Origin: a virus | Direction: 5' to 3' (one strand) | Virus genome (UHGV): UHGV-1980648 | DNA length: 12,883 nucleotides | Shown here: positions 1-12,883 of the stretch, piece by piece | How positions within the stretch are numbered: position 1 is the stretch's first letter | Layout of the letters: each line of letters begins with the position of its first letter | Notes under the pieces: generated by a model | What the model was told of the DNA's origin: nothing | What the model saw: the letters and a program-made list of their open reading frames with translations, nothing else | Databases searched by the model: none | Position numbers and translations under genes: made by a program

Positions 1-50
1 ACACGCCGTACACCAGAGATTCGTTGTTGCCAAGCTCGATAGTATCCATG
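1..50 (-). CDS. Partial CDS (first 16 codons only; gene runs off the left edge), hypothetical early-left gene
   Basis: Minus-strand ATG at 50-48 with GAGG about 5 nt upstream; translation MDTIELGNNESLVYGV...; lies downstream of a strong leftward promoter. Not recognisably lambda N. Confidence 0.3.
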
Positions 51-120
51 CTGACCTCATTTCCCCTTAACGCCGGGTGGCGGAACTAAAACCTACAGCG
101 CCGTGCTGTTCTTGATAGAA

Positions 121-149
121 ATATTAGTAACGCGGATATTTTAAGTCAA
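121..149 (-). promoter_or_regulatory. Leftward sigma70-type promoter (pL-like)
   Basis: On the minus strand: TTGACT (complement of 144-149), 17-nt spacer, TAATAT (complement of 121-126); AT-rich context; drives the gene starting at 50. Confidence 0.45.
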
Positions 150-246
150 CAGTATGGCGTATGATATTTTTGATTTGGTAACTATGTAAATGTTTTTTCA
201 AGGGAAAAATATTAGTTATACAGCTGATTTGCAGAAGTTATGGCAC

Positions 247-277
247 AAAAAAACCGACTAAGACGTCGGTTTTTTTG
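247..277. terminator. Bidirectional intrinsic terminator downstream of the repressor gene
   Basis: A7 tract, hairpin CCGAC-taagac-GTCGG, T7 tract (aaaaaaaccgactaagacgtcggttttttt). Confidence 0.6.
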
Positions 278-302
278 TTGTGGATGGGGTAGTGAGCGGT
301 GG

Positions 303-764
303 CTACTGGTTACGTTTCTTTAGTGCCAGCATGTTCTCGAAGGCTTCCTCGTAGAGCTTGTTTAGTCCACGTAGCTGGTTAAGGAGTTTGGCTTTTTCTG
401 ACGCAGGTAGAATCTCGAAGAGGTTAAGTAACTCTGCCTGTTCTTCATTGACCAGCCTCCATCCTTTGCCTGAAAAGTTATCATCATAAGTATCTGATGA
501 TCTTACATAATTCATTAAGTCTTTAAGGTCTTCTCGAATGTCCTCTGGTTTTACCTTTAACAGAGCCGCAAATTTTAGCGCAGCGTCGGTATTTACCGGT
601 ATCTTGCCGTTCAGATACTGGCTAACGGTGCCTTGAGATTCGAATCCCAACAACTCAGCCGCCAGCTCTTGAGTCAGCTTCAGCTCTTTTTTTCTTGCAT
701 TCCATGCGGCTTTTAAATTCTTGCTCGCTTCTGGAGTTGCAATCACTTCGCGTGTTTTTTTCAT
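303..764 (-). CDS. Phage repressor, XRE-family HTH, CI-like but without an S24 peptidase (autocleavage) domain
   Basis: 153 aa; N-terminal HTH LTQELAAELLGFESQGTVSQYLNGK; C-terminal helical region with no Ala-Gly/Ser-Lys peptidase motifs; divergent from the Cro-like gene; start ATG at 764 has almost no leader, as with lambda cI from pRM. Confidence 0.75.
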   Translation of the reverse strand: MKKTREVIATPEASKNLKAAWNARKKELKLTQELAAELLGFESQGTVSQYLNGKIPVNTDAALKFAALLKVKPEDIREDLKDLMNYVRSSDTYDDNFSGKGWRLVNEEQAELLNLFEILPASEKAKLLNQLRGLNKLYEEAFENMLALKKRNQ

Positions 765-812
765 ACATAGAGTTTATTTGTTTTACCAATATTATCAAAG
801 ATAGTCTGGCTA

Positions 813-841
813 TTGATCTTTAAAATTAGCGGGGCTAATAT
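813..841 (+). promoter_or_regulatory. Rightward early promoter (pR-like) within the 765-865 operator/promoter region
   Basis: TTGATC (813-818), 17-nt spacer, TAATAT (836-841); precedes the Cro-like gene, whose RBS is GAAGG. Confidence 0.5.
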
Positions 842-865
842 TTGCTCGAGGCATAACGTAGAAGG

Positions 866-1147
866 TTGGCTATGAACTTAAGAGACTATTTAAAAGAGAA
901 ACATATCACCCAGCTACAGTTTGGGAAGCTAACGGGTTTATCTCAGGTGCATGTAAGTCGAGTGCTGGGGGGCTATGAAAGATTCAGCCCTGAAAAAGCA
1001 TTACGTGTTGCTGAAGTAACGAATTTCGAGGTTACACCTCATGAACTCCGGCCTGATATTTACCCGAATCCAACCGACGGCTTACCTGTTGGATTCAAGG
1101 CTAACACACCAAATGCATCGGAGTTGATTCATGAAAATCAGGCATGA
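866..1147 (+). CDS. Cro/YdaS-like HTH regulator
   Basis: 93 aa; HTH motif LQFGKLTGLSQVHVSRVLGG; first gene of the rightward operon, divergent from the repressor. Confidence 0.7.
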   Translation: MAMNLRDYLKEKHITQLQFGKLTGLSQVHVSRVLGGYERFSPEKALRVAEVTNFEVTPHELRPDIYPNPTDGLPVGFKANTPNASELIHENQA

Positions 1148-1556
1148 GCACATCCGCATGGCGATGAATGCCTGGGCGCATCCGGACGGTGAAAAAGTTC
1201 CGGCAGCTGAAATAACCCGGGCTTATTTTGAGCTTGGTATGACGTTCCCGGAATTATATGACGACAGCCATCCGGAAGCCCTGGCTCGCAATACCCAGAA
1301 AATTTTCCGCTGGGTGGAGAAAGACACTCCTGATGCGGTTAAAAAAATTCAGGCGTTGTTACCAGCGATCGAAAAAGCAATGCCGCCTCTGCTGGTGGCC
1401 CGAATGCGCAGCCACAGTTCAGCTTATTTTCGGGAGCTGGTGGAGACGCGGGAACGACTGGTGAGAGACGCTGATGATTTTGTCGCAGTGGCGATCGCTG
1501 GTTTCAACCAGATGAATCGTGGTGGCCCTGCAGGAAATATTGTGGCTGTGCATTGA
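1131..1556 (+). CDS. YdaT-like protein (CII-position regulator of Rac-type immunity regions)
   Basis: 141 aa; start overlaps the Cro-like stop by 17 nt; GGAG RBS; the Cro-like/YdaT-like/initiator order matches Rac ydaS-ydaT-ydaU from memory. Confidence 0.55.
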   Translation: MKIRHEHIRMAMNAWAHPDGEKVPAAEITRAYFELGMTFPELYDDSHPEALARNTQKIFRWVEKDTPDAVKKIQALLPAIEKAMPPLLVARMRSHSSAYFRELVETRERLVRDADDFVAVAIAGFNQMNRGGPAGNIVAVH

Positions 1557-1627
1557 CTCGCAATATTCATACCGGATCACTTCCGGCAATTTGTGAGTAA
1601 AAAGATTCGGTATCAGAAGAGGTGAGT

Positions 1628-2668
1628 ATGGCTAACGCCTGGCTCAGATTATGGCATGACATGCCAAATGACCCTAAGTGGCGAACAATTGCCAGGGTGT
1701 CAGGGCAGCCAATTGCAACAGTGATGGCAGTGTATATCCACCTTCTGGTGAGCGCGTCACGAAATGTCACGACATGTCACGGCGTGTCACTACGTGGTCA
1801 CATTGATGTCACGACGGAAGATTTAGCAAGTGCGCTTGATGTGACGGAAGAAGTAATTGATTCAATTTTACAGGCAATGCAGGGGCGGGTACTTGATGGA
1901 GATTTAATCACCGGATGGGAAAAACGCCAGGTACTGAAAGAGGACAATGGCAACGTTTCACAAACCGCGAAATCCCCGGCAGAGCGCAAGAGAGCGCAGC
2001 GCGAGAGGGAAAAATTACGAAAACAGAATGAGGGGTGTCACGACGAGTCACGCATATGTCACGACATGTCACGACGAGTCACGACAGATAAAGATACAGA
2101 TAAAGAATTAAACCCCACACATAACGCGCACGTGCGCGAGAGTGCTCCGACCAGTGAGTCGAGTGGTACGCCGTTGCAGGCAGCAGAACCTGCATCCCTG
2201 GATGGACTGAGCGAACCCATCGGGAAATTTCCGATGGTCGATGACTGGCATCCGTCGCCGGATTTTCGACGACGGGCTGCGTTGTGGGGGATGGCTTTGC
2301 CGGAGCCGGAATTTACACCTGCTGAACTTGCCGCTTTCCGGGACTACTGGGCAGCGGAGGGGAAAGTTTTCACGCAGGTTCAGTGGGAGCAGAAATTCGC
2401 CCGTCACGTAAATCACGTCAGGGCGCAGGTTAAGCCAGTCAGCAAGGGGGTAAACCATGCAGCAGCACCAGGTGGCACCGCATCACGGGCAGTTCAGGAA
2501 ATTCGGGCAGCACGTGAGCAGTGGGAACGTGAAAACGGATTTATCAGCGACGGAAACGGTCTGGAAGCTGTGGGAACTCATGGGGGAGGTTTATTCGAAC
2601 CGCTGGACCCAGAAGAACGGGGCCGCACCTTCGAAGCTCTGGATTGCACAGATTGGCGCGATGACTGA
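1628..2668 (+). CDS. Replication initiator / replisome organiser (functional O analogue, YdaU-like) with internal origin iterons
   Basis: ATG at 1628 with GAGGTGA RBS (the ORF track starts at a GTG at 1622); 346 aa; two iteron clusters inside the ORF; the next gene is a lambda-P-like helicase loader. Confidence 0.6.
   Translation: MANAWLRLWHDMPNDPKWRTIARVSGQPIATVMAVYIHLLVSASRNVTTCHGVSLRGHIDVTTEDLASALDVTEEVIDSILQAMQGRVLDGDLITGWEKRQVLKEDNGNVSQTAKSPAERKRAQREREKLRKQNEGCHDESRICHDMSRRVTTDKDTDKELNPTHNAHVRESAPTSESSGTPLQAAEPASLDGLSEPIGKFPMVDDWHPSPDFRRRAALWGMALPEPEFTPAELAAFRDYWAAEGKVFTQVQWEQKFARHVNHVRAQVKPVSKGVNHAAAPGGTASRAVQEIRAAREQWERENGFISDGNGLEAVGTHGGGLFEPLDPEERGRTFEALDCTDWRDD
1754..1815 (+). repeat. 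Iteron cluster 1: six GTCAC(GAC/GGC) repeats at roughly 10-11 bp spacing, putative ori
   Basis: gcgtcacgaaatgtcacgacatgtcacggcgtgtcactacgtggtcacattgatgtcacgac; helical-turn periodicity; located inside the initiator gene, as lambda ori is inside O. Confidence 0.6.
2037..2085 (+). repeat. Iteron cluster 2: five GTCACG(A)C repeats at 10-11 bp spacing
   Basis: gtcacgacgagtcacgcatatgtcacgacatgtcacgacgagtcacgac; same core as cluster 1, about 220 bp downstream. Confidence 0.6.
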
Positions 2669-3122
2669 GCAGCAAATCCGACAGGTCTGCCGCCAGTGCA
2701 TGGACCGCTGCCGGGCGGGTGAAACATGGCCTCCGGACCTGGCTGAGTTTGTGGCGCTGATTTCAGAAAGCGGGGCCAATCCATTTGGCCTGACGGTGGA
2801 TGCTGTGATGGAGGAGTACCGCCGCTGGCGTGATGAGTCCTGGCGATATGACGGAAGCGACAAATATCCGTGGCCTCAGCCTGTGCTGTACCACATCTGC
2901 CTCGAAATGCGTACCAGAGGGATTGAGCGCCAGATGACGCAGGGTGAGTTAAAACGACTTGCGGAACGGCAACTGACGAAATGGGCAAAGCATGTTGGTA
3001 ACGGGATGAGTGTTCCGCCAGTGCGACGACAACTGGAAGGGGCGAAACACCCGCAAGGGCCAACGCCAATTGAACGGCTGAAACAGGAATACGAACGCCG
3101 GAAGGCAGCTGGTTTTATTTGA
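2457..3122 (+). CDS. Lambda P-like replicative helicase loader
   Basis: Resemblance to lambda P by eye (ETWPPDLAEFVALISE...YPWPQPVLYHICLEMR...GELKRLAERQ against lambda P ...PSPGQFVAWCREE...YPWKSNAHYWLVTNLYQNMR...). ATG 2457 has an AAGGGGG RBS, but the ORF overlaps the initiator by 212 nt; alternative in-frame starts are 2580 and 2661, the latter forming ATGACTGA with the initiator stop. Confidence 0.7.
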   Translation: MQQHQVAPHHGQFRKFGQHVSSGNVKTDLSATETVWKLWELMGEVYSNRWTQKNGAAPSKLWIAQIGAMTEQQIRQVCRQCMDRCRAGETWPPDLAEFVALISESGANPFGLTVDAVMEEYRRWRDESWRYDGSDKYPWPQPVLYHICLEMRTRGIERQMTQGELKRLAERQLTKWAKHVGNGMSVPPVRRQLEGAKHPQGPTPIERLKQEYERRKAAGFI

Positions 3123-3155
3123 ATCTGAGAAACGATTTTGTCGGAGGAAATTTTA

Positions 3156-3926
3156 ATGGAAACCGTATTTGACGCACTGAAAGCAATGGGAAAAGCCACA
3201 TCGGTAGAACTGGCCGCGCGACTTGATATCAGTCGTGAAGAGGTTCTCAACGAGCTGTGGGAACTCAAAAGAAAAGGCGTCGTTGATAAAACTGGTCACA
3301 CCTGGTTTCTGGCTGGCGAAGGTGAATCCCGGGTAACCGAAGAGCGGCCAGTAAAATCTGAAGCACAGGATATGCTGACCGGGGAGGTCGAACAAAAAGT
3401 TACCGCAGACATGATGATTGAGTTTATCGGTCAGGATGGGGCTAAAACGTGTGAGGAACTGGCGGGTAAGTTCGGTGTCAGTACTCGCAAGGTTGCTTCC
3501 ACGCTGGCGGTGGTAACCGCAACGGGGCGGCTGGCACGCGTTAATCAGAACGGTAAATTTCGTTACTGCATGCCGGGCGATAATTTACCAGCAGAGCCGA
3601 AAGCCGCGCTGGTAACGGAAAGTGATGGTAAGGCCTTTCCTCAGCCAGCAGGTGCTGCGTTACCAGTCCGGGAAGCCGCAACACAGGAAGAAATTAAAAC
3701 AGAAACTGTGGCGGACATTGTGCAGTCGTTGCCATCGTTTACCGAAACGCAAGCAGATGAGCTGATTTTTCCGTCCCTGCGCAGGGCAAACCTGGCGCTG
3801 CGCAGGGCGAAAAGTGATGTTCAGAAGTGGGAGCGAGTCTGCGCCGCGCTGCGGGAGCTGAATAAACACCGGGATATTTTCAGTTCGATTGCTGATATTC
3901 CGGTTCATTCACCGACAACAAAGTGA
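3156..3926 (+). CDS. Hypothetical protein with two winged-helix-like segments (resembles the DUF1627-type proteins found after P in lambdoid prophages)
   Basis: ATG 3156 with GGAGG 7 nt upstream (the ORF track starts at a TTG at 3138); internal duplication [17 protein letters not shown] / [17 protein letters not shown]. Confidence 0.5.
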
Positions 3927-3941
3927 TCTCCGGAGGTGCTT

Positions 3942-4373
3942 ATGACAAGAGCATTTACACCAGAAGAGCGGGAAAAAATTAAGGGGCTGATCGTGGAATT
4001 CGTACGCCTTAACGGACGAGGCACGATTCGGCAGTTATCGGATGAAATTGGTGTCAGTCATGCGTCTGTCGGTCGTTTATGCATGGAGCTGGCCGCCAGT
4101 GGTGATGTTTACAATTCCGGTTACGGAGTATTCCCGTCTGAACAGGCTCGTAAGGACTGGCAAAATGCCCGCAAAAAACTCTCAAGGGCAAAGTCGAAGA
4201 AACCGGTTGTCGTTGATCCAGACCTTATCCGGGCATTACCAGATGGGGAAATACGGCGCTACGACAGACGCTACAACACAATTTGTCGCGAGTGCCGTAA
4301 CAGCGAAACGATGCAGCGTGTGCTGGCATTCTGGCGAGGGAGTGCAGAGGGATTGATGTTCTCCCCGTCGTGA
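3942..4373 (+). CDS. Hypothetical protein, N-terminal wHTH-like, Cys-containing C-terminus
   Basis: ATG 3942 with GGAGG 5 nt upstream (the ORF track starts at a GTG at 3936); 143 aa; segment IRQLSDEIGVSHASVGRLCMELAASG. Confidence 0.5.
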   Translation: MTRAFTPEEREKIKGLIVEFVRLNGRGTIRQLSDEIGVSHASVGRLCMELAASGDVYNSGYGVFPSEQARKDWQNARKKLSRAKSKKPVVVDPDLIRALPDGEIRRYDRRYNTICRECRNSETMQRVLAFWRGSAEGLMFSPS

Positions 4374-4405
4374 ATGACGGGGGCTTACGTGTTCAGAAAA
4401 GTGAT

Positions 4406-5080
4406 TCATATAGAGGCTGAATCTGATCTTTTTTGTTCACGTCTGGCTTCCACCATTGCAGGCAGAGTGAAGGCGTAGACTAAAAACATTTCGGTAAAAC
4501 TCAGGATCTGGCTTGCCTCAATTGGTGTGAAAACTTCATCTGTATGAACTGCTTTATTGGCATCAATTCGTACAATATGAGCCCATTCCTTCATCTGTTC
4601 AGTGATCAGGCCTTTTTTGTAAATCATCTGAATACGTTGCGACAGCGATTCTTTTCCTGCTTCATCGCCGAGCAGTTTTTTCGTGGAGATATCGAGGACT
4701 CTGCGACAAAGAATAACCACTGTGTCGTACCGCCTCCTCTGTAAATCCTCTTTTGCCTCAACAAAAGTACGGTCTGCAACCGGGGGCGTATATTCTGGTG
4801 CGGTAATTTTTTTGACCACAGGATAGATCTTGCGGAAACGGTACTGGCTATTTCCTGAAATCAGAATATCGAGGTCTTTTTTCTGGCTTTCCGCCATGGG
4901 ACCGTGATAGTGGTCTGATGGGATTTCAACAATAGCAACACCTCCTCGATGACAACTTCTGCATACAAAAGCGACGTTAAAAAAAGGTGTTTTTTCAATT
5001 TGTTTTTCGGCAAATGCCTCAATAACAGCTCGCTCTTTTAAACAGTGCGGGCATGTGATATCAAAGGAGACTAAACCCAT
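4406..5080 (-). CDS. Zinc-ribbon plus DUF4145-like domain protein; candidate defence / abortive-infection cargo gene
   Basis: 224 aa from the ATG at 5080 (GAGGAA RBS); N-terminal CPHC...x26...CRSC zinc ribbon; C-terminal helical region LSQRIQMIYKKGLITEQMKEWAHIVRIDANKAVH resembles DUF4145 from memory; opposite orientation to the flanking phage operons. Confidence 0.6.
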   Translation of the reverse strand: MGLVSFDITCPHCLKERAVIEAFAEKQIEKTPFFNVAFVCRSCHRGGVAIVEIPSDHYHGPMAESQKKDLDILISGNSQYRFRKIYPVVKKITAPEYTPPVADRTFVEAKEDLQRRRYDTVVILCRRVLDISTKKLLGDEAGKESLSQRIQMIYKKGLITEQMKEWAHIVRIDANKAVHTDEVFTPIEASQILSFTEMFLVYAFTLPAMVEARREQKRSDSASI

Positions 5081-5324
5081 GGATATTCCTCGCGAAATTA
5101 AAGAAATTAACGAAATCATTGAGGTTACTGATCGCCCCGAGTTTACCCTCATGCGTCGTTATGAAACAGGAACCGACGAACAAAAATACATCATGGTTGC
5201 AGCATTGGCTGTGATGGCGATAGAAAGGGAGCGAAGGGAAAAGGACGTAATGGTTATTCCTGAGAGAAATGATTCACCGGATTTGAGATGGCAGGAGCCG
5301 GAGTGGGATGTGGTAATCCGGTGA
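5079..5324 (+). CDS. Small acidic hypothetical protein (81 aa), divergent from the zinc-ribbon gene
   Basis: ATG 5079 with AAGGAGA RBS 8 nt upstream; its start codon overlaps the minus-strand start of the 4406-5080 gene within CATG; no recognisable domain. Confidence 0.3.
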   Translation: MDIPREIKEINEIIEVTDRPEFTLMRRYETGTDEQKYIMVAALAVMAIERERREKDVMVIPERNDSPDLRWQEPEWDVVIR

Positions 5325-5378
5325 TTGATATTTCTCTGGGGTAAAGCGCCGCCAGAATGACGGCGCGGTAGTGGAGAG

Positions 5379-5687
5379 TTAAACGAAGCGGATCTGGAGT
5401 TTTTTCCCTGTAGCACGGGCGAATTTTTTCAGTGTGGCAAATGATGGGCCGCTTGTACCTGATGCAAGATTGCTTTCCATTCTGGTTATCGCAGTCGCTT
5501 TTGTTCCCATACGTTCAGCAACTTCAGCCTGGGTTAAGCCAGCTTCTTTTCGTGCTGCCAGCATTTCATCAAGTAGTGCGAATTCATCGGCGATGGCGTC
5601 GTATTCTGCTTTTACTGCGGGGTTAGACAACATTTTTTCTACCATTTCATCGTGTGTCATGGTAGGTGGGGTACGTTTACCAGTCAT
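5379..5687 (-). CDS. XRE-family HTH antitoxin (HigA-like)
   Basis: 102 aa; HTH LTQAEVAERMGTKATAITRMESN; AAGGAGG RBS; overlaps the upstream toxin gene by 11 nt. Confidence 0.8.
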   Translation of the reverse strand: MTGKRTPPTMTHDEMVEKMLSNPAVKAEYDAIADEFALLDEMLAARKEAGLTQAEVAERMGTKATAITRMESNLASGTSGPSFATLKKFARATGKKLQIRFV

Positions 5688-6006
5688 GCTTAACCTCCTT
5701 CATTCTGGTTTCAGCTTTTCTAAGCTCGGCAGGTGGAGTTTTTTGCGTTTTCTTTACAAAGCTATGCAACATAATGATTCGCTTTCCTTTTAGCGTGCAG
5801 TAAAAAACACGCCCTATGCCTTCCGAGCCCTTAAGGCGGATTTCAAACAAACCGTCGCCAAATGCCTCTGTATGCGGGGAACCAAGATTAGCTCCGTAAA
5901 TACGCATTTTCTCCGTGTACCGAATGTACCGGGCTTGTAAGGTCTCAGGAAGAGAAAGGATCTCAGCTTCAACCTCGTCACTGTAGTATTCGATAATGTA
6001 GTTCAT
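5677..6006 (-). CDS. RelE/ParE-superfamily toxin, phage Gp49-like / HigB-like
   Basis: 109 aa from ATG 6006 (alternative ATG at 6018); MNYIIEYYSDEVEAEILSLPETLQARY...FGDGLFEIRLKG...RVFYCTLKGKRIIMLHSFVKKTQKTP is typical of this family; toxin-first order with HTH antitoxin. Confidence 0.75.
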   Translation of the reverse strand: MNYIIEYYSDEVEAEILSLPETLQARYIRYTEKMRIYGANLGSPHTEAFGDGLFEIRLKGSEGIGRVFYCTLKGKRIIMLHSFVKKTQKTPPAELRKAETRMKEVKHDW

Positions 6007-6048
6007 GAGAGTAAACATAACAAATTTGTTATATACATTCAAGGTATG

Positions 6049-6078
6049 TTGACGACAACACATATCCGGGATTATATT
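6049..6078 (+). promoter_or_regulatory. Rightward sigma70-type promoter restarting the nin-region operon
   Basis: TTGACG (6049-6054), 18-nt spacer, TATATT (6073-6078); its -35 overlaps the -35 of a divergent minus-strand promoter for the toxin-antitoxin operon (TTGTCG, complement of 6053-6058, with -10 TATATA at complement of 6030-6035). Confidence 0.4.
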
Positions 6079-6140
6079 CTTCGCACGCCAGCAAAATCTG
6101 GCGTCGGGATTTGCACCCCGGATATTCAACCGCGACAGAC

Positions 6141-6162
6141 ACACGCCGCGAGCGTGTTTTTT
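6141..6162 (+). terminator. Intrinsic terminator or attenuator in the leader upstream of the ORF6N gene
   Basis: ACACGC-cgcga-GCGTGT followed by TTTTTTGTT; preceded by two further hairpins at 6086-6103 and 6104-6120. Confidence 0.5.
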
Positions 6163-6326
6163 GTTGTCGTAAGCACACGCACATCTGAATTATGGTGGGG
6201 CGTATGGGGGAGCCGAAAGGCTCGCCGGTTGGTTGATCCGGTAGTGCAAACCCTGTACGTCTCACCACCCAAAGATTTGCACCTGACGGTGGTGATAGTT
6301 AAATTCATCAACCAGAGGGCGTTGTC

Positions 6327-7028
6327 ATGGCGACTCAAATTTCCGTTGAAACTCTTTCCCCAATTGCCTACAACCAGATCCCCGTAATTACTACAGAATT
6401 ATTGGCGCAATTGTATGGCACTGAAACAGTCAATATAAAAATGAATTTTTCCCGTAACTCTGCGCGATTTGTACAGGGAAAACATTTCTTTAAGTTGGAA
6501 GGGAATGAACTACGTGAGTTTAAGCACAGACTATCTTTAAGCGAGTCTGTTAGCCGCGAGGTAACAGAAAGTTACTCTGTGAAAATCGCCCGCAATGTTC
6601 GCTCCCTCATCCTCTGGACAGAACGCGGCGCAGCCCGTCACGCAAAAATGCTCGAAACCGATCAGGCGAGGGAAGTGTTCGAAAAACTGGAAGACTGCTA
6701 TTTCAGCCAGGGAAAAACAGCACCAACCGAACAGCAGCCGCAGATTCAGCCACAATTCACAGCCGAGGAAATCATCCTCCTTTGCTACATGCAACTCTGG
6801 ATGGAAAAAGCCCAGGACCTTAGCAAGCAGCTGTACCCCATAATGAAAGAGCTGAACTCCTCATACACGAACAAGCTGTATGACATTGCGTTTGAGACCA
6901 TCTACATGGTGACGAAGAACAGAGACGCGCTACTAAGGGAGGTAACACGTCTCGACATGTCAAGTTCCGTTATCCAGCGGGCCATGCCAATGCTGAAAAG
7001 CCTGCGGGCAAGACAATTTGAATTCTGA
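6327..7028 (+). CDS. ORF6N-domain protein, putative antirepressor-like regulator
   Basis: 233 aa; N-terminal IPVITTELLAQLYGTETVNIKMNFSRNSARFVQGKHFFKLEGNELREFK...LWTERGAARHAKMLETDQAREVFEKLEDCYF fits the ORF6N pattern from memory; GAGGG RBS. Confidence 0.55.
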   Translation: MATQISVETLSPIAYNQIPVITTELLAQLYGTETVNIKMNFSRNSARFVQGKHFFKLEGNELREFKHRLSLSESVSREVTESYSVKIARNVRSLILWTERGAARHAKMLETDQAREVFEKLEDCYFSQGKTAPTEQQPQIQPQFTAEEIILLCYMQLWMEKAQDLSKQLYPIMKELNSSYTNKLYDIAFETIYMVTKNRDALLREVTRLDMSSSVIQRAMPMLKSLRARQFEF

Positions 7029-7033
7029 AACTA

Positions 7034-7058
7034 AAGGAGCTTCGGCTCCTTTTTTGTT
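7034..7058 (+). terminator. Intrinsic terminator between the ORF6N gene and ninB
   Basis: AAGGAGC-ttcg-GCTCCTT followed by TTTTTTGTT. Confidence 0.55.
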
Positions 7059-7082
7059 GGGAAAATCCAGTGAGAGGGAATA

Positions 7083-7493
7083 ATGAACCAGACTATCTTC
7101 CTCCGAAGTAAGCAGCAGCAACAATTCGCCATTAACGCCATCCTTGCAACAACTCTCGATAAAGACAAACCCGTTACGATCCGTATCACCGATTACAAGC
7201 GTAATCTCGCTCAAAATGCAAAATTTCACGCGATGGTCGCTGATATATCCCGCCAGGTTAAGTGGTGCGGCAGGGGGCTAAAACCAGAACAGTGGAAAGT
7301 TTTGTTAATCAGCGGTCATGCCGTGGCGACAAAACAGGAAGCTGATGTTTTGCCAGGTCTTGAAGGTGAATACGTCAATATCCGCGAAAGCAGTGCGCAA
7401 ATGAGCGTGAAGCGTATGGCAAGCCTGATTGAGTACACAACATCCTGGGCCGTGGATCAGGGTGTCAGATTTACCGACAGGAGGTACGAATGA
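7083..7493 (+). CDS. ninB: NinB (Orf-family recombination mediator)
   Basis: 136 aa; [30 protein letters not shown] aligns by eye with lambda NinB NRKLWACLGDVSRQVEWHGRWLDAESWKCV. Confidence 0.85.
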
Positions 7494-7612
7494 GACGACA
7501 GCGACGAAGCATCACCGATATCGTCTGTGAAAACTGCAATTACCTTCCAACCAAACGCTCCCGAAATAAACCCAGGCCAGTCCCCAAAGAATCTGATGTT
7601 AAAAACTTCAAC
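7490..7612 (+). CDS. ninE: NinE-like small protein, 3' end lost in the assembly gap
   Basis: ATGA overlap with the ninB stop; [41 protein letters not shown] runs straight into the N run; identity from memory of lambdoid NinE and the ninB-ninE-ybcO-rusA synteny. Confidence 0.5.
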
Positions 7613-7625
7613 NNNNNNNNNNNNN
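7613..7625. other. Assembly gap (13 N)
   Basis: Run of n characters in the sequence. Confidence 1.
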
Positions 7626-7694
7626 TATCCGGTGGCTAAGGCGTCGAGCAAGATTTAATTGTCACTCCGGATAGCCTACTGCATGAGGAATAAG

Positions 7695-7988
7695 ATGATG
7701 ACAAACCTACGCAAAGAAGCGCGCGGCAGAGAATGCCAGGTACGGATTTATGGCGTATGCAATGGCAACCCTGAAACTACAGTTCTGGCGCATTACCGAA
7801 TGGCTGGAATTTGCGGAACGGGAACAAAGCCAGATGATCTGTTGGCTGCATGGGCCTGTAGTGACTGCCATAATGAAATCGATCGCCGTACTCGCATTCT
7901 CGACAACAACGACGCCAGACTTTACCACCTGGAAGGCGTGATCAGGACGCTGGCGATATTGCTGAAGGAGGGAAAGATTAAGTCATGA
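7695..7988 (+). CDS. YbcO-like protein (DUF1364 family, putative nuclease)
   Basis: ATG 7695 with GAGGA RBS (the ORF track starts at a TTG at 7659); RKEARGRECQVRIYGVCNGNPETTVLAHYRMAGICGTGTKPDDLLAAWACSDCHNEIDRRT matches the YbcO family from memory. Confidence 0.75.
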   Translation: MMTNLRKEARGRECQVRIYGVCNGNPETTVLAHYRMAGICGTGTKPDDLLAAWACSDCHNEIDRRTRILDNNDARLYHLEGVIRTLAILLKEGKIKS

Positions 7989-8347
7989 ATGAATATGAGT
8001 TTGTGCTTCCCTGGCCGCCGACGGTGAATACCTACTGGCGAAGACGGGGAAGCCAGTACTACATCAGCGATAAAGGCCAGAAATACCGAAAAGACGTACA
8101 GCAAATCATCCGGCAACTCAGATTAGACATTTTCACTAAATCACGACTTCGCATCACAATTATTGCTGAACCACCAGATTCCCGCCGTCGCGACCTCGAT
8201 AACATCCTGAAAGGTTTACTCGACTCTCTTATCCACGCCGGATTTGCGGAAGACGACGTGCAATTCGATGACATTCGCGTAATTCGCGGCGTGAAAGTGC
8301 TTGGCGGTAGAGTGGGGATAAAAATCACCGAACTGGAGAACATATGA
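7985..8347 (+). CDS. rusA: RusA Holliday-junction resolvase
   Basis: 120 aa; LPWPP...RRRDLDNILKGLLDSLIHAGF...DDVQFDDIRV matches RusA (LPWPPSNN...[21 protein letters not shown]); ATGA overlap with the preceding gene. Confidence 0.9.
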   Translation: MNEYEFVLPWPPTVNTYWRRRGSQYYISDKGQKYRKDVQQIIRQLRLDIFTKSRLRITIIAEPPDSRRRDLDNILKGLLDSLIHAGFAEDDVQFDDIRVIRGVKVLGGRVGIKITELENI

Positions 8348-8544
8348 ACGCCACAATTCAAACAATACCGGAATTGCTTATCCAGGCACGAGGCAATATG
8401 ACTGAAGTTTCACGAAAACTGAACTGTAATCGTGCTACGGTCAGAAAATATGTCGGTGATAAAGAAGGCAAACGGCACGCCGTCGTCAACGGTGTCCTTA
8501 TGGTTCATCGTGGATGGGATAAGGGGAAAGCTACTGATGCGTGA
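8344..8544 (+). CDS. ninH: NinH-like protein
   Basis: 66 aa; TIPELLIQARGNMTEVSRKLNCNRATVRKYVGDKEGKRHAVVNGVLMVHRGW closely parallels lambda NinH from memory; ATGA overlap with rusA. Confidence 0.8.
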   Translation: MNATIQTIPELLIQARGNMTEVSRKLNCNRATVRKYVGDKEGKRHAVVNGVLMVHRGWDKGKATDA

Positions 8545-8779
8545 TATTCAGCAGGTGCCTGAACGCATGGCTTTATTCAGGTCGTCTGGAAAAGCGCATG
8601 AGCAGCGTAATAGCGGAGTTCATGGCGAAGAGTATATGAACAGATTATTCGAATGCTATATGAGACTGAAGCACGGAGATCGCTATGACCTGACACGTGA
8701 TGCTGACGGTTTCTACTGCCGTGAAGTTGTGAAACGAATGTTTGAAGTGTGGTGTCATTGTAAAGGATGGGGGCTGTGA
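8537..8779 (+). CDS. Hypothetical Cys-rich protein, translationally coupled to the next gene
   Basis: ATG 8537 (MRDIQQV...) with AAGGGGA RBS, overlapping the ninH stop; 80 aa; its stop overlaps the next start as TGATG. Confidence 0.4.
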   Translation: MRDIQQVPERMALFRSSGKAHEQRNSGVHGEEYMNRLFECYMRLKHGDRYDLTRDADGFYCREVVKRMFEVWCHCKGWGL

Positions 8780-9393
8780 TGCGGCTAACCCCAGTATTCG
8801 GCATGGTTAACTTTATTAATGATGCTCATTTCCGCCGCATATGGAGGCATCCGAAGAAAATCATTAACTCTCGTCAGAAAGCATGGGTTCACTACATGCT
8901 ACAGGTATGGGGAAATGTTAACGCTGGTGATGATTCTCCTTGTGGTGCAATTAACGTTATTGGGCGACTGATGATTCGCAGTCAGTGGAGCGATGACAAA
9001 GCTAAGCAGATTGAGTCTGTTGTCATGCGTCTGTATGAAGAAGACGGACTACGTGGAGATGAACTCCATCAGAAAGCCCGAGAACTGGTCATCCCTCAGT
9101 CATCGGCAGGTAATATCATTGCTCTCGCCAAAGAATCCGATGATGCTGCTTTCGTTGAACGTGTGATGGTTGAGACCTTTCATCGTGAAAGCCCTGTCCG
9201 TGATGTAGCTATTAGGCGATATTGCAATCGCGACAGCACGCAAGATATCGCCAGGATGATTTCTCAGATAACAGGAGTTGATATTCAGTATTGCCGGAGG
9301 CGGGTCGTGTGGTGCGAGAGGGTCCTTGATTCAGAAATGTTTTATGCAATGAAGCGAGAATTGGAGAAAGAACTTCTAGTGATTGCTGGATGA
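8779..9393 (+). CDS. Putative late-gene antiterminator (Q-position protein); identity by position only
   Basis: 204 aa from ATG 8779 (the ORF track starts at 8767); last gene before a pR'-like promoter and tR'-like terminator; no clear similarity to lambda Q by eye. Confidence 0.35.
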   Translation: MRLTPVFGMVNFINDAHFRRIWRHPKKIINSRQKAWVHYMLQVWGNVNAGDDSPCGAINVIGRLMIRSQWSDDKAKQIESVVMRLYEEDGLRGDELHQKARELVIPQSSAGNIIALAKESDDAAFVERVMVETFHRESPVRDVAIRRYCNRDSTQDIARMISQITGVDIQYCRRRVVWCERVLDSEMFYAMKRELEKELLVIAG

Positions 9394-9417
9394 TGCAAAA
9401 TATTTTTTGTAAATGCG

Positions 9418-9446
9418 TTGCTTTCGAGAAATGAAAGTAGTATGTT
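9418..9446 (+). promoter_or_regulatory. Late promoter candidate (pR'-like)
   Basis: TTGCTT (9418-9423), 17-nt spacer, TATGTT (9441-9446), starting 25 bp after the stop of the Q-position gene. Confidence 0.4.
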
Positions 9447-9553
9447 TTGTGTATGCTCGGAGCAAAAGCGCACTGAGAAGCGAAAGAGAAATCCTGATTT
9501 ACCTCGGTCGTCGATAATATTTAGGATCGGCATACTGGCTAGATTAGGTAAAG

Positions 9554-9584
9554 GCCTCGGCAGAAATGTCGGGGCTTTTTGTTT
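9554..9584 (+). terminator. tR'-like intrinsic terminator
   Basis: Hairpin 9554-9575 (GCCTCGGC-agaaat-GTCGGGGC, two G-U pairs) followed by TTTTTGTTTG. Confidence 0.5.
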
Positions 9585-9657
9585 GCACAACAGGTAAGAG
9601 CATTGAACCCGCAGACCTCGTGGAATTGGTGAAAGGTGTGCGCAGTGCTCTTATCGT

Positions 9658-9784
9658 TGTGGTGAAGCTCAATGGCGAGCTAGCAGACAGGCGACTGTGA
9701 AAATACTAGTCATGTAGCGGATCGCCGCGCGTATTGTAATCGGCAGCGCACCGATGGGAGCTGGTTCGATTCCGGCCGCCACAA
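9658..9784 (+). other. tRNA-like element: degenerate or insert-bearing tRNA, possibly an ileX/ileZ-like remnant
   Basis: Canonical T-arm GCTGG-TTCGATT-CCGGC at 9760-9776; 3' acceptor CGCCACA pairs with TGTGGTG at 9658-9664; D-arm-like GCTC-aatggc-GAGC; AGGCGACT resembles the E. coli tRNA-Ile2 anticodon stem; no canonical anticodon arm and length about 127 nt. Confidence 0.25.
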
Positions 9785-9926
9785 TCCAAACTGAGCCGTA
9801 GCCTCTGGGTGTCCTGAATTCATCAGTGATAGTTACGCTGCGGCCTTCTACATACGATTTTTGTGAAAAGCGGGTGGCAAGAGGCTGCGAAATTTTTAAA
9901 TACCTCACAATTCCACAGCTTGATGA

Positions 9927-10123
9927 TTGTCTGGCTGCCGGAGAATTTGTTAAAAATTGCATCGCGTGGTGAATCCCCCTCAGCGGCGGGGCATCTGGCA
10001 AAGTGTATGATCCAGCGAACATGCAAATTCAGTAGCCAGGCTGAATTTACCGGGAGGCACCTGGCACCATGCGACAGACAGAAATTAGGCTATACTTCAG
10101 CCCCTCTCCGGAGGGGCTTTTCT
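9927..10123 (+). repeat. Paralogous unit A: promoter-like box, structured core, intrinsic terminator (candidate small RNA gene)
   Basis: TTGTCT (9927-9932), 17-nt spacer, TTAAAAAT; core closed by CGCGTGGTG (9963-9971) pairing with CACCATGCG (10065-10073); internal hairpin AAATTCAG/CTGAATTT; terminator at 10099-10123. Confidence 0.5.
10099..10123 (+). terminator. Intrinsic terminator of unit A
   Basis: GCCCCTC-tccg-GAGGGGC followed by TTTTCT. Confidence 0.6.
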
Positions 10124-10312
10124 GTGCAGGATGTGTCACAGTTTCCTGAATTCTGAGTACTGTCCTGTTACTCAGGGTGCTATATTTTCTGACGTGATGA
10201 AAGTCTGCCGGAAGGCGGAACGTATCGGAAATGACCCAGTAGAGAAAACGTTGACTCAGATACCGATGCTGAGTTACCGGGAAACCGGCATCACATGACC
10301 GCTATCCTTCCA

Positions 10313-10335
10313 GGCTCGCTCCGGCGGGCCTTTTT
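10313..10335 (+). terminator. Intrinsic terminator, a third copy of the terminator module with a covarying stem
   Basis: GGCTCGC-tccg-GCGGGCC followed by TTTTT; flanking sequence (gctatccttccag...) is homologous to the 3' ends of units A and B. Confidence 0.55.
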
Positions 10336-10395
10336 ACTGCAGAAAACAGTTTTCCCGTAAAATGCCACGTTACTCACAATTCAGGCTGGCGATTA

Positions 10396-10606
10396 TTGTC
10401 TGGCCAGCGGGAAGTTTGTTAAAAAAATATGGCATGGTGAATCCCCCTGTGCGGAGGGGCATATCAGCGACAGGTGTTTGGTCACACCCCTTATCCTTTC
10501 TGGTGCGGGTTCAGGTGCTGATACTGAACTCACCGGGAGGCACCCTGCACCATGCATGAACGGTACATAGCGCTACTCTCCAGCCCCTCTCCGGAGGGGC
10601 TTTCTT
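10396..10606 (+). repeat. Paralogous unit B: promoter-like box, structured core, intrinsic terminator (candidate small RNA gene)
   Basis: TTGTCT (10396-10401), 17-nt spacer, TTAAAAAAATAT; core closed by GCATGGTG (10432-10439) pairing with CACCATGC (10548-10555); internal hairpin GTTCAG/CTGAAC; shares blocks TGGTGAATCCCCCT and CACCGGGAGGCACC with unit A. Confidence 0.5.
10582..10606 (+). terminator. Intrinsic terminator of unit B
   Basis: GCCCCTC-tccg-GAGGGGC followed by TTTCTTGTTG. Confidence 0.6.
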
Positions 10607-10613
10607 GTTGGAT

Positions 10614-10643
10614 AAAAAAAAGCCCGCGCCGGGAAGCGCGGGT
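10614..10643 (-). terminator. Opposite-facing hairpin with A8 tract (possible leftward terminator, back to back with the unit B terminator)
   Basis: AAAAAAAA then CCCGCGC-cgggaa-GCGCGGG; on the minus strand this reads hairpin followed by a T8 run. Confidence 0.35.
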
Positions 10644-10843
10644 GGCAAGGAATAAACAACAAAACGTGAAGTGATCAATTTTCAGCTGGCGAATAATACC
10701 TGATAGTAATCACTCTGCGCAACTGTATGGTCTTTTTCGTATTGCGGGCTGTAGTCATCCTCCTGTTTCTGAACCCTTGTCCATGACTGACGTCAGCCCG
10801 CACCTTATCTTGATTGCATACACTATCCCTGCCGGGAGGAATA

Positions 10844-12805
10844 ATGGCATTTAAACACTATGACGTGGTCAGGGCATCATCGCCGTCAGACCTCGCAGGA
10901 AAACTGACGCAAAAACTGAAGGAAGGCTGGCAACCCTATGGTAGTCCGATTATCTCAAACGCGGGTTATGGTGCTGAATTTATCCAGGCTATAGTCGCTG
11001 AAGGGGATATGACCTCTCCGGTAGTTTCACCGGGGGGAGATGGTACCCGGACTGTTGTTGTTGAACCAGAATATTACTTTGTCATTGCGCTGGCCGGACA
11101 GTCAAACGGTATGGCGTATGGTGAAGGGCTTCCGCTGCCGGAGACATATGACCGTCCGGACCCGCGTATTAAACAGCTGGCGCGTCGCAGCACTGTCACG
11201 CCGGGTGGTGCGTCCTGTAACTACAATGACATTATTCCTGCGGACCACTGCCTGCATGATGTTCAGGATTTGAGTAAGTTTTCACACCCGAAAGCTAGCG
11301 CAGCTCAGTATGGATGCGTGGGGCAGGGATTACATATCGCGAAGAAATTGTTGCCGTTTATTCCGGCGAATGCCGGTATTCTTCTGGTTCCGTGCTGCCG
11401 TGGTGGTTCTGCATTTTTGGCGGGCGATGAAGGTACCTTCAGCGAATCCACCGGCGCAAGCGAGACCTCGGCACGCTGGGGTGTAGATAAGCCACTGTAC
11501 AAGGACCTGCTTACCCGTACTCAGGCCGCACTGAAGGCTAACCCTAAAAATATTCTGCTTGCAGTGGTCTGGATGCAGGGCGAGTTTGATTTGAAACAGG
11601 GTGCATACGCCACTCAGCCGGGGCTGTTTGATTCCATGGTGGAAAAATATCGTTCTGACCTGTCGGAATTCGGAGGTCAGTGTCTCGGGGGCTCTCCGTC
11701 ATCGGTTCCCTGGATTTGTGGCGACACGACCTACTACTGGAAGCAGACTTATTCTTCGCAATACGATGCGGTGTATGGTGCATACAAGACGAAATCCGCA
11801 AAAAAAATCTTCTTTGTGCCGTTTATGACGGATGAAAACGGGCGAAATGTGGGTACCAACGAGCCGTCAGAAGATCCGGATGTTGCGGATATTGGGTATT
11901 ACGGAGCCGGTGGTCGAACGGACGCCAAAACCTGGACGACGGCCGACCGTAAAACGCATTTTGGATCATGGGCACGTCGTGGGATTATTTCCGACCGTCT
12001 GGCAACGGCGATTCTTGTGCATGCCGGGAGAACCGCTGAATTCATTACCGGAAAACAGCCTGATACGGTGAAGCCCACCGGACCTTCCGGTGAAGGTACG
12101 GAGAGAGAGCCGGAAGCCCCGGTCAGTAACCGAACCCTGATGAGTCTGCTGGCGTCCGGCGAAGACCTGGCATCACAGGGCTGGCGCTATTATCACAAAC
12201 CGGCGAGCGGAGACAATGTTAACAAAAACATTGCTGAAGCGGTGGTCAGTGATGCGGGGGCTACGGGAGGTAAGGCCCTGCAACTGAATAAACCGGAAAA
12301 CCACATCTGGTTTCTGGAGCATGATGCAGCCGGACAGGGAGTGGAGTTACTGAAGAAGGGGGGACGTGTGAGCGTACGGTTTAAGTTGCCGGGTTCACTG
12401 GTGCCGAATCGGTTTGCCCTGGGCATTTACTGGCAGTTGTCGTCCCTGCCGGAGGGAGTGACGCTGGCAGAGGAAGGCAACGACATGCTGATGTCCTTCT
12501 TCCTGCAGACGGATGCGACGAACCTGAACGCGATGTACCACAAGAAGCCGAATGCGAAGCTGGATACGTTCGGGGTCTTTGATAACGGATGGCACACACT
12601 GGCTTTTGAGTTTGCCGGAAACAACAGCATTCAGGTGACGCCGGTACTGGATGAGAAACGGGGGACGCCGTTCACACTGGTGAAATCTCCGGCATCAGGG
12701 GCGGCGGACAAACTGCAACTGACAGGCATATCAAAGGCGGCGACATATACGCTGCTGATTGACAGTGTGAAGGTGGAAGTGAACAACGCGGATGCCGCGG
12801 CATGA
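10844..12805 (+). CDS. nanS-p: Prophage NanS-p-like sialate O-acetylesterase (N-terminal DUF1737-like domain, SGNH/SASA esterase core, C-terminal extension)
   Basis: ATG 10844 with GGGAGGA RBS (the ORF track starts at 10814); 653 aa; MAFKHYDVVRASSPSDLAGKLTQKLKEGWQPYGSPI N-terminus; LAGQSNGMAYGEG block typical of sialate O-acetylesterases; location downstream of Q and the late terminators matches Stx-type prophages, from memory. Confidence 0.8.
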   Translation: MAFKHYDVVRASSPSDLAGKLTQKLKEGWQPYGSPIISNAGYGAEFIQAIVAEGDMTSPVVSPGGDGTRTVVVEPEYYFVIALAGQSNGMAYGEGLPLPETYDRPDPRIKQLARRSTVTPGGASCNYNDIIPADHCLHDVQDLSKFSHPKASAAQYGCVGQGLHIAKKLLPFIPANAGILLVPCCRGGSAFLAGDEGTFSESTGASETSARWGVDKPLYKDLLTRTQAALKANPKNILLAVVWMQGEFDLKQGAYATQPGLFDSMVEKYRSDLSEFGGQCLGGSPSSVPWICGDTTYYWKQTYSSQYDAVYGAYKTKSAKKIFFVPFMTDENGRNVGTNEPSEDPDVADIGYYGAGGRTDAKTWTTADRKTHFGSWARRGIISDRLATAILVHAGRTAEFITGKQPDTVKPTGPSGEGTEREPEAPVSNRTLMSLLASGEDLASQGWRYYHKPASGDNVNKNIAEAVVSDAGATGGKALQLNKPENHIWFLEHDAAGQGVELLKKGGRVSVRFKLPGSLVPNRFALGIYWQLSSLPEGVTLAEEGNDMLMSFFLQTDATNLNAMYHKKPNAKLDTFGVFDNGWHTLAFEFAGNNSIQVTPVLDEKRGTPFTLVKSPASGAADKLQLTGISKAATYTLLIDSVKVEVNNADAAA

Positions 12806-12854
12806 TAAAAAAAGCCGCCAGCGGCAGGAACGGAAGCTGGCGGAGGTAATCCCA

Positions 12855-12883
12855 ATGGAGAATGTAAAGAAAAGATGCTTTCG
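12855..12883 (+). CDS. Partial CDS (first 9 codons; runs off the right edge), hypothetical
   Basis: ATG 12855 with GGAGG 8 nt upstream; MENVKKRCF...; too short to identify. Confidence 0.2.

Follow-up and report, generated by a model that had tools for sequence, protein, structure and literature searches.

The window, the whole 12,883-nucleotide stretch of virus genome UHGV-1980648 that was analysed, carries near its left end an immunity region in which a repressor gene is divergent from ydaS and ydaT and has the ydfA operon on its other side. We propose that this gene, ORF 303–764, encodes the immunity repressor, equivalent to CI, of a lambdoid, Qin/Rac-like prophage of E. coli. The region is organized as follows:

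120–215, minus strand: leftward (PL-like) control region with operator-like motifs and promoter-like sites
120–127 and 208–215: two copies of the operator-like motif CTAATATT in the PL-like region
149→121 (TTGACT-17-TAATAT) and 190→161: promoter-like sites in the PL-like region
245–278, no strand assigned: 14-nt perfect inverted repeat ACAAAAAAACCGAC/GTCGGTTTTTTTGT, directly 3′ of the repressor stop codon
303–764, minus strand: immunity (CI-position) repressor, 153 aa, ATG start, with a lambda-cI-like HTH (~residues 11–89) and a DicA/GfoR-like helical C-terminal tail (~residues 103–152)
765–871, no strand assigned: divergent PRM/PR-like intergenic region with operator-like motifs at 786–793 and 835–842
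798→771: promoter-like site for the repressor
872–1147, plus strand: YdaS-family HTH protein in the Cro position (RefSeq start at 872; longest ORF from 866)
1131–1556, plus strand: YdaT-family protein in the CII position (phrog_163 'CII-like transcriptional activator', E=2.5e-45)

The inverted repeat looks like a bidirectional intrinsic terminator between the repressor gene and the leftward operon. The repressor transcript probably starts at or near the ATG and would be leaderless, and TTGATC-17-TAATAT (813–841), read by eye, could drive ydaS. The motif CYAATATT occurs four times in the window versus 0.58 copies expected. All four copies lie in the two control regions of the immunity region and none near the antirepressor-like gene ant (6327–7028); these motifs, which flank the repressor, are likely its operators. 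The open frames of the early region comprise replication genes, NinB, RusA, NinH, a Q-like gene, and the ant cassette.

The repressor corresponds to RefSeq WP_000753626.1, a 'helix-turn-helix domain-containing protein'. The first-pass annotation had described an N-terminal HTH with neither S24 peptidase features nor an Ala-Gly cleavage site, and the domain searches agree. Pfam places HTH_3 at residues 23–75 (E=1.1e-9) and returns no match to Peptidase_S24 (PF00717) in the repressor even at E≤0.1, in a search that detects this domain in the 235-aa cI of PhiR12_1; the 153 residues contain no Ala-Gly or Cys-Gly dipeptide. Residues 12–78 match the lambda cI N-terminal domain in a sequence comparison against the PDB, and the same domain gives the best Foldseek matches of the AlphaFold model (TM about 0.77, target-normalised, for the lambda CI N-terminal domain structures). 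An S24 fold, which the annotation had proposed to look for by profile search, is absent from the Pfam and Foldseek matches alike, and the model is all-helical, with helices up to residue 152 (those of the C-terminus at a low pLDDT of 48–67) and no β domain. The ~75 residues that follow the HTH are too few for an S24 domain, whose Pfam profile spans 116 positions. Because the repressor has no S24 domain and ends in a short DicA/GfoR-type tail, it is predicted to be incapable of self-cleavage on RecA filaments, a conclusion supported by both sequence and model. In six relatives this N-terminal domain is joined to a Peptidase_S24 domain, and repressors with the 153-aa architecture are conserved in Enterobacter, Hafnia, and Serratia at 58–92% identity. 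The short repressor is a C-terminal domain swap, not a truncation.

The C-terminal tail has recognizable relatives. BLASTP aligns it with DicA at 38% identity over 42 aa (E=8e-6) and with Gifsy-1 STM2628, of the GfoR/GtgR type, at 38% over 26 aa (E=3e-4), a region of homology that is short (26–42 residues) and significant only in pairwise and PHROG-profile comparisons. The C-termini of the window repressor, DicA, and Gifsy-1 GfoR/GtgR alike match phrog_5736, and the C-termini of the window and Gifsy repressors have in common the motif (E)LL(x)LF(xx)LP(x)(S/A)E. A phmmer search with the C-terminus only, run against 1.8 billion representatives, gave four matches, all close relatives or fragments, and no wider family. 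RacR, also listed in the DicA/GfoR class, has no similarity to the repressor and no PHROG in common with it. Support for the tail homology is moderate since the region is short and RacR does not match. Length (~135–160 aa in the class), N-terminal HTH, and divergence from a cro-like gene also fit. Judged by sequence, the repressor belongs to the published class of short non-cleavable repressors that includes DicA and the Gifsy repressors and is not of a new kind. The comparison with Gifsy-type prophages made at first pass goes beyond analogy, since the last 40–50 residues are homologous to those of DicA and GfoR/GtgR. In the Gifsy phages, small antirepressors inactivate the repressor, which itself stays uncleaved (PMC3121763). 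Experiments have demonstrated inactivation by antirepressors for both DicA and the Gifsy repressors (PMC3121763, PMC10448788), with the DicA-controlled dicBp derepressed 165-fold by Rem (PMC10448788). The 'phage repressor pr' of E. coli Nissle (PMC5987069) was considered as the same gene and rejected, because neither the window nor the ABU 83972 locus contains its primers.

The second regulatory unit of the window lies in the nin region and consists of two small RNAs and the gene ant:

6049–6078, plus strand: sigma-70-like promoter TTGACG-18-TATATT (10/12), separated by 6 nt from the IsrK 5′ end
6085–6162, plus strand: IsrK-family RNA (Rfam RF01394, 75.4 bits, gathering score 50)
6110–6116 and 6126–6131: IsrK sites b1 (TTTGCAC) and a1 (TCAACC), respectively
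6141–6157: stem of the IsrK intrinsic terminator, with a T run
6188–6272, plus strand: C4 antisense RNA (Rfam RF01695, 74.4 bits, gathering score 45)
6230–6237 and 6244–6250: C4 pairing segments, loop a′ (TGGTTGAT) and single-stranded b′ (GTGCAAA), respectively
6276–6320, plus strand: ant leader, which carries b2 (TTTGCAC, 6276–6282) and a2 (ATCAACCA, 6307–6314), the sites targeted by C4
6327–7028, plus strand: Ant, antirepressor-like protein of 233 aa with ORF6N N-terminal and P22_AR_C C-terminal domains
7033–7052, plus strand: intrinsic terminator of the isrK-C4-ant unit (8-bp stem, T run)

The call of an ORF6N-type antirepressor-like gene at 6327–7028 was correct: the product matches ORF6N (E=1.8e-20), P22_AR_C (E=2.3e-7), and phrog_377 'anti-repressor Ant' (E=5e-81) and has the P22-type antirepressor architecture. 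Residues 1–156 are 62% identical to Gifsy-1 AnrP, and the C-terminal P22_AR_C domain is unrelated to that of AnrP. A scan of genome contigs with Ant yielded 79 loci from other species. PADLOC made no noteworthy defence-system assignment for the repressor, Ant, DUF4145, or the toxin-antitoxin pair.

Upstream of ant, Rfam identifies IsrK, C4, and c4-a1b1, preceded by promoter hexamers that are conserved across four loci. The window contains two complementary pairs, ATCAACCA/TGGTTGAT and TTTGCAC/GTGCAAA, and site a2 adjoins the Shine-Dalgarno sequence GAGGG (6316–6320), itself 6 nt before the ant ATG. Three C4 specificity classes, those of the window, of E. coli G1/2, and of Gifsy-1, differ by compensatory changes. 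Cognate C4-leader pairs share 14–15 nt of complementarity, as compared with 5–6 nt for most non-cognate pairs; Gifsy-1 C4 reaches 10–12 nt with other leaders, above most non-cognate pairs. The locus has a C4-family RNA upstream, covarying complementarity at two sites, and an IsrK RNA with its own terminator, all hallmarks of C4 modules. A translationally coupled upstream ORF (icd or orf45) is missing from the window: the orf45 homologue is reduced to 14 codons and stops 91 nt before the ant ATG, whereas Gifsy-1 orf45 has 45 codons and a stop overlapping the anrP ATG. As no icd-like ORF intervenes, a2 lies immediately against the Shine-Dalgarno sequence of ant. The layout matches P1 immI and Gifsy-1 isrK-anrP, and ant is therefore probably RNA-gated (IsrK/C4) and not SOS/LexA-gated; the complementarity suggests that C4 represses ant itself.

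Pattern and PSSM scans of the whole window agree with the earlier statement that 6327–7028 is not preceded by a LexA box. The exact pattern CTGT-N8-ACAG does not occur in the window, and its two-mismatch matches are as numerous as chance predicts (49 versus 47.9 expected). With a 20-nt LexA PSSM, no site in the window scores above 8.5; known boxes score 12.8–27.1, and the maxima of shuffled sequences average 9.4. Upstream of ant (5950–6330) the highest score is ~0, and the dinI box of Gifsy-1, used as a positive control, reaches 23.4. The ant gene thus lacks the LexA box that marks LexA-controlled antirepressors such as 186 Tum, N15 AntC, and Gifsy GfoA/GftA. The control of ant, which the first-pass annotation had left unresolved, is settled by the IsrK-C4 antisense RNA leader. 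The window encodes no SOS-linked induction route.

The adjacency of repressor and ant has a traceable origin, at the following position:

3483–3725, no strand assigned: recombination crossover interval inside the DUF1627 gene, a 243-bp identical stretch

Positions 1–3725 of the window are identical to a Rem-bearing prophage type (L009), and positions 3483–12883 agree with an S24-repressor prophage (L020) everywhere except at three SNPs and a 13-nt N run. The repressor-Ant adjacency arose by a crossover between a Rem-bearing prophage and an S24-repressor lineage. Only because of this crossover does Ant lie beside the repressor, and in a chimera of two lineages Ant is therefore not the co-evolved partner of the window repressor. 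Identical Ant occurs with two different S24-type repressors in three sampled loci, L020 among them, and closely related cassettes accompany S24 repressors in one further locus and in PhiR12_1. Since identical Ant is otherwise found with S24 repressors, the missing S24 domain of the window repressor does not point to Ant as its inducer. The first-pass argument that the lack of an autocleavage domain implies induction by an antirepressor stands insofar as the repressor is of a non-cleavable class; its extension to Ant as the implied inducer is not supported, given the S24 partners and the crossover.

The junction could also be an artefact of assembly, with two co-resident prophages joined through the 243-bp DUF1627 stretch. 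The two halves match separate known prophage types (the right half apart from its three SNPs and the N run, which also speaks for this reading), the arrangement occurs in 0 of 5,426 complete E. coli genomes, and several short Ant-bearing contigs break inside or beside DUF1627. We nevertheless consider this improbable: the chimeric DUF1627 protein is found in one other contig, a 2.9-kb metagenome scaffold with the same gene order P, DUF1627, DUF977, DUF4145 as the window, and homologous recombination in conserved genes is the normal route to lambdoid mosaicism. Four further matches to the junction pattern, in metagenome and viral contigs, were rejected as independent recombinants; they are uninformative because they represent other DUF1627 alleles (89% identical) with different flanks.

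The usual genomic partner of the repressor is a Rem-family small antirepressor encoded in the nin region. In a small and partly redundant sample of 12 loci carrying the window repressor, a rem homologue co-occurs in 11 and Ant in none; phrog_340 confirms the Rem homology of the linked genes. The ORF6N Ant had been put forward as a candidate antirepressor, a role that in these loci probably falls to Rem, and rem is missing from the window. Within the window, the part of the prophage covered here (its left arm, where a rem-like or LexA-controlled gene may lie, is outside), neither tblastn nor a Rem HMM run on six-frame ORFs found a Rem, Gifsy GftA-like, or DinI-like gene below E=0.05, and no cognate small antirepressor (Rem/GfoA/GftA) accompanies the repressor there. 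The ABU 83972-type Rem has 57 aa (sequence MKIEELREIFSEDGLYAV...) and differs considerably from K-12 Rem. Near rem in 10 related prophages, no PSSM score of at least 12.8 was found, and therefore the sampled Rem genes do not look LexA-controlled either.

The explanation that we consider probable combines a non-cleavable DicA-class repressor with an imported, C4/IsrK-gated Ant, the Rem segment having been lost by crossover. By homology, a protein antagonist would bind the repressor and release it from the CYAATATT operators. The Rem-bearing segment is missing because the sequence switches at 3483–3725 to the right arm of the S24-repressor lineage, which brings along a self-contained unit of promoter, IsrK, C4, a2/b2 sites, ant, and terminator. 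IsrK, with its presumably leaky terminator, may offer a1/b1 as decoy or target sites. In the lysogen, base pairing of C4 with a2/b2 would prevent translation of Ant. Synthesis of Ant would be limited to situations that overwhelm or lift the control by C4, namely a fresh infection, superinfection by a phage of different C4 specificity, or conditions that shift the IsrK/C4 balance. For induction, either the imported Ant would have to cross-react with the repressor or a Rem-type antirepressor would have to act in trans; both the Ant-repressor and the Rem-repressor interactions are presumed.

As to which of the two acts, Ant is a possible but tentative candidate for the inactivator, in which case the prophage would be induced in cis and independently of SOS when the IsrK/C4 gate opens. 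Gifsy-1 has the same IsrK-C4-ORF6N layout, with the AnrP identity given above. P22 Ant acts on several heterologous repressors. Overexpression of AnrP induces Gifsy-1, a prophage with a DicA-class repressor, and deletion of the isrK promoter abolishes its stationary-phase induction (PMC4825925); by this analogy the imported Ant may well act on the window repressor. Set against this, identical Ant accompanies two S24-type repressors and is absent from all 12 loci with the window repressor, the juxtaposition is the product of a crossover between two lineages, the P22_AR_C domain has no counterpart in AnrP, and the orf45 coupling used by IsrK in Gifsy-1 is destroyed. The broader proposal that the DUF1627 crossover swapped Rem for an IsrK/C4-gated Ant able to inactivate cleavable and DicA-class repressors alike we regard as unlikely.

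Rem acting in trans may equally be the inactivator, though we would not bet on it: it could come from another Qin/Rac-like prophage in the same cell or from the left arm, in a crosstalk like that of Salmonella. Rem is the conserved partner of the identical repressor and antagonises DicA, antirepressors acting between co-resident prophages are documented (PMC3121763), and sequences related to parts of the window are found at a median of two sites, and at most 20, in an E. coli genome. The considerable difference between the K-12 and ABU 83972-type Rem proteins speaks against this reading.

That there is no dedicated inducer at all is rather doubtful. The element would then be defective or would switch stochastically through a bistable repressor/YdaS (CI/Cro-like) circuit and the intrinsic instability of the repressor, as reported for DicA/DicC. 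In ~1% of cells the promoter controlled by DicA is active spontaneously, and its response to urea and heat does not require Rem (PMC10448788); the window has neither rem nor a LexA box. However, the early region looks intact with all frames open, and intact regulators argue for a functional phage. RecA-dependent cleavage through a cryptic site or fold can practically be dismissed, as no support for it was found, the missing S24 match, β domain, and Ala-Gly/Cys-Gly dipeptides and the ~75 post-HTH residues all oppose it, and the homologous Gifsy repressors are experimentally uncleaved (PMC3121763).

Returning to the favoured combination of a non-cleavable repressor and an imported RNA-gated Ant, the induction route decides whether DNA-damaging antibiotics mobilise the prophage. 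The repressor is very common, its exact protein being present in ~12,000 indexed assembly blocks (strains ABU 83972 and 042 included), and it belongs to a class blind to direct RecA cleavage. C4/IsrK-gated antirepressor cassettes move between prophages whatever the repressor type. Were Ant as promiscuous as the broader proposal has it, this would be a lambdoid prophage with an antisense-RNA gate as its only induction switch, SOS-blind and dependent on C4 specificity, and the covarying C4 a/b classes would form a network that determines which phages, co-resident or superinfecting, are able to cross-induce a given E. coli prophage. No new principle is involved because every component has a published precedent; the repressor and the RNA-gated ant locus are a further case of systems already described.

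Compared to lambda CI, P22 C2, and LexA, the window repressor is alike in N-terminal fold and sequence (PDB 1lmb, 3kz3) and in genetic position, but lacks the entire S24 C-terminal domain of that type. [quoted passage not shown] The two differ in the HTH, which in the window protein belongs to the lambda cI type and aligns with repressors that carry S24 rather than with DicA, and in the Cro-like gene, which in the window is of the YdaS type, not DicC. GfoR, GtgR, and GfhR of Gifsy-1, -2, and -3 (Lemire et al. 2011) are of the same class (~136–150 aa) and are inactivated by binding; a LexA box precedes their dinI-antirepressor operon (GfoA/GftA), whereas the window has no LexA box, dinI, or GftA-like gene.

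The closest relative of the ant module is the Gifsy-1 isrK-orf45-anrP locus (Hershko-Shalev et al. 2016), with the same order of promoter, IsrK and terminator, C4, and ORF6N antirepressor and the same spacing (26 nt from IsrK to C4, there STnc1160, and 54 nt from C4 to the antirepressor). The a/b specificity sequences of Gifsy-1 are unlike those of the window, the orf45 coupling is destroyed in the window, AnrP has no P22_AR_C domain, and the window module is located in the nin region instead of following Q. In P1/P7 immI (c4-icd-ant), whose C4 antisense mechanism is cited in PMC7313666, C4 segments a′ and b′ are complementary to a1/b1 upstream and to a2/b2 at the ribosome-binding region, as in the window. 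Here the differences are that the window has no icd-like upstream ORF, that its Ant is of the ORF6N/P22_AR_C type, and that the phage is lambdoid and integrated, with a repressor unrelated to P1 C1. The specificity classes of P1 and P7 are set by covarying a/b sequences, as they are among the loci compared here.

The immunity repressor gene occupies the position of cI in lambda, and its neighborhood reads as follows.

303-764, minus: immunity repressor, 153-aa ORF
245-278: perfect 14-nt inverted repeat, 3' of the repressor stop codon
Leftward of the repressor: end of a ydfA-like gene
Rightward of the repressor, Cro position: YdaS-family HTH gene
Rightward of the repressor: YdaT-family gene (phrog_163, 'CII-like activator')
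Rightward, beyond the YdaS and YdaT genes: DnaT-like replication initiator, lambda-P-like loader, DUF1627 and DUF977

The repressor is identical to RefSeq WP_000753626.1 ('helix-turn-helix domain-containing protein'), which many strains carry, E. coli ABU 83972 and 042 among them. Its sole Pfam match is HTH_3/HTH_31 at residues 23–77, with no Peptidase_S24 in the protein even at E ≤ 0.1, and residues 12–78 align with the N-terminal domain of lambda cI (PDB 3kz3, 1lmb). An AlphaFold model built with 19 homologues as input (mean pLDDT 71.6) is all-helical, with pLDDT values of 84–90 up to residue 89 and three low-confidence helices at residues 107–152. The top Foldseek match of this model in the PDB is the lambda cI N-terminal domain (TM 0.77 normalized to the target); below it come HTH folds of the XRE, HigA, and C-protein kinds, and none of the matches has an S24 fold. 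Neither Ala-Gly nor Cys-Gly occurs in the sequence. Given the Pfam, PDB, AlphaFold, Foldseek, and dipeptide results, the first-pass annotation, which had described an N-terminal XRE HTH, a C-terminal half without S24 features, and no Ala-Gly cleavage site, was correct about the repressor in every respect. Its identification as an immunity repressor that is not autocleavable is well supported.

The 12.9-kb window contains four copies of the 8-nt motif CYAATATT (0.58 expected), two in each control region on both sides of the repressor gene, overlapping promoter-like hexamers; these copies are candidate operators. The repressor's promoter-like site, TTGATA-16-TAAACT (771–798, minus), stops 7 nt short of the start codon (ATG at 764), so the mRNA may be leaderless, as is the lambda cI mRNA from PRM. 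The ydfA-like gene is the first of the ydfA-ydfB-ydfC-dicB operon in related prophages. The genes in the Cro and CII positions (866–1556) bear the Pfam names 'YdaS_toxin' and 'YdaT_toxin'; their position and PHROGs (phrog_35, transcriptional repressor; phrog_163, CII-like activator) indicate that they are lysis-lysogeny regulators, not toxins.

The repressor appears to join domains of two types. Over its C-terminal 42 residues it shares 38% identity with the tail of the Qin prophage repressor DicA (E = 8e-6), and with STM2628, the Gifsy-1 repressor, the match covers a 26-residue core, (E)LLxLFxxLPxxEK (E = 3e-4); all three C-termini match phrog_5736 (profile positions ~82–131). The N-terminal domain, however, is not DicA-like: it is 49–60% identical to those of six Peptidase_S24 repressors of 234–259 aa (P0023, P0025–28, P0030); in P0025, for example, the AG site is present along with the GDSM and K motifs. 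Enterobacter, Hafnia, and Serratia keep the 153-aa architecture at 58–92% identity, which makes it an established domain combination rather than a truncated cI. Because phmmer with the C-terminus only (1.8 billion representatives) retrieved close relatives but not the wider family, the tie to DicA/GfoR rests on pairwise and profile evidence and is moderate, not strong. RacR, tried as a further relative, gave no match with the 153-aa protein. Gifsy repressors are short, remain uncleaved upon induction, and are inactivated by LexA-controlled small antirepressors; their homologues of ~150 aa, DicA among those named, occur in most E. coli genomes (Lemire et al., PMC3121763).

The usual partner of this repressor is Rem, a small Qin protein that derepresses a DicA-controlled promoter 165-fold (Ragunathan et al., PMC10448788). 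The exact repressor sequence occurs in about 12,000 assembly blocks of the index. Twelve loci were sampled (ABU 83972, phage Rac-SA53, and ten look-up places), and 11 carry a rem homologue 7–9 kb rightward, between an HTH-Peptidase_M78 gene and DUF968; the 12th stops short of that position. These genes are annotated as PF27490 'Rem' in precomputed Pfam data and share phrog_340 with K-12 Rem, and the ORF6N antirepressor (Ant) of the window is found in none of the 12. No LexA box adjoins rem in the related prophages, consistent with the statement that Rem's own trigger is unknown (Ragunathan et al., PMC10448788). The window, its whole nin region included, contains no rem, Gifsy GftA-like gene, or dinI, either by tblastn or when all six-frame ORFs are searched with a Rem HMM. 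Next to rem lies a gene for a 367-aa HTH_3 + Peptidase_M78 (ImmA/IrrE-like) protein (976–2079 in locus L005; same gene in L001 and L006–L014), absent from the window; an ImmA-like protease of this kind may contribute to how these prophages are induced. In the Rem-bearing ABU 83972 prophage, the sole strong SOS box noticed is a LexA-box match (TACTGTAAAAATATCCAGTT, score 24.0; L001, 33288–33307) where a DNA-methyltransferase gene begins, downstream of the Q-like antiterminator.

The window carries a bona fide antirepressor homologue, as the first-pass annotation had proposed, behind an RNA leader.

Ends 6 nt before IsrK: promoter-like site TTGACG-18-TATATT
6072-6124: c4-a1b1 match, sub-threshold (Rfam)
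6085-6162: IsrK RNA (Rfam, 75.4 bits; gathering score 50)
6141-6157: stem of the IsrK intrinsic terminator
6188-6272: C4 antisense RNA (Rfam, 74.4 bits; gathering score 45)
6327-7028, plus: antirepressor gene ant, ORF6N + P22_AR_C (phrog_377, E = 5e-81)
7033-7052: second terminator, downstream of ant

Promoter, IsrK, C4, ant, and terminators are framed as one putative transcription unit. The absence of a LexA box upstream of ant, noted earlier, extends to the whole window: exact CTGT-N8-ACAG occurs nowhere and two-mismatch matches are at chance level. A LexA PSSM derived from 27 E. coli SOS boxes gives a best score of 8.5 in the window; its training sites score 12.8–27.1, shuffled sequences reach a mean maximum of 9.4, and the Gifsy-1 dinI box, a positive control, scores 23.4. 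The window thus encodes no LexA-dependent induction route, whichever the inducer.

In C4, the hairpin loop TGGTTGAT has its complement, ATCAACCA, at 6307–6314, directly 5' of the Shine-Dalgarno GAGGG, and single-stranded GTGCAAA in C4 is complementary to TTTGCAC at 6276–6282 and to the same heptamer in the IsrK loop (6110–6116). The leader of the window was compared with its homologues in phage PhiR12_1, E. coli G1/2, and Gifsy-1. The corresponding pairs are TTAGGAAC with GTTCCTAA and GAAACCA with TGGTTTC in G1/2, and TTGGCGT with ACGCCAA and ATCACCG with CGGTGAT in Gifsy-1. Complementarity over the two blocks is 14–15 nt in cognate C4/leader pairs versus 5–6 nt in most non-cognate pairs, except that Gifsy-1 C4 keeps 10–12 nt against other leaders. 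C4 and its a/b sites (window 6110–6314; G1/2 locus L017, 9951–10192; Gifsy-1 locus L015, 3037–3277) fall into at least three mutually non-complementary specificity classes with compensatory changes: the window with PhiR12_1, G1/2, and Gifsy-1. Because leader blocks and C4 segments covary, the sequences provide good evidence that C4 pairing is functional.

Repressor and Ant have different histories. The exact 233-aa Ant is rare (23 blocks in the index), and in the three contigs that include the immunity region the repressor is a 235–237 aa HTH + Peptidase_S24 protein, of two immunity types. In the nearest complete genomes, those of E. coli G1/2 and relatives, the block of DUF4145, toxin-antitoxin, and IsrK-C4-ant recurs with a 'LexA family' repressor upstream, and PhiR12_1, with a 98% identical leader and a related Ant in its nin region, has an S24 cI. 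Base by base, window 1–3725 equals a Rem-bearing prophage type (L009) with zero mismatches, and 3483–12883 equals an S24-repressor type (L020) save three SNPs and a 13-nt N run.

3483-3725, 243 bp: crossover interval, inside the DUF1627 gene (3138-3926)

The combined arrangement occurs in none of 5,426 complete E. coli genomes; in a large contig collection the chimeric DUF1627 protein turns up once more, on a 2.9-kb metagenome scaffold whose gene order matches. Since the halves match two prophage types and the arrangement is nearly absent elsewhere, the repressor-Ant adjacency is either the product of a rare and very recent homologous recombination or an assembly join via a shared repeat; Ant and this repressor did not evolve as partners. 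The N run (7613–7625) falls in a NinE-like region, with ninB and ybcO on its two sides, and reflects either masking or a gap in the scaffold.

An opposite-strand block (4406–6006, minus) separates the replication genes from the ant unit.

4406-5152, minus: DUF4145 protein
5055-5324, plus: phrog_8371 ORF
5379-5687, minus: HigA-like HTH antitoxin
5677-6006, minus: Gp49/RelE-family toxin

The block resembles a moron or toxin-antitoxin insertion, and PADLOC made no defense-system call for it. The sRNA family STnc100 (Rfam RF02076) is represented by a tandem pair (9934–10127 and 10403–10612, 139 and 130 bits) between a Q-like antiterminator gene (8767–9393) and a SASA-family esterase gene (10814–12805); tRNA genes, which the ABU 83972 prophage has, are absent.

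By homology to two experimentally studied systems, a protein antagonist would take the repressor off DNA. That the imported Ant does so in cis is a tentative reading: P22 Ant has broad specificity, and in Gifsy-1 a protein with a homologous N-terminal domain induces a prophage with a DicA-class repressor, but the C-terminal domain differs, Ant is natively associated with S24 repressors, and the repressor's partnership with Rem is conserved. Inactivation by a trans-acting Rem-type protein is an equally tentative reading. Stochastic or stress switching of the DicA-like kind, with no dedicated inducer, is unlikely.

Gifsy-1 has the layout and spacing of the window (IsrK 3037–3113, C4 3139–3222, anrP 3277 in L015). 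There, transcription from the isrK promoter continues past the terminator, translation of AnrP requires short IsrK in trans, via orf45, AnrP overexpression induces the prophage, and deletion of the isrK promoter abolishes stationary-phase induction (Hershko-Shalev et al., PMC4825925). In the window, by contrast, a 1-nt difference cuts the orf45 frame (6192–6236) to only 14 codons, with its stop 91 nt before the ant ATG, so translational coupling via orf45 cannot operate; on the simplest reading, C4 would directly occlude the ant ribosome-binding site. The homologue has 14 codons in PhiR12_1 and 27 in G1/2, so the coupling described for Gifsy-1 does not hold for the module in general. The a/b two-site logic is that of P1/P7 c4 immunity (Citron and Schuster 1990, as cited in PMC7313666), and the specificity classes are analogous to P1 versus P7 immI. 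Specific to the window are the lambda-type HTH domain joined to a DicA-type tail, the C4/IsrK leader without orf45, and the loss of rem via the DUF1627 crossover; every component has a precedent, in the short non-cleavable E. coli repressors (2011), the DicA-Rem pair (2023), C4-controlled ant (1990), and the IsrK-AnrP locus (2016).

Follow-up and report, generated by a model that had tools for sequence, protein, structure and literature searches.

What are two clusters of the same short direct repeat, with the copies in each about one helical turn apart, doing inside the coding sequence of a putative phage replication initiator? The question is raised by the virus genome UHGV-1980648, of which a stretch of 12,883 nucleotides (here called the window) was analysed, and it concerns an open reading frame of the plus strand (positions 1628-2668, 346 amino acids) in which a first-pass annotation had noticed both clusters. 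The answer that we consider probable is that these GTCACG arrays are initiator binding sites (iterons) of a theta-type phage origin that lies within the initiator's own gene. The window represents the early region of an E. coli lambdoid prophage: a 1.7-kb query showed 100% identity to a prophage of this kind whose carriers include strains ABU 83972 and NCTC86, and which in ABU 83972 adjoins a remnant of ompW. Of 5426 complete E. coli genomes, 3188 have matches to some part of the 1.7-kb region and 658 contain at least 80% of it. The immunity and early-control context is given by genes for a DicA/cI-like repressor (303-764, minus strand), a YdaS/cro-like protein (872-1147, plus strand) and a YdaT/cII-like protein (1131-1556, plus strand). 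The initiator gene is followed by a gene for a lambda-P-like helicase loader (2661-3122, plus strand; Pfam Phage_lambda_P, E 5e-16; PHROG 109 "P-like helicase loader"; RefSeq "replication protein P"), after which a DUF1627 gene comes in the gene list. Judged by this gene order, rightward early transcription would cross the candidate origin.

That the open reading frame encodes a phage replication initiator, as had been proposed from its sequence alone, is borne out by PHROG families, by the names given at NCBI and by the lambda-P-like gene that comes next downstream. The protein matches PHROG 1408/3729, "replication initiation protein"; its relatives carry the NCBI label "phage replisome organizer"; and its RefSeq counterpart in E. 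coli ABU 83972, a coding sequence of identical coordinates, is named "DnaT-like ssDNA-binding domain-containing protein". There are also weak PHROG matches to "replisome organizer" (4.5e-05) and "DnaD-like helicase loader" (4.8e-07). The DnaT-like single-stranded DNA-binding domain occupies amino acids 201-267 (2228-2428, plus strand; Pfam PF17948, E 9.6e-18, 64 bits against a cut-off of 25), and a profile search of PDB sequences gave weak DnaT matches only, to the C-terminal part of the protein. We considered and rejected the initiator as an orthologue of DnaT, since the NCBIfam DnaT model NF002770 scores 97 bits over amino acids 192-278, below its equivalog cut-off of 201, and covers the C-terminal part only.

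For the N-terminal half no usable Pfam or NCBIfam family was found, even at E <= 10. Amino acids 1-100 (1628-1927, plus strand) are predicted to form a winged-helix domain, which is the presumed iteron reader or oligomerisation domain and whose fold may be closest to the N-terminal domain of DnaD and to RepA_N. An acidic sequence, EEVIDSILQAM (amino acids 74-84), forms the putative recognition helix of the predicted structure, and DNA is not bound by the N-terminal domain of DnaD itself (PMC7145576), which was the best match in fold. Between the wing and the second array lies a basic helix, AKSPAERKRAQREREKLRK (amino acids ~113-134; 1964-2029, plus strand; AlphaFold2 helix 117-134), which is a possible determinant of specificity if, as we suppose, it takes part in reading the DNA.

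The first array (1756-1813, plus strand) consists of six copies of GTCAC(G), starting at 1756, 1766, 1776, 1786, 1797 and 1808 and thus spaced by 10, 10, 10, 11 and 11 bp, and the second (2037-2083, plus strand) of five copies of GTCACG, starting at 2037, 2047, 2058, 2068 and 2078 at spacings of 10, 11, 10 and 10 bp. These are the copy numbers and the 10-11-bp spacings that had been noted at the outset, as is the position of both clusters within the initiator gene; the peptides VTTCHGVSLRGH and CHDESRICHDMSRRVTT are present in its translation, and the distance first put at about 220 bp is 229 bp, counted between the start of the sixth copy in array 1 and that of the first copy in array 2. The repeat unit had been given as GTCAC(GAC), of which the GTCAC stands and can be extended to a 6-mer core, GTCACG, the added G being next in 86% of 203 sites in relatives, but the longer GAC form is not conserved. 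Tandem Repeats Finder and a repeat finder both reported period-10 arrays at the two sites. Outside the arrays, only 8 copies of GTCAC occur on the plus strand of the other ~12.5 kb of the window, and the maximum of 6 copies observed per 60 nt compares with no more than 3 in 300 first-order Markov simulations of the window.

The repeats could in principle be devoid of any function in the DNA, as low-complexity sequence produced by slippage and tolerated in a loop and a linker, or as a repeat that matters at the level of the protein. Both arrays do encode segments that are predicted to be disordered, and their copy number changes among relatives in slippage-like steps. A period of 10-11 nt is, however, not a multiple of three, and successive repeats fall in frames 2, 0, 1, 2, 1 and 0 in array 1 and in frames 1, 2, 1, 2 and 0 in array 2. 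In addition, GTCAC is found 12 times in the gene, against 3.8 +/- 1.5 times (maximum 10) in 2000 reshufflings of synonymous codons that kept the protein unchanged. The presence of the repeats in all three frames and their excess over the synonymous shuffles mark them as a feature of the DNA rather than a by-product of the protein sequence, and the arrays are explained neither by chance nor by the protein that they encode. As described below, the 6-mer core is moreover invariant across genera while its flanks vary, and both arrays switch class together, and we regard the absence of a DNA function as extremely improbable.

If the arrays are sites for a DNA-binding protein they might be expected to have a history of their own, and the relatives of the initiator, which are spread over gamma- and beta-proteobacterial prophages, provide a record of it. 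Both arrays are kept in 80 close viral loci, with four or six copies in array 1 and three to five in array 2. Array 1 lies at about nucleotides 129-181 of the gene in close and distant relatives alike and has 3, 4 or 6 copies (4 in most), and both arrays keep their positions in the gene in relatives from Aeromonas, Pseudomonas, Bordetella, Chromobacterium, Ralstonia and other genera. Thus, Aeromonas phage pAEv1818 and a D3-like Pseudomonas phage, which are ~70% identical in the N-terminal domain, have GTCACG at nucleotides 129-160 and 388-418 of the gene, and Ralstonia phage Hennie, 37% identical, has GCAACG in the same two places (nucleotides 131-183 and 402-432). Among 47 bacterial genomes GTCACG is the repeat of most, GTAACG is found in Pantoea, Enterobacter and Marinobacter, and CGAACG(C) in Janthinobacterium, Massilia, Collimonas and others. 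Wherever both arrays exist, one repeat class is common to both, and it is the 6-mer core that stays constant across genera as the flanking bases change. A fixed position, a changing sequence and a concerted change of the two arrays make up the pattern expected of co-evolving protein-binding sites. Strict helical phasing between the two arrays was also considered; it is ruled out by the variation of the gap between them, which ranges across relatives from 211 to 319 bp and is most often 227-229 bp.

The protein that binds such sites need not be the initiator, and the repeats might serve the YdaT/cII-like regulator or a host factor while the true origin lies elsewhere in the prophage. The acidic character of the "recognition" helix is a point in favour of this possibility, as is the co-inheritance, in some E. 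coli phages, of the upstream cII-like gene with the N-terminal half of the initiator. The Pseudomonas and Ralstonia relatives nevertheless keep their arrays in a gene for a homologous N-terminal domain despite having different genes upstream; the class of the iteron follows the lineage of the initiator; and an A-rich tract and helicase/loader genes accompany the arrays, as in a classic origin. On these grounds a different binding protein seems very unlikely to us, and the initiator is left as the probable reader of its own iterons.

Sites that are embedded in the gene of their own reader should leave traces in the protein, and the initial proposal that the protein is constrained in this way agrees with the comparison of relatives. 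Array 1 encodes a loop of the winged-helix domain (amino acids 43-62, with pLDDT below 50 at residues 48-55) and array 2 the start of the linker between the domains (amino acids 137-152, within a stretch of predicted disorder with pLDDT below 50 at 137-165), and this placement in predicted loop and linker segments is presumably why the protein tolerates the arrays. In 37 relatives that are 62-82% identical, the iteron-encoded residues S44, V47, T48, R56, G57, H58, S148 and V151 are invariant while their neighbours vary, and the iteron-encoded residues differ once the iteron class differs. Relative to most relatives, array 1 of the window has a 21-nt expansion that corresponds to two iterons and seven amino acids.

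A further step can be taken from these observations, at greater risk. Outside the iteron-encoded loop the N-terminal domain hardly distinguishes the classes (similarity 0.63 between classes versus 0.67-0.71 within them), and the only class-discriminating residues found were 46 and 48, which are iteron-encoded, and position 108, after which a basic segment reads differently in alignments of the GTCACG and CGAACG classes. The loop encoded by array 1 is itself different, being SRNVTRGH in the GTCACG class and SNATERGRT in the CGAACG class. It is conceivable, if quite unlikely, that this loop contacts the iteron, so that the specificity of the system would be self-referential. Were this so, one event of conversion or slippage in the array would alter the binding site and the residues that read it together, which would explain why a change of class affects the two arrays and the protein at once, and it would open a route to new origin specificities or incompatibility groups that is undescribed for lambda O, G38P or RepA_N.

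An origin also needs a place to open, and an AT-rich element downstream of the second cluster was one of the features that the first-pass annotation suggested looking for. Such an element directly follows array 2 in the window and is conserved in 34 relatives. Positions 2084-2112 read ACAGATAAAGATACAGATAAAGAATTAAA, a purine-only, A-rich tract of 35% GC with a strong A skew, in which ACAGATAAAGAT occurs twice, ahead of AATTAAA, and in which repeat finders report a 12-nt tandem repeat. When the 34 relatives were each anchored on their own last iteron, mean GC fell from ~0.55 to 0.24-0.33 at +10 to +40 and then recovered, and the dip was seen in every iteron class and in loci whose sampled segments ranged from 41 to 67% GC. 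The tract is always directly downstream of array 2 in the relatives and is purine-only on the coding strand, in the form (C)AGATAAAGATAAAGA or AGAGAAGAG. It is translated as DKDKD in 26 relatives, as QIREE in six and as RLDKRR in four; the retention of one DNA motif in three reading frames is direct evidence of selection on the DNA of the tract, which is the likely site of unwinding and thus a candidate DNA-unwinding element. A second unwinding element after array 1 (1840-1879, 35% GC in the window) was considered and rejected, the dip there not being conserved in relatives.

Just past the tract, a perfect 12-bp palindrome, GCGCACGTGCGC, can be read at positions 2126-2137; it is part of the C-terminal module defined below and is imperfect in Rac-SA53. 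Phage lambda likewise has a palindrome past its AT-rich region. The "terminator-like" matches at 2116-2138 are merely this palindrome, and a scan for promoters and terminators gave nothing above background close to the arrays. DnaA boxes showed no enrichment, and none lies within the candidate origin.

These elements can be assembled into a proposed scheme of initiation. Derepression of the prophage would lead to synthesis of the initiator, whose N-terminal winged-helix region, probably together with the basic helix that follows it, would bind the iterons. Since the direct repeats are one helical turn apart, the bound subunits would be aligned on one face of the DNA and could form an oligomeric complex comparable to the lambda "O-some". 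The complex on array 2 would then melt the abutting purine-only A-rich tract of 30-40 bp (2084-2112), and the C-terminal DnaT-like domain and the lambda-P-like protein might bring the host DnaB to the melted DNA. Array 1, ~229 bp upstream, would have an auxiliary role in this scheme and could raise the local concentration of the initiator or loop to array 2. In this scheme we infer that the N-terminal region does the binding, that the DNA melts at the tract and that P recruits DnaB, as well as what array 1 contributes.

The two arrays are not equivalent: the tract adjoins array 2 alone, and some relatives have no array 1. In loci L083, L117, L118 and L126-L129 array 1, or any obvious repeat, is absent, and array 1 is therefore not essential to the initiator family. 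This asymmetry leads to an alternative in which the initiator does bind the arrays while the main task of one or both of them, more probably of array 1, is control, be it by autoregulation, by blocking the path of early rightward transcription, by titration or handcuffing that limits re-initiation, or by exclusion of related phages. Plasmid iteron arrays commonly serve in control too, and a dispensable array with 3, 4 or 6 copies and no A-rich tract beside it would suit such a function. Against it, array 1 is found, where it is present, at a fixed position in the gene and always in the class of array 2, which fits one nucleoprotein complex, and there is no promoter-like site close to it. We think it unlikely that control is the main function, and a controlling role for array 1 could in any case coexist with array 2 as the origin. 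The probable reading thus remains that of an origin in which array 2 and its tract form the site of initiation.

The way in which the region is inherited bears on the same point. Phage matches to it split at about window positions 2086-2106, between the N- and C-terminal halves of the initiator. Phages vB_EcoS-689R5, Tritos and Evi agree with the window in the N-terminal half, in both arrays and in the tract, and have an unrelated C-terminus. The reverse holds for the YdaU of Rac-SA53 and for the PPompW prophages, which have in common with the window the whole segment that starts at the tract, includes the DnaT-like domain and ends with the P gene (a segment with 90% nucleotide identity in Rac-SA53), together with an unrelated DUF1376 N-terminus and no GTCACG arrays. 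Many unrelated C-termini are found behind one conserved N-terminal module in our alignment of relatives (A1), and the phage matches H1-H13 span the C-terminal half of the initiator and P as a single block. The region is thus composed of two separate exchangeable modules that are joined in the A-rich tract, one consisting of the N-terminal domain, the iterons and the tract, and the other of the C-terminal domain and P. A lone GTCAC at 2403 sits in the C-terminal module, which Rac-SA53 has as well, and is treated here as a chance occurrence.

We found no description of GTCACG iterons, of this origin or of this initiator family in the literature on GTCACG iterons, replisome-organizer iterons, DnaT-type prophage initiators, the Rac oriJ and the "Eru" replication types of Stx phages, and the RefSeq annotation gives "DnaT-like domain protein" only, with no origin. 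The proposed layout is already known from lambda O/ori, from SPP1 G38P/oriL and from RepA_N plasmids; the protein family here appears, from sequence comparison, to be a different and uncharacterised one. The present locus would therefore add to the list of origins located in their own initiator gene a family that has no sequence match to lambda O, G38P or RepA_N, and it strengthens the view that this layout recurs because the reader and its site stay linked through mosaic recombination. Placing the candidate origin at 2037-2112 provides a target for marker-frequency and induction studies of such prophages, among them those of the PPompW type, which adjoin Stx2a phages. The region is also a small candidate replicon; a search of PLSDB yielded no plasmid with the initiator gene as its evident sole replicon, the matches being to large plasmids, mislabelled chromosomes and phage-sized circles only. 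The iteron classes GTCACG, GTAACG, GCAACG and CGAACG constitute a natural series for the study of co-evolution between initiator and origin specificity. The locus is in our view of moderate interest, given how widespread the module is in E. coli and that this series of classes makes co-evolution testable.

Among the known systems that resemble the present one is lambda, in whose O protein the iterons are the partner of the N-terminal half and P is that of the C-terminal half. The same apportionment is seen here, and the order of genes (repressor, cro, cII, initiator and P-like loader) is also that of lambda. The lambda origin, in which an AT-rich tract adjoins the iterons, is located centrally in the gene for the initiator O (PMC7466680), and an origin within the initiator gene is likewise described in a second report (PMC6022878). 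In a Stx-phage O, two extra iterons amount to 13 extra amino acids (PMC7466680), so that additional iterons add residues to the protein in both systems, 13 in the Stx O and seven in the initiator of the window. The first-pass annotation had likened the layout to that of lambda ori in O while calling the iteron and the protein family different, and this description is upheld on both counts. The initiator gave no match to Phage_rep_O, for its N-terminal half even at a threshold of E <= 10, and has a DnaT-like C-terminus, which places it in a different protein family from lambda O; and the iterons are short asymmetric 6-bp cores one helical turn apart, as compared with the four to six sites of ~19 bp in lambda.

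In SPP1, oriL lies inside gene 38 and comprises AB-box repeats that are bound by G38P and an adjacent AT-rich unwinding element, and G38P, which has no AAA+ domain, works with a separate loader and helicase (PMC5737612). The two initiators have a name in common, in that NCBI and some phage records call the protein of the window a "phage replisome organizer". Similarity between them was not detectable in an hhalign comparison with our alignment A1 (probability 0.1%, E 0.69), and no Pfam match to Phage_rep_org_N or Phg_2220_C was found in the initiator; G38P has Phg_2220_C where the present protein has the DnaT-like domain, and the loader partner is lambda-P-like here versus G39P/G40P in SPP1. 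The RepA_N plasmids offer a third example, since the rep gene of pSK41 has its Rep boxes inside the initiator gene, and the initiators of pSK41 and pPR9 consist, as here, of an exchangeable reader with its sites and an exchangeable other half (PMC5703833). The initiator of the window has no Pfam match to RepA_N (PF06970), and the RepA_N systems (pSK41 and pTZ2162, of Firmicutes) are plasmids that recruit DnaG, whereas the present one belongs to a phage and has a loader of the P type; no layout with two arrays is described for RepA_N.

With E. coli DnaT, finally, the initiator has in common the single-stranded DNA-binding domain PF17948 at its C-terminus. What sets the candidate origin of the window apart from lambda, SPP1 and the RepA_N systems together is, first, the use of asymmetric 6-bp cores placed at intervals of one helical turn, second, the DnaT-like nature of this C-terminal domain and, third, the presence of two arrays ~229 bp apart, the first of which lies within the sequence coding for the predicted DNA-binding domain.

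An inverted GTGAC lies at window positions 1841-1845, 33 nt downstream of the first array of GTCAC(G) iterons (array 1) in the initiator gene. It is contained in a near-repeat, TTGATGTCACGACGGAAG / TTGATGTGACGGAAGAAG, that spans positions 1803-1853 and encodes DVTTED / DVTEE, and it is conserved at a constant position in the gene (nt 214, or nt 193 in the shorter genes) in all close relatives as well as in those phages of Aeromonas and Pseudomonas that were checked. This element may be a reversed site or may reflect codon choice only.

The related initiator genes differ in the repeats they carry. In the locus from Erwinia phyllosphaerae (L109), very dense GTCACG arrays occupy gene nt ~140-185 and 410-455, with some copies just 5 nt apart (GTCACGTCACGTCACG) and with inverted copies also present; two close relatives of this locus (L110 and L112) carry mostly GTAACG with a few copies of GTCACG intermixed. 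This pattern looks like a switch of specificity caught in progress. Two other loci, from Serratia and Pantoea genomes (L127 and L135), retain the N-terminal domain of the initiator, and the arrays and the A-rich tract that follows array 2 in the window are replaced in them. The replacement consists of repeats of CTACGTAG/TACGTAGTA at gene nt ~330-400, followed by a different C-terminal domain that contains the motif GISxNPWAR and, as judged by eye, is GIY-YIG/T5orf172-like.

At its other end, the initiator gene (1628-2668) shares its final ~210 nt with a long plus-strand ORF (2457-3122, 221 aa) in the frame of P, the lambda-P-like helicase loader. The RefSeq annotation places the P start at 2661. 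However, similarity to Pfam Phage_lambda_P already starts at residue 55 of this ORF (about nt 2619) and similarity to PHROG 109 at residue 19, and the PHROG 15931 family seems to represent a fusion of the initiator with P. The true start of P may be located 5' of the ATG annotated in RefSeq, within the initiator C-terminus.

Elsewhere in the window, Rfam matches scoring above the gathering score identify two copies of the sRNA STnc100 (9934-10127 and 10403-10612), the Hfq-binding RNA isrK (6085-6162) and a P1/P7-type C4 antisense RNA (6188-6272). A short tandem repeat, GAAATTAAA x2.6, is found at 5094-5116. Past the end of the repressor gene (303), the stretch AAAAAACCGACTAAGACGTCGGTTTTTTTG (240-275) reads as a strong hairpin with a T run after it and, judged from the sequence alone, looks like a bidirectional intrinsic terminator.

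The GTCACG arrays are absent from the DUF1376-type YdaU of Rac-SA53 (L087, locus 1516-2586), which has the A-rich tract GATACAGATA...AATTAAACCCC in common with the window. An inverted pair, TGTTCAAACA / TGTTTGAACA, lies a few tens of nt 5' of the tract in this ydaU gene. A literature search found no description of the sequence of oriJ, the Rac-type origin. The inverted pair may serve an equivalent origin as the site bound by a different N-terminal domain, which would make it a candidate for oriJ.

Follow-up and report, generated by a model that had tools for sequence, protein, structure and literature searches.

A probable accessory-gene hotspot with a RAZR/PD-T7-4-family gene and a HigBA toxin-antitoxin cassette in the early region of a lambdoid prophage

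The window (the whole stretch of DNA that was analysed, 12,883 nt) comes from a lambda-like (lambdoid, Stx-phage-like) prophage, and its segment from ~4333 to 6046 is probably an accessory ("moron") hotspot that holds two independent leftward cassettes, a RAZR/PD-T7-4-family gene and a HigBA toxin-antitoxin (TA) pair (Table 1). The block is a recognised kind of prophage cargo and not a new kind of system. In the gene map, all of the substantial genes from 866 to 9393 lie on the plus strand (in rightward order, cro/YdaS-like, CII/YdaT-like, O, P, DUF1627, DUF977, ORF6N antirepressor, NinB, NinE, DUF1364, RusA, NinH, and Q) except for three minus-strand genes. The initial annotation had placed a leftward block inside this rightward early operon, and that is confirmed: three real minus-strand genes lie between the DUF977 gene, the left flank, and the antirepressor gene ant, which is the right flank and the first of the resumed rightward genes. 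It had also identified their products correctly as a zinc-ribbon/DUF4145-like protein, an antitoxin, and a toxin. All three leftward genes are present in the NCBI annotation of near-identical E. coli prophages and of phages PhiR5_2, 75/02 Stx, and POCJ13. PhiR5_2 (recorded host K-12 MG1655) and 75/02 Stx are working phages. A search for tRNA and integrase signatures found no tRNA genes within the window, and the label "LygF" on the DUF977 neighbour led to unrelated literature only.

Table 1. Features of the variable block and its flanks, by position in the window
Feature	Position	Strand	Evidence and remarks
DUF977 gene	3936..4373	+	Pfam DUF977 E 1.1e-25; last replication-side gene, left flank of block
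RAZR/PD-T7-4-family gene	4406..5080	-	224 aa; Cys4 zinc ribbon, linker, DUF4145/HEPN; Pfam DUF4145 E 4.9e-9
81-codon ORF, phrog_8371	5079..5324	+	phrog_8371 E 6.8e-56; conserved; divergent from RAZR-like gene
GC-rich hairpin just after higA stop	5346..5366	-	Fold -19.1 kcal/mol, z -4.2; only UUU after
higA-type antitoxin (XRE/HTH_3)	5379..5687	-	102 aa; Pfam HTH_3 E 3.6e-11; PDB 6af3_B HigA E 1.4e-3
higB-type toxin (Gp49/DUF891, RelE/ParE superfamily)	5677..6006	-	109 aa; Pfam Gp49 E 4.6e-27; PDB 6af3_A HigB E 7.1e-5
Candidate higBA promoter	6014..6042	-	-35 TTGAAT (6042-6037), 17-nt spacer, extended -10 TGtTATGTT (6022-6014); sequence reading and script scan
isrK promoter TTGACG-18-TATATT	6049..6078	+	10/12 matches; 7 nt upstream of isrK match
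isrK sRNA/leader	6085..6162	+	Rfam RF01394 75.4 bits (gathering score 50), full length
C4 antisense RNA	6188..6272	+	Rfam RF01695 74.4 bits (gathering score 45)
ORF6N/P22AR_C antirepressor gene (ant)	6327..7028	+	Pfam ORF6N E 1.8e-20, P22_AR_C E 2.3e-7; phrog_377 Ant E 5.2e-81

Comparison with relatives gave sharp breakpoints at 4331 (4330-4332), 5367, and 6046/6047, which divide the variable block into two independently exchangeable modules (RAZR-like and TA). In relatives that share the DUF1627-DUF977 flank, homology is lost at 4330-4332 and other genes lie beyond (QueH with hokD, DUF4406/Ea22-like genes, or runs of small rightward ORFs), and the island takes with it the last ~14 codons of the DUF977 gene (from ~4331). 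The TA cassette has its left breakpoint at 5367, right beside the hairpin that follows higA, and its right breakpoint lies between the -35 hexamers of the higBA and isrK promoters. Repeats, direct or inverted, that might mark the insertion at either edge of the island were searched for, and only short matches at chance level turned up.

The composition of the block also sets it apart. Its GC content is 45.0%, as against 51.7-55% to its left and 47.2% to its right, and GC3 is 38-39% in the RAZR-like gene and higA, as against 50-55% in neighbouring genes. The block is rare as well: among 5,426 complete E. coli genomes, 36 contain the RAZR-like module and 13 the full TA module, and the RAZR-like gene occurs together with HigBA of the window type in 19 genomes. 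The initial annotation had proposed horizontally inserted cargo at 4380-6330. Acquisition as accessory cargo is supported by the breakpoints, the swapped contents, the low prevalence, and the lower GC content, and the block itself stands (as ~4333-6046), but the right end does not, as 6047-6330 is the conserved isrK-C4-ant module.

Another possibility is that the block belongs to the ordinary core content of the early region, is merely inverted, and was not acquired. Inside the small clade of carriers, the block is 96-100% conserved and its position is constant, which would fit. However, this explanation is contradicted by the sharp homology breakpoints, by the unrelated genes that relatives with matching flanks carry at this site, by cassette-level exchange among relatives, and by the very low prevalence and deviating GC3, and we consider it very improbable. 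Nor are the three genes present in essentially all relatives, because the block is variable and rare.

The rightward promoter that the initial annotation had noted after the block is real and already known: it is the promoter of the isrK/C4 leader (6049-6272), which that annotation had missed. Since this promoter belongs to the isrK/C4-ant leader, 6047-6330 lies outside the island. The Rfam alignments of isrK and C4 are full-length and structured, isrK has a terminator-like hairpin (6141-6157) plus a T-run, and among 63 related loci, 56 have the isrK-C4 module immediately upstream of ant. No LexA box was found near the isrK/ant promoter. The arrangement is that of a P1-immI/Gifsy-1-type antirepressor operon, a known kind and a neighbour of the block. 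As in P1/P7 immI (c4-icd-ant) and Gifsy-1 (isrK-orf45-anrP) (RF01695, RF01394; PMC4825925), a promoter is followed by an isrK-type leader with a terminator, a C4 antisense RNA, and then the antirepressor gene, and C4 is complementary to the ribosome-binding region of ant (6223-6237 is 80% complementary to 6307-6321, the SD region; inverted repeat I10). It differs in that there is no ORF of icd/orf45 size between C4 and ant (55 nt) and in that the a1b1-type C4 target match, which overlaps isrK (6072-6124), is just under the Rfam threshold (RF03163, 42.2 bits; gathering score 46.7).

The block shares with prophage morons and defence hotspots, such as lambda rexAB/sieB/ren, BstA beside the repressor, and the P2/P4 hotspots (PMC7067206, PMC9122126, PMC9519451), self-contained cassettes between conserved phage genes, defence or TA content, a deviating composition, and presence in some phages but not in others. 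Its cassettes are likewise antisense, which is a known mark of morons (PMC7067206), or have a candidate promoter of their own. What differs is the site, between DUF977 (the end of the replication module) and isrK-C4-ant. In the literature that we searched, we found no description of this site as a hotspot, although one may exist.

In related phages, four TA families occupy the slot beside the isrK promoter, and the alternatives to the cassette in the window are PF05015 HigB/HigA, PF06296 RelE with an MqsA-like HTH protein, and TumE/HVO_A0114. A leftward TA cassette abuts the isrK promoter in 21 of 63 IMG/VR loci. In other phages, the exchange is precise and affects the TA cassette alone. The RAZR-like gene is found with other TA cassettes (L002 and L036), and the window-type TA is found without the RAZR-like gene (L015 and L042). 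The PaaR2-PaaA2-ParE2 prophage TA (PMC8630535) was considered as a further alternative cassette and rejected; it sits in the immunity region instead (L007). The initial annotation had suggested that the DUF4145 gene and the TA pair form a small defence island. The two do not co-occur consistently across related loci and genomes, they are exchanged independently, and DUF4145 homologues in other genera stand alone. We therefore find no support for a functional defence island, since the two parts lie together as occupants of one insertion hotspot.

The first cassette contains a gene that the initial annotation had left as uncharacterised, missing that it belongs to the RAZR/PD-T7-4 family, which has an experimentally validated anti-phage RNase. 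RAZR (PD-T7-4) is a ring-activated zinc-finger RNase of E. coli for which abortive-infection defence has been shown experimentally (Vassallo et al., 2022, PMC9519451; Zhang et al., 2026, PMC13017515; PDB 9y9c): it assembles around ring-shaped phage proteins and then cleaves RNA (PMC13017515; PMC9519451). Like RAZR, the window protein is the product of a single gene (~220 aa) with an N-terminal Cys4 zinc ribbon (CPHC...CxxC), a conserved linker, and a C-terminal DUF4145 domain with the HEPN fold, and its relatives are frequent in prophages. The zinc-ribbon cysteines (C10, C13, C40, and C43) align with CPHC...CSHC of RAZR, and the HEPN motif R171-x7-H179 corresponds to R146/H154, aligning exactly with RIVGNQAVH. 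Cys4 and R-x7-H are invariant among 35 homologues (alignment A1). The cysteines are invariant or nearly so in sets of 35 and 88 homologues, and R171/H179 are at least 90% conserved in a broad alignment (A3). Weak matches to RPB9/TFIIS zinc ribbons are another common feature, as such similarity was also reported for RAZR.

Pairwise, the window protein matches RAZR by BLASTP with E = 2e-5 and only ~24% identity, in co-linear fashion, and the zinc-ribbon domain, which sets the trigger specificity of RAZR, is unalignable. The PADLOC model for PD-T7-4 matches 18 of 35 family members (best E = 2.8e-7), and the window protein alone falls short of the usual thresholds (E = 2.2e-3). Similarly, a single-sequence phmmer search with the DUF4145 protein found no match in the PDB, and RAZR was reached by family profiles only. 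The A3 profile matches the RAZR family with an hhalign probability of 98.3% (E = 2.1e-14; 170 columns, with both CxxC pairs among them), and its top match in the PDB is the RAZR cryo-EM chain 9y9c_OA (E = 3.7e-6), with both the zinc ribbon and the linker plus HEPN covered. The weak scores for the single protein indicate a distant RAZR subfamily and not an orthologue. By sequence, the product of 4406-5080 is a distant relative of RAZR/PD-T7-4 whose function could have diverged. At E ≤ 1e-30 the subfamily has 210 clusters, and at E ≤ 1e-3 it has 3,355. The window protein is not DS-38, the HEPN and zinc-finger system from DefensePredictor, which is a different protein (WP_001313577.1; 1101 nt, ~366 aa).

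The ATG at 5080 has an SD-like GAGG 7 nt upstream, and the ATG at 5152 is unlikely to be the start. Within the 300 bp that precede the RAZR-like gene, a scan for sigma-70-like promoters found none with at least 9/12 matches. Given this result, and with only UUU after the higA hairpin, this gene may use read-through from the TA operon or a non-consensus promoter.

By analogy with RAZR, the protein would be an inactive oligomer in the lysogen, its zinc ribbon would bind a large ring-shaped protein of an incoming phage, and the HEPN domain (R171/H179) would then cleave RNA non-specifically and abort the infection. As the zinc ribbon has strongly diverged from that of RAZR, the range of triggers is probably different. 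Alternatively, the protein could serve the lytic programme of the phage or counter-defence (RNA turnover or host takeover during induction, or DNA binding) and not the protection of the lysogen. This seems unlikely: although the gene is carried by active phages, has no clear promoter of its own, and falls in phrog_1305, which PHROGs labels "DNA binding protein", it is antisense to the lytic operon at three unrelated prophage positions, which suits expression in the lysogen and not lytic expression, and neither the catalytic R-x7-H nor the Cys4 varies, just as in RAZR. (The homologues in prophages of Enterobacter and Citrobacter are solitary genes, antisense to their neighbours, at other prophage positions.) Also, the gene is broken by an IS3 element in one strain, and most related phages do without it, so growth does not require it.

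The second cassette, 5379-6006, is by its domains and gene order a HigB(Gp49)/HigA(XRE) type II TA operon, with predicted toxicity and neutralisation. NCBI names the toxin "type II toxin-antitoxin system RelE/ParE family toxin". As in HigBA of Streptococcus pneumoniae (PDB 6af3; Pfam Gp49/PF05973 and HTH_3), the toxin gene comes first and the reading frames overlap (by 11 nt), the toxin is of the RelE/ParE superfamily and the antitoxin is an XRE-HTH protein, and there is a palindrome in the candidate promoter. Between the window and L015, higA has 5, 6, and 29 differences at codon positions 1, 2, and 3, which is a strong third-position bias. The window pair differs from the solved pair in its low similarity to it, in its location, as it lies in a phage hotspot and faces away from an adjacent sRNA promoter, and in its apparently leaderless toxin mRNA: the ATG at 6006 is only 7 nt after the -10 box and lacks an SD sequence, so the higBA mRNA should be leaderless or nearly so. 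A perfect 16-bp palindrome (ATAACAAATTTGTTAT, 6017-6032) overlaps the -10 box and is presumed to be the HigA operator. Transcription of higBA would start from its own candidate promoter and would probably be autorepressed by HigA at this palindrome, and the hairpin at 5346-5366 is probably a weak terminator of the operon.

The role of higBA could be prophage addiction, or defence triggered by transcription shut-off. It is quite possible, though we lean away from it, that only the RAZR-like gene is defensive and that the TA pair is an addiction or stabilisation module, or a local regulator that is coupled to isrK-C4-ant via the divergent promoter. Four TA families are found exactly back to back with the isrK promoter, with 6 bp between the -35 hexamers, and the same HigBA adjoins the ant module in a different phage backbone (L015). 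Also, PADLOC gave no specific match to a known defence TA for either toxin or antitoxin (only NsnC, partial, with E = 4.9e-8, and generic HTH models), and for many prophage TA systems we know of no demonstrated defence role. However, about 30 of the 63 related loci have the isrK-ant module without an adjoining TA pair, so regulation of ant does not need the TA. Furthermore, abortive infection is among the possible functions of RelE/ParE-class type II TAs, so a role in addiction or regulation and a role in defence are not exclusive.

Returning to the hotspot with two leftward cassettes, both of them oppose the pR operon, and we infer that they are expressed in the lysogen, while pR is repressed. 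Upon induction, antiterminated rightward transcription would cross them in antisense and damp them. A more speculative proposal, which we make tentatively, is that the DUF977-isrK-C4-ant gap is an undescribed exchange hotspot for defence and TA genes in lambdoid (Stx-type) phages, where promoter-bearing cassettes are swapped at fixed breakpoints (the hairpin at 5346-5366 and the 6-bp gap between -35 boxes), that the RAZR-like subfamily senses a different ring trigger via its diverged zinc ribbon, and that the antisense placement serves a purpose. The RNase and the TA pair would then be silenced at induction by antiterminated transcription from pR, so that the phage's own portal triggers no self-abortion.

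The general picture of prophages carrying defence genes is unchanged, but the RAZR-like gene is a cheaply testable candidate through which the recently solved mechanism of RAZR could be extended to a subfamily that is large and distant, and its different trigger-sensing zinc ribbon is relevant to the range of ring-shaped phage assemblies that bacteria are able to sense. As the subfamily occurs in Shiga-toxin-type phages, including Shigella phage 75/02 Stx, the cargo could shape superinfection of pathogenic lysogens. The TA slot beside the isrK promoter, with its sharp boundaries, illustrates neatly how cassettes are exchanged in nature and could be mined for more cargo.

Finally, the small plus-strand ORF at 5079-5324 stays with the RAZR-like gene when the TA cassette is swapped, and it is retained alone in STEC1590. 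Its only homologues are 92-100% identical, and a coding test showed few substitutions without an excess at third positions. It is doubtful that this ORF is coding, and it may instead be a regulatory region of the RAZR-like gene.

The window spans the early-right part of a lambdoid prophage of Stx-phage-like type, and its plus-strand gene series is broken by three minus-strand genes, as the initial annotation stated (NCBI annotates the identical three-gene set in relatives). The window has a mosaic make-up. Its first ~3900 nt are similar to the Rac-type prophages found in E. coli EC10 and 042, and the left arm (YdaS/YdaT immunity plus O/P replication genes) has about 97-99% similarity to them. 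From 3136 on, the window is 95-98% like the E. coli G1/2 prophage and phage PhiR5_2, whose replication genes differ from the window's (they are of the DnaC type). The joint lies at ~3136-3930, in or near the DUF1627 gene. The best public matches are the G1/2 prophage (97.4% identity over 4200-6500 and 95.4% over 3136-12055), PhiR5_2, and the Shigella phages 75/02 Stx and POCJ13.

Features of the window, with the leftward block and its flanks
Feature	Coordinates	Strand	Remarks
HTH repressor-like	303-764	-	
YdaS/Cro-like	866-1147	+	
YdaT/CII-like	1131-1556	+	
O-like	1622-2668	+	
P	ends 3122	+	
DUF1627	3138-3926	+	
DUF977	3936-4373	+	
Block under study	about 4380-6330	mostly -	
Zinc ribbon + DUF4145 gene	4406-5080	-	
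phrog_8371 ORF	5079-5324	+	81 codons, conserved; between DUF4145 gene and toxin-antitoxin pair
HTH_3 antitoxin (higA)	5379-5687	-	
Gp49/RelE-ParE toxin (higB)	5677-6006	-	
Promoter-like site TTGACG-18-TATATT	6049-6078	+	
isrK	6085-6162	+	full-length match, 75.4 bits vs gathering score 50
C4 antisense RNA	6188-6272	+	full-length match, 74.4 bits vs gathering score 45
ORF6N/P22AR_C antirepressor (ant)	6327-7028	+	
NinB	7083-7493	+	
NinE, DUF1364	3' of NinB	+	
RusA	7985-8347	+	
NinH	3' of RusA	+	
Q-like antiterminator	8767-9393	+	
SASA/NanS-p esterase	10814-12805	+	

The block is a recombination hotspot in a functional temperate phage and holds two leftward cassettes that are independently mobile. 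The proposal that it is horizontally acquired cargo is supported by its breakpoints, differing contents, rarity, and lower GC and GC3; the three genes are not invariant in relatives. GC content is 45.0% in the block versus 51.7-55% on the left side, and GC3 is 38-39% in two of the block genes versus 50-55% in neighbours. Alignment to related prophages places the boundaries at 4330-4332, 5367, and 6046/6047. First, at the left breakpoint (40 nt 5' of the DUF977 stop codon), homology ends in block-less prophages that share the DUF1627-DUF977 flank; past this point, the relatives hold QueH and hokD, DUF4406/Ea22-like genes, or a series of small rightward ORFs. Second, strain O22:H8 154 retains 3819-5367 (DUF977, the DUF4145 gene, the small ORF, and a hairpin), has 5368-6046 exchanged for another 1-kb cassette, and regains homology at 6047. 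Third, the right breakpoint is inside the 6-bp gap between the -35 elements of the toxin-antitoxin promoter and the isrK promoter. Alternative occupants of the slot are a PF05015 HigB with a VapI-type HigA, a PF06296 RelE remnant with an MqsA-like HTH (adjoining a rightward Fic/Doc gene), and TumE/HVO_A0114. A leftward toxin-antitoxin cassette adjoins the isrK promoter in 21 of 63 IMG/VR loci, and about 30 of these loci lack one. In a set of 5,426 complete E. coli genomes, 36 carry the DUF4145 module and 13 the full toxin-antitoxin module. The block is a clear-cut case of cassette exchange within Stx-type phages. A literature search found no description of the DUF977/isrK-C4-ant site as a hotspot, which is a weak negative.

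In E. coli FDAARGOS_943 (locus L015, 4502-5129), a HigBA pair whose higA is 87% identical lies immediately before an antirepressor module, on a different phage backbone in which it follows NinB, a methyltransferase, and NinE. From this placement, toxin-antitoxin cassettes seem to go with the side of the junction that holds the ant module and not with the replication side. About 40 complete E. coli genomes, O157:H7 strains among them, retain 71 bp from the 3' end of higA (5377-5447, 94-96% identity) without the remaining pair, and in O22:H8 154 this remnant is located within the alternative cassette; it looks like the scar of an earlier exchange. The Fic/Doc-carrying cargo (IMG/VR loci L020-L024, L033, and L056) lies about 1.6-3.2 kb upstream of ant. 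It has a 74-aa ORF just before the rightward Fic/Doc gene (Pfam E 3.1e-11), and its leftward MqsA-like HTH antitoxin is paired with a PF06296 RelE toxin that is apparently degenerate.

The rightmost 280 bp of the interval first proposed for the block are not cargo: they are part of an isrK-C4-ant module, and the rightward promoter that had been predicted there is the promoter-like site of this known module. The isrK match begins 7 nt past this site and includes a terminator hairpin (6141-6157). A 15-nt segment of C4 (6223-6237) is 80% complementary to 6307-6321, the Shine-Dalgarno region of ant (ATG at 6327), which fits C4-type translational control. The layout is as in the P1 immI (c4-ant) and Gifsy-1 isrK-anrP loci (PMC4825925), and Gifsy-1 lysogens transcribe IsrK at high levels (PMC7067206). 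C4 and ant are 55 nt apart, too close for an icd/orf45-like ORF. As the isrK/C4 leader is directly 5' of ant in 56 of 63 related viral contigs, we view it as a conserved neighbour.

The initial annotation recognized the zinc ribbon and DUF4145 domain of the leftmost leftward gene and described the gene as uncharacterised; by sequence comparison, the product is a distant member of the RAZR/PD-T7-4 family. DUF4145 is a HEPN family, and fusions to zinc ribbons are known (PMC3710099). PD-T7-4 was discovered by functional selection in E. coli (PMC9519451) and is now called RAZR, a zinc-finger-HEPN RNase that forms a 24-mer around ring-shaped phage proteins (recombinase or portal); once assembled, it cleaves RNA non-specifically and the infection is aborted (PMC13017515). 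R146 and H154 of RAZR are essential, and the zinc-finger domain sets its specificity (PMC13017515). In the window's protein, four cysteines (CPHC...CRSC) are invariant, as is R171-x7-H179 within the DUF4145 domain. The protein matches PADLOC's PD-T7-4 model at E 2.2e-3 (18 of 35 homologues match, the best at 2.8e-7) and, by BLASTP, a RAZR sequence reconstructed from database fragments (24% identity, E 2e-5). For a profile of 88 diverse family members, the match to the RAZR family has a probability of 98.3% (E 2.1e-14) and spans 170 columns, which include both CxxC pairs, the linker, and the HEPN domain; the top match of this profile in the PDB is a RAZR cryo-EM chain (9y9c_OA, E 3.7e-6). We rejected identity with DS-38, another validated HEPN and zinc-finger system, which is about 366 aa. 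We consider the protein a putative effector of a known kind, from a large, distant subfamily (210 clusters at 50% identity, E<=1e-30), and a ready test case for the diversification of RAZR-type sensors.

In prophages of Enterobacter and Citrobacter, homologues occur as lone genes that lie antisense to the adjoining genes, at very different positions (one adjoins xis/int and another is between the lysis genes and a terminase gene). Such solitary antisense placement is typical of morons (accessory prophage cassettes). We found no recognisable promoter upstream of the gene. In E. coli S1-CAM-02-A (NZ_CP145707.1, ~2541974-2545162), an IS3-family element splits it; the module match is limited to window positions ~4706-5340, and the toxin-antitoxin pair is intact. 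Most database relatives of RAZR itself (P0084-P0203) are called as 146-168 aa, without the first zinc-ribbon CxxC, and the full N-terminus is visible in one frameshifted entry (P0123). Either the starts of these relatives are commonly mis-called or the shorter form is real.

The phrog_8371 ORF is a candidate gene whose start codon overlaps that of the DUF4145 gene. Its homologues are all near-identical, and their few substitutions (0/3/1, 0/3/3, and 0/4/5 at codon positions 1/2/3) show no third-position excess, in contrast to higA (5/6/29).

The remaining leftward genes are a HigBA-type pair. The toxin matches Gp49 (E 4.6e-27), and toxin and HTH_3 antitoxin match the two chains of 6af3, a HigBA structure from S. 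pneumoniae. The toxin gene precedes the antitoxin gene, with an 11-nt overlap. A candidate promoter has a -35 of TTGAAT (6042-6037), a 17-nt spacer, and an extended -10 of TGtTATGTT (6022-6014), which is overlapped by a perfect palindrome, ATAACAAATTTGTTAT (6017-6032). The higB ATG (6006) is 7 nt past the candidate -10 and has no Shine-Dalgarno before it, which suggests a leaderless toxin message. (The annotated toxin start varies among records, giving 231, 264, or 330 nt.) The stable hairpin 3' of higA (5346-5366) has a folding energy of -19.1 kcal/mol (z -4.2) and only a UUU tail.

The initial annotation also suggested that these genes are a small defence island. Instead, the RAZR-like gene and the HigBA pair are two cargo modules and not one functional unit; the HigBA-type pair, the moron hotspot, and the immI/isrK-type antirepressor leader are each of a known kind. 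We propose that in the lysogen, where pR is off, each of the two cassettes would use a promoter of its own for leftward transcription. The RAZR-like protein would be an inactive oligomer; binding of its zinc ribbon to a ring-shaped protein from an infecting phage would then let the HEPN site degrade RNA and abort the infection. HigA would repress its own promoter and restrain HigB, and the pair might serve in addiction, in defence set off by transcription shut-off, or in both. Upon induction, antiterminated rightward transcription would run antisense over both cassettes and may damp them.

No stx genes were found between Q and the NanS-p-type esterase gene of the window. This interval, which is the stx position in Stx phages, contains two full-length copies of the STnc100 sRNA (RF02076; 9934-10127 and 10403-10612, with 138.7 and 129.9 bits) plus a third, weak one at 10163-10338.

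Follow-up and report, generated by a model that had tools for sequence, protein, structure and literature searches.

We identified a gene in a lambdoid prophage that probably encodes an abortive-infection RNase resembling RAZR and carried as prophage cargo; we place the probability of this reading at about 0.68. By sequence comparison, its 224-aa product is homologous to RAZR and retains an intact motif of the RAZR catalytic type. RAZR (ring-activated zinc-finger RNase) is the new name of PD-T7-4 from Escherichia coli UMB1727 (Zhang et al., Nature 2026, PMC13017515; PDB 9Y9C/9Y6U), which first came from a functional selection in E. coli (Vassallo et al. 2022, PMC9519451). PD-T7-4 has been known since 2022 and the mechanism of RAZR since 2026. 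What looks new here is a divergent clade of the family, its residence in prophages, and a small partner gene. The window, meaning the whole stretch of 12,883 nucleotides that we analyzed, belongs to a lambdoid (Rac/Stx-type) E. coli prophage. Our literature search found no experiment on the 224-aa protein or its clade, and a search on the phage names PhiR5_2 and PhiR12_3 returned nothing relevant.

Gene structure and domain organization

The gene and the elements that we assigned to it are as follows.

5080..4406, minus strand: CDS of the RAZR-like zinc-ribbon plus DUF4145/HEPN protein; 675 nt, 224 aa, stop codon TGA at 4408..4406
5091..5086, minus strand: Shine-Dalgarno-like GAGGAA, 5 nt before the ATG, read from the sequence
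[quoted passage not shown]
4784..4900, minus strand: connector, residues 61-99; variable helix and strand, then a Pro-rich linker (P87, A94-P95-E96, P99)
4409..4783, minus strand: C-terminal DUF4145/HEPN domain, the putative RNase, residues 100-224
4544..4570, minus strand: predicted catalytic motif R171-I-D-A-N175-K-A-V-H179, with R171, N175 and H179 invariant

The minus-strand reading frame is open further upstream, up to position 5152. Public records place the start at the ATG at 5080 (a 675-nt CDS in PhiR5_2 and in Shigella phage 75/02 Stx), and the methionine that it encodes is invariant in 26 aligned homologs. We found 83 homologs of the 224-aa protein. Comparison with a 71%-identical allele from an stx-carrying prophage showed purifying selection on the gene (dN/dS 0.30, dS 0.69). 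Strict and relaxed scans of the 300 nt upstream of the gene revealed no convincing sigma-70-like promoter. On the same strand, the gene has a HigBA-type toxin-antitoxin (TA) module as its neighbor, and transcription reading through from the higBA unit may provide its expression.

We propose that the ZFD acts as the sensor. C10, C13, C40, and C43 are invariant in an alignment of homologs that extends down to 37% identity, as are P87, P95, and P99 of the linker. The CxxC...CxxC pattern is present in 114 of 129 full-length family representatives. An AlphaFold2 (AF2) model places beta-strands in this domain at residues 4-6, 20-27, 33-40, and 46-52, and profile searches gave weak matches to RPB9-type zinc ribbons.

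The C-terminal domain matches Pfam DUF4145 (PF13643) at residues 118-197 (E=3.9e-9, 36.9 bits against a cut-off of 23.1). DUF4145 is a HEPN family that is sometimes fused to zinc ribbons and occurs in dsDNA viruses (Anantharaman et al. 2013). The domain has the four-helix core of HEPN proteins, and its predicted fold matches members of that superfamily. The pattern Rx3Nx3H was found in 118 of the 129 full-length representatives. Its Arg-His spacing (R-x7-H) differs from the canonical HEPN R-x4-6-H, and R146 and H154 of RAZR are spaced in the same way. A second motif, Y-A-F-T-L-P, contains four invariant residues (Y202, F204, L206, and P207). An NCBIfam search found no model for the 224-aa protein, and a fold search of BFVD gave two significant matches only, both of them unnamed.

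Homology to RAZR

RAZR combines an N-terminal Cys4 zinc ribbon with a C-terminal DUF4145 HEPN domain that contains the catalytic residues R146 and H154, and replacing either residue with alanine abolishes defense (PMC13017515). Its phenotype is abortive infection, and the protein alone is not toxic even when overproduced (PMC13017515). Upon activation, 24 copies of RAZR assemble around rings formed by phage proteins (an Erf-like recombinase or the portal), and single-stranded RNA is then cleaved non-specifically. [quoted passage not shown] The inter-dimer salt-bridge residues D179, D180, and R184 are needed for higher-order oligomers (PMC13017515).

We reconstructed the RAZR-Ec sequence (219 aa) from database fragments and checked its numbering at V21, AGN68-70, R146, and H154. 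A BLASTP comparison of the 224-aa protein with RAZR-Ec aligned 141 aa, spanning the linker and the HEPN domain, with 24% identity (E=3e-5). A phmmer search of the PDB with the single sequence had no matches up to E=10. RAZR was reached by the family profile alone, which matched PDB chain 9y9c_OA and placed R171 and H179 on R146 and H154; N175 aligns on N150 of RAZR. Aligning the two family alignments with hhalign gave a probability of 90.8% (E=1.2e-6). An HMM built from the 129 full-length representatives matched every sequence of the RAZR family (120 of 120) in two segments, one corresponding to the zinc finger (RAZR residues 14-54) and the other to the linker and HEPN domain (RAZR residues 60-158, approximately). 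The ZFDs aligned on their own give weak scores (i-E 0.001-0.016), and significant similarity in the direct comparison with RAZR is confined to the linker and HEPN domain. The two families are bridged by one representative, P0390, which matches the 224-aa family with E=2e-32 and RAZR residues 15-190 with E=9e-9. At the level of sequence, P0390 makes a convincing case for transitive full-length homology between the 224-aa protein and RAZR. The family is large: a search of 1.84 billion cluster representatives yielded 214 members at E<=1e-30 and 1426 at E<=1e-10.

The two proteins have further features in common. Both are about 220 aa long and have a CPHC-type first knuckle in a Cys4 ribbon, a Pro-rich linker, and a DUF4145 HEPN domain with R-x3-N-x3-H, and both are encoded on mobile elements. 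The linker aligns with the RAZR segment I-I-P66...L-P-N-P-D-M-P79, which places P87, P95, P99, and E108-A109 on P66, P74, P79, and E88-A89. As in RAZR, the linker may pack on the HEPN domain. The AF2 model of the 224-aa protein and that of a RAZR-family protein agree in the succession of their elements, namely a short strand, a knuckle, a hairpin, a second knuckle, strands, the linker, helices, the catalytic loop, and a long C-terminal helix. In each family the ZFD is conserved much less well than the HEPN core, and in the 224-aa family it is the most variable part; mean pairwise identities are 0.41 for the ZFD versus 0.64 for the core in the 224-aa family, and 0.46 versus 0.86 in RAZR. This shared variability matches the role of the RAZR ZFD in determining phage specificity.

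A preliminary description of this locus, prepared from the sequence without database searches, had reported an ORF with its own ribosome-binding site, a CPHC...CRSC zinc ribbon, and a C-terminal resemblance to DUF4145. Our analysis bears out each of these assignments. The same description saw no nuclease motif, a statement that does not hold: DUF4145 is a family of HEPN RNases, and the HEPN motif R-x3-N-x3-H is present at R171/N175/H179. Its proposal of an anti-phage or abortive-infection function is plausible through homology to RAZR/PD-T7-4, but the accompanying view that any mechanism would be new is not supported, because the predicted catalytic Arg and His align on those of RAZR, whose mechanism is published.

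Differences from RAZR and from other HEPN effectors

The clade that contains the 224-aa protein is divergent from RAZR. Against the PADLOC model for PD-T7-4, the 224-aa protein scores 15.5 bits (E=0.0022) and its clade 13-28 bits, compared with 339 bits for RAZR-Ec-like and 337 bits for RAZR-Kv-like proteins. With scores this low, standard defense annotation misses the clade. If the clade works like RAZR, annotation may underestimate how common the mechanism is in prophages.

Several structural features also differ. In the BLASTP alignment, the RAZR residues D179, D180, and R184 correspond to Y202, A203, and L206 of the 224-aa protein. Because the salt-bridge residues are not conserved, higher-order assembly may differ from that of RAZR, and the 224-aa protein may use another interface for it. 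Between its ZFD and linker, the protein has an extra helix and about 15 residues that RAZR lacks; it is predicted to end in one long C-terminal helix where RAZR has two, and does not have the conserved C-terminal MPEGxR...RD tail of RAZR. The genetic settings are distinct as well. RAZR genes typically overlap a same-strand integrase gene and have no partner, whereas genes of the 224-aa clade lie within prophage operons in antiparallel orientation, often head to head with a small ORF.

We compared the protein to other systems in which DUF4145 or HEPN serves as the presumed RNase effector, namely BxaP (PMC10799925), Ishtar (bioRxiv 2026.07.06.735840), and DS-38 (DefensePredictor, PMC13092281). 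Unlike the 224-aa protein, BxaP has an N-terminal DUF4145 and a HEAT-like C-terminus, and Ishtar has an N-terminal HEPN domain followed by a beta-rich C-terminal domain. We considered whether the 224-aa protein is DS-38 and rejected this identity. DS-38 (WP_001313577.1) is 366 aa long and has its HEPN domain at the N-terminus and multiple zinc fingers at the C-terminus, which is the reverse order.

A small divergent ORF overlaps the start codon of the putative RNase gene

A second coding sequence begins at the start of the RNase gene and runs in the opposite direction.

5079..5324, plus strand: partner ORF, 81 aa, phrog_8371; its ATG (5079-5081) overlaps the RNase ATG (5080-5078) by 2 nt within CCATGG

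This partner ORF is annotated in 75/02 Stx and matches phrog_8371 with E=7e-56. A 60-aa ORF at the same position beside the Paraburkholderia homolog of the RNase gene is 35% identical to it and is also assigned to phrog_8371. We scanned 106 loci encoding family members, drawn from genomes and IMG/VR, and found a partner homolog in the same start-overlapping, divergent position in 64 of them. When the RNases were dereplicated at 95% identity, 32 of 52 clusters were paired and none were mixed; at 80% identity, 24 of 38 were paired. Paired loci come from Escherichia, Enterobacter, Symbiopectobacterium, Tatumella, Rosenbergiella, Photorhabdus, and Paraburkholderia, and from a Zoogloeaceae metagenome-assembled genome. 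The pairing is thus kept across Enterobacteria and Betaproteobacteria.

The partner is absent from about 40% of the clusters. These include an entire subclade of 212-aa proteins beginning with "MAM...", most of which are encoded next to terS and none of which occur with a partner. We also performed the reverse test, using a single-sequence query. A relative of the small ORF was present in 40 viral loci, and 32 of these carry the RNase gene divergently. The eight exceptions represent one close E. coli lineage (91-93% identity) in which no family gene was detected beside the small ORF, as in phiSTEC1589-Stx1c. Its absence from about 40% of clusters and its orphan occurrence in one E. coli lineage indicate that the partner is not obligatory. 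The term "single-gene" system, which had been applied to this locus, is nevertheless questionable for the clade, given that a conserved small ORF overlaps the start codon.

The pattern of substitution shows that the partner ORF is protein-coding. Among 38 distinct sequences, pN/pS is 0.45 in frame compared with 1.09 and 1.27 in the shifted frames. The dN/dS value against the closest allele is uninformative, as the two are only four substitutions apart. The partner ORF has no match in Pfam, the PDB, or PADLOC. Since the phage operon runs opposite to the RNase gene, it shares its direction with the small ORF, and a phage transcript that reaches the small ORF first crosses the entire RNase gene in antisense.

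The tight linkage and conserved geometry of the two genes would also suit a toxin-antitoxin or addiction pair that stabilizes the prophage or the cassette, with the small protein as a constitutive antitoxin. HEPN domains are common as TA toxins (5yep, 7ae2), and the neighboring HigBA-type module lies on the same strand. We nonetheless regard such a pair as unlikely. The two genes are divergent and not co-transcribed, an arrangement that is atypical of type II TA systems, and the roughly 40% of clusters without a partner keep an intact catalytic motif. RAZR alone is tolerated even at high levels, and the small protein shows no signal for MNT or any other antitoxin family. For the HEPN-MNT type in particular, no MNT gene was found in any of the five genomic contexts described below.

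A proposed model for activation and shut-off

Homology to RAZR suggests how a RAZR-like RNase encoded by this prophage would act. In the lysogen, the enzyme would be expressed and held inactive in the form of HEPN dimers or oligomers. Upon infection by another phage, the variable ZFD would bind one of the invader's proteins, which for RAZR are the rings formed by the portal or an Erf-like recombinase. Binding would reposition the composite HEPN active sites. RNA would then be cut non-specifically, translation would stop, and the infection would be aborted.

A phage that makes such rings while carrying a ring-sensing RNase would face a self-killing problem on induction, and the partner ORF is a candidate solution to it. 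Upon prophage induction, the read-through transcript would run antisense to the full length of the RNase gene while also serving as the message for the small protein. The small protein and the antisense read-through together would shut the RNase off, such that the phage's own portal or recombinase rings do not trigger self-killing. We tentatively raise the possibility that the clade represents a two-gene, head-to-head variant of RAZR in which the phrog_8371 protein, roughly 60-80 aa long, is a dedicated off-switch during induction.

There is a precedent for this type of arrangement. Staphylococcus aureus prophages encode Tha, a HEPN RNase that aborts infection in response to structural proteins of incoming phages (Rostol et al. 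2024, PMC11087260). On induction, Tha is shut off by ith, a small gene that overlaps it on the opposite strand, and autoimmunity is thereby avoided (PMC11087260). The gene geometry of the locus described here is analogous. The two systems differ in that Tha lacks a zinc ribbon, which the 224-aa protein has, and in their orientation: tha lies in the cI operon with ith in antisense, whereas here the RNase gene itself is antisense and the small ORF is oriented like the phage operon. A sequence relationship between the two systems is not to be expected. If the off-switch scheme were true, and we consider it speculative, the RAZR family would have a Gram-negative counterpart of Tha/Ith whose inhibitor is unrelated. 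A different solution is used by HepS from Salmonella Gifsy-1, a tetrameric anticodon nuclease triggered by the tail-tip protein J (Sargen et al., Nature 2026, PMC13043305; PDB 9OIK). HepS avoids self-targeting through a non-triggering variant of J and not through a partner gene (PMC13043305). It has no zinc ribbon and no sequence match to the 224-aa protein.

The gene occupies a variable cargo slot in prophages

We examined the distribution of the locus and its surroundings. Positions 4200-5400 of the window match Escherichia phage PhiR5_2 at 100% identity and the Stx phages Shigella phage 75/02 Stx and POCJ13 at about 98%. Of 5426 complete E. coli genomes, 48 contain this stretch, on the chromosome every time. 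The RNase gene sits between replication genes (P-like, DUF1627, and DUF977/"Ren-like") and ninB. Comparison with related phages delimits the segment that is exchanged.

4333..5082, no strand assigned: exchangeable cassette, replaced or absent in phiSTEC1589-Stx1c, with both flanks common to the two

The blastn breakpoints against phiSTEC1589-Stx1c fall at window positions 4332 and 5083, which bracket exactly the RNase ORF, and the slot of this phage holds a different gene of 166 aa. Rac-SA53 and vB_EcoS-666R9 have yet other genes after lygF, and in vB_EcoS-683R6 the slot is occupied by the IetA/IetS defense system (474 and 990 bits). Because a relative carries IetAS there, the position after DUF977/lygF emerges as a defense hotspot of Rac- and Stx-type lambdoid phages. 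These comparisons agree with the preliminary description, which had placed an opposite-strand gene in a variable cargo position: the gene is antiparallel to both the flanking replication genes and ninB, its slot holds other genes in relatives, and it is rare among complete E. coli genomes.

The wider family was found in five independent contexts. Each of them is a prophage, and the gene is always a single ORF oriented against the genes beside it.

Context 1, E. coli Stx-type phages: after DUF977/lygF
Context 2, Pantoea: between lysis genes and HNH/terminase
Context 3, Citrobacter: adjoining terS
Context 4, Enterobacter: adjoining int/xis
Context 5, Paraburkholderia: inside the early-left operon

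Both nearest flanking genes are antiparallel to the family gene in 46 of 64 distinct loci. The family is found almost only in prophages, as a lone antiparallel gene.

Being so nearly exclusive to phages, the family might instead supply an RNase that serves the phage during the lytic cycle, in turnover of host or competitor mRNA or in counter-defense, rather than defending the lysogen. The scans of the 300 nt upstream, which revealed no promoter for lysogenic expression, would be compatible with such a role. However, the gene runs antiparallel to the lytic operons in most loci, as is typical of morons expressed in the lysogen. It is also accessory and swappable, a relative holds a known defense system in the same slot, and the closest characterized relative is an abortive-infection protein that protects the host. 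We judge a lytic-cycle role to be highly unlikely. A zinc-finger DNA-binding regulator, as implied by the PHROGs/RefSeq label "DNA binding protein" attached to phrog_1305 (matched by the whole protein) and to 75/02 Stx gp19, would suit the presence of zinc ribbons in NrdR- and RPB9-type nucleic-acid-binding proteins, but it is extremely improbable, as a HEPN fold carrying the invariant R/N/H motif makes up two thirds of the protein, the Pfam search found no HTH or other DNA-binding domain, and the zinc finger of RAZR has protein as its ligand.

The RAZR-like clade is present in Shiga-toxin phages, where its carriers include 75/02 Stx, POCJ13, and the stx-carrying E. coli prophage.

Cargo at the RNase gene position

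The exchangeable position after lygF/DUF977, held in the window by the RNase gene, carries other cargo in related phages. In vB_EcoS-683R6 (L019), we identified the known IetA/IetS defence system at 5940-9333 (PADLOC scores of 474 and 990 bits); the phage record gives one of the two proteins just the label 'cell division protein FtsH' and the other 'S8 family peptidase'. Hotspot cargo proteins of 166-167 aa were found in two other phages:

3699-4199 in phiSTEC1589-Stx1c (L017)
5541-6044 in vB_EcoS-666R9 (L020)

Searches of Pfam and PADLOC returned no matches for these proteins, and we consider their genes candidates for putative defence functions. The small partner ORF persists as an orphan in phiSTEC1589, where its N-terminus is changed.

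Two toxin-antitoxin genes lie immediately upstream of the RNase gene on the same strand:

5379-5687 (-), HigA-like HTH antitoxin gene (HTH_3, E=4e-11)
5677-6009 (-), Gp49/HigB-family toxin gene (E=5e-27)

A GC hairpin is present 3' of higA. Because its T tail is weak and the strand is shared, the higB-like, higA-like, and RNase genes could form a single minus-strand cargo transcript. The equivalent position in L003, an stx-carrying E. coli prophage with a 71%-identical RNase allele, holds another toxin family (HigB-like, PF05015).

Predicted RNase active-site loop and homolog annotation

The sole stretch of the RNase AF2 model with pLDDT <50 comprises residues 173-177, which form the loop joining predicted catalytic residues R171 and H179 (motif at window 4544-4570). 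This low-confidence loop would fit an active site that becomes ordered only in a dimer or an activated assembly. Several public entries of the RAZR family (P0085-P0087) start at an internal Met and are ~168 aa long. This annotation removes the first zinc knuckle, and surveys using such shortened gene calls would therefore under-count the zinc-ribbon architecture.

Immunity genes and mosaicism

Two RNA features lie immediately 5' of an antirepressor gene:

6085-6162 (+), isrK (Rfam, 75 bits)
6188-6272 (+), C4 antisense RNA (Rfam, 74 bits)
6327-7028 (+), antirepressor gene (ORF6N/P22_AR_C)

This set is a c4-ant immunity arrangement of the P1/P7 type within the nin region. The window is also a mosaic. 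Similarity to PhiR5_2 (L001) starts only at ~3136, with 1-3135 unmatched; identity is 94.6% over 3136-7600 and 100% over 4200-5400. The immunity/replication module of the window encodes two proteins, one of 348 aa that contains a DnaT DNA-binding domain and one that is lambda-P-like, whereas PhiR5_2 has an O/DnaC module instead. Thirteen N (masked or unknown bases) occur at 7613-7625 within a ninE-like ORF, which is located between ninB and a YbcO-family gene.

Positions 8767-12805

Four features were assigned in this part of the window:

8767-9393, presumed Q antiterminator gene
9934-10127, sRNA family STnc100, copy 1
10403-10612, sRNA family STnc100, copy 2
10814-12805, nanS-p-like esterase gene (DUF1737, SASA, and DUF6645)

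Neither long ORFs nor tRNA genes occur in the interval between the presumed Q gene and the esterase gene (9394-10813). The equivalent region of the related prophage L003 contains stxA/stxB, and the window prophage is thus an stx-negative relative.

Follow-up and report, generated by a model that had tools for sequence, protein, structure and literature searches.

Divergent phage genes with start codons overlapping in a CATG palindrome: a candidate antisense module in a lambdoid prophage nin region

Organization of the locus

The window analyzed in this study is a 12,883-nt stretch of the virus genome UHGV-1980648, and the features described here (Table 1) lie in the nin region of a lambdoid Escherichia coli prophage. 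Phage PhiR5_2 matched with 97.0% identity over query positions 3900–6400 and 100% over 4950–5400. An accessory gene encoding a zinc ribbon and a DUF4145 domain is inserted in reverse orientation between the ren-like and ninB genes, and is the lone reversed member of an otherwise co-directional rightward early (nin) operon; the flanking ORFs lie overwhelmingly on the strand of its divergent partner (11,216 aa versus 849 aa on the opposite strand). The genes around the locus are swapped by mosaic recombination, and toxin–antitoxin cassettes occupy the same locus, while a 290-bp segment (5083–5370) is conserved as its flanks change. The right edge of this segment is a GC hairpin that is kept in all 13 haplotypes, with the sequence to its right being swapped. 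Inspection of this hairpin revealed that the plus strand lacks a T-run; leftward toxin–antitoxin transcripts may be weakly terminated there. A further terminator-like hairpin, inside the DUF4145 gene, might halt unmodified rightward transcription in the manner of tR2. No RNA family was found in an Rfam scan of 5040–5400.

Table 1. Positions of the genes and sequence signals in the window
Feature	Position	Strand	Remarks
Zinc-ribbon + DUF4145 (HEPN-type RNase domain) gene, 224 aa	4406–5080	−	Pfam, phrog, AF2
Terminator-like hairpin + T-run	4657–4675	+	Antisense to DUF4145 gene; predicted by consensus scan
Partner Shine–Dalgarno AAGGAGA	5064–5070	+	Antisense in DUF4145 codons 4–6; 8 nt before plus ATG
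CATG palindrome with both start codons	5078–5081		Plus ATG 5079–5081, minus ATG 5080–5078
Partner gene ORF81 (phrog_8371 family), 81 aa	5079–5324	+	TGA stop 5322–5324
Conserved three-helix core of partner	5079–5249	+	Residues 1–57
Variable tail of partner	5250–5321	+	Predicted disordered
DUF4145 Shine–Dalgarno GAGGAA	5086–5091	−	Antisense in partner codons 3–5; 5 nt before minus ATG
Candidate −10 TAAACT for DUF4145 gene	5140–5145	−	Within partner codons E21-F22-T23; putative
Second CATG	5150–5153		Partner Met25 / in-frame upstream minus ATG
GC hairpin GCGCCG...CGGCGC	5347–5368		Between partner stop and stop of leftward HigA-like gene

The minus-strand protein matched the Pfam family DUF4145 (PF13643; E = 3.9e-9, 36.9 bits, above the cutoff of 23.1) and phrog_1305 (E = 1e-63). 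Among 24 homologues, C10, C13, C40 and C43 (CxxC...CxxC) are invariant, as are R171, N175 and H179, which form an R-x7-H motif. The AF2 model has an overall pLDDT of 87.6, with a beta-rich N-terminal half at 85–95; profile searches gave weak matches to the zinc ribbons of RPB9 and L44, and Foldseek gave a weak match to the HEPN toxin 7ae6 (probability 0.94). A longer ORF of 248 aa starting from the ATG at 5152 was considered and dropped, as homologues align from MG[ILM]L..CPHC. Of the 39 homologues, all but three are 212–224 aa in length, the exceptions being extended upstream (233, 245) or truncated. These lengths and N-termini indicate that 5080 is the true start, the extension being the antisense of the conserved PEFTLM of the partner.

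The plus-strand ORF, referred to here as ORF81 or the partner, matched the phrog_8371 profile over its full length (1–81/81, E = 6.8e-56), while no Pfam family was matched. Its conserved part, of approximately 55 residues, is predicted to fold into three helices; the AF2 pLDDT is 88–92 for residues 1–55 and below 50 for residues 59–81, which fall in a tail that is variable and lineage-specific. Searches of the model against BFVD and PDB folds, and of the profile against PDB sequences, returned nothing significant. The initial annotation described the ORF as acidic; with a pI of 4.6 this copy fits that description, but the family at large does not (pI 5–8).

The two start codons overlap by 2 nt. 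The sequence confirmed the earlier claim that the genes start divergently within one CATG, with an ATG on each strand, and the same 2-nt overlap is annotated by RefSeq/PGAP in phage 75/02 Stx and in E. coli chromosomes. Since the intergenic distance is zero, the ribosome-binding site of each gene, and any promoter, necessarily lie inside the other gene. The earlier claim of a good Shine–Dalgarno sequence for each gene, placed within the first codons of the other, agrees with both the sequence and the predicted pairing to the anti-Shine–Dalgarno, which is −8.7 kcal/mol for AAGGAGA and −5.9 kcal/mol for GAGGAA. The median pairing for the two genes was −5.9 and −4.9 kcal/mol, against a background of −1.5; values of −4.4 or lower were reached at 63% of 27 distinct junctions for the partner and at 81% of junctions for the DUF4145 gene, compared with 13% for the background.

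Conservation of the pair and selection on both frames

Among 80 viral loci with a DUF4145 homologue, CATG was present at 55 and the partner starts there in 54; 25 loci have no partner within 700 nt upstream. Conversely, a divergent DUF4145 gene was present at 49 of 52 partner loci, and the three exceptions are all from E. coli, where the partner occurs without the DUF4145 gene in two contexts (B and C). The CATG overlap with homologous genes was also found in Yersinia, in Enterobacter and in a more divergent locus (L212). The loci are partly redundant, corresponding to 33 unique pairs and to 18 representatives that share less than 88% nucleotide identity. At every locus with both genes the overlap is unchanged, and it has been held through approximately 50% protein divergence. 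The overlap is not a product of chance: homologous genes lie on both sides of the CATG in 54 of the 80 viral loci, as well as in Yersinia and Enterobacter. Dozens of related phages retain the pairing, which thus has the appearance of a fixed two-gene unit rather than an artifact of annotation. Furthermore, the two proteins co-diverge (Mantel r = 0.75, reached in 0 of 2000 permutations).

The relatives of the partner were not apparent at first. Word-indexed protein searches, phage tblastn, searches of one genome per species and IMG/VR searches with an E. coli-only alignment returned only relatives of at least 87% identity, and this result, together with a weak selection signal within E. coli, first suggested that the ORF was an orphan or spurious. 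That view was overturned by the genes neighboring distant DUF4145 homologues, among which relatives with 25–50% identity were found in Yersinia, Enterobacter and other phage contigs; six of these match phrog_8371 with E = 1e-5 to 1e-13. An in-frame chimera at one locus (L035) and a match to phrog_625 also gave rise to the idea that ORF81 is a remnant of an ASCH-domain gene. This origin, which would call for homology of ORF81 to the C-terminal two-thirds of ASCH proteins, was rejected, as hhalign of the two alignments gave a probability of 0.1%, and tblastn matches of the chimeric ORF to ASCH genes end at the joint.

The initial annotation suggested checking the 81-aa ORF for conservation with a bias towards synonymous substitution; such a bias is seen across lineages but was not significant within E. 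coli. In cross-lineage comparisons of the partner, dN/dS is 0.1–0.3 (pS of 0.56–0.82 versus pN of 0.19–0.40), the off-frames give values of approximately 1, and the codon-position information at the family level is 1.11/1.30/0.64 (p = 2e-8). Within E. coli, 11 synonymous and 20 nonsynonymous changes were counted (omega ∼0.64, p = 0.16; codon positions 7:10:14), whereas the same statistical power gives a clear signal of purifying selection for the DUF4145 gene (omega ∼0.23, p = 2e-5); the number of changes per site is 0.136 for the partner versus 0.052 for the DUF4145 gene, so that the rate of the partner within the species is close to neutral. Both genes are genuinely coding, and the alternative that only one of the two is real is contradicted by purifying selection on both frames at the family level.

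The partner frame is open in 12 of 13 E. coli haplotypes and is left intact by a 15-nt duplication, while its tail tolerates a 1-nt deletion and truncated variants also occur. E. coli copies have another residue in place of Gly46, which is otherwise nearly invariant in the family. At loci without the DUF4145 gene, the partner has gained a new Shine–Dalgarno sequence and a GTG start. Two mutations that disrupt the core were seen, a nonsense mutation at one locus (L031) and a frameshift at another (P0019); both fall among those E. coli loci, a minority, from which the DUF4145 gene has been lost. Their restriction to such loci is consistent with the partner depending on the putative RNase.

Comparison with known systems and signals for expression

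RAZR (PD-T7-4), a ring-activated zinc-finger RNase, is a zinc-finger protein with a DUF4145 HEPN domain that acts by abortive infection through R146 and H154 and is triggered by phage ring proteins; it is described as a single-gene system and is not toxic alone (Nature, 2026; PMC13017515). Its gene often overlaps that of an integrase (Vassallo et al., 2022; PMC9519451). The protein encoded here resembles RAZR in its N-terminal zinc-binding and C-terminal DUF4145 HEPN domains, in its size (∼210–225 aa), in the spacing of its Arg...His pair (R171/H179) and in being carried on enterobacterial mobile elements. It differs in that it belongs to a distinct clade, reversed in lambdoid early operons and with a conserved divergent partner sharing its start. 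The PADLOC model of PD-T7-4 gave a weak, partial match (E = 0.002, 15.5 bits), and phmmer, profile and Foldseek searches found no PDB match apart from the weak ones above, nor did Foldseek recover RAZR, in PDB copies that may lack the RAZR chains. By its architecture, the protein is a candidate member of the RAZR family and a putative abortive-infection RNase. DS-38, an E. coli defense protein reported with DefensePredictor, also combines HEPN and zinc-finger domains, and its zinc finger differs from that of PD-T7-4 (bioRxiv 10.1101/2025.01.08.631726); the likeness to the present protein is one of published description. Neither the RefSeq accessions nor sequences of DS-38 turned up in literature searches.

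Toxin–antitoxin and exclusion genes inserted as morons into lambdoid nin regions resemble the DUF4145 gene in being inserted against the direction of the operon among mosaic neighbors. In ordinary morons, however, intergenic DNA supplies a dedicated promoter and terminator, whereas this gene has no 5' intergenic DNA. Listeria excludons, P22 sar/ant and lambda oop/cII are cis-antisense switches between divergent genes. As in excludons, the genes here are divergent and, given the zero intergenic distance, their transcripts necessarily overlap; each RNA is predicted to be complementary to the ribosome-binding site of the other, so that reciprocal expression would be expected. The present case differs in that it is the start codons that overlap, and that they do so with conservation to the single base. 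Phages are also known to restrain HEPN RNases, as T4 Dmd (∼60 aa) does RnlA and LsoA, and the aba element restrains BstA, the abortive-infection gene of prophage BTP1 itself. In both cases, a small phage product or a defense-linked element lets the phage finish its own lytic cycle, and the partner is small like Dmd. However, BFVD and PDB searches revealed no sequence or fold similarity between the partner and Dmd, and an interaction of the partner with the RNase would be pure conjecture by analogy.

Promoter signals for the DUF4145 gene were sought within the partner. A strict scan of the minus strand over 5081–5400 found none; a lenient PWM scan gave TAAACT as the best minus-strand sigma70-like site upstream of the DUF4145 start (5.2 bits), with a slightly better site (6.0 bits) in the hairpin region near 5377–5354. 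Among 18 representatives, the synonymous third positions of the partner behind the T-A...T of TAAACT are invariant or nearly so. The phenylalanine codon is TTT in 18/18 and a CAA codon is likewise frozen in 18/18; facing these codons, the other strand carries TAAACT and TTG. Many lineages share a TTGATC-16-TATCGT site, and promoter matches in some relatives are stronger than those here. For a RAZR homologue, 200 bp of upstream sequence was enough for native expression.

Possible meaning of the overlap

The initial annotation predicted mutually exclusive translation or transcription of the two genes. Taken literally, exclusive translation is rejected, because the mRNAs are read from opposite strands and ribosomes never compete on one RNA. 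A switch at the level of transcription, in which two fully complementary transcripts would each cover the ribosome-binding site of the other, is plausible and is strengthened by the conserved overlap, the co-divergence and the position of the defense gene, which is in every case the lone reversed gene of a co-directional phage operon. In a lysogen, the rightward operon would be repressed, and the RNase gene would be read leftward from a weak promoter in the partner coding sequence or by read-through from a toxin–antitoxin cassette. During lytic growth, the antiterminated rightward transcript would cross the whole RNase gene in antisense and then expose the Shine–Dalgarno sequence and ATG of the partner. 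Defense expression would thus fall, through transcriptional interference and an RNA duplex over both ribosome-binding sites, exactly when the partner is made, in an excludon-like manner. More speculatively, the partner protein might restrain the RNase, and the ring-forming proteins of the phage itself would then not set off abortive infection during its lytic cycle. That the pair forms a conserved two-gene phage module with a lysogeny/lysis antisense logic is given an even chance of being correct.

A serious rival is that the overlap is neutral and simply locked in, as a frozen accident or mere genome compaction: a reversed defense moron may have landed flush at the start of an ordinary nin gene of unrelated function, with no regulatory or functional coupling. 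Such an overlap would persist, since an indel or recombination at the joint damages two ribosome-binding sites. Each gene is found alone (at 25 of the 80 DUF4145 loci and in E. coli contexts B and C), RAZR-type proteins work alone, co-divergence is expected for any tightly linked gene pair and a strong embedded promoter is absent in this window. Nevertheless, outside E. coli the partner was never encountered apart from the DUF4145 gene despite the mosaic shuffling around it, its synonymous positions are frozen where the opposite strand is promoter-like and disrupting mutations cluster at loci lacking the DUF4145 gene. A frozen accident is considered somewhat unlikely.

The strongest form of the antisense module would make the partner a dedicated anti-RAZR self-immunity factor and the CATG overlap a hard-wired toggle, with the RNase expressed only in lysogeny, and with lytic antisense plus the inhibitor keeping the portal or recombinase rings of the phage from triggering suicide of its host. 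This form is regarded as doubtful. The RNase does not need the partner, as judged from the homologues without one and from RAZR being a single-gene system that is non-toxic alone. If the self-immunity reading were true, the partner copies in contexts B and C would represent portable anti-defense against the RAZR-like systems of resident prophages.

It is improbable that the plus-strand ORF is a decaying remnant in this E. coli lineage, with the segment retained for two other roles, as the promoter or 5' leader that serves the DUF4145 gene and as a linker for recombination between swappable cassettes. The absence of a clear selection signal within E. coli, at a power that detects constraint on the DUF4145 gene, would be in keeping with decay, as would the nonsense allele, the tail frameshift, the truncated variants, the replacement of Gly46 and the conservation of the 290-bp segment between changing flanks. 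A decaying frame would, however, hardly stay open in nearly all haplotypes and through a 15-nt duplication, or acquire new initiation signals where the DUF4145 gene is absent; the ORF also belongs plainly to a family on which purifying selection acts, and has a confident helical AF2 model.

Least probable of all is a classical toxin–antitoxin system in which the lysogen would produce both the HEPN RNase and the small protein, the latter as an antitoxin needed to keep the former harmless: HEPN RNases are often toxins, the two genes show tight linkage and co-divergence and toxin–antitoxin cassettes populate the same locus, but the genes are divergent with overlapping starts instead of forming a co-directional bicistronic operon, the 25 loci without a partner show no need of the toxin for an antitoxin, RAZR is reported to be non-toxic when over-produced alone and the partner runs in the direction of the lytic operon, which is repressed in the lysogen.

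RAZR-type zinc-finger HEPN RNases have only just been described as single-gene abortive-infection systems, which prompts the question of how a prophage with such a suicide gene avoids its triggering by the prophage's own ring-forming proteins. Here, an entire clade of such genes, carried by lambdoid phages, is accompanied by a conserved small partner through the closest possible junction, with shared starts and with the ribosome-binding site of each gene inside the other. Should the coupling prove functional, the pair would provide a small natural toggle between lysogeny and lysis, a candidate inhibitor for a HEPN defense RNase and a clean test case for selection on divergent start overlaps, which are usually dismissed as annotation errors. 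If it is a frozen accident, it would still be a well documented case of an overlap locking two genes together through extensive protein divergence. The second CATG, inside the partner, gives rise to a shortened annotation of 57 aa in phage PhiR5_2.

The CATG junction and its conservation

Two genes of opposite strand, a small plus-strand ORF (hereafter the partner) and the DUF4145 gene, begin within one CATG palindrome that holds both ATG codons (see the table of features). The Shine-Dalgarno sequence of the partner, AAGGAGA, lies 8 nt ahead of its start and that of the DUF4145 gene, GAGGAA, 5 nt ahead of the minus start. This arrangement of overlapping starts, each with a Shine-Dalgarno sequence inside the other gene, was proposed in the initial annotation and is borne out by the sequence and by 54 of 80 related loci, far from chance. 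Both sites are kept across junctions, with a median predicted pairing energy of -5.9 kcal/mol (DUF4145) and -4.9 kcal/mol (partner) against -1.5 kcal/mol at random positions, and the DUF4145 site is kept although partner residues 2-6, which encode it in antisense, vary in amino acids. The 2-nt start overlap has also been annotated elsewhere by RefSeq and PGAP.

Features of the window, with coordinates, strand and description
Feature	Position	Strand	Description
DUF4145 gene	4406-5080	-	224 aa
Terminator-like hairpin with T-run	4657-4675	+	within the DUF4145 gene, on its opposite strand
Partner Shine-Dalgarno	5064-5070	+	AAGGAGA
CATG junction	5078-5081		plus ATG 5079-5081; minus ATG complement of 5078-5080
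81-aa small ORF (partner)	5079-5324	+	between the two reversed cassettes
DUF4145 Shine-Dalgarno	5086-5091	-	GAGGAA (complement)
Second CATG	5150-5153		partner Met25 opposite in-frame upstream minus ATG
Conserved hairpin	5347-5368
HigB/HigA-like pair	5379 to ~6006	-	Gp49 family + HTH; reversed cassette
a1/b1 target of C4	6072-6124	+	Rfam
isrK	6085-6162	+	Rfam, 75 bits
Terminator-like hairpin	6141-6157		3' end of isrK
C4 antisense RNA	6188-6272	+	Rfam, 74 bits
Antirepressor-like gene	6327-7028	+	ORF6N/P22_AR_C
Run of 13 N	7613-7625		masked or assembly gap
STnc100, strong copy	9934-10127	+	Rfam, 139 bits
STnc100, weak copy	10163-10338		Rfam, 30 bits
STnc100, strong copy	10403-10612	+	Rfam, 130 bits

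The minus frame is open further, up to an ATG at 5152. This upstream start was rejected and the start placed at 5080, since DUF4145 homologues (to 40% identity) are 212-224 aa long, save three that are truncated or extended upstream, and share the N-terminus MG[ILM]L..CPHC, and since the 24 additional codons (MRVNSG...) are the antisense reading of the conserved PEFTLM of the partner, an artefact also found in the related sequence P0145. The second CATG accounts for conflicting public annotations, namely the 57-aa plus-strand ORF from Met25 annotated by the depositors of Escherichia phage PhiR5_2 and the 245-248-aa minus-strand ORFs of some gene calls.

Among 80 IMG/VR loci encoding proteins 40-100% identical to the DUF4145 protein, CATG is present at the DUF4145 start in 55, and a partner homologue begins exactly there in 54 of these; the remaining 25, mostly of the most distant clade, lack a partner within 700 nt. 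Of the 52 partner loci, in turn, 49 carry a divergent DUF4145 gene, the three exceptions all being E. coli loci of a context that lacks this gene. The loci are partly redundant, comprising 33 unique pairs and 18 representatives. CATG is also common to both genes of a yet more divergent pair (locus L212), and the pairwise identities of the two proteins correlate (Mantel r = 0.75, 0/2000 permutations). Large flanking ORFs on both sides total 11,216 aa on the strand of the partner versus 849 aa, so that the DUF4145 gene is consistently the only one to run against an otherwise co-directional operon. Together the pair makes up a closely linked module that diverges jointly and has no intergenic DNA between the 5' ends of its genes; each ribosome-binding site lies inside the other gene, and the RNase gene runs antisense to the phage operon around it.

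Two IMG/VR loci (L102 and L103) retain CATG and the DUF4145 gene with a degenerate or truncated partner (32 and 39 codons); the partner can thus decay with the RNase gene still there.

Coding signature of the partner

First homology searches for the small ORF returned only E. coli and Shigella relatives, of at least 87% identity. Within E. coli it looks nearly unconstrained, as judged from the substitution counts, a nonsense allele (GAA to TAA at 5163, locus L031), the loss of 1 nt at 5305, which changes the last eight residues, and a tandem duplication of 15 nt that keeps the frame and repeats ERERM where helix 3 ends (loci L036/L037, ~3150, two E. coli assemblies).

Substitutions among 14 E. 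coli haplotypes
Gene	Changes	S/N	omega	p	Codon positions 1:2:3
Small ORF	31	11/20	~0.64	0.16	7:10:14
DUF4145 gene	35	21/14	0.23	2e-5	5:6:24
DUF977 gene	96	52/44	0.31	2e-8	25:17:54

A rival, less favoured reading is that the partner is in decay in E. coli. Other observations spoke for a real gene. Segment 5083-5370 retains 94-100% identity while the flanks on both sides are swapped; in phiSTEC1589-Stx1c and strain 2013C-3033, which lack the DUF4145 gene, homology starts at 5083 and a new GAGG-N7-GTG start carries on the frame. In one E. coli assembly (L035, 2884-3252) an ASCH-domain gene (phrog_625) contributes its first 45 codons and the ORF follows in frame from its residue 5, giving an open chimera of 122 codons whose joint has no canonical start. 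An origin of the small ORF as an ASCH remnant was tested and rejected, as hhalign of the two alignments gave a probability of 0.1% and the tblastn matches of this chimera to ASCH genes end at the joint. AlphaFold2, run on a near single-sequence alignment, predicted helices at residues 3-16, 20-30 and 33-57 (pLDDT 88-92) and a disordered tail; searches with the model found no structural neighbours.

The turning point was the inspection of the neighbours of distant DUF4145 homologues. In Yersinia prophages whose DUF4145 protein is ~49% identical, the matching CATG opens a 71-aa ORF (MNIPYLSDEIQRMLQNADRPEFNLMQRYETSSDEQK...) with 52% identity to the window ORF over residues 1-52. The same arrangement occurs in an Enterobacter chromosome and in further viral contigs, and an exhaustive HMMER search yielded three more clusters. 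Between lineages, the difference per site is 0.56-0.82 for synonymous and 0.19-0.40 for non-synonymous changes, with a dN/dS of 0.1-0.3 where estimable and ~1 in the remaining frames; for 17 representatives of <88% nucleotide identity, information averages 1.11/1.30/0.64 over codon positions 1/2/3 (p = 2e-8). These values point to a clear coding signature between lineages. Diverged members match phrog_8371 independently, a Pfam search of the members gave no matches, and the protein is conserved in its helical core, with a tail in E. coli that is lineage-specific. The bias towards synonymous change sought in the 81-aa ORF is present between lineages and not significant within E. coli. The suggestion that only one of the two genes is real was rejected on this cross-lineage signature and on the omega of the DUF4145 gene.

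Resemblance to RAZR and possible regulation

The DUF4145 protein has the Pfam domain of that name, four invariant cysteines as two CxxC pairs, and invariant R171/N175/H179. Its zinc-finger and DUF4145 architecture is that of RAZR (PD-T7-4), a HEPN RNase with catalytic R146/H154 that causes abortive infection on assembling around ring-shaped phage proteins and is not toxic alone (PMC13017515). Since the PD-T7-4 model matches only marginally (E = 0.002) and no solved RAZR chain was matched in sequence, profile or Foldseek searches, the protein is described as RAZR-like in architecture and family membership is not claimed; the sole relevant fold match was weak, to a HEPN toxin. A second E. coli HEPN and zinc-finger defence protein, DS-38, is named in a preprint (bioRxiv 10.1101/2025.01.08.631726). 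PD-T7-4 is reported often to overlap an integrase gene (Vassallo et al. 2022, PMC9519451), and overlapping genes may therefore recur in this defence family beyond the present setting. None of the papers that could be searched mentions a conserved partner of such a defence gene.

The operon is probably driven by pR and repressed in the lysogen, so that most of the partner would be produced in lytic growth, from a transcript that runs antisense over the whole RNase gene. Transcription of the latter would have to originate inside or beyond the partner coding region, and the two RNAs, complementary over both ribosome-binding sites, would favour reciprocal, excludon-like expression. In all 18 representatives a partner Phe codon is TTT and Gln36 is CAA, which fixes TAAACT and TTG in the complementary strand. 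Several lineages share, at -81, a TTGATC-16-TATCGT site scoring 9-12 bits, and the best leftward promoter-like sites in this window reach only 5-6 bits; native expression of a RAZR homologue was achieved with 200 bp of upstream DNA. Indirectly, a candidate leftward promoter embedded in the partner coding region is supported. The putative switch envisaged in the initial annotation seems reasonable if taken as one of transcription and RNA pairing. More speculatively, the partner might restrain the RNase in the phage's own lytic cycle, with which it is consistent that both core-breaking partner mutations (L031 and the related sequence P0019; tiny numbers) are in loci without the RNase gene.

An accidental overlap, neutrally locked in and devoid of function, would account for both the junction conservation and the co-divergence; this reading is a serious, if less likely, alternative. 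A classical toxin-antitoxin pair is unlikely because the genes are divergent, many DUF4145 homologues have no partner and RAZR alone is harmless (PMC13017515).

Prophage setting and neighbouring elements

The window corresponds to the nin (early-right) region of an E. coli prophage of lambdoid, Stx-phage-like type. PhiR5_2 is 97.0% identical to it over 3900-6400 and 100% over 4950-5400, and Shigella phages 75/02 Stx and POCJ13 are ~90% identical over 3900-6400. The records of these phages carry cI, cro, cII, O, DnaC-like, DUF1627 and DUF977/Ren-like genes on the left and an ORF6N antirepressor-like gene, ninB and rusA on the right, all on the plus strand except the leftward cI. Two cassettes oppose the operon direction, the DUF4145 gene and the HigB/HigA-like pair.

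To the right of the partner, the leftward cassette is a swappable slot (loci L003-L008 and L035-L041), holding Gp49/HTH in the window and HigB-like/HTH_3, ParD-type or HVO_A0114/TumE pairs in related prophages, sometimes two in tandem, with the exchange point just right of the conserved hairpin. The hairpin within the DUF4145 antisense might stop non-antiterminated rightward transcription ahead of the CATG junction. The isrK and C4 elements (6072-6272), directly upstream of the antirepressor-like gene, form with it a P1/P7-type c4-ant immunity module within the lambdoid nin region. Further right, members of the STnc100 sRNA family stand in tandem.

Follow-up and report, generated by a model that had tools for sequence, protein, structure and literature searches.

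A prophage-borne HigBA-type toxin–antitoxin pair with a candidate palindromic operator and a probably leaderless toxin message

We analysed a 12,883 nt stretch of the virus genome UHGV-1980648 (the window), which carries a toxin–antitoxin (TA) pair belonging to the HigB/HigA family, Gp49 branch. We consider it likely that the pair is a prophage cargo element in which a palindrome serves as operator, that it is transcribed from its own promoter (TTGAAT-17-TATGTT) with a leaderless toxin message, and that it stands back-to-back with PisrK, the promoter of an adjoining unit that ends in an antirepressor gene. The pair itself is routine: it is an ordinary TA pair of a known family, and its toxin is already annotated automatically as a type II toxin. 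The features discussed below are listed in Table 1.

Table 1. Features of the TA locus and of the adjoining rightward unit (positions in the window)
Feature	Position	Strand	Description
GC-rich hairpin	5346..5366	-	just past the antitoxin stop codon, with only TTT after it
higA-like antitoxin gene	5379..5687	-	102 aa; N-terminal tail of ~40 aa and C-terminal XRE helix-turn-helix (residues 44-98)
higB-like toxin gene	5677..6006	-	109 aa, ATG at 6006-6004; Gp49 / RelE-ParE superfamily
Antitoxin Shine-Dalgarno AAGGAGGT	5693..5700	-	within the last codons of the toxin, 5 nt before ATG 5687; read from sequence
Candidate TA -10 hexamer TATGTT	6014..6019	-	shares 3 bp with the right operator half; followed after 7 nt by the ATG
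Perfect 16-bp palindrome ATAACAAATTTGTTAT	6017..6032	.	candidate HigA operator; half-sites TAACA / TGTTA, 4-bp centre
Earlier candidate promoter TTGTCG-17-TATATA	6030..6058	-	probably not functional
Candidate TA -35 hexamer TTGAAT	6037..6042	-	17-nt spacer to TATGTT
PisrK TTGACG-18-TATATT	6049..6078	+	10/12 promoter match; TTGACG 6049-6054, TATATT 6073-6078
isrK small RNA	6085..6162	+	Rfam RF01394, 75.4 bits vs gathering score 50; corresponds to the C4-operon a1/b1 leader
isrK terminator hairpin	6141-6157	+	terminator scan
C4-type antisense RNA	6188..6272	+	Rfam RF01695, 74.4 bits vs gathering score 45
Antirepressor gene	6327..7028	+	Pfam ORF6N 1.8e-20, P22_AR_C 2.3e-7; PHROG 377 anti-repressor Ant 5e-81

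The toxin–antitoxin pair and its cassette

Both ORFs were recovered with the lengths and the 11-nt overlap (5677-5687) given in a preliminary description of this DNA. The toxin matches Pfam PF05973 (Gp49) at 4.6e-27 (94.3 bits against a cut-off of 23.9) over model positions 2-90 of 90, and the domain is present in 120 of 120 toxin homologues among the matches listed. An AF2 model (pLDDT 86, pTM 0.79) predicts a short N-terminal strand (residues 4-7), helices at 10-17, 21-37 and 92-108 and a four-stranded sheet at 46-85, that is, a RelE-like fold in which an antiparallel sheet is flanked by helices and the C-terminal helix is long. In a Foldseek search with this model we identified S. pneumoniae HigB (6AF4, TM 0.76) and the ribosome-bound M. 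tuberculosis (Mtb) HigB1 (7NBU, TM 0.74), as well as T. thermophilus RelE and V. cholerae HigB2 (5JAA, TM 0.58). Sequence identity to the solved members is only ~20%. The antitoxin matches Pfam HTH_3 (3.6e-11, residues 44-98), and its best PDB match is a HigA chain (6AF3_B, 1.4e-3); the best matches of toxin and antitoxin thus fall in one and the same S. pneumoniae HigB/HigA complex, 6AF3. An antitoxin homologue directly follows the toxin in 156 of 160 related loci. The earlier identification of a Gp49/HigB-like toxin of RelE fold followed by an XRE-HTH antitoxin is borne out by the Pfam and PDB matches and by the fold model, and by sequence we assign the pair to the toxin-first (reverse-order) type II TA operons of the Gp49 branch.

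The catalytic residues of Mtb HigB are E66/R68/R77/F93/K95/Q98/K99 (PMC9098466). In the toxin, E55-x-R57, R66 and F83-x-K85-x-x-Q88-K89 have a spacing equal to that of these residues and are their probable counterparts. Across 38 toxin homologues, E55, R57, R66, F83 and K85 are invariant and K89 is nearly so; Q88 is outside the listed conserved columns, and there is no conservation at the equivalents of K58 and N73. HigB would be a RelE-fold mRNA nuclease, probably working on the ribosome, and HigA would neutralise it, probably by means of its N-terminal tail.

The same 330-nt toxin gene is annotated in E. coli G1/2 in RefSeq, where the product is named a RelE/ParE-family type II toxin. Toxin versions of 113 aa are annotated in some databases, and in the window there is an upstream in-frame ATG at 6018, with the frame open up to 6144. 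It is nevertheless unlikely that translation begins at ATG 6018, or at a start beyond it, and gives a longer toxin, because the homologues align from residue 1, with protein conservation beginning exactly at M1, and because most relatives have in-frame stops just upstream (within 36 nt of the toxin start in 39 of 60).

By comparison with related prophages, the pair is a self-contained, exchangeable cargo cassette of a lambda-like (Stx-type) prophage, in agreement with the cargo location proposed earlier. A Stx2a phage keeps the same flanks (5377-5447, and 6047 onward) and has a ParD-like cassette between them, and an antitoxin 3′-end remnant of 69-71 bp persists in many O157 and Stx2a prophages. 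Searches of PADLOC, NCBIfam and PHROGs returned neither defence-system membership nor a finer name for the pair. With PADLOC v2 there was no significant full-length defence match: the toxin matched only over a 50-residue NsnC stretch (4.9e-8), and the antitoxin matched as a generic HTH protein.

Operator, promoter and translation of the pair

The perfect 12-bp palindrome reported earlier, AACAAATTTGTT at 6019-6030, is present, and is in fact the core of the 16-bp palindrome ATAACAAATTTGTTAT. By itself the palindrome is weak evidence: 15% of shuffled windows contain a perfect 16-bp palindrome (mean 0.16 per shuffle), and the window holds five 12-bp palindromes where 3.2 are expected. The significance comes from comparison. 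Of 117 non-redundant relatives, 90 have the pattern TAnCn-N4-nGnTA no more than 60 nt away from the toxin start, compared with 1.7 in shuffles. In 84 of these 90, positions 3 and 12 of the palindrome are complementary (A-T 43, G-C 38, T-A 3), so that the half-sites covary. Conserved in position, and with half-sites that covary even between distant bacteria, the palindrome very probably serves as the antitoxin operator, as had been suggested. The 16-mer is unique in the window, a search with up to three mismatches gave no second copy, and the locus is predicted to have a single operator. We also considered a palindrome-like sequence at the PisrK -35, TGTTGACGACAACA, as a second operator; its occurrence is not significant, with 4 matches against 1.3 expected (11 of 200 shuffles). 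A copy of TGTTGACGACAACA with two mismatches is found at 6162-6175.

In 58 of 60 relatives the final two bases of the operator are also the start of a TAnnnT motif, whereas such a motif is found at the mirror position on the other flank in 23 of 60; its sixth position is T in 58 of 60, compared with 23 of 60 that have A at the corresponding position of the other flank. Because the flanks are asymmetric in this way, we rejected an extended palindrome in place of a -10 element. Between the -10 and the start codon there are 6-7 nt in 41 of 60 relatives, and 5-9 nt in 54. In 34 of the 60 a TTG precedes the -10 by 16-18 nt; ~3 such cases would be expected by chance. In combination, these features point to TTGAAT-17-TATGTT (6042-6014) as the conserved TA promoter, which differs from the one in the preliminary description. 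The -35 of TTGAAT type is kept in POCJ13 and in the 73%-identity clades, unlike TTGTCG-17-TATATA. In the window itself the TTGAAT/TATGTT hexamers are weak (8/12) and absent from the promoter scan output. A HigA dimer would bind the single palindrome through its C-terminal helix-turn-helix, and the bound antitoxin would switch off the TA operon, since the palindrome occupies the promoter spacer and overlaps the -10.

No Shine-Dalgarno sequence precedes the toxin start. Duplex energies with the anti-SD are +1.5 kcal/mol upstream of the toxin and -12.4 kcal/mol for the antitoxin; the means among relatives are +0.06 and -9.1 kcal/mol, respectively, and the toxin value is -6 or lower in only 2 of 60 relatives. 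Given an AUG 7 nt past the -10 and the lack of a Shine-Dalgarno sequence, the bicistronic message, and with it the toxin reading frame, is probably leaderless. Leaderless messages are rare in Proteobacteria. The toxin start is GTG in 11 of 60 relatives, and GTG starts are poor for leaderless translation in E. coli. The toxin would be poorly translated and the antitoxin translated well, by way of the near-perfect AAGGAGGT; this difference would yield an excess of antitoxin despite the toxin-first order. We found nothing specific in the literature on a leaderless higBA/Gp49 operon or on this prophage pair, and to our knowledge the combination of a leaderless toxin message with a strong antitoxin Shine-Dalgarno sequence is undescribed for Gp49-type HigBA systems.

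Internal antitoxin promoters within the toxin gene are known from mqsRA and rnlAB. In the promoter scan, none was found on the minus strand at 5688-6006, in the toxin gene; the only minus-strand scan promoter within the pair is at 5660-5632, inside the antitoxin gene. Past the antitoxin gene, the hairpin at 5346-5366 folds at -19.1 kcal/mol (z-score -4.3), and none of 200 shuffles folds as well. This hairpin is possibly a weak terminator of the TA operon; the terminator scan makes no call there because the T run is short.

The adjoining isrK unit and alternative readings

The rightward promoter that had been placed at TTGACG holds up, with TATATT as its -10 (Table 1). The isrK match begins at the seventh nucleotide past this -10, and positions 6047-6066 are invariant in four phages. 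What follows is not the generic nin transcript that had been proposed: the matches define an isrK / C4 antisense RNA / antirepressor unit, predicted to be an operon behind the one promoter. Within the C4 RNA, GTGCAAACC (6244-6252) is complementary to GATTTGCACC, which occurs at 6108-6117 and at 6274-6283. In Gifsy-1, PisrK drives isrK-orf45-anrP (PMC4825925). An intact upstream small ORF equivalent to orf45 was not found here: from ATG 6192 or 6204 to the stop at 6234-6236 there are 14 codons, and the orf45-equivalent frame has no ORF of 20 aa or more, while the two ATGs 12 nt apart match the Gifsy-1 layout.

In at least 39 of 44 prophage loci the TA cassette stands back-to-back with a divergent isrK, the distance from toxin start to isrK being 76, 79 or 81-82 nt. 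The preliminary description had read this junction as overlapping promoters: the TA operon would start from TTGTCG-17-TATATA, with its -35 overlapping that of the rightward promoter, and antitoxin bound at the palindrome would co-regulate the TA operon and the rightward transcript, that is, isrK, C4 and the antirepressor. We think this very unlikely. The letters are indeed there (6058-6053 and 6035-6030), TATATA overlaps the palindrome by 3 bp, the TA-isrK distance is nearly fixed, and ~60 bp separate the operator centre from the isrK start downstream, a distance at which a bound protein might touch RNA polymerase. The promoter role, however, is improbable. TTGTCG-17-TATATA scores 8/12, has a -10 without the final T and is absent from the scan output; its spacer is longer by 7 nt in POCJ13 (24 nt) and by 3 nt in the 82-nt class (20 nt), the 76-nt class has AATCAA in place of the -35, and no distant relative has the arrangement, whereas TTGAAT-17-TATGTT is conserved. 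We therefore rejected it as the main TA promoter on its poor score and on the unconserved spacer or -35 in relatives. The proposed overlap of the two -35 elements falls with it, because it rests on a promoter that is probably not the real one; the conserved TA -35 and the PisrK -35 are 6 bp apart and do not overlap, and the operator centre is outside the PisrK core promoter. The toxin-start-to-isrK distance also shifts by 3 and 6 nt among relatives, which changes the helical face, and the TA family occurs in 80 non-enteric genomes that have no isrK. As most isrK modules are without this pair (isrK-C4 sequences are found in 447 E. coli genomes, 330 of them at ≥80% coverage, against 13 with the full cassette), co-regulation of the two operons is unlikely to be essential, although some coupling may exist, given the recurrent back-to-back layout.

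An upstream start, at TTGTCG-17-TATATA or further right, would also give the toxin message a leader; toxin translation would then be independent of a Shine-Dalgarno sequence, and TAnnnT would be part of an extended operator. The palindrome arms do reach 8-11 bp in several relatives, with the TAATAT letters included, the hexamers in the window are weak, and 20 of 60 relatives have an alternative in-frame start before any stop. We nonetheless regard a leader as unlikely, in view of the asymmetric flanks, the TTG at the proper distance far above chance, the fixed 6-7 nt from -10 to start codon and the onset of protein conservation exactly at M1. A different alternative concerns the toxin itself: the pair could be what is left of a system in decay or domestication, whose toxin has no activity or is hardly produced and of which only the HTH protein still counts, as a small prophage transcription factor. 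The toxin start codon has changed from ATG to ATA in some close relatives (PhiR5_2, L092 and L094), the antitoxin gene being intact in PhiR5_2 and in two IMG/VR relatives with this change; the antitoxin 3′-end remnants of the O157 and Stx2a prophages fit a history of decay, the toxin is predicted to have a very weak translation signal, and Mtb has three HigB toxins of which two, HigB2 and HigB3, are non-toxic (PMC9098466). Since the start codon is lost in close relatives and these Mtb toxins are non-toxic, activity of the toxin here is not guaranteed. The toxin ORF of the window is nevertheless intact and of full length relative to the Pfam model, its candidate catalytic residues E55, R57, R66, F83, K85, Q88 and K89 appear to occupy the Mtb HigB positions, and the two genes stay paired in nearly all related loci; moreover, a toxin that is costly, and thus active, would be expected to lose its start codon in some lineages. 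We therefore think a remnant rather improbable and prefer the reading as a HigBA pair with its own conserved promoter and a leaderless toxin message.

Comparison with known systems and implications

The Gp49-type HigBA systems of S. pneumoniae (6AF3/6AF4), M. tuberculosis (HigB1 of the TAC system, 7NBU) and A. baumannii (HigBA2) share with the pair described here the Gp49 domain and the RelE fold with its long C-terminal helix. They have the same toxin-first order, with an XRE-HTH antitoxin next, and the conserved basic and acidic residues of the toxin in the window are spaced like the catalytic residues of Mtb HigB. For A. baumannii HigBA2, the antitoxin represses the operon promoter (PMC5906591). 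The pair in the window differs from these systems in that it is prophage cargo adjoining an antirepressor control region.

The antitoxin of V. cholerae HigBA2 has a similar size and layout (104 aa, compared with 102 here), with an N-terminal tail and a C-terminal HTH. The tail of V. cholerae HigA2 is disordered, and one inverted repeat extends from after the -35 across the -10 (PMC11006873). The two loci would thus share a single palindromic operator that lies between -35 and -10 and overlaps the -10, as predicted here from the conserved palindrome, although the operator letters differ (TGTACGC-N5-GCGTACA in V. cholerae, TAACA-N4-TGTTA here). Searches with phmmer using toxin and antitoxin did not find V. 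cholerae HigB2 or HigA2, and the sequence relation is distant.

Among M. tuberculosis TA gene pairs with a mapped start, 32 of 37 are leaderless (PMC3898074), with the start codon at the 5′ end of the transcript, as we propose for the toxin here. The M. tuberculosis cases were mapped experimentally and are mostly antitoxin-first, and leaderless genes make up a quarter of the total in that organism, whereas the case here is toxin-first and its transcript end is predicted. The adjoining unit resembles Gifsy-1 isrK-orf45-anrP and P1/P7 c4-icd-ant (immI), in which an isrK RNA, a C4 RNA with its target boxes and an antirepressor likewise stand behind one promoter; compared with Gifsy-1, the orf45 equivalent here is only 14 codons long. 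The available portion of the Gifsy-1 account does not mention a TA pair upstream of isrK (PMC4825925).

According to a 2018 study on a HigBA system of Gp49 type, it is not known how toxin-first systems set the toxin:antitoxin ratio (PMC5906591), and in a 2020 review the known toxin-first cases were explained by extra antitoxin promoters (PMC7167474). The architecture conserved over ~60 distant loci offers a simple translational answer to this question. Its parts are an operator placed on the -10, a toxin start codon 6-7 nt further on that lacks a Shine-Dalgarno sequence, and a strong Shine-Dalgarno sequence for the antitoxin in the last codons of the toxin.

A wider proposal has two separate parts. 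In enteric prophages the cassette might have been retained beside PisrK because the state of the TA pair is tied to the isrK/C4/antirepressor switch, either by HigA or HigB-HigA bound ~60 bp before the isrK start or through competition of the abutting promoters; separately, a leaderless toxin and an antitoxin with a strong Shine-Dalgarno sequence might set the ratio across the Gp49 family. That both parts hold together seems to us a long shot. If true, the tie to PisrK would connect the TA pair to prophage induction or to host growth arrest.

The covarying half-sites (TAACA/TGTTA, TAGCA/TGCTA and TATCA/TGATA) would form a specificity series for operator recognition by this antitoxin family. 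The recurrent site beside the antirepressor control region is a cargo slot in Stx-type prophages, which should be useful for their annotation.

A Gp49-type pair in a lambda-like prophage

The toxin-first pair noted in the preliminary description is present as two leftward ORFs overlapping by 11 nt, and both family assignments hold. The toxin covers the entire Pfam Gp49 model (PF05973; 4.6e-27), antitoxin residues 44-98 match HTH_3, and the best PDB sequence match of toxin (7e-5) and antitoxin (1.4e-3) is the same complex, S. pneumoniae HigB/HigA 6AF3. The toxin structure predicted from 38 homologues (pLDDT 86, pTM 0.79) has a RelE-type sheet and a long C-terminal helix; its structural matches include S. 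pneumoniae HigB (TM 0.76), ribosome-bound M. tuberculosis HigB1 (TM 0.74), T. thermophilus RelE and V. cholerae HigB2. Residues E55, R57, R66, F83, K85, Q88 and K89 are spaced like the catalytic residues proposed for Mtb HigB (PMC9098466). E55, R57, R66, F83 and K85 do not vary among the 38 homologues, and K89 hardly varies; Q88 is absent from the listed conserved columns. The toxin family comprises 2352 clusters (E of 1e-5 or better; typical length 107-113 aa), and RefSeq names the two proteins "type II toxin-antitoxin system RelE/ParE family toxin" and "helix-turn-helix domain-containing protein." The pair is an uncharacterised new member of a known toxin-antitoxin (TA) family, already recognised by annotation pipelines. 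Few E. coli carry the whole cassette (13 of 5426 complete genomes).

The window corresponds to the early-right part of a lambda-like, Stx-type prophage, and Escherichia phage PhiR5_2 is 97% identical across the TA region. Gene order in PhiR5_2 is cI, cro, cII, O, DnaC-like loader, YdaW-family protein, LygF, a leftward hypothetical gene (DUF4145 in the window), "antitoxin HigA," "toxin HigB," antirepressor, NinB and RusA. In this near-identical phage (L001, ~6706) the toxin start reads ATA where the window has ATG, which is why its "HigB" is annotated with 76 aa; the near-identical IMG/VR relatives L092 and L094 (at 2501) share the change. The antitoxin gene is intact in all three. Some lineages may carry a silenced toxin. 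The DUF4145 protein adjoining the pair matches PHROG 1305 "DNA binding protein" (3.7e-64) and, weakly, PADLOC PD-T7-4 (E 0.0026); its gene may be a further cargo or defence-type gene of the same island.

An Stx2a phage shares with the window 5377-5447 (the antitoxin's last codons) and everything rightward from 6047; between these flanks it carries another leftward cassette with a ParD-like gene. POCJ13 shares 4301-6066 and diverges beyond. We therefore place the cassette end at ~6046, with PisrK, the promoter of the rightward isrK operon, from 6047. Many O157:H7 and Stx2a prophages without the pair retain an unannotated antitoxin 3′-end remnant (69-71 bp, 94-96% identity), and their slot is occupied by a ParD-like RHH gene together with an unknown 93-aa ORF. 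In these prophages the cassette was apparently replaced via recombination within higA.

Features of the window around the toxin-antitoxin pair and PisrK
Feature	Coordinates	Strand	Remarks
DUF4145 protein	4406-5152	-	leftward
Antitoxin ORF	5379-5687	-	102 aa
Antitoxin 3′-end remnant	5377-5447		L003, 3001-3071; matches H31-H45
Toxin ORF	5677-6006	-	109 aa
Antitoxin Shine-Dalgarno AAGGAGGT	5700-5693	-	5 nt before antitoxin ATG; -12.4 kcal/mol
Predicted TA promoter -10 TATGTT	6019-6014	-	conserved architecture
Predicted TA promoter -35 TTGAAT	6042-6037	-	conserved architecture
isrK RNA	6085-6162	+	Rfam, 75.4 bits; first base is 7th nt after -10
C4 antisense RNA	6188-6272	+	Rfam, 74.4 bits
Antirepressor gene	6327-7028	+	ORF6N/P22_AR_C
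13-N run	7613-7625		masked or unknown bases
STnc100 small RNA, strong match	9934-10127	+	Rfam, 139 bits; downstream of nin region
STnc100 small RNA, strong match	10403-10612	+	Rfam, 130 bits; ~470 nt from the other match

Probable operator, promoter and translation signals of the pair

The 12-bp palindrome AACAAATTTGTT (6019-6030) described earlier forms the centre of a longer perfect palindrome of 16 bp, ATAACAAATTTGTTAT (6017-6032; the probable operator), which occurs once in the window. By itself it is weak evidence, because 15% of shuffled windows contain a perfect 16-mer palindrome, and the 5 palindromes of 12 bp in the window do not fall below the 3.2 expected by chance. Two perfect 14-bp palindromes, CGCGCACGTGCGCG and TGAAGGTACCTTCA, lie elsewhere in the window (2125-2138 and 11428-11441).

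We compared 160 loci with toxin relatives, half of them (80) from genomes across a very wide span of Proteobacteria and further phyla, the other 80 from IMG/VR; an antitoxin homologue directly follows the toxin in 156. The pattern TAnCn-N4-nGnTA lies within 60 nt of the toxin start in 90 of 117 non-redundant upstream regions (mean 1.7 in shuffles; 4 in the next 140 nt upstream). Positions 3 and 12 of the pattern are complementary in 84 of these 90, in three states (A-T 43, G-C 38, T-A 3), and the half-sites thus change together, as expected for a symmetric-dimer site.

Of the 60 loci in which the start codon keeps its aligned position, 58 have a TAnnnT hexamer starting with the palindrome's last two bases, whereas the mirror-image position of the opposite flank fits in only 23. 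This asymmetry argues that TAnnnT is the -10 and not merely a longer palindrome. In 34 loci TTG precedes this -10 by 16-18 nt (chance expectation ~3), and the gap from -10 to start codon is 6-7 nt in 41 and 5-9 nt in 54. Read in the window, this architecture gives TTGAAT and TATGTT, with a 17-nt spacer filled by the palindrome and 7 nt from TATGTT to the toxin ATG at 6006. The preliminary description had proposed a minus-strand promoter, TTGTCG-17-TATATA. Its letters are there, but it matches at 8 of 12 positions, its -10 is without the conserved last T, and it is not among the sites reported by a promoter scan of the window. Comparison makes it improbable: POCJ13 has a spacer 7 nt longer and another clade one 3 nt longer, and unrelated sequence replaces its -35 in a third.

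Shine-Dalgarno pairing before the toxin is essentially nil in relatives (mean +0.06 kcal/mol) and +1.5 kcal/mol in the window; in 39 of the 60 loci the 36 nt preceding the toxin start contain an in-frame stop. Pairing before the antitoxin is strong in relatives (mean -9.1 kcal/mol; -6 or lower in 42 of 50). The bases of the antitoxin Shine-Dalgarno also encode the toxin's conserved C-terminal motif MKEVKH (residues 103-106), whose protein conservation may partly reflect the RNA signal. The promoter scan found no second promoter inside the toxin gene.

A leaderless-toxin model

HigA dimers sitting on the single palindrome would cover the -10 of the TA promoter and so block it. V. cholerae HigA2 has the same protein layout, with one inverted repeat running from after the -35 over the -10 (PMC11006873), and the Gp49-type HigA2 of A. 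baumannii represses its own operon promoter with the toxin as co-repressor (PMC5906591), which fits the proposed repression. Transcription would probably start at or beside the A of the toxin AUG, so that the toxin would be made from a leaderless message, and the antitoxin from an excellent internal ribosome-binding site inside the toxin's conserved C-terminal codons. Together these would yield antitoxin excess without a second promoter. HigA binding, the start of transcription, how much of each protein is translated, and toxicity are predictions of this model.

How toxin-first systems set the toxin:antitoxin ratio was not known according to the 2018 A. baumannii paper (PMC5906591), and in a 2020 review extra antitoxin promoters account for known cases (PMC7167474). 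In M. tuberculosis, leaderless TA transcripts are an established phenomenon (PMC3898074); our literature search found no report of one for Gp49-type higBA or for Proteobacteria.

The rightward unit and its relation to the pair

The rightward TTGACG (6049-6054) stands as a promoter element: with TATATT (6073-6078) it gives a 10/12 match, and this promoter is PisrK. Behind it lies not a generic nin-region transcript, as had been suggested, but an operon of isrK, C4 RNA and antirepressor. The box GATTTGCACC is present twice, inside isrK (6108-6117) and immediately ahead of the antirepressor gene (6274-6283), with its complement within C4 (6244-6253); this is the layout of P1/P7 immI and of Gifsy-1 isrK-orf45-anrP (PMC4825925). 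The orf45 equivalent (6192-6236) keeps two ATGs 12 nt apart (6192, 6204), as in the Gifsy-1 isrK operon, and its frame ends after 14 codons (TGA 6234-6236). Antirepressor translation in Gifsy-1 requires orf45 translation, so with this short equivalent the coupling here may work differently.

An imperfect palindrome, TGTTGACGACAACA (6047-6060), covers the PisrK -35, and an inverted copy with 2 mismatches (TGTTGTCGTAAGCA, 6162-6175) directly follows the isrK terminator. The copy count of this type is not significant by itself. The stretch 6047-6066 is invariant across four otherwise mosaic phages, and TGTTGACGACAACA may serve as a repressor site or mark a recombination joint. One related prophage contig (L095) has two tandem isrK-C4 units (1581-1769, 2237-2425) upstream of the TA pair.

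With the conserved TA promoter, the two -35 hexamers lie 6 bp apart, facing away from each other, and the overlap given in the preliminary description does not apply; the operator centre is ~60 bp upstream of the isrK start. Divergent isrK was found by blast at 39 of 44 IMG/VR loci (toxin at least 61% identical) and by Rfam at one more. The isrK 5′ end is separated from the toxin ATG by 76, 79 or 81-82 nt, and these spacing classes hold in clades with differing PisrK sequences. The back-to-back layout thus recurs. Other observations argue against the link being required: the distance shifts by 3 and 6 nt among relatives, isrK-C4 occurs in 447 E. coli genomes (330 at coverage of at least 80%), most without the pair, and the TA family retains its promoter-operator design in 80 genomes without isrK. 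We read the adjacency as an inherited cargo slot beside PisrK; regulatory cross-talk is possible.

Overall, the preliminary observation is confirmed in part and its interpretation partly supported. The analysis adds a corrected anatomy of the control region and a testable model in which the toxin would be leaderless, and it identifies the rightward unit as an isrK/C4/antirepressor operon.

Follow-up and report, generated by a model that had tools for sequence, protein, structure and literature searches.

The promoter, hairpins and terminator at 6049–6162 are a copy of IsrK, a known phage small RNA, and thus an ordinary element and not a new one. We put the probability at about 80% that the region holds isrK of a lambdoid prophage, which would open an RNA immunity module of the immI type. 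The regulator that seems to be missing from the region is most likely not a protein but a C4-like antisense RNA encoded 25 nt downstream of IsrK (6188–6272). IsrK is the leader of a known RNA-controlled switch, made up of the C4 antisense RNA and an antirepressor gene, which helps decide whether a prophage stays dormant. Membership in the IsrK and C4 families, the gene order, and a three-way covariation of the sites a'/a1/a2 and b'/b1/b2 are all shown at the level of sequence. The characterised homologue is the isrK-orf45-anrP-isrJ locus of the Salmonella prophage Gifsy-1 (Hershko-Shalev et al. 2016, PMC4825925).

Genomic context and layout of the module

The window, by which is meant the whole 12,883-nt stretch of UHGV virus genome UHGV-1980648, is the immunity-to-late region of a lambdoid prophage, as judged by the gene order obtained from Rfam, Pfam and PHROG matches:

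303–764, minus strand: repressor-like gene, then cro-like, cII-like, O, P and ren-like genes
4406–6006, leftward: cassette of a DUF4145 gene, an HTH antitoxin and a Gp49/HigB-like toxin
After the cassette: isrK, C4 and ant, then ninB, ybcO, rusA, ninH and a Q-like gene
Right end: two STnc100 RNAs and a NanS-p-like esterase

The features of the module itself, with those nested within it, are as follows:

6049–6078, plus strand: predicted sigma-70 promoter (TTGACG 6049–6054, 18-nt spacer, TATATT 6073–6078), the counterpart of Gifsy-1 PisrK and of the P1 promoter P1c4/P51b
6085–6162, plus strand: IsrK-family small RNA of about 78 nt, a leader with the a1 and b1 sites (Rfam RF01394)
6085–6104, plus strand: hairpin 1, ACGCCAG-CAAAAU-CUGGCGU, with a 7-bp stem and a 6-nt loop
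6105–6120, plus strand: hairpin 2, with a loop that holds site a1
6110–6116, plus strand: a1, TTTGCAC, in the hairpin-2 loop of IsrK, the exact complement of a'
6126–6131, plus strand: b1, TCAACC, in the single-stranded IsrK linker, complementary to b'
6133–6169, plus strand: predicted outer helix, CGACA (6133–6137) with TGTCG (6165–6169), enclosing the terminator and U-run
6141–6163, plus strand: intrinsic terminator, hairpin ACACGC-CGCGA-GCGTGT (6141–6157) and T6 (6158–6163)
6188–6272, plus strand: C4-type antisense RNA, equivalent to Gifsy-1 "orf45"/STnc1160 (Rfam RF01695)
6192–6236, plus strand: remnant of "orf45", 14 codons, ATG 6192 to TGA 6234
6231–6237, plus strand: b', GGTTGAT, in the hairpin-2 loop of C4
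6244–6250, plus strand: a', GTGCAAA, in the 3' internal loop of C4
6276–6282, plus strand: a2, TTTGCAC, the second target of a'
6307–6313, plus strand: b2, ATCAACC, adjoining the Shine-Dalgarno sequence of the antirepressor gene
6315–6319, plus strand: Shine-Dalgarno sequence GAGGG of the antirepressor gene (start ATG 6327)
6327–7028, plus strand: antirepressor gene with ORF6N and P22_AR_C domains (Pfam), homologue of Gifsy-1 AnrP
7033–7052, plus strand: terminator-like hairpin with T-run, closing the isrK-C4-ant unit

At the sequence level the IsrK architecture is complete: a promoter of its own, two hairpins in the 5' part and a terminator of the intrinsic type. An Rfam scan of the whole window matches isrK (RF01394) over model positions 1–77 of 77, at 75.4 bits against a gathering threshold (GA) of 50 (E 5e-15). 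In a more permissive scan, the c4-a1b1 family (RF03163, the a1 and b1 targets of C4) is also matched at 6072–6124, just below its threshold (42.2 bits, GA 46.7, E 2e-9), and this match overlaps the 5' half of isrK both in the window and in Gifsy-1. The promoter scores 10 of 12 and is the top plus-strand promoter-like match in the window, which holds 14 such matches in all, no excess over the 13.1 expected. The distance from its hexamers to +1 equals that in Gifsy-1 PisrK and in the annotated P1 promoter P1c4/P51b. A stretch of 23 nt at 6140–6162, GACACGCCGCGAGCGTGTTTTTT, is identical in the window and in Gifsy-1 IsrK. The fold of 6085–6165 has a free energy of −27.9 kcal/mol (z −2.6), and 1 of 200 shuffled sequences folds as well. 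The promoter, three hairpins and terminator that a first-pass annotation of this DNA had proposed are thus all present where it had placed them. Its candidate terminated small RNA of about 75 nt also finds a match, as an RNA of about 78 nt is predicted and the Gifsy-1 member of the family is a stable, trans-acting small RNA (PMC4825925).

C4 (RF01695) is matched at full length by the same whole-window Rfam scan, at 74.4 bits against a GA of 45. Its fold has a free energy of −44.6 kcal/mol, and the conserved 3' CACCACC is present. The 10-mer GATTTGCACC has only two copies in the window, at a1 and at a2. The antirepressor gene lies directly 3' of C4, with no icd-like small gene between them. Its product matches the PHROG family phrog_377, anti-repressor Ant (5e-81).

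Several mechanically called open reading frames cross the region, at 6046–6387 on the plus strand and at 6029–6268, 6126–6338 and, with a GTG extension, 5677–6144 on the minus strand. A protein-coding reading of these frames was dismissed because translation from the ATG at 6006 already gives a whole Gp49 toxin domain (Pfam), and because the region carries paired, RNA-type substitutions and coordinated swaps of the a and b sites. ARAGORN found no tRNA or tmRNA in the window, the structured stretch 6188–6272 included.

Covariation of the a and b sites

The arrangement was compared across 18 loci, which comprise the window, Gifsy-1, P1, two APSE phages, a Yersinia phage, phage cdtI and 11 E. coli loci (ten lambdoid and Stx phages and the closest prophage, from strain G1/2). 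Tandem isrK and C4 elements, 20–26 nt apart and above the Rfam cut-offs, occur in all 14 of the other phage loci. Gifsy-1 likewise has an isrK element above the cut-off, and P1 has the same tandem with an isrK match below it (35.1 bits).

Within IsrK, an independent MAFFT/RNAalifold alignment of 18 sequences shows each of the six predicted hairpin 1 pairs maintained by two-sided changes in one or more sequences. The outer helix around the terminator is predicted in 17 of 18 loci with differing sequences, and it can form only in read-through RNA.

The antisense segments of C4 covary with the IsrK sites and with sites just 5' of the antirepressor start codon. The a' heptamer exists in 10 distinct types among the 18 loci. 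Sixteen of 18 loci carry its exact complement in the hairpin-2 loop of IsrK, at position 26 (23 in one shorter IsrK), and all 18 carry it again no more than 7 nt past C4; none of 260 non-cognate pairs match. The b' region is more variable still, with 17 distinct types. Here the mean length of the match to b2 is 8.0 nt for cognate and 4.5 nt for non-cognate combinations, and that to b1 is 6.6 nt and 4.1 nt, respectively. The b2 site abuts or overlaps the Shine-Dalgarno sequence or the start codon in 16 of 18 loci; with automated placement, no Shine-Dalgarno-adjacent b2 is evident in the remaining two, Stx2a_F403 and cdtI. The prophage of E. coli G1/2 offers a close comparison, for it has the same flanks and promoter as the window and carries a different a/b type (TTAGGAA/GAAACC), with all sites changed together.

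Folding of the 261-nt read-through RNA gives −103.8 kcal/mol (z −4.5), and the middle of IsrK (positions 13–47) is predicted to pair in cis with the 3' half of C4. Duplexes of the C4 core reach −30.2 kcal/mol with the cognate IsrK and −27.0 kcal/mol with the cognate ant leader, compared to non-cognate means of −23.4 and −19.2 kcal/mol. However, RNAcofold does not predict the a/b contacts when full-length C4 is combined with IsrK or with the ant leader, and the full-length duplex of C4 with the ant leader (duplexfold) is matched or beaten by 35 of 300 shuffles. Since whole-molecule thermodynamics does not support the a/b contacts, covariation is relied on instead.

Proposed mechanism and competing readings

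The module runs in the order promoter, IsrK (a1, b1), C4 (b', a'), a2 and b2 at the ribosome-binding site, and antirepressor gene. The C4-like RNA would pair with a2 and b2 and so keep ribosomes from the start of the antirepressor gene, in the way that P1 C4 acts at icd. IsrK, through a1 and b1, would bind these segments of C4 in competition, both from within the long RNA (in cis) and as the free short RNA (in trans), so that the ratio of short IsrK to C4 may set antirepressor production. The transcription start site, the efficiency of termination and the processing of C4 in the window are transferred from the homologues and should be read as probable by analogy.

In Gifsy-1, most transcripts from PisrK end at the IsrK terminator, which leaves a stable RNA of about 77 nt, IsrK; a fraction continues past it into "orf45" and anrP as a long mRNA that is translationally silent (structure A; PMC4825925). 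Processing of the orf45 region yields STnc1160, an RNA of about 80 nt. When provided in trans, IsrK pairs with that region and raises anrP translation 139-fold, while IsrK point mutants lose trans activation; activation of anrP leads to antQ expression and prophage induction (PMC4825925). Two published pairs of compensatory mutants, G28A/C162U and G31A/C159U (Gifsy-1 transcript numbered from IsrK +1), coincide exactly with base pairs of a1 with a', and the AUG of orf45, at A107, corresponds to position 5 of C4. The Gifsy-1 "orf45" is therefore a C4-family RNA, and the mutant pairs likewise identify the published helix b-I as the pairing of a1/b1 with a'/b'.

The Gifsy-1 PisrK drives anrP transcription through the IsrK terminator (Table 1A, PMC4825925). 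The first-pass annotation had held that, unless the terminated RNA is itself the product, the ORF6N, nin and Q genes need read-through of this hairpin; this stands for the ORF6N gene, since the Gifsy-1 terminator that is read through has the same sequence, but not for the nin and Q genes. No link was found between the latter and the promoter at 6049–6078, and another terminator, at 7033–7052, lies past the antirepressor gene. By analogy with lambdoid phages, pR would ordinarily serve the nin and Q genes and would lie upstream near the cro-like gene; no pR was located here.

A different account is the one published for Gifsy-1, in which short IsrK opens the long transcript, ribosomes load on orf45 and translation of the antirepressor is coupled to that of orf45, with the C4-like fold being incidental. 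We consider this improbable as the explanation of the window. In its favor, AUG and stop mutations in orf45 cut the IsrK-dependent activation of anrP, otherwise 114-fold, to values of 8- to 39-fold (Table 1C, PMC4825925), and IsrK is reported to facilitate 30S binding at the orf45 ribosome-binding site (PMC4825925). The lowered activation with a stop codon in orf45 means that translation of that region matters, at least in Gifsy-1. Moreover, both orf45 AUGs, at 6192 and 6204, are conserved in the window. However, the window ORF ends at 6234 after 14 codons, 90 nt before the ant AUG, and across 17 loci the equivalent ORF has 8–45 codons or is fused to ant, in varying frames, with its conserved residues coinciding with the C4 stems. 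The Gifsy-1 authors are themselves reported, in a review, to have noted conserved nucleotides and variable amino acids, and the mutated Gifsy-1 bases sit in the 5' stem of C4, where they may act through RNA structure. An orf45 that runs up to ant with translational coupling is a trait of the Gifsy-1 mechanism and not of the RNA family model, and it is not found in the window. Because the ORF ends so far before ant and its length varies across loci, coupling from orf45 to ant is unlikely, on the comparative sequences, either in the window or as a general mechanism, and these data suggest that the published coupling cannot be general. As the orf45 equivalent has only 14 codons here, the activating step in the window is likelier to be relief of ribosome-binding-site occlusion than translational coupling. 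Constitutive expression of extra orf45/STnc1160 strengthened IsrK toxicity in Gifsy-1 (PMC4825925), which a simple model in which C4 represses and IsrK titrates does not predict.

About equally improbable is attenuation of the P4 type, in which a C4/CI-like RNA acting on nascent a1/b1 and a2/b2 would control termination, at the IsrK terminator or in a Rho-dependent manner downstream, and not translation. In P1, C4 binding also causes polarity on ant, which speaks for such a component. The layout of target, antisense and target is that of P4 seqA-CI-seqC, and in Gifsy-1 IsrK in trans lifted a transcriptional fusion 8-fold (Table 1B, PMC4825925). This is nonetheless small beside the 139-fold translational effect, a Gifsy-1 co-expression test was unsupportive (PMC4825925), and a1 and b1 (6110–6131) do not overlap the terminator hairpin (6141–6157). 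Attenuation and translational control are mutually compatible models.

Less probable again is that the short RNA is a by-product of attenuation with no function in trans, the leader being of importance in cis alone. Short leader RNAs that end at a terminator are indeed common, but it was plasmid-borne IsrK that activated anrP in trans in Gifsy-1 and point mutation that abolished this (PMC4825925), and the window retains the sequence of the terminator as well as the sites for pairing.

Finally, the first-pass annotation compared hairpin 1 to boxB of a nut site, at which an N-type protein would let polymerase read through the terminator; this is suggested by a visual likeness (an A-rich loop on a GC stem, downstream of a promoter) and by the lambdoid context of cI, cro, cII, O, P and Q genes, but it has next to no chance of being correct. 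Lambda boxB has a stem of about 5 bp and a GAAAA-type (GNRA-like) pentaloop bound by N, whereas hairpin 1 has a 7-bp stem and the hexaloop CAAAAU. The same hairpin, loop included and with a covarying stem, is conserved in P1 and in APSE phages, at module positions unrelated to pL or pR, and to our knowledge these phages have no lambda-type N system. No boxA lies nearby: the closest match to a CGCTCTTTA-like boxA with one mismatch is at 5031, about 1 kb away, and the window holds 4 such matches compared to 9 expected. In addition, the 3' strand of hairpin 1 belongs to the experimentally supported IsrK:C4 pairing (C18:G173, PMC4825925). The annotation was correct that no protein factor is recognisable in the window (the position expected for a lambda-type N, left of the repressor gene at 303–764, falls outside it), but the cause would be that the cognate regulator is an RNA.

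Distribution and comparison with known systems

The isrK-C4 module is already known, as IsrK, C4 and c4-a1b1 are curated RNA families (Weinberg et al. 2010, PMC2864571) and a homologue has been characterised. The isrK and C4 pair is already annotated in other phage records, such as APSE-7 and Stx2 phage F039. Homologues are found in 318 phage records and in 447 of 5426 complete E. coli genomes. None of the latter contains an exact copy of the 291-nt region, the closest being 94% identical; phage PhiR12_1 is 97.8% identical to the window region, and the exact b'-a' 23-mer of the window also occurs in 11 IMG/VR contigs.

We lean, by a small degree, towards regarding the IsrK-orf45-AnrP circuit of Gifsy-1 and the c4-icd-ant immI circuit of P1 as one system. 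IsrK would then be the terminated copy of a1/b1, acting as an anti-antisense decoy against C4, "orf45" would be the C4 RNA and not a conserved gene, and the many a/b types would divide lambdoid, Stx, APSE and P1-like phages into heteroimmunity classes. The papers searched still describe IsrK and c4 as two distinct regulators. Rfam already implies that IsrK and c4 overlap, through RF03163. An explicit statement that they form one system, with orf45 as a non-conserved gene, is a modest clarification and not a discovery. In practice, the identification is of use mainly for annotation. For the closest E. coli prophage, the RefSeq record has no ncRNA at the matching position, and several phage records place ORFs, or stretch Ant, across IsrK and C4. 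The comparison also suggests that, in Stx and other lambdoid phages, the a/b sites of C4 determine the specificity with which the antirepressor is controlled and, through it, that of prophage induction.

The window resembles Gifsy-1 in its promoter geometry, its three-hairpin RNA, the 23-nt terminator sequence, the 25-nt spacer and the C4-like "orf45" region. In Gifsy-1, isrK, C4 and c4-a1b1 are found by Rfam in the same arrangement, between a Q gene and anrP. The ORF6N antirepressors are homologous (62% identity over the aligned N-terminal 156 amino acids), and the predicted cis pairing in the read-through RNA of the window is structure A of the Gifsy-1 paper. The two differ in their a/b types, TTTGCAC/ATCAACC in the window and TTGGCGT/ATCACCG in Gifsy-1, and in the length of orf45 (14 codons compared to 45). 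The window module is located between a toxin-antitoxin pair and ninB, whereas that of Gifsy-1 is downstream of the Q gene, and no match to isrJ is found 3' of the window antirepressor.

The immI operon of P1 and P7 reportedly encodes the C4 antisense RNA together with its targets a1, b1 and a2, b2 (Citron and Schuster 1990/1992; Weinberg et al. 2010). The order in the P1 GenBank record is promoter P1c4 (P51b), a1, b1, the 77-nt C4 RNA, a2, b2 and icd-ant, and within P1 C4 the hairpin-2 loop holds b' while a' occupies the internal loop on the 3' side. A terminator-like hairpin ends the P1 leader, which gives the weak isrK match (35 bits). In P1, C4 is processed by RNase P from a read-through precursor and blocks the ribosome at icd. 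The window shares with P1 the order of promoter, a1, b1, c4 (b', a'), a2, b2, ribosome-binding site and antirepressor operon, a C4 covariance-model score above the cut-off, and a b2 at the ribosome-binding site. Unlike P1, it has no icd gene between C4 and the antirepressor, its antirepressor has no similarity to P1 Ant1, and no C1 operator was identified in the window; its c4-a1b1 match also falls slightly short of the Rfam cut-off.

The immunity system of satellite phage P4 (CI RNA, seqA, seqC) offers a third comparison. There CI acts through premature transcription termination, and its targets are replication genes, unlike the antirepressor gene of the window module. What the window shares with P4 is an antisense RNA that would be processed from the transcript that also holds its complementary sites, one upstream and one downstream of it. 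The Gifsy-1 authors draw this parallel themselves and liken their system to P4 seqA/CI, with no mention of P1 c4 (PMC4825925).

Predicted folds of the IsrK and C4 region

Two structures are predicted in the transcript that carries the small RNA IsrK and the antisense RNA C4. In the first, CGACA (6133-6137) pairs with TGTCG (6165-6169), forming a helix around the hairpin and U-run of the IsrK terminator. This helix is predicted at the same position in 17 of the 18 compared loci, P1 included, and is built from different sequences at other loci (GCGCAT/ATGCGC, CGATACA/TGTATCG, GCGTAC/GTACGC and CGGACA/TGTCCG). Only the read-through RNA is able to form it, and the predicted helix may serve as a processing signal or as a folding insulator.

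The second structure spans the C4 3′ end (6262-6295), where TCACCACC (6262-6269), which makes up the 3′ side of the stem closing C4, is predicted to pair alternatively with GGTGGTGA (6288-6295), producing a hairpin that carries the target site a2 in its apical part. All 18 loci are predicted to form this hairpin, which is mutually exclusive with the mature C4 fold and so may act as a switch between precursor and processed RNA.

The same region has been read as protein-coding in some deposited annotations. In PhiR5_2 (L006 517-639), a “hypothetical protein” call covers IsrK, while in Stx1_132418 (L012 264-1178) and cdtI (L015 40-1111) a CDS for Ant or a “transcriptional regulator” is stretched upstream across C4 and IsrK. 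These calls are probably artefacts of an open frame through the C4 region.

Neighboring genes and RNAs

Several other features lie on either side of the module in the window:

5379-5687, leftward: HTH antitoxin
5677-6006, leftward: Gp49/HigB-like toxin
6017-6032: perfect 16-bp palindrome ATAACAAATTTGTTAT, flanked by the toxin start and the isrK promoter -35 element
9934-10127, + strand: STnc100 (RF02076) copy 1, 138.7 bits
10403-10612, + strand: STnc100 (RF02076) copy 2, 129.9 bits
10814-12805, + strand: 663-aa protein with DUF1737, SASA and DUF6645 domains

The palindrome is a possible operator for the antitoxin; if so, about 40 bp would be common to both divergent promoters. The STnc100 copies stand in tandem 3′ of the Q-like gene (8767-9393), and each is closed by an identical terminator hairpin, AGCCCCTCTCCGGAGGGGCT (10099-10118 and 10582-10601). 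PasD sRNAs of Stx phages were linked to STnc100 in a 2026 preprint. No stx-like domain was found among the window ORFs scanned. The 663-aa protein resembles NanS-p type sialate O-acetylesterases, a gene type that occupies the corresponding place, downstream of stx, in Stx-phage maps.

Mobility, possible specificity exchange and the P1 immI leader

Mobile within phage genomes, the isrK-C4-antirepressor module is placed between the toxin-antitoxin pair and ninB in the window (6049-7052), after Q in Gifsy-1 (L003 34000-34375), after dam/ninE in several Stx2 phages (L007-L009), and beside Bro-N genes in APSE (L001, L013). The antirepressor families coupled to isrK-C4 (ORF6N, Bro-N and P1 Ant1/2) are unrelated to one another.

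The E. coli G1/2 prophage (L004 1540-1835), whose RefSeq annotation contains no ncRNA at this locus, is near-identical to the window (6040-6335) in flanks and promoter but differs in immunity type (a = TTAGGAA, b = GAAACC), with a coordinate change at every site. This pattern suggests that otherwise similar prophages swap specificity cassettes.

The P1 immI leader (L018 231-312) scores 35.1 bits against the isrK model, under the cut-off, and 51 bits against the c4-a1b1 model. Its layout, 5′ of c4, is like that of IsrK and includes a terminator-like hairpin with a T-run on its 3′ side.

Follow-up and report, generated by a model that had tools for sequence, protein, structure and literature searches.

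Lambdoid and other coliphages carry tRNAs that counter tRNA-cleaving host defenses (PMC10264068, PMC11555353, PMC12445682). In phage 933W (ileZ-argN-argO), phage L, and phage 21, the tRNA genes share a niche that follows Q and the tR' terminator and precedes stx, esterase, or lysis genes (PMC8022706, PMC12445682). The T4 RNAs termed species 1 and species 2 (rnaC and rnaD) are likewise small phage RNAs, of about 120 to 140 nt, located in a tRNA gene cluster, and the T arm and 3' end of rnaC resemble those of a tRNA. Both are stable RNAs that are processed along with tRNAs. YrlA, a bacterial Y RNA bound by Rsr (Ro60) and present in some phages, mimics the D and T arms of tRNA and is a substrate of tRNA enzymes (PMC4201824). 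[quoted passage not shown] The tRNA-like domain of tmRNA combines an acceptor/T-arm minihelix and, in the place of the anticodon arm, a long helix, while HIV-1 DIS and other kissing-loop elements carry a 6-nt self-complementary sequence in an apical loop. In phi29 pRNA, which also makes loop-loop contacts, two loops are complementary to each other and not each to itself.

Here we describe a tRNA-like element in the viral genome UHGV-1980648; the whole 12,883-nt stretch that was analyzed is referred to as the window. The element is preceded by Q and tR' and followed by a SASA esterase gene. An earlier reading, made without database searches (the sequence-only reading), had drawn an analogy with the tRNA genes of Stx phages. 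The position bears out this analogy. Homology does not extend to it, since global alignment to ileZ, argN, and argO of 933W gives generic tRNA similarity only, which rules out descent from these genes.

A tRNA-like cloverleaf with an additional arm

The Rfam tRNA model (RF00005) matched exactly positions 9658 to 9784, with a score of 26.5 bits against a gathering score of 29 (E = 0.002 in a 451-nt search). This alignment places 74 nt where the model has 18 anticodon-arm positions. The element spans 127 nt, compared with 72 to 95 nt for a canonical tRNA, and an anticodon arm does not directly follow position 26. An acceptor stem, a D arm with a GG loop, and a T arm with a TTCRANY loop are nevertheless present in cloverleaf order, as judged by the Rfam alignment, pair counts, and RNAalifold. 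The sequence-only reading had correctly placed the acceptor stem, the T arm, and a D-arm-like part. The parts of the core, all on the plus strand, are as follows.

9656 to 9664, plus strand: 5' strand of the closing (acceptor-like) stem, paired with 9777 to 9785 (9 bp in total, made up of the canonical 7 bp and pairs -1:73 and -2:74)
9658 to 9664 with 9777 to 9783, plus strand: canonical 7 bp of the closing stem, TGTGGTG with CGCCACA (6 Watson-Crick pairs and 1 G.U pair)
9667 to 9680, plus strand: D arm, GCTC (9667 to 9670), loop AATGGC with an invariant GG, and GAGC (9677 to 9680); 100% paired
9682 to 9738, plus strand: extra arm, 57 nt, between tRNA positions 26 and 27 (from covariation, RNAalifold, and in silico deletion)
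9683 to 9686 with 9734 to 9737, plus strand: helix S1 of the extra arm, GCAG with TTGT
9727 to 9733, plus strand: conserved GCGCGTA of the extra-arm internal loop, opposite ACA
9690 to 9697 with 9718 to 9726, plus strand: helix H1 of the extra arm, GGCGA-CTG with CGG-a-TCGCC
9698 to 9717, plus strand: apical loop of the extra arm, 20 nt
9705 to 9710, plus strand: hexamer ACTAGT at the center of the apical loop, a proposed loop-loop (kissing) dimerization site
9739 to 9755, plus strand: anticodon-like hairpin H2, ATCGG, loop CAGCGCA, CCGAT (5 bp/7 nt)
9760 to 9776, plus strand: T arm, GCTGG (9760 to 9764), TTCGATT (9765 to 9771), and CCGGC (9772 to 9776); 99% paired
9777 to 9785, plus strand: 3' strand of the closing stem, CGCCACA followed by A9784 (paired with T9657) and T9785 (paired with G9656); CCA is not encoded

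The anticodon region had been described as disrupted and as containing fragments of a tRNA-Ile2-like anticodon stem. We found no such fragments; the interior consists of two well-defined hairpins, in which the extra arm stands between the D arm and a complete H2. When the extra arm was removed in silico, ARAGORN called tRNA-Arg(GCG/UCG) in 25 of 35 members of the family and took H2 as the anticodon arm. This finding indicates a tRNA-Arg-like cloverleaf with an extra arm at position 26/27. It also makes two of the earlier proposals, a tRNA with an insertion and a tRNA-derived structured RNA, essentially right, with the correction that the insertion is located outside the anticodon loop. A scan for arm-less relatives, with a spacing of 0 to 30 nt allowed from the D arm to H2, found none.

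With the arm in place, no tRNA reached the Rfam gathering score in the window, and ARAGORN reported no tRNA or tmRNA. The intron mode of ARAGORN gave nothing at default stringency and, when relaxed, a poor tRNA-Lys model that takes no account of the conserved helices and includes a 77-nt "intron." Apart from tRNA, no Rfam family matched the element at an E value of 10 or below, and Rfam searches of nine homologous loci returned only tRNA and a weak tmRNA match. The PdC23 copy, at 37.4 bits, is above the tRNA gathering score. The sequence-only reading would have taken the lack of any above-threshold tRNA model as evidence against a tRNA-like RNA, and the window copy indeed scores below threshold. 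That test is too narrow, because evidence from the family overrides the score of a single copy.

Selection on base pairing

In alignment A4, which comprises 56 distinct copies gathered mostly by exact-match patterns and was fitted to the structure model, 94.9% of cells are paired and double changes occur at 21 of 34 pairs; none of 500 shuffles reached the observed values. In alignment A3, 94.8% of cells are paired, compared with 29 to 45% when the partners are slid, and 15 pairs have double changes. Many of the sequences are close relatives, so there were fewer independent events than the counts of compensatory cells suggest. RNAalifold independently recovered the same architecture. The closing stem is 97.6 to 98.5% paired, with AU/UA and GC/AU exchanges, and the outer closing pairs added by RNAalifold also covary (GC 28/AU 4; UA 15/GC 11/AU 5). 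Changes in the D arm are from G-C to G.U only, while the T arm has double changes at three of its five pairs (e.g., GCATG/CATGC, GATGG/CCATC, and GCAGG/CCTGT). The D-loop GG and the T-loop TTCGANT, which are the elbow motifs of tRNA, are invariant. G.U pairs are frequent on the plus strand only, indicating an RNA on the plus strand.

The minimum-free-energy fold of the single sequence keeps the closing stem and loses the D and T arms (-45.3 kcal/mol, compared with -35.7 kcal/mol for the comparative structure; z = -1.1). The alternative helix in that fold, GAGCUAGC with GCUGGUUCG, is unsupported, since changes in the T stem are compensated inside the T stem.

Taken alone, the single sequence is borderline; conservation and helix covariation place the feature far beyond chance. 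A tRNA pseudogene in decay, or a tRNA-like match arising by chance, would agree with a score below the Rfam gathering threshold, with the lack of an ARAGORN call, and with the missing standard anticodon arm at the expected place. We find either hardly credible given hundreds of copies with 71 to 100% identity across distinct phage lineages, the compensated pairs, several invariant loops, and 1-nt indels that are confined to loops. The proposal of a decayed tRNA in the sequence-only reading likewise fails, since in hundreds of phages the element is under strong selection, both purifying and compensatory. A protein encoded on the minus strand has a negligible probability. A 117-aa open reading frame (9669 to 10022) overlaps the element and is annotated as a "hypothetical protein" in some RefSeq records, and small open reading frames are annotated over the element in INT59 and 683R2. 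The window frame has no Pfam match, however, and is lost in other contexts, and the 1-nt indels and paired substitutions preserve helices rather than a reading frame. We conclude that the element is very probably one copy of a conserved, functional phage RNA family with the architecture of tRNA-Arg plus an extra arm.

The extra arm and its self-complementary loop

Both helices of the extra arm were recovered independently by RNAalifold, and both covary. S1 occurs as GCAG/CTGC, GGG/CCC, GAG/CTC, GTGT/ACAC, and GCGA/TCGC, and double changes are found at all nine pairs of H1. The hexamer in the apical loop is self-complementary in 148 of 148 loci examined, in seven versions (ACTAGT, TCTAGA, GCTAGC, TCGCGA, ACCGGT, TCCGGA, and TCTGGA, the last with G.U). 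Its sequence shifts between lineages, self-complementarity is maintained by covariation, and its flanks are purine rich. On alignment A3, hexamer pairing is 100%, compared with 70.8% after shuffling (0 of 500 shuffles reached the observed value) and 23 to 40% with slid partners. Hairpins within the loop were considered in place of a palindrome and were set aside on inspection, as their registers disagree between lineages. The maintained palindrome suggests that two molecules may dimerize through a kissing interaction of the hexamer, to which we give an even chance. A pseudoknot between GCGC of the H2 loop and GCGCG of the internal loop is possible; the partners are near-invariant, and the single variants are uncompensated.

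Decoding features

Under covariance model R1, the anticodon arm of true tRNAs aligns to H2. By this alignment, H2 would be the equivalent of the anticodon arm, with an anticodon-like GCG accompanied by A33 and C37; judged by its order around the junction, it could alternatively be a long variable arm. In copies collected with an H2-independent pattern, the stem of H2 covaries (ATCAG/CTGAT, ATTGG/CCAAT, and ATAGG/CCTAT). Variation in its loop is confined to the first three positions, and CGCA is invariant. The loop CAGCGCA fails the canonical pattern Y32-U33-NNN-R37-N38, and its variants are TAGCGCA, CATCGCA, AATCGCA, and a single CTGCGCA. Accordingly, A33 and C37 are present in nearly all copies and U33 in one copy only, while C35 and G36 are invariant and position 34 is G or U.

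Canonical tRNAs have an unpaired discriminator followed by CCA, which is encoded in E. coli tRNA genes. In this family, positions 73 and 74 are paired with -1 and -2, both pairs covary, the discriminator base differs among copies (A, C, or T), and no conserved CCA was found in the 3' flanks of the copies. The D loop is short and has C, not A, at the position equivalent to A20, a base that serves ArgRS of E. coli as an identity element. The insertion falls between positions 26 and 27, not at 37/38 as in tRNAs with a group I intron in the anticodon loop, and its 57 nt are far below the size of such an intron. Inspection revealed no bulge-helix-bulge geometry, as in archaeal introns, around S1, and to our knowledge, no bacterial splicing system excises a segment at 26/27.

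These features bear on whether the element could work in decoding as a tRNA-Arg (anticodon GCG or UCG), with the extra arm tolerated or removed after transcription. The ARAGORN call on the arm-less sequence, the invariant C35 and G36 next to G or U at position 34, a site typical of lambdoid tRNA genes, and the real tRNAs adjoining the element in Skatevirus are all consistent with decoding. It is nonetheless improbable in view of the near-universal A33 and C37, the paired and variable discriminator, the missing CCA, the short D loop with C in place of A20, and the absence of both a bulge-helix-bulge motif and an ARAGORN intron call at default stringency. In addition, the arm, including its loop, is itself under selection.

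A module found in several phage contexts

Copies of the element were found in 674 of 5,426 E. coli genomes, in 92 phage records (including HK75, P22-like phages, Skatevirus, and Pantoea phage PdC23), and in at least 145 IMG/VR contigs. The hosts include Salmonella, Klebsiella, Enterobacter, and Pantoea, and copies are also present in Superficieibacter genomes. A genome-wide pattern scan returned mostly chance matches in neighboring ordinary tRNAs and four real members, one of which, in a metagenome-assembled genome labeled Cellvibrionaceae, is probably in a misbinned enterobacterial phage contig. In the records inspected, the element carries no label or a wrong one ("hypothetical protein," "polyubiquitin-A," or partial "tRNA-Ser"). 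Rfam has no family for it, and a keyword and exact-sequence search of the literature, which did not extend to the 10,006 candidates of a large viral structured-RNA survey, found no published description.

The copies occupy at least five unrelated genomic contexts. In the nutL-N context, the element lies between nutL and the N ribosome-binding site, and its closing stem is lengthened to about 20 bp with covarying flanks. In Skate and gmqsjt-1, it opens a same-strand cluster with tRNA-Ile and tRNA-Arg(UCU), and relatives of these phages, unlike the window, also have it in a tRNA gene cluster; in Skate, promoter-like sites precede it. No consistently co-occurring partner gene was found among the contexts examined. 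Genes for HNH or homing endonucleases frequently lie close to the element, and short direct repeats (CACAAC or ACCAAAG) occur around the unit. The whole mobile, phage-borne noncoding RNA module covers window positions 9586 to 9785, of which 9656 to 9785 are the core. The following features flank the core in the window.

9553 to 9584, plus strand: intrinsic-terminator-like hairpin and U tract (GGCCTCGGC-AGAAAT-GTCGGGGC-TTTTTGTTT), presumed to be tR' of the late leader
9586 to 9591, plus strand: box CACAAC, the 5' boundary of the conserved unit, kept in all non-nutL contexts
9593 to 9655, plus strand: hairpin P0, with a 13-bp stem (GGTAAGAGCATTG, 9593 to 9605, with CAGTGCTCTTATC, 9643 to 9655) and a hypervariable tip (9606 to 9642), abutting the closing stem
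9795 to 9844, plus strand: predicted downstream hairpin (GCCGTAGC ... GCTGCGGC), from the minimum-free-energy fold of 9582 to 9850 and conservation with HK75

The terminator hairpin is directly upstream of the unit and is context rather than part of it. A Q-like protein (phrog_753) ends at 9393, partial terminator-type Rfam matches fall at 9554 to 9579, and HK75 has a pR'/Tr' annotation at the corresponding position. The hairpin ahead of the unit is a different one in other contexts. P0 is predicted in every non-nutL copy. Its stem covaries (GGAGAGAGTATTT/AAGTACTCTCTTC, AGGTAATGGCACT/AGTGCCATTACCT, and GGAAATCGCTTTG/CAAAGCGATCCCC), the tip-proximal pair occurs as G-C, C-G, T-A, and A-T, and its tips comprise at least eight unrelated sequences. 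In L082, the same P0 scaffold is capped by an "empty" mini-hairpin, CGTTGTG-GCAG-CACAACG. Whether the predicted downstream hairpin belongs to the unit is uncertain; it is common to HK75-type copies only, and other contexts have different hairpins or terminators at that position.

The CACAAC box duplicates sequence from the closing stem's 3' strand and can pair with GTTGTG (9656 to 9661), so it could compete with the closing stem. The two are paired when the upstream part is folded alone, and folding the entire unit leaves the box unpaired. Because the GTTGTG partner is invariant, this pairing is beyond the reach of covariation. One possible, though rather unlikely, account treats the tRNA-shaped module, P0, and the closing stem as a cis-acting cassette for processing, insulation, or stabilization in long antiterminated transcripts, where cuts by RNase III and/or RNase P would uncouple the leader from N or the late genes or set mRNA stability. 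The pairing of the box with GTTGTG could then serve as a switch. The invariable sense orientation of the element in transcribed leaders (from tR' to the late genes and from nutL to the N ribosome-binding site) agrees with this, as do a closing stem that exceeds tRNA length with covarying outer pairs, the possible sequestration of its 5' strand by the upstream box, and the fact that HK97 and 933W share the long stem but enclose another interior in it. The approximately 20-bp covarying stem of the nutL-N copies is also a typical RNase III substrate. In the Skatevirus and portal/terminase contexts, however, the element is antisense to its neighbors and has its own promoter-like sites or terminator, which leaves no obvious downstream target gene. 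Moreover, a processing site needs neither an invariant anticodon-like loop nor a covarying self-complementary hexamer, and the same core occurs in early and late operons.

Within the N leader, the cassette substitutes for another interior inside the same stem. The HK97/933W interior was considered as a diverged homologue; it has the long stem and the word GGGAATA in common with the element, without a T arm or an Rfam match, and is treated as different cargo. This exchange, the discrete cassette at unrelated sites, the empty hairpin of L082, and the nearby endonuclease genes and direct repeats could also be read at the DNA level. The terminal inverted repeat and the central palindrome would then mark a mobile element of miniature size, a site of recombination or homing, or a palindrome bound by a protein, and the likeness to tRNA would be an incidental trace of history. 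We regard this as very improbable. G.U pairs are tolerated but the A.C pairs of the opposite strand are not, an asymmetry that fits RNA, and the TCTGGA version of the hexamer (22 loci) is self-complementary only with G.U. A DNA site has no need of the invariant D-loop GG and T-loop TTCGANT, and no transposase or integrase is associated with the element. These data establish a conserved RNA secondary structure with a tRNA-Arg-like core and a self-complementary loop that moves between genomic contexts.

Relation to described RNAs

The element shares its acceptor, D, and T arms with lambdoid phage tRNAs, along with an Arg-type anticodon-like hairpin. Unlike those tRNAs, it has a 57-nt arm at 26/27, A33 and C37, a paired discriminator, and no CCA. 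Homology to the T4 RNAs was not borne out: model R1 (with filters off) scored 14.8 bits on rnaC, compared with 15 to 22 bits on ordinary T4 tRNAs, and nothing on rnaD, and a self-complementary loop arm was not seen in either RNA. Unlike YrlA, the element has its termini at the acceptor-like stem; no TROVE/Rsr gene was found in the window or in the annotated homologous prophage, and the GNCGAA motif is absent. The tmRNA model matched only the 3' part of the HK75 copy, weakly (20.2 bits against a gathering score of 47). In contrast to tmRNA, the element lacks G3.U70 (pair 3:70 is U-A or A-U), a tag reading frame, and pseudoknots. The hexamer resembles that of HIV-1 DIS and other kissing-loop elements, although the host molecules are unrelated. 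Loop-loop contacts in phi29 pRNA and in large multimeric RNAs of bacteria also offer a parallel to those proposed for the hexamer.

Discussion

The overall explanation that we favor, at a probability of roughly 0.5, is that the element is a nondecoding tRNA mimic that dimerizes by loop-loop pairing and possibly acts as a decoy. Its core would have descended from a tRNA-Arg-type cloverleaf. The shape features recognized by proteins and RNase P would have been kept, namely, the acceptor/T-arm stack, the D-loop/T-loop elbow, and the anticodon-like hairpin with C35 and G36. Decoding features would have been lost (no U33, a C at position 37, a paired discriminator, and no encoded CCA), and the 57-nt arm at the D/anticodon junction, with the self-complementary hexamer in its apical loop, would have been gained. 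The copy in the window would be transcribed within the Q-antiterminated late leader; in other phages, transcription would come from pL, ahead of N, or occur within a cluster of tRNA genes.

The element would then act as RNA. Host tRNA-handling enzymes would recognize and probably trim it, and the kissing hexamers would join two molecules. The paired discriminator and the 20-bp closing-stem extension of the nutL-N copies argue against simple release by RNase P and fit a cis-acting structure equally well. The most likely job of the RNA, putatively, is tRNA mimicry, with no decoding capacity supplied. The dimer would most likely serve as a decoy for, or inhibitor of, a tRNA-targeting defense nuclease or another host factor to which tRNA(Arg)-like substrates bind; the decoy function specifically is a tentative suggestion that we consider somewhat unlikely. 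More speculative, and unlikely as a whole, is a class of RNA-only agents of counterdefense or host manipulation. Such an agent would be a self-dimerizing or higher-order tRNA(Arg) mimic, exchanged among phages as a cassette inserted at the tips of preexisting leader hairpins, that traps or inhibits a multimeric host enzyme acting on tRNA (e.g., a tRNA-cleaving defense nuclease), with the covarying hexamer leading to lineage-specific dimers.

A structured RNA of about 130 nt, carried by some of the best-studied viruses (the lambdoid, P22-like, and Skate-like phages), is absent from Rfam. With a covariance model of the family, spurious open reading frame calls would be cleared from hundreds of prophages. 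The arrangement of the copies points to a modular "cargo in a hairpin tip" layout of phage leader RNAs, seen in the N leader as well as in the late one. The element would be an example of a tRNA gene remade, with its recognition surfaces retained, its decoding features gone, and an arm with a self-pairing tip added, and it offers a concrete and readily testable candidate for mimicry of tRNA at the RNA level in the current arms race over tRNA-cleaving defenses.

A borderline tRNA match in the window

The sequence-only reading had described an acceptor-like stem, a canonical T arm and a D-arm-like segment, and all three are present: TGTGGTG (9658-9664) pairs with CGCCACA (9777-9783), the T arm is GCTGG-TTCGATT-CCGGC (9760-9776), and the D-arm-like segment is GCTC-AATGGC-GAGC (9667-9680). 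The element also occupies the place of the tRNA genes of Stx phages, as proposed. The suggested tRNA-Ile2-like fragments were not confirmed, because alignment to the ileZ, argN and argO tRNAs of phage 933W revealed no specific similarity. The interval 9658-9784 is the exact extent of an Rfam tRNA match (E = 0.002, 451 nt searched), in which 74 nt stand in place of the 18 model positions of the anticodon arm. In the proposed database check, the Rfam match was sub-threshold (26.5 bits versus a gathering score of 29 bits), and no Rfam tRNA in the window passed the curated threshold. The check was negative with ARAGORN, which found 0 tRNAs in the window, also with introns allowed; a relaxed run returned only a poor tRNA-Lys model unrelated to the element. 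From the window sequence alone, the case for a tRNA is borderline, and the further claims lean on other copies.

A covarying structure on the plus strand

Comparison with homologous copies shows the element to be an RNA structure under selection, specific to one strand and descended from a tRNA-Arg, that carries a new arm and a self-pairing loop. A structure was derived by hand, and pairs were counted over 35 distinct copies (alignment A3).

Structural features of the unit (window coordinates, plus strand)
9586-9591, CACAAC box
9593-9605 / 9643-9655, hairpin P0; 13-bp stem, covaries
9656-9664 / 9777-9785, closing stem; 9 bp, outer pairs -1:73 and -2:74 covary
9667-9670 / 9677-9680, D arm; 100% paired, changes only from G-C to G.U
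9683-9686 / 9734-9737, extra-arm helix S1; GCAG/CTGC, GGG/CCC, GAG/CTC, GTGT/ACAC, GCGA/TCGC
9690-9697 / 9718-9726, extra-arm helix H1; covariation at all nine pairs
9705-9710, central hexamer of the H1 loop; ACTAGT
9739-9743 / 9751-9755, anticodon-like hairpin H2; ATCAG/CTGAT, ATTGG/CCAAT, ATAGG/CCTAT
9760-9764 / 9772-9776, T arm; covariation at 3 of 5 pairs

In A3, 94.8% of paired cells were complementary, versus 29-45% when partners were slid by 1-3 columns, and 15 pairs changed on both sides; many copies are close relatives, so that cell counts overstate independent events. The covariation score was 0.313 versus 0.129 after shuffling (0 of 500 shuffles reached 0.313), and RNAalifold independently returned the same architecture. 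A larger set of 56 distinct copies, aligned to a covariance model and hence biased toward it, was 94.9% paired with double changes at 21 of 34 pairs, and again 0 of 500 shuffles did as well. H2 was invariant in the first copy set because the search pattern lay within it; an H2-independent scan yielded copies with compensated H2 stems. G.U pairs are frequent on the plus strand, where the opposite strand would have A.C, and the structure therefore belongs to the plus-strand transcript. The single-sequence minimum free energy fold (-45.3 kcal/mol versus -35.7 kcal/mol for the comparative structure) lacked the D and T arms. tRNA-like folds commonly escape single-sequence folding.

A tRNA-Arg-like core with an extra arm

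When A3 columns 28-85 (window 9682-9738, 57 nt) were deleted in silico, and neutral flanks and CCA were added, ARAGORN at default settings called a tRNA-Arg in 25 of 35 copies, with anticodon GCG in 24 and UCG in 1. In the family model, the anticodon arm of ordinary tRNAs aligns to H2 and 58 S1-H1 positions are deleted, which places the extra arm between position 26 and the anticodon-like stem. Judged by the order around the junction, S1-H1 could equally be the anticodon arm in elongated form, with H2 as a long variable arm; a scan for relatives without the extra arm found none.

With S1-H1 read as the extra arm, the anticodon-like loop is C-A-GCG-C-A, which lacks U33 and has C at 37; variation is confined to its first three bases, the terminal CGCA being invariant. 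The discriminator lies in a base pair and is A, C or T depending on context, and no conserved CCA was found in the 3' flanks of the family. Decoding features are missing from the element, and we infer that it is unable to decode.

A self-complementary loop hexamer

H1 is capped by a loop of 14-20 nt whose central hexamer was self-complementary in 148 of 148 loci examined: ACTAGT (72 loci), TCTAGA (28), TCTGGA (22, via G.U), TCGCGA (17), GCTAGC (7) and ACCGGT (1), with TCCGGA in further copies outside this first count. Treated as three pairs on A3, the hexamer was 100% paired versus 70.8% after shuffling (0 of 500 reached 100%) and 23-40% with slid partners. Such a hexamer is unable to fold on itself, and hairpins within the loop were inconsistent from lineage to lineage. 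In the simplest interpretation, two molecules of the RNA would contact each other loop to loop. The element would thus probably dimerize.

Genomic contexts and the P0 hairpin

The window is a lambdoid prophage in which NinB, RusA and NinH, in that order, precede a Q-like antiterminator (8767-9393, phrog_753). Next come a terminator-like hairpin and its U tract (9553-9584) and then the element, followed by two STnc100 copies and a SASA-type esterase; lysis genes lie further downstream in a matching annotated genome. In HK75, the element is flanked by the annotated pR'/Tr' on one side and the holin gene on the other. The tandem STnc100 sRNAs (9934-10127 and 10403-10612; 138.7 and 129.9 bits) each end in a terminator-like hairpin, and both are located after the element and before the esterase gene. 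Elsewhere, isrK (6085-6162, 75.4 bits) adjoins a C4-type antisense RNA (6188-6272, 74.4 bits) just 5' of an ORF6N/P22 antirepressor-like gene (6327-7028), which together look like an RNA-controlled anti-repressor module.

Five genomic contexts of the element
i, Q, tR', unit, late genes (window, HK75); ~60 loci
ii, Q, HNH endonuclease, terminator, unit, terminator, holins; ~24 loci
iii, nutL, unit, N; ~30 loci
iv, Skatevirus; ~6 loci
v, between portal and terminase genes; ~14 loci

All non-nutL contexts carry the CACAAC box and P0 5' of the element. The tip-proximal pair of P0 occurs as G-C, C-G, T-A and A-T, and at least 8 unrelated inserts of 30-60 nt occur at its hypervariable tip (window 9593-9655; L027, L003, L048). 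The L027 insert holds a canonical T-arm hairpin, GCAGAGTTCGATTCTCTGC, and the word GGTGAAAG is common to several tips. CACAAC is a repeat of the closing stem's 3' strand and is complementary to GTTGTG (9656-9661); pairing of the two is present in folds of the 5' part alone and absent from the whole-unit fold, and a co-transcriptional alternative fold is possible.

In locus L082 (minus strand), a second P0 ~250 nt upstream of the tRNA-like copy leads to a mini-hairpin, CGTTGTG-GCAG-CACAACG, in place of the core. This looks like an "empty" site, and the core therefore behaves as a cassette at the stem tip.

In context iii, covarying flanks lengthen the closing stem to ~20 bp (for example, AATGTTTTGG/CCAAAGCATT and GTTGCTTTGG/CCAAAGCAAC). 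This long N-leader stem also occurs in HK97, 933W and many Stx phages, where it encloses a different, likewise conserved interior. In HK97 (L009, 533-668), the stem (CUUUGGGGUGUGGUG / CACCACACC-A-CCAAAG, ~20 bp) lies between nutL boxB and the N ribosome-binding site and encloses a conserved, unannotated interior of ~95 nt, to which Rfam gave no match; 933W and many Stx phages have the equivalent region, and other phages house the tRNA-like element there instead. The HK97-type region matches 98 phage records at ≥90% identity and folds at -54.2 kcal/mol (z = -3.5); there is competition for the CTTTGG strand from a hairpin lying upstream, CCAAAG-TGAA-CTTTGG.

In context iv, promoter-like sites lie upstream of the unit, which runs antisense to the tail genes; next on the unit's strand is tRNA-Ile, joined in some phages by tRNA-Arg(UCU). 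ARAGORN reads the adjoining tRNA-Ile as AAT in Skate-like phages (L216, 1744-1820; L003, 3246-3322; L048) and the corresponding gene as CAT in L085 and L098; AAT is an unusual anticodon in bacterial systems. In context v, the unit is opposite in strand to its neighbors, and a terminator and a small ORF come after it.

A tRNA-mimic function has one main rival, in which the element would act in cis as a processing or insulator structure within leader transcripts. Favoring such a role are the paired discriminator and, in N leaders, the RNase III-like stem extension; the Skatevirus and portal/terminase copies, which are antisense and self-contained, speak against it.

In several unrelated contexts, HNH or homing endonuclease genes occur near the element (L019, 7614-8099; L004, 3590-4090; L215, 554-934 and 3967-4506): in the Q-holin type they immediately precede it, in BIS08P22 they follow N, and PdC23 has several. 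The arrangement recalls segB within the T4 tRNA cluster (L217).

Distribution and annotation

The element was found in 674 of 5426 complete E. coli genomes, in 92 phage records and in at least 145 IMG/VR contigs, most copies being collected by exact-match patterns. Phage carriers include HK75, the P22-like 683R2 and BIS08P22, the Salmonella Skatevirus group (Skate, Akira, Seszw and others) and Pantoea phage PdC23, and the element has been exchanged among unrelated phages. In a one-per-species genome set, carriers were Klebsiella pneumoniae, Enterobacter intestinihominis, Superficieibacter electus and one MAG. The core of HK75 differs at 2 bases from the common 683R2-type version (L006). A 9.7-kb contig (L142) of a MAG labeled Cellvibrionaceae has a core identical to that version and is probably a mis-binned enterobacterial phage contig. 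Members outside Enterobacterales may exist in forms that the search patterns missed.

Database labels over the element are absent, "hypothetical protein" or "polyubiquitin-A," and one record labels its 3' 58 nt "tRNA-Ser." Small annotated ORFs overlap it (window 9669-10022, minus strand; L006, 2926-3051; L008, 3026-3139). These calls are very likely spurious, since a Pfam search of them gave no match and the family shows 1-nt indels and helix-preserving substitutions.

Relation to known RNAs and proposed function

The element fails canonical tRNA tests (curated score, anticodon loop, free discriminator with CCA, and length), and no Rfam family besides tRNA matched it. YrlA was ruled out, as the element has no nearby rsr, no Ro-binding motif and another topology (PMC4201824); so was tmRNA, the element lacking G3.U70 and a tag ORF. 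T4 rnaC/rnaD, stable RNAs of a tRNA cluster with no assigned role, were ruled out as homologs (14.8 bits) and are the closest functional analogy. Searching the literature by keyword and by exact sequence gave no description of the element; the candidate list of a 2023 viral structured-RNA survey lay outside this comparison. We classify the element with tRNA-derived mimic RNAs.

The element would retain tRNA surfaces recognized by RNase P, CCA-adding and modification enzymes, synthetases and tRNA nucleases; because of these surfaces, tRNA-handling factors probably bind it and perhaps also trim it. Many E. coli and Salmonella defenses cleave tRNAs, and phages counter them with their own tRNAs in this kind of locus (PMC10264068, PMC11555353, PMC12445682). 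For this reason, the most economical proposal, to which we give about one chance in four, is that the element may act as a non-decoding tRNA mimic, that is, a decoy or inhibitor.

Follow-up and report, generated by a model that had tools for sequence, protein, structure and literature searches.

The window analysed here, a 12,883-nucleotide stretch of DNA taken at its full length (UHGV virus genome UHGV-1980648), is an Escherichia coli lambdoid prophage, and all features described below lie on its plus strand. A Q-like antiterminator gene at 8767-9393 matches phrog_753 ('anti-termination protein Q-like', E 3.5e-68); a Pfam search with this gene was without match. Directly after Q, a candidate PR'-tR' module (9418-9582) can be read from the sequence: the putative PR' has TTGCTT as -35 (9418-9423) and TATGTT as -10 (9441-9446), and the putative tR' consists of a stem at 9554-9575 and a U-tract. 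The promoter and terminator scan reported neither element, and weak terminator-type Rfam matches fall at 9549-9586. ARAGORN found zero tRNA genes over the window; the stretch 9658-9784 is tRNA-like, scores just under the Rfam tRNA threshold and carries a 74-nt insertion. Farther 3', positions 10844-12805 encode a NanS-p-like carbohydrate esterase with the Pfam domains DUF1737, SASA and DUF6645, which RefSeq names 'SASA family carbohydrate esterase'.

Between the Q/PR'-tR'/tRNA remnant and the esterase and lysis genes lies an accessory ('moron') slot, the one held by stx in Stx phages. Here it contains three units in the order A (9927-10126), C (10178-10339) and B (10396-10609), and 11 terminator-like sites were counted in this region against 1.4 +/- 1.2 in shuffled sequences. 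The RefSeq and GenBank records of the prophage hold no ncRNA feature at units A and B, and PhiR5_2 and related records have hypothetical CDSs annotated over the region. The first-pass annotation had presented A and B as undescribed small RNA genes that no annotated feature explains. They look unexplained because these records carry no ncRNA feature there, but an Rfam family does account for them. By leaving these genes unannotated or under spurious hypothetical ORFs, the RefSeq (PGAP) and GenBank records of this prophage would mislead a reader who works without Rfam.

Two STnc100 members and a diverged third unit

Unit A matches the Rfam model RF02076 (STnc100) with 138.7 bits (E 3.5e-31) and unit B with 129.9 bits (E 6.4e-29), both over model positions 1-206 of 206 and at about three times the curated gathering score of 47 bits. 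The RF02076 consensus helices are able to form in both units, as seen in the model alignments and the minimum free energy (MFE) folds. STnc100 genes reside in prophages or pathogenicity islands, often in several copies, and the interval between Q and the lysis genes of this lambdoid prophage is such a location. As judged from their sequences, units A and B are members of STnc100, an already catalogued prophage sRNA family with experimentally detected relatives, so that 'undescribed' has to be withdrawn. Their discovery was a rediscovery from raw sequence and adds nothing new; unit C and the conserved pseudoknot described below had not been noted previously. AsxR, AgvB, Esr41 and other prophage sRNA families gave no match in 9394-10850, even at E values up to 10. 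STnc100 matches occur in 2679 of 5426 E. coli genomes, at up to 9 places per genome, and arrays of this type can run to four complete tandem units, all of them equipped with promoter and terminator.

The paralogous promoter-core-terminator layout proposed for A and B is borne out by the RF02076 matches and by a pairwise alignment with 81% mean column identity over 253 columns. The unit A promoter (9927-9956) has TTGTCT as -35 (9927-9932) and TAAAAA as -10 (9951-9956) after TG, which makes it an extended -10; in unit B (10396-10425) the same elements occupy 10396-10401 and 10420-10425, again after TG. A 17-nt gap between TTGTCT and an A-rich -10 had been described, and this is the spacing if TTAAAA is taken as -10, with 18 nt for TAAAAA. 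A simple sigma-70 scan reported neither promoter at its threshold. Both are supported by positional conservation in the homologues and by the mapped 5' end of the enteropathogenic E. coli (EPEC) relative PasD2, which is the first base of P1.

The predicted RNA of unit A, of about 160 nt (9964-10126, with the 5' end placed according to PasD2), would contain the helices P1 (9964-9971/10065-10072), P2 (9975-9991), P3 (10025-10033/10040-10048) and P4 (10050-10064), a pseudoknot of 9994-9999 with 10035-10040, a variable linker (10073-10098) and a terminator (10099-10118) with its U-tract to 10126. For unit B, the RF02076 match and the fold point to a predicted RNA of about 175 nt (10432-10609) with P1 at 10432-10439/10548-10555, P2 at 10443-10459, P3 at 10507-10514/10524-10531 and P4 at 10533-10547, the latter with one mismatch (CCGGG/CCCUG). 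Its predicted pseudoknot joins 10462-10468 to 10517-10523, a variable hairpin spans 10473-10488, and the linker (10556-10581) is followed by the terminator (10582-10601) and a U-tract to 10609. Intrinsic terminators were thus located in both units, as had been claimed; their U-tracts are short and interrupted (UUUUCUGUG, UUUCUUGUU) and weaker than those of classic Hfq sRNAs. Folding of both units had been suggested as a check and gave a divided answer: the MFE fold of A comprises P1-P4 and the terminator with a z score of -3.13, whereas that of B shows the consensus helices but on its own is no better than shuffles (z -1.22).

Three stems had been said to change in sequence between A and B while keeping their pairing. 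The internal hairpin P3 (AAAUUCAG/CUGAAUUU in A, GGGUUCAG/CUGAACUC in B) behaves in this way, as A-U gives way to G-C at two pairs and to G.U at one, and is the sole covarying stem of the three. The closing stem P1 is present in both units (GCGUGGUG/CACCAUGC in A, GCAUGGUG/CACCAUGC in B), but a single position differs, G.U versus A-U, and the change is not two-sided. Similarly, the CCCC/GGGG 5' hairpin exists, but its stem is identical in A and B and only the loop differs; in A, a U-C mismatch occupies the inner pair. Compensation was overstated in two of three stems, and both unit C and the pseudoknot were missed. The conserved primary-sequence blocks stand with one correction: the second block is ACCGGGAGGCACC, as the leading C is present only in B.

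The 'spacer' between A and B contains a third, diverged unit, C (10178-10339), recognizable by a full-length RF02076 match, a terminator and helices that are kept in its variants. It begins with an extended -10, TGcTATATT (10178-10186), and its predicted helices are P1 (10194-10199/10289-10294), P2 (10204-10219), P3 (10254-10259/10269-10274) and P4 (10277-10288), with a pseudoknot of 10223-10228 with 10263-10268, a linker at 10295-10311 and a terminator at 10312-10331 plus U-tract; the fold has a z score of -2.81. The entire fold is kept, and both invariant blocks are replaced (P2 is CUGCC-GGAA-GGCGG and the P4 loop GAAA). Among variants at about 85% identity, P2 and the pseudoknot are maintained via compensatory or wobble changes. 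The match to RF02076 reaches 30 bits (E 2.6e-4), which is under the gathering score, and annotation as an STnc100 member would not follow from it. The array holds a third gene below the Rfam threshold, and a survey of 5426 complete E. coli genomes placed unit C in 673 of them (~12%), UTI89 included.

Covariation and modularity among homologues

A set of 121 non-redundant cores from many Enterobacteriaceae genera was compared. MAFFT combined with RNAalifold recovered P1, P2 and P4 but lost P3 and left the pseudoknot unshown, because loop lengths vary. Covariation was scored instead by per-sequence in-register counts with cross-sequence permutation controls, which replaced column counts. The outer pair of P1 is GC in 77, AU in 38 and GU in 3 of the homologues. 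P3 covaries strongly: it is represented by 59 distinct outer stems in 106 sequences, and its in-register paired run is 6.47, compared with 3.21 +/- 0.14 in the permutations. The closing stem and the internal hairpin are supported by this covariation, and the view of A and B as structured, non-coding genes, self-contained and located between Q and the late genes, is upheld.

Between the strand that follows P2 and the loop of P3, 73 distinct complementary duplexes occur in 106 sequences, with a run of 6.68 versus 5.06 +/- 0.11 when permuted, and none of 300 permutations rose above 5.48. Both strands covary, and the STnc100 core is accordingly predicted to contain an H-type pseudoknot, which is kept in PasD2 and in unit C. 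The nested structure line of the RF02076 match places a small local stem after the 5' hairpin, whereas the homologues favour the pseudoknot with the internal-hairpin loop.

The flanks of the core are also conserved in position. TANNNT begins 13 nt upstream of TGGTG in 60 of 128 representatives, with TTG enriched at -36 to -39, and a strict terminator lies at most 160 nt downstream in 155 of 205 instances; in 97 of these 155 it starts 20-29 nt past the matched core, which itself ends a few nucleotides beyond P1. Of the 128 representatives, which come from many genera, 127 retain the 3' block GGAGGCA, although the scan pattern had fixed the 5' block only. Core and 3' tail recombine independently, since 35 pairs share the linker and differ in the middle, and 39 pairs share the middle and differ in the linker. 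This exchange fits a scaffold-plus-seed design, and together with the pseudoknot it provides concrete hypotheses on what the family does.

Proposed mode of action and its alternatives

Members or relatives of STnc100 have been detected by RNA-seq, Northern blot, Hfq RIL-seq and ChIP-exo (PMC5331693, PMC8550237, PMC10794520, PMC12711010, bioRxiv 10.64898/2026.05.13.724894). E. coli O157 EDL933 transcribes 11 copies, one of them Northern-positive (PMC5331693), and RpoD binds STnc100 promoters in Salmonella LT2 (PMC10794520). PasD1/2 of EPEC are 172-173 nt long and give Hfq-dependent Northern bands; the chimeras recovered by RIL-seq map to the last ~50 nt, where the seed UGUGAG immediately precedes the terminator (PMC8550237).

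On the evidence of the sequence and of these relatives, we consider it likely that A, B and C constitute a tandem array of three independently transcribed STnc100-family sRNA genes whose products are Hfq-dependent, trans-acting base-pairing regulators. Each gene would be transcribed from a sigma-70 promoter starting at the first base of P1, and each RNA would consist of a 110-125 nt 5' core (P1-P4 and the pseudoknot), an unstructured pyrimidine-rich linker of 15-28 nt and an intrinsic terminator. The most likely mechanism is Hfq-dependent pairing via the variable tail before the terminator, in which the differing linkers 10073-10098, 10556-10581 and 10295-10311 would act as seeds and the 5' core as a stabilising or scaffolding domain. 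For the window, trans action with Hfq is suggested by the relatives: they are expressed in lysogens and Hfq-bound, and PasD contacts targets with the stretch that immediately precedes its terminator (PMC8550237). During lytic growth, Q-modified polymerase coming from PR' would be expected to read through all three terminators. The functional reading of A, B and C is by homology.

PasD is the only relative with a mapped seed, and it is a diverged subtype, a point that counts against the proposed mechanism, as do the lack of its seed in A, B and C, the short, interrupted U-tracts and the z score of unit B on its own. The near-invariant blocks and the pseudoknot exceed what a stabilising 5' domain would seem to need, and base pairing may therefore not be the whole function. 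Tentatively, we envisage that STnc100-type RNAs are modular riboregulators instead of simple Hfq sRNAs: a pseudoknotted 5' scaffold, conserved across genera, would dock a conserved host or phage factor and be joined by recombination to exchangeable 3' seed cassettes, prophages would bear arrays of these genes, and unit C would represent an unrecognised sister subfamily that has the fold but a different sequence. If so, the Rfam family would be no more than the part so far recognized of a larger structural class.

It is rather doubtful that the conserved pseudoknotted core is itself the functional part, binding or sequestering a factor such as CsrA, ProQ, a ribosomal component or a small ligand, with a tail that is secondary or merely directs it to targets. 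The retention of GGAGGCA, the covarying pseudoknot and the swapping of cores and tails as separate modules agree with this idea, as does the exposure of GGA/GGGAGG in the P4 loop and often in P2; furthermore, a 2026 preprint reports an sRNA guiding CsrA in pathogenic E. coli (10.64898/2026.08.12.744399). However, PasD lacks the P4 3' strand and unit C has both blocks replaced, yet both keep the fold, which implies that the exact core sequences are dispensable. Moreover, RIL-seq shows PasD to pair through its tail in an Hfq-mediated manner, and the partners named for the core are no more than candidates.

We regard it as improbable that the units are cis-acting leaders, similar to riboswitches or attenuators, that gate the esterase and lysis genes. 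A structured core followed 20-29 nt on by a terminator does resemble a terminating riboswitch, the array lies upstream of co-oriented late genes, and inspection by eye shows that pairing would be possible, in units of the E. coli type, between the P2 3' arm (GGAGGGGC) and the terminator's 5' arm (GCCCCUC). This alternative pairing is nevertheless confined to E. coli-type terminators, and a leader would hardly be expected in up to four complete tandem units with a promoter and terminator each. Among 135 assessable cases, 34 have a convergent ORF as the first one downstream and a further 16 have none within 1 kb (50 of 135 together), PasD1 is convergent with its neighbour gene, and the relatives are abundant, discrete, Hfq-bound RNAs. 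Neither the conserved, mutually exclusive antiterminator nor the consistently co-oriented downstream gene of a terminating riboswitch or attenuator was found. HDV-like and other self-cleaving ribozyme topologies would not suit a closing stem that brings the 5' end together with the 3' end.

Lambda 6S RNA and StxS of the Stx2 phage Sp5 are short, abundant PR'-tR' transcripts that lysogens produce and whose terminators Q-modified polymerase reads through. That A, B and C are duplicated late-promoter modules of this kind, acted on by Q, is highly improbable. They do lie downstream of the Q-like gene, and each combines a promoter that looks constitutive with a short transcript and a terminator, but the PR'-tR' candidate at 9418-9582 appears to be a distinct element directly after Q, and the unit A promoter is 530 nt from the Q stop codon with the tRNA remnant in between. 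In place of a single module immediately after Q, there are three units; prophages carry more than one copy of the family, which is found together with different Q types, and in Stx2 phages a copy is located downstream of stx2, not at PR' (PMC12370729).

That the region codes for small proteins (ORFs 9863-10156, 10131-10298 and 10362-10559) can practically be dismissed: hypothetical CDSs are annotated in PhiR5_2 and related records and ORF 10131-10298 matches phrog_23557 (E 2.2e-45), but this PHROG family shows only that the same ORF was called in other phage records, no Pfam match exists for any of the three, the ORFs run through the terminators, as the first-pass annotation had remarked, indels of arbitrary length occur within them among homologues, and the ATG of 10131-10298 is ATA in the ~85%-identity variants, in which compensatory changes preserve the RNA helices. 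A start at the AUG of CACCAUG, 11 nt downstream of GGGAGG, was likewise rejected; this AUG is replaced (CACCAC) in most genera.

Comparison with known systems

With the Rfam description of STnc100, units A and B share the closing stem, the 5' hairpin, the internal hairpin, the CCGGG-AGGCA-CCCGG hairpin and the terminator, as well as the prophage context with several copies per genome, as in EDL933 (11 copies) and Salmonella LT2; there is no essential difference.

According to its authors, PasD shares structure with STnc100 (bioRxiv 10.64898/2026.05.13.724894), and PasD1/PasD2 of EPEC E2348/69 are reported as homologues of EcOnc13 of enterohaemorrhagic E. coli (EHEC). P1, P3 and the pseudoknot (AAUGAUC/GAUCAUU in PasD) are kept, which places PasD in the same superfamily as A, B and C, and PasD2 of E2348/69 resembles unit B in its position downstream of Q and immediately before the SASA esterase gene. 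With 41.4 bits against RF02076, PasD2 is a diverged subtype under the gathering score; it differs by a shorter P2 (CCUCCUUGGAGGGG), the absence of the P4 3' strand and a ~50-nt linker with UGUGAG. In contrast, A and B keep P4, and UGUGAG is absent from all three linkers of A, B and C. The three units are accordingly no orthologues of PasD.

EcOnc27/sRNA103 binds Hfq and overlaps the STnc100 copy downstream of stx2B; when it is overexpressed, fimZ and espA transcript levels go up, and one STnc100-family copy adjoins stx2 at sites reported to predict haemolytic uraemic syndrome (HUS) (PMC12711010). The copy after stx2B is of the same family as A and B and lies in the corresponding slot, with the Q/tRNA region on one side and nanS-p on the other (PMC12370729). 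O157 Stx2 phages, however, carry the toxin genes and one sRNA there, whereas this prophage has three sRNA genes and no stx. The linkers differ from that of EcOnc27/sRNA103, and the targets need therefore not be common.

PR'-tR' modules resemble the units in that a promoter, a short RNA and an intrinsic terminator are combined among the late control elements, but they are single-copy, directly follow Q and bear no sequence or structure relation to them. A parallel may be drawn with sibling sRNA arrays such as PrrF1/PrrF2 and Qrr1-5, as cited in the Pas preprint, in which paralogous sRNAs are built on a common scaffold and every gene has a promoter and a terminator to itself. Those siblings have the seed in common; A, B and C differ from one another mainly in the presumed seed, and they are phage-borne and reshuffled by recombination.

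Units A and B as members of the STnc100 family

Searching the whole window against Rfam at the curated thresholds turned up four matches, two of which fall on the paralogous promoter-core-terminator units A (9927-10126) and B (10396-10609). Both align to all 206 positions of the STnc100 model RF02076 (A: 9934-10127, plus strand, 138.7 bits, E 3.5e-31; B: 10403-10612, plus strand, 129.9 bits, E 6.4e-29). Because these full-length matches lie far over the gathering score of 47 bits, A and B are canonical members of a described family. The first-pass annotation was right to read the units as RNA genes, and what it saw in them is real, if somewhat overstated: it had called them undescribed, and they are already known as STnc100 members.

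The -35 hexamer TTGTCT lies where it had been placed (9927-9932 in A, 10396-10401 in B). The 17-nt spacer to an A-rich -10 holds if TTAAAA is read; for TAAAAA, which has TG in front (9951-9956 and 10420-10425), it is 18 nt. The core, the part spanning stems P1 to P4, starts with (G/A)UGGUGAAUCCCCC, and G+C-rich terminators, found by the terminator scan, follow at 10099-10118 (A) and 10582-10601 (B), all on the plus strand. Shuffles hold 1.4 +/- 1.2 terminator-like sites and the region itself 11, a strong enrichment. An alignment of A and B that spans 253 columns and takes in some 30 nt before the -35 has a mean column identity of 81%. Of the three stems thought to be compensatory between them, only the internal hairpin P3 proved so, with two-sided changes (AAAUUCAG/CUGAAUUU versus GGGUUCAG/CUGAACUC). 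The sole difference in the closing stem P1 is G.U versus A-U, and the stem of the 5' hairpin P2 is identical in both, A being mismatched at the inner pair. The conserved primary-sequence blocks stand, with the letters of the second corrected to ACCGGGAGGCACC.

In unit B and close relatives, the conserved CACCGGGAGG block has a complement, CCUUUCUGGUG, in the variable region (10531-10540 and 10495-10505, respectively), and the minimum free energy fold of B uses this pairing instead of the CCGGG/CCCGG hairpin P4. The modelled pairing could be an alternative conformer masking the GGGAGG motif.

Homologues were gathered by exact matching to the 5' block (TGGTGAATCCCCCNNNGCGGNGGGGC), which is thus invariant by selection of the pattern. 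It was present in 66 stretches in contigs from one genome per species, with genera including Escherichia, Klebsiella, Raoultella, Enterobacter, Kosakonia, Citrobacter, Leclercia, Superficieibacter, Trabulsiella and Erwinia, and in at least 120 viral contigs. The 221 instances were reduced to 128 representatives at no more than 93% identity; 127 of these keep the 3' block GGAGGCA, though it is absent from the scan pattern. RNAalifold, the check on homologues proposed in the first-pass annotation, supports P1 on 121 aligned cores (outer pair GC 77, AU 38, GU 3), and likewise P2 and P4. P3 was lost in the MAFFT alignment and was instead counted in register per sequence, where its support is overwhelming: 106 sequences hold 59 distinct outer six-pair stems, and the paired run is 6.47 versus 3.21 +/- 0.14 with 5' and 3' strands paired across sequences.

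A third unit and a shared pseudoknot

At a permissive threshold, the 'spacer' between A and B yielded a further full-length STnc100 match (10163-10338, 30 bits, E 2.6e-4), under the 47-bit threshold of RF02076. This unit C (10178-10339) has an extended -10, TGcTATATT (10178-10186), and a terminator from the terminator scan (10312-10331), both on the plus strand, and keeps every fold element in different sequence: P1 is GUGAUG/CAUCAC, with A-U in place of the STnc100 G-C, P2 UCUGCC-GGAA-GGCGGA, P3 ACUCAG/CUGAGU and P4 CCGG-GAAA-CCGG. Variants of about 85% identity have CCUGUC-AGCA-GGCAGG as P2, with one two-sided compensation and two wobble changes, and an A to G change in the pseudoknot that results in a U.G pair. 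In the same variants the ATG of the overlapping 55-aa ORF (10131-10298), which matches phrog_23557, is ATA; this ORF is probably spurious. To the kind represented by A and B, unit C adds a new, diverged member. Of 5426 complete E. coli genomes, 673 hold sequences of its type, UTI89 among them, and none annotates these as RNA.

All three units, and 106 homologues, contain a predicted H-type pseudoknot that covaries. Its 5' strand, 5-8 nt starting 1-3 nt past P2, is complementary to the apical loop of P3, and the sequences vary by lineage: CUGGC/GCCAG in A (within 9994-9999 and 10035-10040), AUCAGC/GCUGAU in B (within 10462-10468 and 10517-10523) and UAUCGG/CCGAUG in C (10223-10228 with 10263-10268), all on the plus strand, and AAUGAC/GUCAUU, UUAACC/GGUUAA, UUUGAUC/GAUCAAA and CUAG/CUAG in homologues. 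The 106 sequences hold 73 distinct duplexes, with a mean run of 6.68 versus 5.06 +/- 0.11 in 300 permutations (maximum 5.48). Since the 3' strand abuts that of P3, we infer that both helices can stack. The STnc100 relative PasD2 has the pseudoknot too (AAUGAUC/GAUCAUU), whereas the nested structure line of the RF02076 match draws a small local stem where the pseudoknot strand lies.

Independent transcription and exchange of modules

The units are independent genes, not leaders. Among the 128 representatives, with flanks otherwise unrelated, 60 have a TANNNT hexamer 13 nt before TGGTG, and TTG is enriched at -36 to -39. RNA-seq places the start of PasD2 on the first P1 base; by the same rule A would begin at about 9964 and B at about 10432. 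Of 205 instances, 155 have a strict terminator in the 160 nt that follow; in 97 of these its start lies 20-29 nt beyond the matched core, whose own end is a few nt past P1. The ORF next downstream runs in the same direction in 85 cases and converges on the unit in 34, and 16 cases have no ORF within 1 kb. Arrays are common, with up to four units in a row beside tRNA genes; spacings of 256-267 nt mark adjacent units and those of 462-713 nt often conceal more. Tandem arrays in other Enterobacteriaceae prophages lie at L073 2265-3380, L058 5406-6576, L030 110-1688 and L026 4286-4906, tRNA genes adjoining the first two. In Leclercia, isrI is interleaved with STnc100 units.

For PasD, RIL-seq chimeras fall in the last ~50 nt, with a seed, UGUGAG, just before the terminator (PMC8550237). 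If A, B and C work the same way, their linkers, the variable stretches between the P1 3' strand and the terminator (GACAGACAGAAAUUAGGCUAUACUUC, AUGAACGGUACAUAGCGCUACUCUCC and AUGACCGCUAUCCUUCC, respectively), would serve as the seeds. The three differ and have in common a GCUA...pyrimidine-rich end, which could pair with purine-rich ribosome-binding sites. Protection of the RNA would come from the compact core and from P1, in which the 5' end is buried. Family-wide (loci L003-L188), 35 pairs share a linker on unrelated middles and 39 share a middle with unrelated linkers. This independent exchange of cores and 3' linkers suggests recombination between scaffold and seed modules and fits a scaffold-plus-seed design. 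The degree of core sequence invariance suggests the main alternative, an additional partner of the core. The pseudoknot and the scaffold-seed modularity, for which we found no earlier description in the accessible literature, are modest structural additions.

Convergent with unit B lies a minus-strand sRNA candidate of about 75 nt (10615-10698), with a -10 TATTAT (10698-10693), a GU-rich body (GUUUUGUUGUUUAUUCCUUGCC) and a terminator (10642-10623) with U8 after it. Rfam has no family for it; it strongly resembles the EPEC RIL-seq candidate 'E2348C_1409.E2348C_1408.IGR' (supplement, PMC8550237), and many Stx phages conserve 10524-10700 at about 87%.

Prophage context and known relatives

Over 851 bases around the units, the sequence is 100% identical to that of E. 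coli strain G1/2 and of phage PhiR5_2, whose records show no RNA feature there; the PhiR5_2 record draws hypothetical CDSs over the units. Matches occur in 2679 of 5426 complete E. coli genomes, at up to nine places per genome, and 568 cover at least 80% of the three-unit stretch.

Upstream, the protein of 8767-9393 (plus strand) matches phrog_753, 'anti-termination protein Q-like' (E 3.5e-68), and nothing in Pfam; it is a Q type outside Pfam coverage. Directly after its gene we read a candidate PR' (TTGCTT, 9418-9423; 17 nt; TATGTT, 9441-9446) and a candidate tR' (9554-9575, then a U-tract to 9582), both on the plus strand and neither listed by the promoter/terminator scan. From this pair a short RNA of about 125 nt would be expected, comparable to lambda 6S RNA or StxS. 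A tRNA-like element follows (9658-9784, plus strand), which at 26.5 bits is below the gathering score of 29 for tRNA. Its acceptor, D and T arms are intact, and a 74-nt insertion stands in place of the anticodon arm. ARAGORN finds no tRNA there; the element probably derives, as a remnant or a fusion, from the tRNA genes situated here in Stx phages. Further upstream, the other two of the four Rfam matches, isrK and C4 antisense RNA, lie side by side (6085-6272, plus strand; Rfam, 75.4 and 74.4 bits) just before an ORF6N/P22_AR_C antirepressor gene (6327-7028, plus strand). This is a P1/P7-type RNA immunity module within a lambdoid prophage, presumably comparable to Salmonella Gifsy-1 IsrK.

Downstream of the units come a DUF1737-SASA-DUF6645 esterase gene and then holin and lysozyme (Pfam, RefSeq annotation). 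The layout is that of an Stx phage with an sRNA array occupying the toxin slot, and PasD2 of E2348/69 has the same position before the esterase gene. PasD1 and PasD2 of EPEC, discovered by RIL-seq, are 172-173 nt long with Hfq-dependent Northern bands (PMC8550237), and are structural homologues of STnc100 according to their authors (bioRxiv 10.64898/2026.05.13.724894). EDL933 has 11 STnc100 copies, all transcribed and one Northern-positive (PMC5331693), and Salmonella LT2 has several, with RpoD bound at their promoters (PMC10794520). In Stx2 phages a copy 75 nt downstream of stx2 occurs in outer-membrane vesicles (PMC12370729); it also has variants that predict HUS and overlaps EcOnc27/sRNA103, an Hfq-binding sRNA that, when overexpressed, raises the levels of fimZ and espA transcripts (PMC12711010).
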